The notes beneath the pieces were generated by a model. It did no database searches. It saw only the letters and a list, made by a program, of their open reading frames with translations, and was not told the origin of the DNA. DNA of 32,064 nt from Rhizaria sp. SCN 62-66 (taxonomy: Eukaryota), in NCBI GenBank assembly GCA_001724265.1, contig MEDY01000377.1, positions 1 through 32,064 on the forward strand, written 5' to 3'. Both the position numbers and the translations under genes were made by a program. This document shows, one piece after another, positions 1 through 32,064 of this stretch (positions are counted from its first letter, which is position 1; each line of letters starts with the position of its first letter).

Positions 1-1438
1 GCCGCCGCGGCTTCGGCCTCAAGCACTGCGCGACGCACGTTCTTCTTCTTGGGCGCCGCCGCCGCCGCAGTCACCGTCGCCGTCGCCGTGCCTGCGGCGG
101 CGGCGCTGGCGACGGCGGCCTTGGCGTCCGCGGCGGCGGCGCGCGCGGCCTTGAGCGCCGCCCCGAGCCGTCCCAGCGCGCCCGCGAGCGTTTCACCTGG
201 CTGCAGCAGCGGCAGCGCGGGCCGCAACGCCGCCAGCACCTCGCGCGGGCCCGCCACGGCGCCGGCGTCCAGCGCGGCCCACCGCGCCGCGTGCGCGGTC
301 GCCGCAGCGCTCGCGCCGGCGTTGCTGGTCGTGTTGTCGCTCCTGGCGCCACTGTTGTTGTCGTCGCCGTCGAACTCGCCGTCGACGCCGGTGCCCGCAG
401 CTTGCTCGCGGACCAGGTCGACGAAAAAGGCGTCCTCGCGCTCCAGCGCCCGCAGTGCGCGCTCGGAGAGCTCGCCCGCAACCGAGTAGGAGCCGTCGGC
501 GGCGCTGAAGTCGCCTCGCAGCTTCTGGAACGAGTCGAATACCTCGCCGGCTGACGAAGCAAGTAACAGAATGTGTGACATGTCAATGAAGTGTGAGCGA
601 AAATAAGCAATTTTTAATATTAGATATAGTATACTTCAATATTAGATCATTATGCAAAGTAATAAAGCGTTATATCCGTACCTTTCTTGTCGAACACACT
701 GGCGATCTTGTCCTGCCTCTGCTTGGCCTCGGCGGCCGCCTGCTGCGCGCGCGCGCGCACGCCCGCGTCGTTGTCGGCGCGCTGCGCCGAGTTGCGCAGC
801 GCGTCGCCGCCGCCCAGCTGCGTCTCAGCCAGCTTCTGCCGCTGCCGCTGCAGCCGCTCGGCAGCCGCAGCCTTGGCAGCTCCACTCTCATCCTCTTCTT
901 CTTCATTATTATCGTTGTCGTTGTCGTCACGCATTGTAGCGGAACTGGAGCGCGCGCGGGCGCCGCCAGGCCGGCCGCGGAGGTTGTCCTCCTCCTCGTT
1001 GTCGCCGTCCTCGTCGTCGTCGAGCACAATGCCCTGCTGCCGCAGCTTGGCCTGGAACACCAGCTCCTTATCCTTGCTCCCGCTCTTTGTGTCAGAGGCG
1101 TCGTGGGCGTTCTTGGCCTTGCGGAGCCCGTCACCGTCCTCGTTGTCGTCGTCATCATCATCGTTATCGCTGGCGCCGCCGCCGCGCACGTCGTCATCCG
1201 AGTTGGCGCCGCCGACGGGGCCCGCGAAGTCGGGGATCATTGCCCCAAGCGACACGTTAGCAGCCGCAGCAGCAGCAGCGGAATCAGCGCCTGCACCGCT
1301 TACAGCGCCATTGGAGAGGTGCACAGAGGACACGGGGGCACGCTTAGTAATAGGGCCGAACATGTCATCGTCGTCAACCGACCCAGAACCACCAGCCGCG
1401 GGCGCAGCGCCTTCGTGGGGACGTTTCATTTGCGACAT
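1..1438 (-). CDS. CD2BP2/U5-52K/Lin1-like spliceosomal protein (3' end outside window); exons 1438-682 and 550-<1
   Basis: ATG at 1438 (MSQMKRPH) leads into an acidic N-terminus. Removing the GT-AG intron 681-551 gives an open frame with ...GEVFDSFQKLRGDFSAADGSY...EDAFFVDL...LLQPGETLAGALGRLG...PKKKNVRR. These resemble the CD2BP2/Lin1 motifs 'F....GHFDADGNY', 'DSWLD' and 'L.PGETV..ALRRLG'. The C-terminal GYF domain would lie outside the window. An acceptor-like CACAG ending at 1445 may indicate an upstream exon. Confidence 0.6.
551..681 (-). other. spliceosomal intron, 131 nt
   Basis: AAAG|GTACGG...TTCGTCAG|CC; AT-rich; removal keeps the frame (G+CC = Ala). Confidence 0.85.
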
Positions 1439-1846
1439 CGCTCCCTGTGCACGGGCGAGAACAGAAGAAATGGAGTGCAATGTAATTAAGACAAGATCGC
1501 AGAATAGAAAGTTAAAAAAACAATAATAAAAAAGATATGTAAGCATGACAAGCTCCCAGCAGCCGTATTGACGATCACAGTAGTTCAAGATCTTTCGACA
1601 AAGTTAGCAAACAGAGGGTCACGGTCAGTACAGAGCGAGCCGTTGCTTGCTCGAGAACAGTTTGTGGTCACGTAACAGAAAGTAGCCAGATGTCACGCAT
1701 AATGAAATGGAAACTCTTAAAATAGAAGAAAGATGTATTACAACTCTGAATTAATTAGACTCTCGAAAAAATACTCCAACCTTTTTATAAACTAAACGAA
1801 TCATACGTATCACTAGAACCAACAATGCTTCTTTGCTGTGCTCACT

Positions 1847-4800
1847 TTACTTGTTGTTTTTGTTGTTGCCGGCGTTGCCGTTGCCGTTGCCGGCGTTGCA
1901 GCCCGCGAGTACGACCTCGGCCACGGTGCCGGTGGCAAAGAGCCGCGCGACGGACTGGCGGATGGCTGCGGAGCCGTGCTCCATGAGCTCGACGATGGGC
2001 CCGTAGAAGGTGCCGACGAAGAGCAGCGTCTCGCTGCGGTGCAGGCGCGGGAGCGCGTCGAGCAGCGCGACAACGACGGCGTCGAGGCAGCGGCGGCCGT
2101 GCTCCTCCTTCTCCTTGCTCTTGGCGACGTAAAGGGGCAGCACGTGCCGCGTCAGGTGCAGCATGCGCGCCAGCATGTCCTGCTTGACGGCGTCGAAGTC
2201 CTGCTCCACGCTGCCCGCCGCGCGCAGCAGCTCCTCCTTGACCGCCAGCGCCACGCTCACGCTGCTGCTGCTGGTATTCGCGCTGTTCGCGCCCGCGGTG
2301 TTCGCGCTCTCGCGAGGGTCGTGGCGGAAGCGGCGGATGAGGAGCTGCGCGTAGAGCTGCAGTGCGTGCGACTCGTGGAAGAAGAGCTCGGGCGGGAAAG
2401 CCTGCTTGTCGCGCAGGAAGCCGGCGAGCCAGAGCGTCGTGCGCAGCGCAGGGTCCGAGTTGAAGGCGCGCGCGAAGTCGATCGACAGCAACAGGATGTC
2501 CATGAAGGCCGCCAGGTGCGAGTCGCCGAAGCGGAAGGGGCCCGCGGGCGGGCGCCCGTCGTCGCGCTGAGCCGCCGAGGCCGGGGGCGCCGCGGCAATC
2601 GCGGCGGCGGCGGCGGCGGCGGCCGGGTCGCCCGCGGCAGCCGCGGCGGCGGTGTCGGCGGCCGAGAGGCGCGGGAGGAAGACGCAGTTGTTGGCTACGA
2701 TGCCAAAGAGCGCGTCCATGAGCACAAGCTGGACCTTGCACTTGGTGACAAGCGCGGACATGTCGAAGCACACGCGCCGCGGAAAGGTCGGCACCGAGGG
2801 GAAGAGTGACTGCTGCATCGCCGTCTCCACGTCCTGCTCGTTGTCGTCGGCGTGGTCGTTCTCGGCGTCCTCGGCGTCGTCGGCATCCTCGTCGGCGTCG
2901 GACTCGGAGCCAGACTCGGGCTCGGCCTCGGCGTCAGCCTCAGCCTCGGGCTTGGCCTCTGCAGCAGCCGTAGCGGAGTCGTTGCTGTTGCTGTTGTTGT
3001 TGTCATCAGCCTTGGCTTCATCCTTAGCATCAGCAGCCTCAGCAACCTTGGCGCTCTTGGCACCGGCCTTCTTGCCCTTGCCACCCTTGCTGCCGCTCTT
3101 GCCCTTGCTCTGCTTGGTCTTGGCCTTGAACGGGGTGTTGGAGGTCAGCGGCACGGCCGAGTCGGGCCCCGGGTAAATGGGGAACTGCCGGTCGCGCAGC
3201 ACCGCGCTCACAGCCATCGGCACACCCGCGGCGCCGTCGTTGGCCTTGGAGCCACTCTTAGCGGCGGAGCTAGCGGTGGAGCTGTTGTGGCCGCCGCCGA
3301 CGAGGGGCACGAAGGGCTCGGCGGGCGCGCGCAACCCGAGCAGCCCGCGCGTGCGCGTGCACACGAGGTCGAGCGGGAGCGCGGCGGCGAAGACCGCGTG
3401 CAGCACCGTCAGCACGACGGTCCAGTCGGCCGGGGCCAGCGAGGGGCCCGCCGTGTTGAGCAGACGCACCCAGCACTTGACGCCGATGCGTGCGAGCTCC
3501 TCGCCGTGCTGGGCCACGCAGCGGCCCAGCAGCTCCAGCAGCTCCGGCAGCGCGAAGCCGCAGACCGAGTGGAAGCGCGAGAAGAGCTCCACCACCGTCT
3601 GCAGCGTCGCCAGGCACGTAGTCTGCAGCCACACGGGCTCGGGGGTCGCCAACACGAAGCCTCTCGCGCTCGCGCCAGAGACGCTGACGCCGGCAGCGCC
3701 GGCCGCAGCACTCTTGGCGGCCTTGGCGTTGCTTGAGGCGTTGCTCGGGGGGAACTTGAACTTGGCGAGCGTGGTCGGCAGCCCGGGGCCGCCGTGCGGC
3801 ACAGCGGCCGCGGCCTGCAGCACCGCCGCCGCGGCGGCCGCGATGGCGTACTGCGGCGGCTGCGGCAGCGGCACGGGGGCCAGCGCCGCGGCCGCGGTGC
3901 CCTCGCCCTGGAGCCGCGCCACGACGGCCAGGTACGCCGCCTCGGCCACGGCCACGCTCGCGGGGGCGGTGCCGGAGCCCGCGCCGGCGGCGGCAACGGC
4001 GGCGGCGGTCGCGCTGGAGCTGGCAGCGTTGGCAGCGGCAGCGATGGCGGCGGCGTTGCTGGCGGCCTCGGCGGCGTCTGCGAACTGGACGAGCGCGAGC
4101 GGGTCCGGCGCGTTGCGCACGGCCGACACGGCGCTGGTCTCGGCGCCCGCGGCGGAGGCCTTGGTGGCGAGCACAGCGGCGAGCACGGCGACGCCCTGGC
4201 CGGGGTGCAGCGCGTCGTCGAGCACCGGCAGCAGCACGCCGCGGAAGAGCAGCAGCCACACGGCCGGCGCGAAGAGCGCGCCGTGGATGCGCAGCACGCG
4301 GAACAGCGTCTGCAGCGCCTTGGTGCGCACCTCCAGCCGCGGGTCGCCGATCAGCCGCGCGAGCCCGGCCAGGATCAGCACCCACTGGCGCAGCAGCGGC
4401 TCCTGCGCCGGGACGCACGGAACACATGCTCCAGCAGTACCGGAGGCGGAGTCGCCGCCGGTGACGACGGCAGCGCTGTTGGCGTTGGCGTTGCTGTTGC
4501 TGGCGACGGCGGCGGCGGCGGCGGCCTCGGGCAGCTCGAGCAGCGAGACGGGCACGGTGGAGAGGTACTGCGCGGTGCGGCCCAGATGGTCCAGCGCCTC
4601 GAGGCTCGTGTCGGGGAAGCGCGTGTTGGCGGCGAAGGCGATGAGCGCCGTGATGCACTGTTCCAGCGCGGGGTGCGCGGGCGCCGTGACCAGCGGGAAG
4701 TGCTGCGAGAGGATGTGCTCGACGAGGCGGAACGCCGCGGTGACCAGCGCCTGCGTGTGGTCGCGCGCCGCTGCAGCGATCACGGTGAAGAGCTTCGGCC

Positions 4801-7800
4801 AGCCCGACTGGATGGCGTCCTTGCGCGCAGCCAGGACCTGCGAGAGACACTGCAGCGTCAGCTCGCGCACCTCAGCAGAGTGCTGAAAGCGCAGGATCGC
4901 CTCGAAGGGGCGCAGCAGCACAGACTAAAGAAACGAGCGAGTATCGAGAAGACAAGAGAACATAATTGAAGGGACTTTGTGAGTGATACGAAATTAAGCG
5001 AAATAACAGCTGAAAGATCTTTTCATAAGTTTCAAATATGAGATCCTGAGCGAGATCTCCTTGTTCAAAGTTAGGTCCGTACCTGGCAGCGCGCGGCGAC
5101 GAGCTCTGGGCGCTCGAGGAACTTGTGGACGAGCTGGCGCAGCGCGTCGATGGCGTACATGGCGACCTGCTGGTGCGGGTGGCAGCCGGCGCGCGAGAAG
5201 AAGTCCGCGATGACGACCCAGAGGCGCTGCCACACGGGGATAGGCCGCGTGATGTTGTAGTAAACGACCTCGAGCATCTTCTGCACGGCGAAGACGCGCG
5301 GCGTGCCGCCCGAGTAGAGCTCCGTCTCGGCGACCGTGCGCAGCGCCTCGAAGAACTGCTCCACGGCGTCAGCCGACAGCGTGGCTGACTGCGTGAACAC
5401 GCGCTCGATCTGCGTCACGTCGATGCCCTTGACCACCGCCTGCGACGTCGAGACCTGCAAGAATGTCGTAAAGAGAGGGATTATTGTTGTGAGAAGAAAC
5501 ATCGAGACATGAGAAATTGAAGAAGGGCTTTCGTAGGATTTCAGGAAAGAACAAGAAAAACTATTATTGTAATTGTGAACATTATTTGTTAAAAATCAAT
5601 ATATAAGTCGACATACCTGCGCGTCGCGCTGGGGCCCCGCCTCTTGGCGGAAGGTGCTGATCCGTCCGCCGCTGATGCCGACCTCGGACACGAATGCCGC
5701 CGACGACACGCCGCTGGCGAGCTCGGCGCCGACCGCAGCGAGCTGGCCCGTGACGGCTGCGGCGGCCGCGGCGGCGGCGGCCTTGCCCGCGGCGGCGAAG
5801 GGCCCGTCGGCGAGCCGCGCCCCGGCCACGCCGGCGCCCGCGAGCGACGAGTGCGCGGGCAGAGACATCGAGCCGCGGCGCACGGGCGCGTCCGCAGCGC
5901 TGGCGCCGCCGGCGCCGCCCTCGCCCGCGGCGCCGGGGCCGGCGGCGGCGCTGGTGATGGCGGAGACGGTGCCGGCGGCCTCGGGGGACTGCGGCGCCAC
6001 CAGCGCAGGGACCGGGCCCGCGCCGGCGCCGGCGCTGCCGGCAGCAGCGCTCGCGGCGGCGGCGTTGGCCGCGGCGGCGGCGGCGGCCATGGCGAAGACG
6101 CCGCCGGGGGCGGACGCGGCGCCGTTGGCGGCGGCGGCGGCGGCGGGCGCGATGACGAAGACGTCGCCGCCCGCGGAGCCGGCGCGCGCGATCATCTGCA
6201 GGCACTCAAACTCGCTGACACACATGAGCACCTCGGCCCAGGAGCCGCGGAGGTAGTTGCCCTCGGTGTGCGCGATGCGCAGCAGCACGCGGATGGCCTC
6301 GACGTTCTTAGGCTTGAGCTCGCGCGCTGTGCCCAGCAGTGTGACCTTGGCCAGCGAATTGATCAGCGCGGTCCGCGCGACGTCCAGGTGGAACATGCAC
6401 GCGATGCGCACGCCATAGCGGTAGCCGTCGAGGCACAGCTGCGACACGCGCTTGTCGTCGCTCTCCTCGAGCACCACGGAGAAGGTCGCCGCGGCCGTGG
6501 GCCAGACGATCTCGAAGAGCAGAGGGACGACCTCGATGTCGTCGGCCGTCGTCGTGAAGAAGACGAGCTCCTCGCAGTCGGCCAGGTGCGCGCGCTCCAC
6601 GGCGCTCTCGGACATGCGGAAGCGCGCCGCGATGGCCGCGAGCGTGGGCGATACCTCGAGCAGCGCGCCCGCGGGTTTGCCCTGCGCCGCGGCCTCGGCC
6701 TCGAGCCGCGTGCGCAGGCAGCGCAGCTTGGACCGCGTGCGCTCCTGCATCGCGCGCACCAGCGCGGGGGCCTCGCGCACGAAGGACGCCAGGCGCTTGC
6801 GCGGCGGCAGCAGCGACGCCGCCTTGCGGTCCTGCTCCAGCGCGCGGATCTCGTTCGTCGTCACGCGGTCGTAGACTTCGCTGAGGTAGGCGTGGTTGAT
6901 GTCCTTGCCGTTGTCGATGCCGCGCAGGTTCCGGATGAACTCCTCCTTGGACATCTTCTTCGGCACCTTGGAGTTGTGCGCGTCCGTGTGCAGCATCACC
7001 ACCGAGAACGTCACGATGAAAACCACCTCGGCCGTCGCAAACACGTGCGGGTTGTCCGCGTGATATTTGCCAGCAAACCTAGAGACGCAGAAGACACGAG
7101 TGAAAAAGTAAGCATAGATGAGAAAAATTATCAAAAATAATCAAGTTTGAATAATTTTAGTTTGAGTCAGAAAATACTTAAAATGAAAATTATTCAATGA
7201 TTCAATGATATCAAAACTATCTGTCGTACCTTTCCATGATGCGGTCGATCATCTGCGACTCACGCGGGAGGTCGAAGGACTGGAGGAACTTGCGCAGCGC
7301 GTCGTCGAGCATAAGTCCCGAGAAGTCCTGCAGCTGCGCGTACTCGGTCACCACGGCCTGCGCGAACGGATCGTTGAGCCCAAAGTAGTGCCCGATCTCG
7401 CCCTTGTCGACGCCGGGCGTCTCGAACAGACACCGCGCCACGGTCGCCGGGTTGCGCTCCAGCAGGTTGTGTGCGAAGATGAACTCAATGCCCTTCTTGA
7501 AACCGGCGTTGAACTTGGCCAGCCCGGCGTCGAGGTTGCGTTTGCGAGACGTGGCCTGTTCGCGCAGCGCGCGCCGCGCTTCGGCCTCGGGCCAGTGCAC
7601 CGCGCAGCCGGGCGGCGAGGGGTCGATCAGCCCGGCGGCGTCGGCCGTGACCGAGGAGCCGAAGACGCCCGCCAGTGCGGCCGCGCCCGCGGGCGTGTCG
7701 AGCCGCCGCGGCATGACCGTCTCGTAGACGCCGTCGTCGCGGTCCAGCGGGTTCCCCGCCGCAGAGGCGTGCTTGAGCGCGCGGAGCGCCTCGACGTCGT

Positions 7801-9977
7801 CGGCGTCGAGCCCCGAGGCGGCGAGCGCGCGCTCGGCCGCGGCCGCAGGACCGGCCAGGGCGTCGCGCGACCAGACGACGAGCGAGCGCATCGTCGAGTT
7901 GAGCCCCTCGAGCGCGAGCACGTGGATCTGCGCCTCCTGCTCGGCCGTGATCCAGGACTCCTGCGCGAAGCGCGTGCGCGCGGCGCGCTGCAACGCGTGC
8001 GTGGTAGCGCGGAAGAGGTCCAGCGCAGCGGGGTCGGCGTCGTAGTTGAGGAAGATGTCGACGACCAGCTGGTGGTCGCGTAGCATGCTCACGATGATGT
8101 CCAGCGCCGTCATCTTGTGGTCGAAGGACGAGTTCGGGTGCGCCAGCACCTCGAGCACCACCGAACCCATGAAAGAACTGATCTCCAGCTTCACGTGGGG
8201 ACGGTAGTCCTGGGTCACATTAGGCAAGAAACAAAATATATTGTTTGTTATATAGGTGGTTTGTGAAAATATCATGTGAAATTTAAATAAAAAACAAAAA
8301 TATAGGTGTAAATATGATAAGGTATGTCAAAATAAGCATTGTTTTAATCGATAAGTATTCTTTTCGTACCTGGATGACGGCGGTCCAGAGCGCGGCGGCG
8401 AGGCGGAAGACGTCCTCGACGGGGGCCGTGAGGTTCAGCGCGAGCGAGGGCACCAGCTCCTCGCGGATCAGCGCCACGAAGGGCACGGCCGAGCAGAGCA
8501 CGGGGCCGGGCGCGCGCAGCACCGAGAGCAGCAGCTCCAGCGAGAGCACCTTAGAGCGCTGCGCGATCGGCTCCGGCGGCTCCGAGAGGGGCTTGGCCGA
8601 GAGCTTGCAGAGCGCGCGCAGGATCTGGTACGCGTCGGTCTGCAGCAGCAGCAGGCGCGCCGCCATGCGCTGCCGCGCCGCCGCCGAGTCCAACACCTGC
8701 ACCTGCGACGCCTCCGCAGACGGAGCCTGCGATTGGGATTGCTGGCCGTCGGCATGAGACTCGCTGGGGGCAGCGGCAGTCGTCGACGCAGAAGTGTTGG
8801 TCGGGTGCTCCTGCTCGTTCTCGTGTTCATCGTTCTCGTCGTCGTCGTCGTCGTCGTCGAGCTTGGCGAGGTGGGCCGCAAGCGCCTCCATGCGCTGCAG
8901 CACCGTGTTGAGCATCTGCGTCAGTGTGGCGCGCGCCGTCGAGCGGTTCACCAGCGAACGCGACATGAGGTAGATGTGGTAGCACGCACGGACGGCGAGC
9001 AGCAGCGAGTGGTCGTGCGTGTGGCACGTCGAGCTGGTCACGAGCGTCACCAGGCAGATCATCACGTTGAGCTGCACCTGATCGTCGTCGTACATAGAGC
9101 ACTCGTAGACAGTCTCCACGACCACGTCGATGAGCCGCCGCGGCCGCATCAGCAGCCCGCTCGCCGCCGAAGACACGGCCGCCACGGCCGGCGCGGCGGG
9201 GGCCGCGGCAGAGGAAGAGGCGGCGGGGGCCGCAGCGACAGGGGCGGCGGCGGCGGCAGGGGCGGCGCTGCTGCTGCCGCCGGTCTCGTCGTCGTCGTCG
9301 CCGCCGAGCGCCGAGGCGGCGGCGGCGTCCGCAGCGTCGGCTGCGGCTGCGGCGGCTGCGGCGTCGGTGGCGGCCTCGGCAGCCTTGGCCGCCGCGACCT
9401 CGGCCTCGGAGCTGGCGGCGGCCGTCGCAGTCGCGGTCGCCGCAGCCGTCACGGGCGACGCGGGCGCGGACTCGGACGACGCAGCGGCGGCGGCGGCGGC
9501 GGCGGCGGCGGCAGCCTTGGCCTTCTGCTCTTTCTCGGTTTGCGCCGCCGCCGCAGCGGCCGCCGCAGCAGCAGCGGCGGCCGCAGCGGCCGCGGCCTGC
9601 GCGCGCGCCGTGCTCTTGCTGGTGACGGGCGGCGGGTAGACGGCGGGGTCGACGACCTCGTCGCCGGTGAGGTAGCCGTACGAAAGCAGCTTGTGGATGG
9701 CGCCCAGCGCGATGGCGCGCACCTTGGGCTTGTTCACCTCGCACGCGAGCTTCAGCGGCAGGAAGTACTTGTCCGCAACCGTGTCCACGGGCTGGCCCTT
9801 CTTGTAGCCCTCGTCCTGCTTCTGCAGCAGCTCCGTGACGCGCACGCACTCGGTGCGCAGCGGCTCCTGGCGCCGCGGGATGATCTTGAGGATGTTCGAC
9901 AGCGCCGGGAACAAGATGCCCGGCATCGACGAGTCGTCTTCATTCTGCAGCGAGCCGCGGAACAGGTTCAGAAACAT
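1847..9977 (-). CDS. BIG/Sec7-type large ARF guanine nucleotide exchange factor (DCB-HUS-Sec7-HDS); exons 9977-8370, 8209-7230, 7078-5617, 5454-5083, 4924-1847; about 2499 aa
   Basis: DCB motif FLPLKLACE..KPKVRAIALGAIHKLLSYG. HUS box IFLNYDAD. Sec7 domain with LDDALRKFLQSFDLPRESQMIDRIMERFAGKY (joined across an intron) and FSVVMLHTDAHN..VPKKMSKEEFIRNLRGIDNGKDI. HDS motifs LRGSWAEVL, IQSGW..LF.V, DPRLEVRTKALQTLF, WLQTTC, KCKVQL, FARAFNSD. The four introns join the exons in frame for a total of 7500 nt. Confidence 0.95.
4925..5082 (-). other. spliceosomal intron, 158 nt (ARF-GEF intron 4)
   Basis: CAG|GTACGG...CTTTAG|TCT; phase 0, joins ARCQ to SVLLRPF. Confidence 0.9.
5455..5616 (-). other. 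spliceosomal intron, 162 nt (ARF-GEF intron 3)
   Basis: CAG|GTATGT...TTGCAG|GTC; phase 0. Confidence 0.9.
7079..7229 (-). other. spliceosomal intron, 151 nt (ARF-GEF intron 2)
   Basis: AG|GTACGA...TCTCTAG|G; removal rebuilds the Sec7 motif IMERFAGKY. Confidence 0.95.
8210..8369 (-). other. spliceosomal intron, 160 nt (ARF-GEF intron 1)
   Basis: CAG|GTACGA...CCTAATGTGACCCAG|GAC; joins to DYRPHVKLEI. Confidence 0.9.
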
Positions 9978-10881
9978 CCTTGCGGCAACTCAAAGGCTCA
10001 GGCGAGAGCGGCGTGACTCGGAAGAAGAAAACAGAGTTGCGTTGGCGTCTGTTGTGTGTTGGGCGAGCTGACGCTTGCGCTTGCTTTGGCTCAGGCGCCG
10101 GGGGAGGGAGTTGAGGAGAAAACGAAAGGGGCCTGTCGATTGCGCGTGCGGGCAAGTAGGTGGGGAGTCGAGTGGGGAAGGAAAACGGGAGAACGGGGGT
10201 GAAATGGTGGAGCGAGTAAAGAGAGGAGAGGGTGGTGAGTCAGAGCTGTGGGTTTCAAGCAGATTTCAGCGCGTCAGAGGAACACCAGAGATAAAAATAG
10301 GATAATTCTAAGTAAAACAGTAGCTGAAATCATTGATGAAAACGGCTATGAACGCATAGATGCTTGAGCCAGGGTGTCGTGGCTAGAATTGGAATTTGTG
10401 GGCAAGGATGACGAGGCCAAAGGACAGATTTGAATCCGACTCACAATGAAGCAGGAGACAACGCATGGAACAGCTCAATTGATTTGCAATAGCTTCAAAA
10501 TAACCCGGCTTCATCAAGGAAAAAGTTAGACACTCCCATGCGTCTTGCTCGTCGTCAACAACCTCTGATTCTATTCCCCAACCTTTCGGCCGCGGGTCCG
10601 ACCGACTCTTGCTGCTGCTCGCGTCTAGTGGATGGACCGAAAAATGTGACCAAGCTCACAACTCTCTTCAAATGTCGAGCAAAAAACACACTGCTGAGCA
10701 CCGTGGCCTTTCCGTCTACAGATACACCGAACGAGCATTGGGGTTATTACGTGTTTTTAATTAGATAACTTGTTTTAGCAGTCACCAGAGTGCATATACC
10801 TGTGTATCTCACCCCCTCGACTTGAACTGCTTTTACTCTTTCTCTTGACGCCCACGCCAGTCGGTCCCTGTCGCGCGTCCC

Positions 10882-13800
10882 ATGCAGCCGCGGCCCTCGC
10901 GCCCGTCATCAGCCACACGCGCCCCCGCGTCGGGCAGCCGCCCGTCGTCTGGCGTTGCGCCCGCGTGCAGCCCCGTCGCTGCGACAGGCTCCCTCCCAGG
11001 TTCTGGCACTGCAACGGTCACCGCGACCAATGCGCCGACAGCACCTGGAGCTTCAGCAGCGGTCAGGAGCGGCTTTGCGCGCTCGCCCTCCCCGGGACTC
11101 GTGTCGCTGCCGCCCGCGCCCGGGGCGCTGCCCGCCCCTGCCTCAGTCTCTGCGACACTGCAGCAGCAGCAGCAGCAACTGGAAAGCCAGTGGCAGCGGA
11201 GTGACAGTAGCAGCTCTGTCGCAGTCGCAGAGCTCAAGGAGGCTTTGAATAGGGTACGTTTACGCTACGCCAGGTGATATACGGTACATGTTGAAGTTAT
11301 AACTCGCATTTTAGCTTGATCACTCTTAAAGATATCGATATATCGACAGTACCGTTTCTCTGTCTCATCCTCGTAACTTGACTCACAGCTCCCCGTTCCA
11401 TTCCATATTGTCCTCTTCGCAGGAAGTTCTGCACCGCCAGCGCCTTGAGGCCCTTGTTTCCTCTCTCGCCTCCCGTTTGGACGCTCTGCCTCAGCCACAT
11501 CCGCAGTCGCAGCCACCGCAGCCGCGGTCGCAGTCCGCCCTGTCGGAGCTGCCGCCGCGCCTGTCCGCGCTAGAGGTGACCGTGAGCACGCTGCAGTACA
11601 CAGTGGCGCAGCTCGCGGGCGACGTCGCCGACCTGCAGACAGGCAAGAACTCGGCCGCGGCCGCGGCCGGGGCGGCGGCGGGCGCCGGCGCTGCGGCCGC
11701 CGCGGCCAACGCGGCGACGGCGGCTGCGACGGCGGCGAAGGCGGCTGCGACCGCGGCCGGCAGCGCTAACGCAAACGCCCACAGCAGTCATAACCACAGT
11801 TACAGCCACGACCACGGCCACGGCTCGCACAGCAGCGCTGGCGCCGCGAGCGATGAGTACAACAACGACTTTGACAACGATTTCGCTCAGCCAACCGCGC
11901 GCACCTCTGAGAGCAACAACACAGATGTCACCGCCGCCGCCGCCGCTGCCGCTGCCACAGCTCCAGCACCCGTAGCGGCGGCTGTCGCGCCGTCCGCGGC
12001 CGTAGTGGCGCTGGCGCTGGAGCCTCTCGTGACCGCGCAGCTGCCGTCCCTGGCCGCGCCGTTGGTGGCCGAGGCCGTCGCGGCCGCGCTGCCCGCCGCG
12101 CTCGCTGCTGCACTCACCAACAGCAGCAGCAACAGCAACTGCAACACCAGGTCTAACCTTAGTTCTAGTAGCCGCTCTACGGATGGGACTGGCAACGGGA
12201 GCTTGCTGGCGTCTGCAGTGGCCGCCGCGTTACCCGCCGCCCTCACCGCTGCGCTCACGTCGCCCCCGGCGCACGGCGACGCCGCGCCGGTGAACACTAT
12301 CAGCAACAACAGCAACGTCACTGCCGCTGCTGCTGGTGCTGCTGCGGGTCCGCATAACAACAGTCTCCTGGCGCTGGCGCTGCGGCCGCTAGTGTCTGCG
12401 GAGCTGTCCCAGTCGCAGCTACTGCCACGGGCGCTGGCGCACGTGCTCACGGTCACCCCCGAGGCCGAGGCGGCGACCGACTGCGAGACGCATGACCTCG
12501 CGGCAGCCACAGCGGCGACCGCAGCCGCAGCGACGGCGCATGGCGGCAGCGCCAATAGCTCGGGTAGCGCAGGCGCCCATACGAGCGCGCTGCCGGAATC
12601 GTTCCTGGCCTCGCCCTTCACCGCGCCATGGCCCCCCTCGGCAGCGGGCTGTGGTGGCAGCAGCGCGCCGGCGCTGTCGGCGGTGACGCCGCTGCTGGTG
12701 CGCCGCAGCCTGCGCCTAGCCGTGTCCGAGGCGCTCATGCAGTCGCCGGATGTTTTCAGGGCGCTCGCAAAACTCGCGGCAGACGCCAGCAGCAGCAGCA
12801 GCAACTGCAACAGCGGCGCAAGCGTAAGGCAGTCTAGCGGCAGCAGCGCGAGCGCGAGTGCGAGCGCGAGCGCGAGCGCGAGTGCGGGTGCAGTGGCGTT
12901 GCTAGAGCAGCGTGTGCGCAACGTGTTCGTGACGCTGGACAGGCTCGACCAGGCTGTGCTCGGCGTGAAGCAAAGTCAGGCCGCCGTGTATCAAAGTCAA
13001 GCCGCGCTGCACGACAAGGTTATTGCTGCGCTCAGCGCCAATGCTAACAACAGCCACAACAGCAACAACGGGGGCCGGTCGAGCCGGGCGCAGCCGCCGG
13101 CGTCACCTTCAGTGCATCAACACAGCAGCAATAACAATAACAACAACAGCAACAACAACATTAACAGCAACTCTTCCAGCAGTAGCAGCAGCAGTATCAA
13201 CGCGCCGACCGTGGGACTGGTGGACGCGCTGGTGGCCTCGCAGCACCGGCTTGCGCGCGGGCTGGCCCGCACCCGGCTCGAGCTCGAGGCCGCGCTTTCG
13301 CACTGGGGCCTCGGTATCAGCAGCAACGCCAGCACCATCATCAGTAGTCGTGAAGCGACGACCACTGCAGGTGGTGTTGCGCTGACGTCACCCGCGTTTG
13401 CTCCCGCGTTGGCGTCTGCGTCTGCGTCAGCGCCAGCGTTGCGCGGCAACGACGCCGACACGGGCCCCGTCAGGCTGCTCTCGCTGTCGGCGCTGTCGGC
13501 CGAGCTGGCGACGCTCTCACAGGCGCTCGCCGAGGCGCGCGCGGACACGGCGCACCAGCGGGCCGCGCTGTCGGCCGCGCTGGCTACGCTGCAGGCGCGG
13601 GCCGCGGCGCGCGGCGGGCTGGCTGAGGCCGTCGACGCGCTCGAGGCGACCGTGGGCGCGCTCGAGGGGACCGTGGGCGGCGCGAAGGAGGAAGCGAGGT
13701 ACGGGAGAAACATTGCAGGATAATCGCTGTTATCGTTGATATGTCGCCATGTCATATTTTTATTATGAAGTAATGAAGTATTACCGTGTTTTACGAGTAA

Positions 13801-14773
13801 ATTCAGTATGTATCACATCATTTCGCTCTCTTTATTTTTATTTTTTCTCGTTTGCAGGGCTGCCCGGAGCGAGGCTAAGGCGGCGCGGGACGAGGCTAAG
13901 GCCGCGAAAGATGATGCGCGCGCCGCGCGCGACGAGGCCCGCGCGGCCCGCGAGGAGGCCAAGGCGGGCGAGAAGGCCGCCAAGGACGACGCCAAGCGCG
14001 GCCGGCTGGAGCTCGCGCGGCAGGTGCGGCTGGACAGGGAGGCCGCGGCGACCGAGGCGGCGGCGGCGGTCGAGGCCGCGGTCAAGGGCGCCAAGAGCGA
14101 GGCCAAGACTGCGCTGGCCGCGGCGGTGGCGGCGCTGAAGGCGGCCGCGGAGGCCGCGGCGACCGAGGCCGCGGTGGGCGTCAAGGACGCTGCGAACAAG
14201 GCCGAGGCTGCGGAGGCCAAGGCGGAGGCGGCTGCGACCAAGGCGACAGAAGCCGCGGTTAGGGCGGAAACTGCGGTCGCTGCGGCGGAGACTGCGCGCA
14301 TCAAGGCTTTTGAGGCCGAGGAGAAGGCAAGTGACGCCGTCGGAGTTGCGTCAGAGGCTGAGGCGAAGGCTGTGGCTGCTGCTTCTGATGCTGCTGCGGC
14401 CGCTGCTGCCGCAGATGCTGCCTACAACAGTTCGGCCAGGAAGACTTTCAGCAATGCTCCGGTCAGCCACAACGACGACGACTATGGCAACGACGACAAC
14501 GATGATGCAGCCGCTGGCAGCAGTAACACCGCTGCGAGCGCCGCCTCTTCCGCCCCTGCGCCCGCTCCCGCGCCAGCTGCATCGGGGGACTCGGCGGCTA
14601 CTGCGAGCGAGGCGCTGTCGCGGTGCGCAGCGCTCGACGCCGAGGTCTCGCGGCTGGTGGCGGGCCATGGCAAGATTGTTAGCGCAGTGAAGAAGCACGC
14701 GGGGGCAGTTAAGGCCAAGATTGAGGCGCTTGAGGCCGAGATCACCGCGATCAAGGGCGCGCAGAAACAGTGA
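10882..14773 (+). CDS. hypothetical low-complexity protein with predicted coiled coils; exons 10882-11253, 11423-13698, 13858-14773; about 1187 aa (start uncertain)
   Basis: Three GC-rich ORF blocks joined in frame by two GT-AG introns. Heptad-like segments include RLSALEVTVSTLQYTVAQLAGDVADLQ, EAKAARDE repeats and VKAKIEALEAEITAIK. No family recognised. An acceptor-like CCAG ending at 10860 suggests a possible upstream exon. Confidence 0.75.
11254..11422 (+). other. spliceosomal intron, 169 nt
   Basis: AGG|GTACGT...CTTCGCAG|GAA; phase 0. Confidence 0.85.
13699..13857 (+). other. spliceosomal intron, 159 nt
   Basis: AG|GTACGG...TTTGCAG|G; phase 2; long polypyrimidine tract. Confidence 0.9.
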
Positions 14774-15058
14774 TTGTGCGGCCGTGACTGCGAACCTTAA
14801 TATAATCAGGCTGGCGGAGATAGGTGGTGAATATGAGATACGTTACTTAGAAATTATCCGAAGATTGAGAATGTTGTGAAGTAATACATGTTTTAATCAG
14901 TTCCAGAACTGCTGCATGATATTACAGGATGTGATCGGCTCAAGTTGAGGTGGCCACTTTAAGTCGACTGCAAGAAGTGCAACCTTCATCACGACAATTT
15001 CGTACTTAGCAACGCTGCTATTAAGCTATAAGCTTACAATCATGAATTTGTTGATCTA

Positions 15059-15087
15059 TTTTTGTTTTGTTTTTTGTTTTTGTTTTT
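15059..15087. repeat. (T4-6G)n simple repeat; reads as an A-rich tract on the minus strand
   Basis: tttttgttttgttttttgtttttgttttt. Confidence 0.8.
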
Positions 15088-15237
15088 CACACAGTCAGTA
15101 ATAGAAATCCCGGGTTTCAAACCATACTGACTACACTGCGAATTGCGGGAATACTGAAGGTTACATTACATAGTTCTATTGCTTGAGTTCACTTTACAGA
15201 CGGCACTCTTCTCGCCGTCTGTGATGCCAGTATAGTT

Positions 15238-16193
15238 TCACTCAACATGCGTTCCGTACACGTCTAGATAGGTATTATTCTTAAAGTGATCAACCATGAC
15301 ACTCCACTGTGCATATACCTCCCGGTTACCATGCAATGCTGACGAGCATATTATTAGCTGAACATGTAAGCCTGAACATATTTAATATGCGTATTTCTGC
15401 GAATTTTTTCTCAAGATCTTTCGATGTCCGTGTCCACACCACCGGGAAGTTACAGTTATGTGTTTCATAACTAGGAAGTCTGCTTACTCTTCACCATCTG
15501 CAACAGGCTCCAACTGGAATCCAACTGACGCACTGTAAGCGAACTCTCACTCTGACCCTTCCCGGCTTGTAATTTGTAAAACAGGGAAGAAAACGGGATA
15601 GGACCGAATTGAGAGAGGCGAGCACGCAACATCTCGAAAGCAGCTTGACTAGTCCATTTAAGACCAGAGTCAATGTGGTACAGCCTGGAAAATTGCAGAT
15701 CTTTCGTGATCAACTTGAATTCAGCTTCAGTCTGTGCCTTCTTGCATTTGTCGATCACGGTCGGAAGCGGCAACGTGTGAGGAGGCTCACCATTGATTTG
15801 GCTCGGCACGTTCGTGACAAAGTAGTGGGACGCCTTATAAAATGGATTTTCATGAGACTTCAAATCCGAGTAATCGTATGAATATAAAGAATCAGCTAAC
15901 TTAGCATCATTATGATCGTCATGCAACGTTTTGAACACATGATTGTCGATCTTTGCCAGCCCCCGAAAAAAAGTACACAACTGGTCACAGTCACCACAAA
16001 ACCATGTCTGAAGCAAATAAATTGCTTTAATTTCGTGTGAACCAATATAAGAAATTGCTAATTTTAATGTCCTCTTGATTATTTTCGTTTGCGAAGGAAC
16101 TTACTTTTGTTGATCTCGAAGAAGTGGCTTTTTAGCCCACTGTGTGTTCGGTAACACAACAGTCGTTGATTGCAATGTCATTTGGGAGCTCAT
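15238..16193 (-). CDS. AT-rich orphan gene or pseudogene; main ORF 16007-15488, candidate last exon 15371-15238, candidate first exon 16193-16105 (out of frame with the main ORF)
   Basis: A 181-codon stop-free ORF of ordinary amino-acid complexity in AT-rich DNA. The GTAAGC donor at 15487 and CAG acceptor at 15372 extend it in frame to LHVQLIICSSALHGNREVYAQWSVMVDHFKNNTYLDVYGTHVE*. There is no early in-frame ATG. No family recognised. Confidence 0.4.
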
Positions 16194-16945
16194 GAAGCTG
16201 TTTTGAAAGCGGACACGTTGAACCTCAAGCAGTTCGCAAGCCGCTTGTGTCGAGTCACTACGTTTTACGAATAATTACACACGTTTTGAGTCAAACAACG
16301 CATGCAGGAGTGACCGTGATTGTAAATCAGCGCTGATTGTCGTTATGGAGCAACAGTGATTACAATCTCATTTGTTGCAAAAAAAAAAATTTAAAAAAAA
16401 TGCACTGAGAAAGGAGCCTTGAGATTGTGATTCGAATCGTTTTTGTGTTGACTAAGTTGCTGTTCGGACTGAGGAGCTAAGTCAACAAAGATAAGGCACG
16501 GTACAGCGATAAACAGGACTAGACAGTGATGTCAACGCTGCAAACGCAAGTCAACCGCGAGATACAAAGAATTGTATCTTCATGGACATTCTCACGACGC
16601 CCACAAAGGCGGAAAAGATCTCGCGCATGCGACTGTTCCGTCGGAATCATATTAAGCTTACAGTGAAGTACTTATTAATAAATATGCAAAATTAAAGTAT
16701 CAGATTTACAAAAAATTAATACTAGAGTTACGAATTATAATTATAATGAATAGATATTAATGATTTATTATTTTCACAATGCAACTGTCACATGTAATTG
16801 TGTTTACACGTGCAACATGTACAGTACATTATGCTCCATTTAAGTACCTCAGAGCTAAATAATCGTTGCTTATATCGATGATAGTGGATAAGAAAACCAT
16901 CACAAAAGATATCAAAATCACGTTAGGCATACTAGTCACTATCGA

Positions 16946-19900
16946 TCAATAGTCTGGTGTTGCACGACACAGGGAGCAACCCAACGCAAACTCATGTCCG
17001 TTTGGCGGGTGCACAATGCCCAATGGGCACAATTCAATCCCCGGCTGTGACGGGTGGAGGCCCGGGCAGACGGGGAGTTCGCTGATGGGCTTTTTGGAGA
17101 GGTAGACCCCCATGTTCTGCATGCGGTGGCAGTTGTCGCAGAAATGCGTCTACAGAACGTGAACAGATAAAAAGTGAGTAAAAAGACACATTTTAAGTGA
17201 GCCATTTCATTATCATTCAATATTACGCCAGAGACACATTGATTTAGGAATATTTCTTTTTTCATATCGTGAGTTTCTCTTTTTGTTGACGTACAGTTCC
17301 CCAGCAAAACCAGACCGCAACAGAGCAGCAGAAACGGCACTTGTTCTCCATGAACCCGTCCCCGTGCTTTGGGCACGCACTCGCTGCCGCGGCCGCAGCA
17401 GCTGCGGTCGCAGTGGCCGCCGCCGAAGCTGCCGCCGCCGCTGCGGCCGCCGCGCCCGCGCGTCCGCCCCCGGCCCCCGACGCTGCGGCCGCTACTGCGG
17501 CGGCTGCGGCGGCGGCCTCAGCGTCGAGCTGTGCGAGCTGAGAGCGCGCGATAGAGCAGCCGCCGCACAGCAGCGCGTCGCGCGCGAGACCGCGCAGCTT
17601 GCGGGCAAGGCGCTCGCCGGTGCGCTTGCCGCCGGCGCTTCTATTGTTGTGGGCCGCGAGGGCTGCCGCGGAGGCTGCTGCTGCTTCTGCCTGCTGCTGA
17701 TGCTTGAGCTGTTGCTGCTTCTGTTGCCGCTTTCCGACAGCACTCGCAGCAGCAGGGTTGGCGGCTGCGGCAGCGTTGGCGACCGCAGAGTCGTTGGCTT
17801 GGCTGGCTGGCTGCGATGCAGCACCAGAGCCGGAGCCAGAGTCAGAGCCAGCTGAGGGAGCGGCGACAAGAGCAGGGCCAGGAATCGGGGGCATCGCAAG
17901 CTGCAGCAGCGCGCGGTCGAGGAAGAGCAAGGGACGCCACAAAGCTTCGGCCTCAGCCTCAGTCTCAGCGTTCGCGTGTGTGGAGTTCGCGGCTTTGTCG
18001 GCGTCGGAGTCGGCGGGGTTGACACTGTGATTGATGTGCCCGAGATAGGGGTTTCGCGCAGTTGCAGCGGCGTCAGCGTGGCGACGGCGACGATGACGAC
18101 AGCGGTGACGTTTGCCGTCGTCGTTGTTATTGTCATTGCTGCCGTCGCCACAGTCGTCGTCGCTACCGTCAGCCATCCGCTGCCCCTGTCCATGTCCCTT
18201 AGGCTTGCTCCTGCGACTACCGCTGAGGCTGTTGCAGCGACTGTGTTTCGGCAGGCAGCCATCCTCCTCTTCCTCTTCCCCTTCCTCTTGCTGCTGCTCG
18301 CGGTCATTGAGCTCGCTGTCAGAGTCTCTACCGCCGTCGCTGTGATCACCGTCGCAACCACTGCCAAAATCACTGCCGCAGTCGCTGTCGCCGAAGCCGT
18401 CGCCCTCACCATCGCCGCCGCTGTCGTTGTCGCTGTCGCCGGCAAGCGCGATATGCACCCCGTCCACGCCATTAACGCTGCCGCTGCCGTGGCCGTTGTG
18501 CAGGGGCGCGGCGTCGTCGTCGCAGCGGCGCTGCCCGCCGAAGAATGGCACGCGGCACACCGCGCAGGGGTAGTACGAGTAGCGGTCCATGGCGTACGCG
18601 ATGAGGTTGCCGTGGAAGCGGCCGCCGCGCGACGACACCTCGCTCGTGTTCTAAGCGTAAAGCAAGAGAGACAATAAGGTTGGGCAGTACAAGTGAGCGT
18701 GATAAAGCAGTGATAAGTCGTAGACGACTGTACAGTACATTCAAATTTCATGATAAACTCAAGAGCATGGAACACAGTGAGTGGAGTATAGATCGTCATT
18801 CCTGTTTTCCGCCAAGTTCGACGTACGGCGAGTCCCTCTGCGATGGTCCGCTGCACGGCCTTGTCGGCGACAACACCGCGCAGCCAGCGCCACGCGCCGA
18901 CCAGCCCCCTGATCGCGGGGTGGCCGTGCACGACGTCGCCGCGGCCCAGCGCCGCCGTCACCGTCGCCAGCGAGCACGCCGAGGCCGAGGCGGGCGCCAC
19001 CGCGAGCACCGGGGCCAGGGCAGACCCAGCGCCAGCGCCAGACCCAGAGCTAGAGCTAGAGGCTGAGGCAGGGCCGGGGGCAAGGGCAGCAGCGGCGGCT
19101 GCAGCAGCGGCGGCGGCGCGCGCGGGCAGGCAGAGAAAACGCCCGTCGGCGTCGGCGGCCGCGTCCGCGGTGTGCGCGGGCCCGCAGACAGGGCAGGCGA
19201 GGAAGGCAAAGGAGAGGTAGGAGGTGGGCCAGGCCGAGCGGAGCTTAGCCACGATGCAGTGCAGATGGAAGGTGTGGCCGCACGAGAGCTATGGGTGATA
19301 ACACAAAGCAAATTGCAAACAAAAGGACGAAAAGAAAAAAGATTTGGTGTTAGTACAGATAGTTATTTCAAGATGTGTTCTTGAATATACGCAGATGAAA
19401 AGATATAGCGCTGAAAGTTCGTTTTCGAGTCGTACCTCGACGCAGGGCGCGGAGCCCAGGTCTTCGGTGCAGCACACCTGGCAGTAGTCGTCACCATACA
19501 GCGCTGCGCCCGCCGCGCTCCTGCCGCCGCCCTTCTTGAGCGACGGCGCGGAACTGCTGAGGCCGTTCTGACCGCTGCGATCGTCGCCACAACTGAAGTG
19601 CGAGTACGGGCAGTCGCGCCGCAGACAGCCCACGTGCGCGCCCTCGGCGCCGCTGCACGCCGCGCCAGCACTGCCACTGTCGCCGCCGTCGCCGGGGCCG
19701 CAGTGGGCGCCCGCGCAGGGGTGGCCGCAGGGTAGAACGCGGAGACACGCGGCGCGAAGCCGGTCCAGGCAGCCGGCGCGGCGACAGCACAGCACGGGCG
19801 GCCGCGGCGGCATCTGCAGCGCGCTGCCACTAGCATTCGCACTCGCATTCACAGTCGCGCTGCGTGTGTTGTTGCCGTTCCTATTGTAAGCAGCAGATGC

Positions 19901-21277
19901 GGCACTGGTGTCGAAGGCGTCGCCATCACGGTTCGCAGGGAGCAGAGAGGAGTCTTGCGGCAGCAGCAGCGCCAGCCCGGCCTCGGTCAGCCCGCAGTGG
20001 TGCGCAAACAGCGCGCGCGCCGCAGCGGCGACCGCAGTTATGTCGTCGCCACCATTGTCTTGCGACTGCGAGTTTCTCGCGGTTGAGCTGTTGCTGCTTT
20101 GAGGGCGGAGGAAGGCTAGGTATGCCTGCAGTGACAAGTGAGCGCCCTCGTAGCACCAGGGTGCCGCGAGGTCGGGGTAGGCCTTGGCGCCCCAGGAGGC
20201 GGTTGAACCACTTGCATTCGACGCAGAGTTACTTGGACTCTTGGACACGTTCTTCGACTTGCTATTCTGGCTCTCACCATCTTTGTTGAGAGCAGGAGAG
20301 TGACTATGGGCGCGCGCAAACGCTGTGCCGTCAGCGGCTACAGAAGCCGCAGCAGCCGAGCCCCAAAGAGTAACACCACGCGTCTCATTAATCGCGCCCC
20401 TGCTCTTCTTGCATTTGCGCTTTCTCGCGCCGCTACCCCTGGCTCTGAGCGGCATGAGCTGCGGTACAAACACGGTTTTGGCGTCGACGCCCTCGCCGCA
20501 GTAGCGGCAGCACTCGCCGAGCCGCAGCAGCGCCCACTCGTCGCACGTGCTGCCCGCGTGGTACGGCGCCGCGCCGCAGCACGCGCAGAAGTCGGCCACG
20601 CTGCAGCGCGCCGGCTTTGAGTGCGGCTGGGACTGGGACTGGGGTTGGGCATAAGGCTGAGAGTGGCCGCAAACACTGCTGCTAGGAGTGCTGTTGTTGT
20701 GGTCGACGTAAGTGCTGCTGTGGAGACACTTGAACCGGTGCTGGTTGCGGTGCTGGACGGCTTGCGGGGACAGGGGCGTGCCGGTGGGGCCAAGCTCTAA
20801 GTAACCCTTAGACTTCGGTGCGGCATCTAAGTGACCGCCAGCAGCAACAGCTGTGTTGTTGTTCGAGCCAAGTGACTCAGACTCTAAATGGGTCGGTATG
20901 TGGTCTAAGTAGGTCCCAAGCGTGCCCGGCACATACTGCCACTGCGTGTGCAACTGAGGCTGTAACGGAGGTTGCAGGGCGAGTGCAGCAGAGTAGCTCG
21001 GAGCAGAGACTGCAATGCGATAGCCCTGTTGCTGCTGTTGTGAAGCAGAGCCGACAGAGACTGCAACAGCAGACGCAGCCGCGACTGCGGCTGGGGGCGA
21101 GCTGAAGAGCGTGTTGATGCTGTTCTTGGCTTTGAGGCTGCGGCCGCCGACGAGCTTCGACGGCGTCCTCAGCGACGCGGTGCTTAGATGCGGTACGAGG
21201 GTACTTACATTGTCAGCGTTACCACGCAAGCTGTCCGTGGACGTGTTCATGGCACTACTTGCGCTCGCGCTCGCGCT

Positions 21278-21358
<81 letters not shown>

Positions 21359-24300
21359 GATTATGTGAATGTGAGACTGTGACAGCGCAGCGAGTGCGGC
21401 CGCCGCGGCCGCAGGCGTGGCCAGCGCGTCGGCCAGGGCGGCGGCCCAGGCGCGCGCGTACAGCGCGAGGCGTTCGTAGAGCACTGCGAGGCCGGCCGGG
21501 GAGAGGTGCTCACAGTCGCTCGCGCTGCGCTCACGGTCACTTGCAGCGCGCTCACGGTCATTTGTGGCGCGGCCACAGCCGCTCTTAGTCGAGAACCACG
21601 ACGGGAGTCCGCTGGGGGCGCTGCTGCCATAGTCACTATTGCCGTTGAGCACAGCAGCAGCGGCCTCGGCCTCGGCGGCCGCGACAGCAGCGGCAACTTT
21701 GGCGACTGCGAGCCCCTCAGTCCCATCAGCAGCAACAGCAGCAGCGAGTCCAAGCGCCTCGGACGTCGCCGAAGTGAGGGCCTGCGCGCGGCCGTTACTG
21801 CCCACAGTGCTTGGCGGCAGCGCCGGCAGCCGCGTCGCCAAGGTGTCCTCGCCGTCCGCGCCGCCCGTGCAGATGGGACTGGCGCTGTTGGCGGCGGCAA
21901 ACGCGCACTCGAGCGGTGTCGCCAGCGCCGCCGCAAGCGCGGGCCCGCCCGCGAACAGCGCCCGAAGCAGCGGCAGCGCGCCGTCCCATGTCGCAACACT
22001 GCTGCCAGCGCCAGTGCCAGTGTACGTGCCGGCGGCCCGTGCGCGCGCCCAGAGGTCCCGGCCGTGCGGCGCCGCGACCGCGGCAAAGGACGAGGAGCCC
22101 GTGGCCTCACAGAGGGACAGACACGCGCTGGGAACGACAGCGACGCCAGTAGCAGAGGAGTAACTGTGAGCGGTCGCAGTGGCAGCGGCAGCGCCGGCAG
22201 CCGGTTTGGCGGCGTTGGGGCACTGGACATAGCGCGTCACGGCCACGCCCCAGTAGTCACCCGCAGGCACCGCGCTTGCGTTCGCGTTTGCGCTATTCAC
22301 ACCGACCGCACTTGAGCTGGAGGCAGCGGGGCGCGAGCCAAAGCCGCCGCTGTACCCGGAGCTGTAGTCGTTCGTACGATGGGCGCGGTCGTGCGCACTC
22401 GCAGTGCTGATGTGAGTGTTGTCGCTGTGGTTACGGCTTTGAAGCGAGTCGAGGAGTGCAAACTGCAGCACGTTGGGCAGGGACTGCACTGCGGCGGCAG
22501 CAGCACCAGCGTCACTAAGGGCAGCGTCGTTGGGCTGACTGCTGTGTGAGACTGAGAGGAAAGAACATGCGTGTGCTGTAGGGCCGAAAAGCGCTGCGCC
22601 GCTGGACTCAACGCGAACGCTCACTCTTGCGCTGGTATTCGGCTTAACAGCAGAGACAACAGCAGAGCTGAAGCTACTGCTTGTTGAGCCGTTTTGTTGC
22701 TGCAGTGCGCGGGTGGCCGCCGCAGACCGAGGCCGGACGACCTTAACCACGACGCTGTCCTCACCCGCGCTCGCACCAGCACTGCGGCTATGGGTCACCA
22801 CAACGACGTTGTTGCCGCTCATGGCGCTGCTACCGTTGCTAAGAGTGACTGTGGGCGACTGGGGGAACGCGGTGTACAGACCATGGGGGAAATACCCCTC
22901 GCGTGCAAACGGCAGCGCGGAGAGCAGGCGGCTTAGCTTCGATTCAGCGACACTCGCACTTGCGCCAGAGTGTGCACCCGGGTGCTTCGCGTGGGTTTGA
23001 CTGCTCGATGGCAACGCCAGCGTCGCCGTGCCCCAGCGGCCGCCCAGTTGCTGCTGCTGCTGCTGTAATTGTTTGGCTGCCATTCTAGCAGTGACGCTGG
23101 CCGGCACCGCACCGTAGATGGTGTCATCGTCGTGAGTGCTGTTGCAGCCGCTGTTGGAATACGGCGCGAGCGCGGCTGCCAGCGTTTTCAGCGCAGCCAC
23201 GCTTTCGCCCTCGCGCACGGGGGCGCACGCTAAGTCCTGTGCGTCTAAGCGTGAGTGGGGGTGCGACTGTGCCAGCGAGCCAGAGTGTGCAGACCCGGGC
23301 CGCGGCGGAGGCATTGCGCTGAAGCCGTTGATCGTGCTGTTGTTGCTGCTAGTGATCGCAAACGGCACGCTGCTGCTGCTGCTCGTGTTGAGATTGCTGT
23401 TGCGGCTGTCGGCGCTGATGCTGACGTCGTTGTCGTTGTCGTCATCGTCGTCGAACTTGAGTGCGGCCGCGACAGAGAGCTCCAGCTCAACGTCCAGGTC
23501 ACTGTCGCTGTCGAGGTTGTTGCTGTTGTTCGCAGCATCACTCGCATAGTCGTCGTCGTCGTCGTTGCTGATGTTGCTGAGCTGACGGCGGTTACCCGCG
23601 CCCCTAGCGCCGCCCACAGAGTTCCTGTCAGCGCTACCATTGCCAATACCGTTGATGTTACGCTTCGCAGACATAGAGGCCTTAGCGGCGTTGTTGTCTT
23701 GGGATGCAGATGCGTTATTGTTTGAGGCGGCACCTAGACGGTCTAAGGGTGTGCGGCGGCCGTGTAAGGGCGTGGCACGCGCAGGCAGCGGGGTCACTGC
23801 AACACTCGCGCTTCCATTCCCACTTACACCGAGCACGGGTGTGGCACGCGCACGGGCTTGGCGCTTCACTAGCGGTGTCGCAACAGAGTCTAAGTGGCAG
23901 TTGTTGTTATCATTAACATCATTAAGCTGCTGTTGCACTACAGCAGAGGCATCCTTATTGCCACATGCATCAACACCGTCATCACCCATCCCATTGGCGT
24001 TCGCGTTGCTGCTGAGATTGGGCGCAGGCGACACGTCAACAAAGGACCGCTTGGCCCGGCGTACCGGCGACAGCGCCCGTGACAGCGCCTGCAACAGCGG
24101 CGCGCTGCCACCGGCATTCACACTGTGAGCATTCGCAATATTGTTGTTGTTGGCGTTGGCAATAGAGCGCATTTTAGTCGGCGAGGACACGGAGCCCGCC
24201 ACGGACACAACACCCGCGCCGGAGCCCGAGCTAGAGCCAGAGCCAGAGGCAGGGGCGGGGGCTGAGACTGAGATGGAGACTGGGACCGGGACGCCGCCGG

Positions 24301-26746
24301 GGCCAATGCTCGCCCGCTTGCTGCCCATGATCACCGTGCGCCGCTGCCTCGCCAGTACGTTGCCCGTCGCAACACCACTCGCACTCACACCCGCGTTCAG
24401 GTTGATGCCCGCATTGGCATCGCTGCTCGCGGCAGCGGATGCACTCGCAGAGGCGGAGGCAGCGGTTGTCAGCGGCGGCCGCGGCAACAACAGCCTGCCG
24501 CCGCCGCCCGCGGCAGCGACACCCGCAGCGGCGTTGCCGTTACGGCTACCCACAGCAGCAGCAACAGCAGCAGCCGAGCTCGAGTGACCGTGCGCGGCAG
24601 CGACGGGCAGGTGACCGTGGGTCGCGGCCGAGCACCTGGCGGGCAGCGCGGCGCTGGCGGCGTCGGCCGCGTCCGCGCCGGCACCGGAGGGGTGTGAGTG
24701 ACTATGGGCAGCGGAGTGACCGTGGGCAGCAGCTGACATGGCAGAGAGATTGAGGGTCGAGCTCAAGTTGGTGTTATTGTTATTGCTGTTGTAATGCTGA
24801 GGGGACGCAAAGGCCTTTTGCTTAAGCGGAGTCTTGAAGCCGCTCAGACCGCCGACGTTGGCGCTGCAAGCACTTGCAGGCACAGGCTTGGCCTCCGACT
24901 CCGCTTCAAGATCAAGGTCAAGCGATAAAGCAAGCGCGTTGTTATTCGCGCCAGTGTCGGCAACAGCTGCAGCGGGCGCGGGGCGCGAACGAGGTTTAGA
25001 CTTAGGCTTCGCACTGGAGTTGTGCAGGCTGGTGCTGCGACCAGGAGTGGCGATCGACAGCCCCCGCAGCGAGGCCGCCGCAGCGGAGCCAGGTGTCTGG
25101 ACAGCTGCAGCCGCGCTGGGATTCGCACTTACACTAACACCGGACGCGTGCGAGCTCAGAATGCGCTGAATCGGGGTACTTAAATGGCCGGCATGGTAAC
25201 CGCGAGAGTGACTATCATCGTTTCCGTTGCTACTGTTGCCGCTGATGCTGTTGTTGCTATTGTTGGACGTGCGGACACGGCGAGGGGTAGAGGCAACAGC
25301 AGAGGCACCCTTAGGACGAGTACTTACATTCACACTGCTTGCATTGCTGCTGTTTTTGCTGCGTTCGGCTTGCTGTTGCTGCCGTTGCAGCAAGGCTTGT
25401 TGCTGCTGTTCCTGCTGCAATAACAACTGCATTTCTTTCCGCTCGAGCTCGAGCTCCAGCTCCTTCGCTTGCGCCCGCGCCTGCTGCTGCTGCAGCTCTC
25501 GCGCCTGTGCTTTGGCCTTCATTTTCTCTGCGAGCGAGCCGAACTGATTTGAGTACCCGCCGTCTAAGGAGGCACTTGCATTCCCACTTACACTGCCGAT
25601 CGAGGCAGCGCCGGCCGCAGCGAGGGGCCCCTGACTGACGCTCACATTGAGAGCATAGTGACCGACAGAGCCGGAGCCAGAGCCGGACAGAGAGCTTAAG
25701 ACAACAGGAGGGAACGGGTCAGAAACGCGGCCGAAGGAGGCCGGCAGCGCGGCAGAGACATCGCCGCCACTGTCGCGACCTCTGTGACTCTGGCTGTGGC
25801 AGAGACGCTGACTGCCGCCGTGACTACTACTGTGACTCGCATTATCACCCTCGTAGTCATCGCTCATAGCAACGCTGCCGCTACTGCCCCCGTCATTATC
25901 AACAACTTCGTACCGCCCGCGGCTACCGCTTGCGCTTGCGCTTGCGCTTAGCGAGCTGCTACTGTCACCGTTGCTGTTGCTGTTGATGTTGCTTTGAGTA
26001 CGGCTGTGGCGAGGGCTGCGACGCGGGCTTGCGCACGACCGGCCAGCGGGGGCGAACGCAGCGGAACCCGCGTTAGCGCTGGTGCCAGCGCTTGAGACGG
26101 AGTTTGTGTTGGTGTTTGATAAGTTTGTAGTGGAAACAGGCGAGAACGAAAGCTTCTTCTCTAAAACAGGACTCGCAACACCACCAAAGCAGCCGCTGCT
26201 ACTAGCAAGACTGCTGCTGCTGCTGTTGCGGCGCCGTCGCGGTGCTGTCGCAGCAGCGCTGACGCTGACGCTCGCACCAGCAGCAGCGAGTGACGAAGAC
26301 GACGACGCCGCCGACGACGCTGGGAGCTGGGCATGATGACTGCTATGAGAGCCTGAGTTTAGGTTCAGAAAGCCCGAGACCGAACGCGTCCCGGCGCTCG
26401 ACGCAGCCGAGCCCGCGGAGTGCTGCGCTACAGTAGAGGCCGCTGAGGCTGCTGAGGCCGACGACTGCGGCGACGACTGCATCGAGTGTACTGACAAGGC
26501 GGGGGAGGCGGACGGCGCGCGGCGCGAGGACTCCGCGGCGGCAAACGGCGAGCGGAACGGCGCGGCCGCTAAGCCGGCCATAACAGCTGAGCCCGCTGCC
26601 GAGGCTGGCGAGGACAGGGAGGAGGCTGAGACGGGGGCGAAGGGCGACTGAGGCCCGTGGATGACGGCTGCGGTGGCCTCGATCAGGGACGAGCGGCGGC
26701 GCGACAACGCGCGCGGCACGTCGGAGAATGCCGGCGAGAAGGACAT
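16946..26746 (-). CDS. MYCBP2/PHR C-terminus-like RING-Cys-relay (RCR) E3 ubiquitin ligase with an IBR-like segment and a very long low-complexity N-terminus; exons 26746(or 26875)-19436, 19288-18827, 18650-17295, 17149-16946; about 3110 aa
   Basis: The spliced product contains ACLRVLPCGHPCAG; RING DDYCQVCCTEDLGSAPCVE|LSCGHTFHLHC...[105 protein letters not shown]; and CPLGIVHPPNGHEFALGCSLCR. These blocks are collinear with the MYCBP2 C-terminus as I recall it. Confidence 0.9.
17150..17294 (-). other. spliceosomal intron, 145 nt (RCR gene intron 3)
   Basis: ACT|GTACGT...CTGTAG|ACG; removal rebuilds FCWGTTHFC. Confidence 0.95.
18651..18826 (-). other. spliceosomal intron, 176 nt (RCR gene intron 2)
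   Basis: GCC|GTACGT...CGCTTAG|AAC; phase 0. Confidence 0.85.
19289..19435 (-). other. spliceosomal intron, 147 nt (RCR gene intron 1)
   Basis: GAG|GTACGA...TACTAAC...CCATAG|CTC; removal rebuilds the RING segment PCVELSCGHTFH. Confidence 0.95.
21278..21358 (-). repeat. (AAC)26 + AAT coding microsatellite encoding 27 Asn
   Basis: perfect GTT repeat at 21281-21358 on the plus strand, in frame in the RCR gene. Confidence 0.95.
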
Positions 26747-27285
26747 CGGGCGAGAGGCGGCCAAAGCGGCAACGCGCCCGGGCGCGGGGTGGGACGGGAA
26801 CGGTCGGGTGGGCACAGAGAGGGAGATGCTAAGTGTTCGAGAAAGACCACTGTGCGGGTGCGCTCTGAAGTGCATTTAAAATTAAAAAAAGGTATAGAAT
26901 AATTAGCACTAATAAAATCCATAAATGGTATGCATAAATATTTTGACGACGCAGTTATGCCGCTGCAAACGCCTAAAAATCTCTCGATTCACCGACGACC
27001 TTGGCCATCTCTTGTGCTGTCTGTCCGACCCGTTGGCAGCTTGCTCTTGCTTTGTGGTGGCTCAGTTGGACTGGGCCGAAACAAGACGACGGCACACCGT
27101 ACGCTGTTGCCGAGAGGAAGCGGTTTTGAGATCGTGTTTCTCCATGGTTTTTCGTCAGAGCGGTATGATTTAAACATTTTTAGGGCTATTTATGTGTGGT
27201 TTATTACTTCATTAATTGTTTTTTCTTAGCTCACCAGTCTTCATTCTCTGGTGTACACTTTCTTTTCCCTCTGCCCAGCCTCGAA

Positions 27286-27510
27286 ATGGACACGCTCAAG
27301 ATCGTCAAATCAAAGCCCATCGACGCCGCGCAGGCGGTGAAGCAGATGGAGCGCATCATTGCGCGCGAGATGGACGCTAAGCAGGAGGAGGACGACGTTA
27401 CCAACACCACGCGCGCGCGCATCAGCGAGGATGTGCTCACCCAGATCGAGATCGCCTGCCGCGCCGTCAAGGACACCATCCCGGAGGAGAAGCCAGCAGA
27501 GATGTGGTAA
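27286..27510 (+). CDS. 74-aa protein, possibly RNA polymerase I subunit A14 (Rpa14/Ker1)-like
   Basis: A GC-rich coding-like island in AT-rich flanks: MDTLKIVKSKPIDAAQAVKQMERII...ISEDVLTQIEIACRAVKD. The strand-helix-acidic loop-helix pattern recalls A14. The CDS is likely real but the product is tentative. A polypyrimidine tract and CCCAG acceptor at 27278 suggest a 5'UTR intron. Confidence 0.6.
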   Translation: MDTLKIVKSKPIDAAQAVKQMERIIAREMDAKQEEDDVTNTTRARISEDVLTQIEIACRAVKDTIPEEKPAEMW

Positions 27511-28599
27511 GCAGTCAGCTACCACTTTTCTGACCACACATTTTGTTTGCGCAACTTCCCACACAGACTCAGCTATACTCCACATCACTCAGAGTCCCAC
27601 TCATACCTCGCTATGCCGGCCGAAACAAGGCCATGATGGGGCTGAGTAGTGGTCGACATGTGTAGCTTTAGCTGAGAGAGACTTTGCACTTCAAGCCGCT
27701 TAGAAACTTGTTACATAGCACCTTAAACAGTGATTTATGCATGATTACTATATTTCCAGACGCCATACTCACGTTTTAGCGCGTCAATTTGGCCACCATT
27801 GGTACCCACGCACATCCACTGTGACTACATACACACTCTTATTCGAATCTTGCGCTATTAAATCTTGCATGCCTTGCTACATCACAAGTTTTCAAGTTTT
27901 AACGCAAATTTCTATGCAAAATTTCAAACATTATATTCATCAACGTAGCCATATGTTATTTGCCAGCCAAACTCGAAGTGACCGTGAGCAGGCAGACTGA
28001 CAAAGTTTAGTCACCCCTACATTTTTGAGCCCTCGACCCCGATGAACGACCCGGCCCAGGATTTCATTTACGACATTTTTGCGACCAATCGCTGCCCGAG
28101 AGTGCTAAATTTGAAAACGACCCGTCTTAGCGGGGCGGAGTAGATTTATATGTGGACGTGAGTGTACTTTGCTAAATCCGGAATTCCCCCGGGCAATCCT
28201 GCCGCGCGGGGCGGGTTCCATGTCGTGCCATTCCCGCTTAGTTGAGAGTGCTCGAGGTCCCTGACGTCGCCTTCCCGCCCTTCGTCCGCTTCCCCACCAA
28301 CGCCCCGCACGCTCTGGCTTTGATATCCATATGCACGGGCGCGTCGTATTGCGTGTGTTTATGTTGGCTCCCCGCACCGATGCACTTTATTCCGCAAAAG
28401 CACGCATTTCTCCTGCCTCAATTCGAAAAGTTGGCTTCCTCCTCTACACCCGCCCCACCTCACACCCCATTCCTACCTTCATATCTCCTCTGTTTGCTCT
28501 CTAATCCCGACCAAACTCTTTCCACACCCACTTTCCGATCTCATATCACTAAATGTTGCGTCGCTTCTGACTTGCGTAGCGTTTGTCCGACTGAGCAGG

Positions 28600-31500
28600 A
28601 TGTCTGACAACCGCCCCCCCACGTCGATGCAGCTGCACCCCGCGGCCGGCCTCGAGAGCCTCGGCGCTCTCAACGAGGCCCAGGCGCAGCAGGCCGCGCA
28701 GCAACAGGCGCAGGCCCACGCGCAGGCCCAGGCCCAGGCGCAGGCAGCGGCGCAGCAGCACCACCACCACTCCGGGCTGGTGCCGCCGCCGCCGCCGCCG
28801 CCGGCGCACCAGCCGTTCCCGCCGATGATGGACGCGCTGCACGTGCACCCGCAGTCGCACTTCATGCTCTCGGGGCTGGGGCTCGACCCCGCCGCCGCGG
28901 CCGCCGCGGCTGCCGCCGCCGCCGCGTCGGCCGCGATGCAGCAGCAGCACCAGCAGATGCAGCTGCAGCAGCACCAGGTTCCTCCGCAGCTGCACCAGCA
29001 CCAACACCACCAGGTCCAGCACCAAGTGCAGCACCAGGTGCAGCAGCAGCAGCCGCAGCCGCTGCAGCCGCTGCACTCGCATCACGCCCACCACGTCCCC
29101 CACGCGCACGCGCACGGCGTCGTCGCGCACGGGCACACGCACGGCCACGGGCATGGCGTGGCTCCCGGACTCATCTACCCGCCCATGCCGCCTGTGGGCC
29201 CCGTGGGCCCCGTGGGCCCCGTTGGTCCTGTCGGCCCGGTGGCCCCGGGGACGTTGCACGGCCACCCCGGCCACCCCAGCCACCCAGGCCACCCCGCGCA
29301 CGCGCACCTGATGCACCAGCACCAGCACCAGTCGGCCGCCGCGCTCCAGTCGGCGGCGGCCGCGCTCCAGGCGCAGGCGCAGGCCGCGCAGGCGCAGGCC
29401 CAGGCGCCGTTGCTGGTCGACTCGGCGGGCCTCGGCGGCTACCAGACGCAGGCGCAGGCGCAGCAGAGCCAGCAGCAGCAGCAACAACAGCAGCAGCAGG
29501 CGGCCGCTGCCGCCGCTGCTGCGGCCACTCAGAGCCAGCAGCAGCAGGCCCAGCAGTCGCACCAACAGCAAACCCAGGCGGCTCAGGCCGCCGTGGCCGC
29601 CGCCGTGGCCGCCACTCAGCAGCAGGCTCAGCAGCAGCAGCAGCAGCAGCAGCAACAGCAGGACCAGAATGCGGCTGCGGTCGCTGCGGTCGCCGCCGCC
29701 GCCGCCGCTGCCTCCCCGGTGTCGGTCGGCAACGCGGGCGCTAACGAGGCCGCCCAGCAACAACAACAACAGCAGCAGCAGCAGCGCAAGGACGGCGCCG
29801 CGGCCGGCAAGGACGCCTCGGACGCCGCCGCCGCCGCCGCGGCCGCCGCCGCCGCCGCACACGCGCACGCCGCCGCGGCCGTAATGGGCGGCGTCCCCGC
29901 CGGCCTCACCGCGCCCGGACTGGGCGCCGCGGGGCTGCGGCTCGTGGGCGGCCCCGGGCTGCCCCCAGTGGCGGGCGGACTCGTCGACCCCGCGCAGGCC
30001 GCCGCCATGGCTGCCGCGGCCGCCGCGGCGACGCCCGCGGCGCGCGCGGCGGCAGCTGCGGCCGTGGCCGCCATGAACAAGCAGCAACAGCAGCAGCAAC
30101 AGCAACAGCAGCAGGCGCAGCAGCAACAACAGCAGATGCACCACNCCGCCGCCGCGGCCGCCGCGGCCGCCGCCAACCAGCAACAGCAGCAGGCCCAGGC
30201 GCAGCAGCAGCAGCTGCAGCAGCTGGCGCAGGCGCAGGCGCAGGTGGCCCAGGCTCAGGCCCAGCAGGCCGCCCAGGCCCAGCAACAACAGGGCCAGACG
30301 CAGGCGCAGCAGGGCGCGCAGCAGGCGGCCGCAGCGGCGGCGGCGGCGGCGGCGGCAGCGGCCTCGCTGGTCAACGCACGGCGCCCAAAGGGCCGGCCCA
30401 CGAAGGAGGTTTCGGCGGCGCTGCGGCAGGAGCGGTTGGCGCAGGGGCTGGACCCCAACCCGCGGCTCAAGCAGAAGCTCATCTCGAACAAACTCGCCGA
30501 GGTGGGGCTGCGGCGCGCGCGCGGGCGGCCGAAGAAGGACGACGCCGAGGCCATCCTCAACATGATCAACATGGGCCCCCAGCAGCAGGCGCAGCAGCCG
30601 CCGGGGCAGGGCCTGCTCGACTCCGCGGCCGCCGCTGCCATCGTCGCCGCAGCCAACGCGGCCTCGCGCGGCGCTCTGGGCCTGTCGCCCACTGCGGCCG
30701 CGTCCCCGGCCGCGATTACCGCGCCCGCGGACGACTCCGCCGCCGCCGTCGCCGCTGCCGCTGCCGCTGCCGCCGCGGCTGCCAACGGCGGTCTGCCGGG
30801 GCTGGGCCTCGGTGCGCTGCCCCCGCCTGTCCACGGCCACGCCCACGGCCACGGCCCGGTGACGCTGGCACCGCCCGGCACGCTCACGGCTGCCGCGGAT
30901 GCTGACGCCGCCGACAAGGTCTCCCAGCAGGGCCAGGCGATGACGGACGGCGACTCGCCGGCCGCGGCGCCCTCGGCCGCTGCAGCCGCGGCCGCTAAGT
31001 CAGTGGACGCCGTCACGGCCGCCGTCGCCGCCGTCGCCGCCGCGGCCGCCGCCGCCCAGCAGCAACAGCAACAACAGCAGCAGCAGGCGCAGGGCCCCTC
31101 TGCCAACTCGGCCGCCGGCGCCGGCTCCGGCGACGCTGCGGCCGCCGCGACCCACGCTGCCGTGAGCGCCGCCGCCGCCGCGGCCGCCGCGGCCGCCGCG
31201 TCCATGTCCCAGCAGCAACAGCAACAGCAACAACAGCAGCAGCAGGGCCGTTTGATGATGCTGTCGCCCGTCCCCGTTGCCGTCGCCCAGCAGCAGCAGC
31301 AGCAGCAACAGCAGCAGGGCCAGCCGCCCGCGGGCCTGCGCCGCACGACCGCCGCGACCGCCCAGGGTCCCCCCGGCCAGCTGGTGAGCGTCGTCGGTGG
31401 CATGCACCCCTCGACCGGGCTCGTTGCGGCGCCGCCGCGCGGACTTGTGCCCTCGGCCGCCGCGGCCGCGGCGGCGCCGCCGTCGAGGGCCCCAAGCGCC

Positions 31501-32064
31501 GCGGGCGGCCCCCGATGGCGCGCGTCGACCCGACGGGCGGGGAAATCCCCTACGTGTCCCCGACCGTCGCCGCCGCCGTCGCCGCGTCCATGGCGGCCGA
31601 CGTGGCTGCGGGCCGGACCGTCTCGGAGGAGTCGTCGCGCATCCTCGCCGCCGCCGTCGCAGGCCGCCTCGCGGCGCAGAAGCGCGCGGCAGAGAAGCGC
31701 CGCGACCTCAAGCGTCGCGCCGCCGCCCGCCAGCGCGAGGAGAAGGCTGCGGCCGCCGCCGCGGCCGCGGGGCTTGCCGGCGCGGACACCGCGCGCGCGC
31801 TCTCCGCCGCCGCGCTCTCCGCCGCCGCGCTCGATGACGCCGCCGCCGCCGCCGACGCGAGCCTGGGCGGTGAAGGCGGTGTGCCGCTGCCGGCCGACGC
31901 CGACGCCCTGGCCGTGGCCGCGCACGCCGCCGCCGCCGCCGCGCAGGCCGGGCCCTCCGCGATCGCTGCCGCCGCGGCTGCTGCAGCCGCTGCTGCGGCC
32001 GCCGCTGCCAACGGAGGCGACGTCGACGCCGCACTGCTGGCGCAGTACAACGGCGACCCCAGCG
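28600..32064 (+). CDS. polyQ/polyA/His-rich AT-hook protein (putative chromatin or transcription regulator), 3' end outside window, apparent frameshift near 31475
   Basis: ATG at 28600 (MSDNRPPTSMQLHP) opens a long frame missing from the supplied track. AT-hook-like motifs RRPKGRPTK (30379-30405), RRARGRPKK (30511-30537) and, in the shifted frame, KRRGRPP (31494-31514). Many CAG/CAA and GCN runs. One ambiguous base (N) at 30145. Confidence 0.8.
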   Translation, partial: MSDNRPPTSMQLHPAAGLESLGALNEAQAQQAAQQQAQAHAQAQAQAQAAAQQHHHHSGLVPPPPPPPAHQPFPPMMDALHVHPQSHFMLSGLGLDPAAAAAAAAAAAASAAMQQQHQQMQLQQHQVPPQLHQHQHHQVQHQVQHQVQQQQPQPLQPLHSHHAHHVPHAHAHGVVAHGHTHGHGHGVAPGLIYPPMPPVGPVGPVGPVGPVGPVAPGTLHGHPGHPSHPGHPAHAHLMHQHQHQSAAALQSAAAALQAQAQAAQAQAQAPLLVDSAGLGGYQTQAQAQQSQQQQQQQQQQAAAAAAAAATQSQQQQAQQSHQQQTQAAQAAVAAAVAATQQQAQQQQQQQQQQQDQNAAAVAAVAAAAAAASPVSVGNAGANEAAQQQQQQQQQQRKDGAAAGKDASDAAAAAAAAAAAAHAHAAAAVMGGVPAGLTAPGLGAAGLRLVGGPGLPPVAGGLVDPAQAAAMAAAAAAATPAARAAAAAAVAAMNKQQQQQQQQQQQAQQQQQQMHHXAAAAAAAAANQQQQQAQAQQQQLQQLAQAQAQVAQAQAQQAAQAQQQQGQTQAQQGAQQAAAAAAAAAAAAASLVNARRPKGRPTKEVSAALRQERLAQGLDPNPRLKQKLISNKLAEVGLRRARGRPKKDDAEAILNMINMGPQQQAQQPPGQGLLDSAAAAAIVAAANAASRGALGLSPTAAASPAAITAPADDSAAAVAAAAAAAAAAANGGLPGLGLGALPPPVHGHAHGHGPVTLAPPGTLTAAADADAADKVSQQGQAMTDGDSPAAAPSAAAAAAAKSVDAVTAAVAAVAAAAAAAQQQQQQQQQQAQGPSANSAAGAGSGDAAAAATHAAVSAAAAAAAAAAASMSQQQQQQQQQQQQGRLMMLSPVPVAVAQQQQQQQQQQGQPPAGLRRTTAATAQGPPGQLVSVVGGMHPSTGLVAAPPRGLVPSAAAAAAAPPSRAPSAAGGPRWRASTRRAGKSPTCPRPSPPPSPRPWRPTWLRAGPSRRSRRASSPPPSQAASRRRSARQRSAATSSVAPPPASARRRLRPPPRPRGLPARTPRARSPPPRSPPPRSMTPPPPPTRAWAVKAVCRCRPTPTPWPWPRTPPPPPRRPGPPRSLPPRLLQPLLRPPLPTEATSTPHCWRSTTATPA

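Follow-up and report, generated by a model that had tools for sequence, protein, structure and literature searches.

The RING-Cys-relay (RCR) mechanism is based, in the literature that we found, on one enzyme only, MYCBP2 of animals (4,640 residues; PAM/Phr1/Highwire/RPM-1; PDB IDs 5O6C and 6T7F), which is listed as a notable atypical human E3 (PMC13061254). Section 13 of PMC9527308 describes a Cys/His/Glu triad at the downstream site of MYCBP2, and section 8 of PMC9120709 describes a mediator loop that is disordered in the crystal structure and whose transient ordering, as an 'entropic spring', is said to be needed for relay. We found no description of non-animal RCR ligases in the literature.

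Here we analyze a 32,064-nt stretch of contig MEDY01000377.1 from Rhizaria sp. SCN 62-66 (the window), which probably contains a real coding gene of a GC-rich microbial eukaryote for a divergent RCR-type E3, non-orthologous to MYCBP2/PHR and belonging to a large, mostly non-animal family. The window locus is a divergent variant of a known enzyme class. Its predicted protein shares with human MYCBP2 the zinc cluster, the RING-H2, the linker helix and the tandem-cysteine (TC) domain, and human C4520, C4572 and H4583 all have aligned counterparts. The two proteins differ in that PHR, RCC1-like and DOC domains are undetectable in the window protein, in that the relay cysteines are 52 residues apart in MYCBP2 but 406 apart here, and in that, with the CxxC anchored manually, the Glu4534 position appears to hold Ala with an adjoining Asp. 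At the downstream active site, the Phe that follows the catalytic Cys in MYCBP2 is Trp in the window protein, and another column that holds Phe in animals holds Gln.

Gene structure and coding evidence

Joined by script, four minus-strand exons give a CDS of 9,462 nt with a single terminal stop, encoding 3,153 aa. The putative start codon is the ATG at 26875, with which the long ORF begins.

16946..26875, minus strand: whole gene, 4 exons, 3,153 codons plus stop
19436..26875, minus strand: exon 1, 2,480 codons in an uninterrupted ORF; a low-complexity stretch (Ala/Ser/Gly/Asn) of ~2,020 aa, followed by an IBR-like block, a zinc cluster and the first RING half (...APCVE)
19289..19435, minus strand: intron 1, 147 nt, GTACGA..AG, phase 0, GC 0.35, inside the RING
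18827..19288, minus strand: exon 2, 154 codons; the remaining half of the RING-H2 (LSCGHTFHLHC...CPVC), then 86 Ala-rich inserted residues and the first part of the linker helix
18651..18826, minus strand: intron 2, 176 nt, GTACGT..AG, phase 0, GC 0.43
17295..18650, minus strand: exon 3, 452 codons, matched by phmmer and by the family profile; last part of the linker, N-terminal TC portion including the mediator Cys, both inserts, and TC core as far as FCWGT
17150..17294, minus strand: intron 3, 145 nt, GTACGT..AG, phase 0, GC 0.32
16946..17149, minus strand: exon 4, 67 codons plus stop; the rest of the TC domain, from THFCDNCH... on

The longest frame at the locus is 2,480 codons, compared with ~310 aa in the other frames, and when the CDS is divided into 11 chunks of 900 nt each, GC3 exceeds GC1 in all 11 and both GC1 and GC2 in eight. 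The protein as a whole is 18.9% Ala, 14.9% Ser, 8.9% Gly and 6% Asn. Apart from the three introns, AT-rich islands within the gene occur only at an (AAC)n poly-Asn run and at one patch rich in Asn, and Rfam gave no match within the window. Comparison with a related strain revealed a single indel, of 3 nt and in frame, and over the whole gene 23 non-synonymous and 11 synonymous differences. All three differences in the conserved blocks are synonymous (one-sided Fisher p 0.028 for the synonymous excess relative to the rest, a weak test), while the low-complexity parts, with 8 synonymous and 23 non-synonymous differences, are under almost neutral evolution.

The sequence-only reading had proposed three introns, and the model holds: the spliced CDS is open to its one stop, and the predicted junctions are supported by homology, with a profile built from six compact homologues spanning all three gap-free (APCVE/LSCGH, AEGLA/NTSEV and FCWGT/THFCD, the slash marking the junction). 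We also compared RNA contigs from three runs. Contigs 95-99% identical to the locus are present in run X1, a poly(A) metatranscriptome from activated sludge, and in run X2, whose type is not recorded. The three expected junctions are absent among the 15 joints listed from these contigs, which leave exon 4 almost uncovered, and the joints that are listed are repeat artefacts with short sides. One contig of run X2 (19168-19492) retains intron 1 unspliced, and three contigs of run X1 (17509-17775, 17896-18164 and 18375-18628) are colinear with the genome inside exon 3.

The RING and tandem-cysteine module

Searched with phmmer against all PDB sequences, exons 2-4 match only MYCBP2 chains (5o6c, 6t7f) significantly, with E-values of 1e-3, 8e-17 and 1.5e-10 for exons 2, 3 and 4, respectively, which bears out the homology to the MYCBP2 RING and TC domain read from the sequence. 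Against the spliced protein, the six-homologue family profile scores 280 bits (E 2e-87), spread over six colinear blocks. Human residue numbers used here are 5o6c chain positions plus 4377, verified against the numbering of the PDB entry. The features, in order along the protein, are as follows.

20465..20803, minus strand: IBR-like block, residues 2025-2137, C..C...PYH.G.TC.EW....CRYC
19610..19789, minus strand: zinc cluster before the RING, residues 2363-2422, CC..GC...C....PCGHPC.G ... GCLRRDC
19184..19483, minus strand: RING-H2, residues 2465-2515, C-x2-C...C-x-H-x2-H-x2-C...C-x2-C, split by intron 1
18513..18922, minus strand: linker helix and N-terminal part of the TC domain, residues 2603-2680, split by intron 2
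18522..18524, minus strand: upstream mediator-loop Cys2677 (FFGGQRRC), aligned with human C4520 (chain residue 143)
17583..18512, minus strand: insert 1, residues 2681-2990, 310 aa, Ala/Gly/Ser/Asp-rich
17556..17567, minus strand: CxxC zinc ligands Cys2996/Cys2999 (LLCGGCS), anchored manually
17379..17552, minus strand: insert 2, residues 3001-3058, 58 aa including 37 Ala
16958..17378, minus strand: TC core, residues 3059-3150, split by intron 3; profile match 146 bits, E 1e-46
17304..17306, minus strand: downstream esterification-site Cys3083 (VWFCWGT/TH), aligned with human C4572 (chain residue 195)
17126..17128, minus strand: His3094 (CDNCH), aligned with human H4583

The RING directly precedes the TC domain and possesses all eight RING-H2 zinc ligands (C2465, C2468, C2483, H2485, H2488, C2491, C2512 and C2515). 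Its second half aligns to 5o6c residues 29-64, the corresponding profile block scores 60 bits, and Pfam RING families match weakly. Mapped block-wise onto the compact Stentor homologue P0004, the window protein has a counterpart for each of the 29 Cys/His residues in the RING and TC domain, among them the two relay cysteines and the His; for the TC domain itself (Stentor C448 to C570) the count is 20 of 20. The two relay cysteines are found exactly at the codons to which they had been assigned (18524-18522 and 17306-17304), and the His of the CxxCH motif is retained as claimed (17128-17126). These columns are nearly invariant among 264 relatives: the mediator column is Cys in 260, the downstream column is Cys in 262 and the His3094 column is His in 262.

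The third member of the MYCBP2 triad is less well conserved. Human E4534 lies three residues ahead of the CxxC motif (RELIC), and manual anchoring on the CxxC of the window protein (RDALLC), a short island that the HMM leaves unaligned, places Ala2993 at this position with Asp2992 directly before it. The column is not invariant, since it holds Glu or Asp in 233 of the 264 relatives and, among the six commonest residues listed, His, Gln, Thr or Arg in 22 more.

Upstream of the RING, the zinc cluster has counterparts for all nine family Cys/His residues, and the block is also found in animal PHR-type proteins, where the family-profile match begins. The IBR-like block retains seven of the eight Cys/His residues of the second half of the family IBR. 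Neither Pfam nor block-wise mapping detected a RING1 upstream of this block or an Rcat. As the sequence-only reading had it, the N-terminus is of low complexity, over the first ~2,020 aa, and PHR, RCC1, filamin and DOC domains are undetectable, an architecture unlike that of animal PHR proteins; Pfam returned no family at E<=0.1 on the 2,480 aa of exon 1, including PHR, RCC1 and DOC. Since PHR, RCC1-like and DOC domains are not detected, we do not regard the window protein as a PHR orthologue. Residues 1-2020 gave no BLASTP match at E<=10 to any of the 264 family proteins, an Atlas feature search with residues 1290-1700 found no usable match, and a single-sequence AlphaFold model of residues 1300-1680 has a mean pLDDT of 35 and is uninformative. 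A comparison of residues 1960-2480 with 7,997 candidate proteins of about equal length gave no scoring match, the word index probably being crowded by low complexity.

Relatives and family architecture

In an exhaustive protein search, 830 clusters matched the TC domain at E<=1e-10, most of them compact proteins of 450-800 aa. The named relatives are ciliates, e.g., Stentor, Stylonychia and Tetrahymena. Most family members carry an RBR-type RING1-IBR half at the front, many have a precomputed Pfam IBR, and some have been named automatically as 'E3 ubiquitin-protein ligase MYCBP2' or 'RCR-type E3 ubiquitin transferase'. The predicted RING and TC module is common in microbial eukaryotes, where it is joined to varied front ends (RBR-type RING1-IBR, SPRY and UBL-C2). 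A TC protein lacking PHR is accordingly less novel than the sequence-only reading had supposed, such proteins being abundant in public protein sets.

Closest to the window protein by sequence are compact relatives from Stentor coeruleus (SteCoe_21592, or P0004, 580 aa), Stylonychia lemnae, Tetrahymena malaccensis (ABPG74_016449) and Moneuplotes crassus. They are colinear with it from the second half of the IBR to the C-terminus, reach up to 70% identity over its final 89 residues and share the Gln in the animal-Phe column as well as the Trp after the catalytic Cys, the latter a property of most non-animal relatives. These proteins differ from the window protein in their length (450-800 aa rather than 3,153 aa), in their 42-62-residue Cys-Cys distance and in their N-terminal RBR-type RING1; in the window protein no RING1 is seen, the N-terminus is of low complexity and six loops are expanded. 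The Stentor protein aligns to 5o6c at E 2e-70, and its AlphaFold model (pLDDT 85) superimposes on MYCBP2 4384-4638 with a VIA Z of 18.8-19.2 (237-239 aligned residues, rmsd 4.2-4.5; Foldseek E 5e-25). Judged by this alignment and this model, it is a bona fide RCR homologue.

Six giant relatives provide a comparison with PHR-type proteins. Pfam identifies PHR in all six and RCC1-like domains in five, the exception, P0117, having PHR and SH3_3 only, and the IBR remnant of the window protein is missing in five of the six sampled. In a core phylogeny of 246 sequences (FastTree), the window branch measures 1.02 substitutions per site and has no supported neighbour (support 0.34-0.35), so that its placement in the tree is uninformative.

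The front half of the family resembles that of the RBR ligases (HOIL-1, HOIP, ARIH1/2, parkin and RNF216), transthiolating E3s as the window protein is predicted to be. The RING1-IBR half of the Stentor model fits HOIL-1L 278-420 with Z 9.3 (rmsd 11.3 Å over 133 residues), and its fits to HOIP 697-850, ARIH2 and parkin 233-378 have Z of 5.7-7.8. RING1 taken separately fits more tightly, with Z 8.9 and 2.9 Å for RNF216 and Z 8.9 and 2.2 Å for HOIL-1 (8eaz). Unlike the RBR ligases, the compact family has no recognised RING2/Rcat and has the zinc cluster, RING and TC domain in its place, whereas the window protein shows the second half of the IBR only.

Cysteine spacing and the proposed relay

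Among 237 sequences with both cysteine motifs, the window protein is the sole outlier in Cys-Cys distance; the other 236 have 42-62 residues between the two, a family-typical range that is no formal RCR criterion. The 406-residue spacing arises because two low-complexity inserts intervene. Insert 1 sits right after the mediator Cys in place of ~8 residues, and insert 2 separates two zinc ligands whose distance in human and Stentor is 8-9 residues. Low-complexity expansion is also found in four other loops of the module. Because all flanking ligands and catalytic residues are retained, we read the long spacing as a variant and not as grounds for exclusion from the RCR class. Nevertheless, the spacing, the Ala that CxxC anchoring places at the Glu4534 position and the Gln in the animal-Phe column weaken the earlier conclusion of an active non-lysine ligase, and ligase activity of the window protein is best described as plausible.

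One alternative, which we consider unlikely, is that the RCR fold is retained while the inserts and the Glu-to-Ala replacement have disabled the relay, leaving a plain RING E3, a single-Cys enzyme or a scaffold. A 310-aa disordered insert in the mediator segment could impair relay, given that the model published in section 8 of PMC9120709 links relay to the dynamics of a short mediator loop, and the uniqueness of the spacing, the Ala placed at the Glu4534 position and the long branch of the core point the same way. Against this, an Asp directly precedes the Ala, and both inserts lie in loops that are already flexible: the insert sites correspond to lower-confidence parts of the Stentor model (mean pLDDT 56 for residues 461-470 and 73 for 481-490). 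Moreover, the two cysteines, the His and every zinc ligand have been kept beside inserts that drift almost neutrally, a retention that is hard to account for without selection on catalysis.

The extreme spacing, together with the absence of the expected junctions among the RNA joints listed, could instead mean that the gene model is incomplete and that atypical splicing removes part of the insert between the cysteines to give a normal distance. We think this very improbable, as the GC content of the insert resembles that of exons, AT-rich islands being absent there (the recognised introns have GC 0.32-0.43), exon 3 is in frame and stop-free over 1,356 nt, its sole GTACG falls within the conserved IAYAMD codons, the poly(A) contigs of run X1 follow the genome inside it, and the other four loops of the module are similarly expanded. 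A cryptic intron in the inserts was rejected because of their composition and the donor motif. Least credible of all is a pseudogene, a decaying or untranslated relic whose long frame was kept by chance or by repeat structure. Such a relic would suit the overall preponderance of non-synonymous differences and the lack of detectable relatives for the N-terminal 2,020 aa, but not a frame of 3,153 codons that crosses four exons, keeps its splice sites intact and has its only stop at the end, the complete match to the RING and TC Cys/His residues of the Stentor protein, the purely synonymous differences in conserved blocks, the in-frame indel or the near-identical sequence in a poly(A) RNA library.

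Read as a divergent RCR-type ligase, the window protein suggests the following mechanism. Compact family members are built from an RBR-type RING1-IBR half, followed by a small zinc cluster, then by a RING-H2 and a linker helix, and finally by a TC domain. The window protein retains this plan starting with the second half of the IBR, with low complexity swelling every inter-block loop and ~2,020 low-complexity residues preceding. The RING would bind ubiquitin-charged E2, and ubiquitin, in thioester linkage, would move first to Cys2677 of the flexible mediator loop and then to Cys3083. His3094, possibly together with Asp2992, would then promote transfer to a substrate nucleophile, which is a Thr/Ser hydroxyl in MYCBP2 and might be one here. 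Substrates would presumably be chosen through the disordered N-terminus or partner proteins.

Taken alone, the window locus is one divergent family member, a predicted ligase, and its lengthened mediator segment is a natural variant for the loop-length dependence of relay. The hundreds of compact relatives are small, tractable enzymes for studies of mechanism and structure, and the family offers a lead on the evolutionary origin of the RCR class. A broader proposal, which we advance tentatively and hold to be somewhat doubtful, is that RCR ligases, far from being peculiar to animal neurons, are an old and widespread eukaryotic family that arose from RBR-type ligases by keeping RING1-IBR and exchanging Rcat for RING and TC, and that the relay at this locus works despite a tether ~350 residues longer than that of any other family member. 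If this were true, the locus would be a natural experiment bearing on the 'entropic spring' model of relay.

Gene model and genomic setting

On the minus strand of the window, the stop-to-stop listing contains a single 2,528-codon frame (19289-26875) and, downstream of it, three shorter frames that bear the ligase motifs. The sequence-only reading had joined such frames through three introns, and we found all three, each bounded by GT..AG. When spliced, the exons (9,462 nt) have a sole, terminal stop and encode a protein of 3,153 residues.

Exons and introns of the ligase gene
26875-19436, minus strand, exon 1
19435-19289, minus strand, intron 1 (147 nt, GTACGA..AG, phase 0)
19288-18827, minus strand, exon 2
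18826-18651, minus strand, intron 2 (176 nt, GTACGT..AG, phase 0)
18650-17295, minus strand, exon 3
17294-17150, minus strand, intron 3 (145 nt, GTACGT..AG, phase 0)
17149-16946, minus strand, exon 4

The GC content of the introns is 0.32-0.43 versus ~0.63 for the exons, and the gene model is mainly supported by the gap-free alignment of the family profile across each splice junction. It is unlikely that exon 3, which holds an exceptionally long insert, has been wrongly modelled: its only GTACG lies within conserved codons, and a 90-nt GC scan of the gene found no AT-rich islands besides the introns other than a poly-Asn (AAC)n run and one Asn-rich patch. Contigs 95-99% identical to the locus are present in X1, a poly(A) metatranscriptome of activated sludge, and in X2, a run of unrecorded type. 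Those of X1 lie on exon sequence, three of them within the large insert of exon 3, and those of X2 cover introns too; none of the three splice junctions appeared among the contig joints listed, and exon 4 is nearly without coverage. The (AAC)n repeat of exon 1 was passed over in this comparison as repetitive.

Other features of the window
1847-10016, minus strand, multi-exon BIG/Sec7-type Arf-GEF gene (Pfam DCB, HUS, Sec7 over two frames, HDS and BIG2_C in successive ORFs)
15000-17000, AT-rich DNA (GC 0.38-0.42) flanked by GC-rich genes
15471-16100, minus strand, 209-residue stop-free frame of ordinary composition, not low-complexity, with no Pfam match
21250-21399, (AAC)n-type trinucleotide repeat inside exon 1, encoding a run of ~30 Asn
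28324-32064, plus strand, open-ended 1,247-codon frame, very GC-rich (0.63-0.80), with no Pfam match

The Arf-GEF gene confirms a eukaryotic chromosome context. The frame at 15471-16100 could be a small gene or the remnant of a mobile element, and the one at 28324-32064 probably belongs to a further gene rich in low-complexity sequence that runs divergently from the ligase gene.

Relation to MYCBP2 and to a compact protein family

When the C-terminal exons were searched singly against every PDB sequence, the sole significant matches were the RING-Cys-relay (RCR) chains of human MYCBP2, 5o6c and 6t7f, which were matched by exon 3 in two stretches (E 8e-17), by exon 4 (E 1.5e-10) and by exon 2, which encodes the second half of the RING (E 1e-3); the weaker rows (E 0.085-8.6) are unrelated proteins. 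The MYCBP2 chain has 263 residues, the first being human residue 4378, in agreement with the PDB entry's own numbering, and on that numbering Cys2677, Cys3083 and His3094 of the window protein align with C4520, C4572 and H4583. Both relay-cysteine codons had been placed exactly in the sequence-only reading, 18524-18522 encoding Cys2677 and 17306-17304 encoding Cys3083 in the joined exons, and His3094 is the histidine of CDNCH. No Pfam model detects the tandem-cysteine (TC) domain, exons 3 and 4 and the TC-only fragment P0007 all being without a match, and exon 1 has zero Pfam matches.

With exon 4 as query we retrieved compact proteins of 570-805 residues, among them Stentor coeruleus SteCoe_21592 (P0004), which matches 5o6c with an E of 2e-70 over 251 residues. 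An exhaustive phmmer search with a 156-residue TC-only fragment against 1.84 billion representatives gave 1,341 matches at E<=1e-3, 830 at E<=1e-10 and 98 at E<=1e-30; the best 150 are mostly of 450-800 residues and carry the TC domain C-terminally. Twelve long matches were run against Pfam: six contain PHR (five of these also RCC1-like, the animal type), two SPRY, one ubiquitin plus C2, and three no domain. Of 8,000 candidates scored in a profile search, 284 matched at E<=1e-10, and the best 120 of these include the ciliates Stylonychia lemnae, Tetrahymena malaccensis and Moneuplotes crassus, MMETSP and EukProt transcripts, and animal MYCBP2 fragments. Among the matches listed, many entries carry a precomputed IBR domain, and automatic names include 'E3 ubiquitin-protein ligase MYCBP2' (for proteins of 400-700 residues) and 'RCR-type E3 ubiquitin transferase'. 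Relatives are already in public databases, some under automatic RCR or MYCBP2 names; in the full-text literature, with most subscription journals outside coverage, we found no paper on RCR/TC-domain ligases outside animals.

Classified with the compact-family profile, 155 of the 264 collected proteins match from the N-terminal RING1 region, 27 from the IBR, 57 from the zinc cluster or RING only (including the animal PHR type, matched from about profile position 270), and 25 are TC-only fragments. One PHR and RCC1-like giant of 3,603 residues (P0113) matches from position 91, thus including RING1-IBR, an architecture that would fit a RING1-IBR-RCR ancestral to the animal PHR proteins. The front ends of P0056 (1,516 aa), P0086 (2,434 aa) and P0062 (1,550 aa) give SPRY + RCR and ubiquitin-like + C2 + RCR arrangements. 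Animal MYCBP2 is reported to act with SPRY-domain partners (PMC12664034), and the fusion of SPRY to RCR is suggestive in that light. An ESM Atlas cluster of 73 proteins, whose commonest phylum is Bacillariophyta, combines an FBA (F-box-associated) domain with a RING and structurally resembles the Stentor TC region (TM 0.62 by query); it is possibly another TC-domain architecture in diatoms. A TC fragment of 188 residues (P0154) has Trp at several positions where its relatives have Cys, which could reflect translation under the wrong genetic code or sequence errors.

An AlphaFold model of P0004, built with 60 aligned relatives, has a mean pLDDT of 85. Residues 324-574 superpose on MYCBP2 4384-4638 (VIA Z 18.8-19.2, 237-239 residues aligned, rmsd 4.2-4.5; Foldseek E 5e-25, TM by target 0.74-0.76), and the stretch 105-265 fits onto RING1-IBR from RBR ligases. 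For the latter region HOIL-1L gives a Z of 9.3, yet with an rmsd of 11.3 Å over 133 residues, while fits to RBR RING1 only are tighter (2.2-2.9 Å); HOIP, ARIH2 and parkin give Z values of 5.7-7.8. The Z values of all these RBR matches are just modestly over the tool's stated background, and the matches are consistent with the precomputed Pfam IBR calls.

Conserved blocks, expanded loops and the predicted relay

The spliced window protein is matched by a six-sequence family profile at E 2e-87 (280 bits), the match falling into six colinear blocks.

Regions of the window protein matched by the family profile
2025-2137, IBR-like block
2342-2390, zinc cluster
2427-2516, RING
2603-2680, linker and N-terminal part of the TC domain
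3048-3149, TC core

Block-wise mapping located 46 of the 56 columns that are invariant in 60 compact relatives, and manual inspection recovered three further invariant Cys/His in GCLRRDC and LLCGGC. Still missing are five ligands of RING1 and the first half of the IBR, which have no counterpart, one IBR Cys, and the Tyr of YFGG, here Phe. Across the RING and TC domain, 29 of the 29 P0004 Cys/His have a counterpart in the window protein. No RING1 is detectable, Pfam, homologue searches, BLASTP against the 264 family proteins and an Atlas search returned no relatives of the N-terminal 2,020 residues, and a trial fold of this part was disordered or uninformative.

All loops between conserved blocks are lengthened in the window protein by Ala/Ser/Gly-rich sequence, and because of this expansion 406 residues separate the relay cysteines, compared with 42-62 in the other 236 sequences with both motifs (search set of 265, the window protein and 264 relatives, the downstream pattern being absent in 26 relatives and the upstream in 2).

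Loop lengths in the window protein and in P0004 (the latter counted from Cys/His positions)
Between IBR and zinc cluster: 236 aa; ~10 aa
Between RING and linker: 86 aa; ~13 aa
Directly after the mediator Cys: 310 aa; ~8 aa
Between two TC zinc ligands: 58 aa (37 Ala); 8-9 aa

The main rival to a working ligase is that these inserts, together with a change at the position of the catalytic human Glu4534, have disabled the relay. With the CxxC as anchor, this position, the Glu of human RELIC, is Ala in the window protein (RDALLC), with an Asp one residue before, and it is Glu/Asp in 233 of the 264 relatives. A pseudogene, a further rival, is unlikely given how the conserved blocks and the frame compare with the near-identical contigs. 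The differences listed comprise 3 intronic and 34 exonic, the latter being 23 non-synonymous and 11 synonymous with an even distribution over codon positions (13/9/12); those in conserved blocks are all synonymous (3/3, one-sided Fisher p 0.028, a weak test), and the sole indel is of 3 nt. Change in the low-complexity parts is thus almost unconstrained, whereas the reading frame and the catalytic blocks have been preserved.

Most likely, the window protein is a divergent but functional E3 of the RCR type, from a non-animal RING1-IBR-RCR family, in which RING1 is no longer recognisable and large disordered regions have been added. By homology, its RING would take E2~Ub, ubiquitin would form a thioester on Cys2677 and then be relayed to Cys3083, and His3094 would assist transfer. 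The catalytic Cys is followed by Trp in the window protein and 190 of the 264 relatives but by Phe in animals, and a second column with Phe in animal proteins has Gln in the window protein and 141 of the 264. These animal Phe residues reportedly line the threonine pocket, and the preference for threonine is therefore not transferable to the window protein. It is the family-level picture and the extreme insert after the mediator cysteine that deserve attention.
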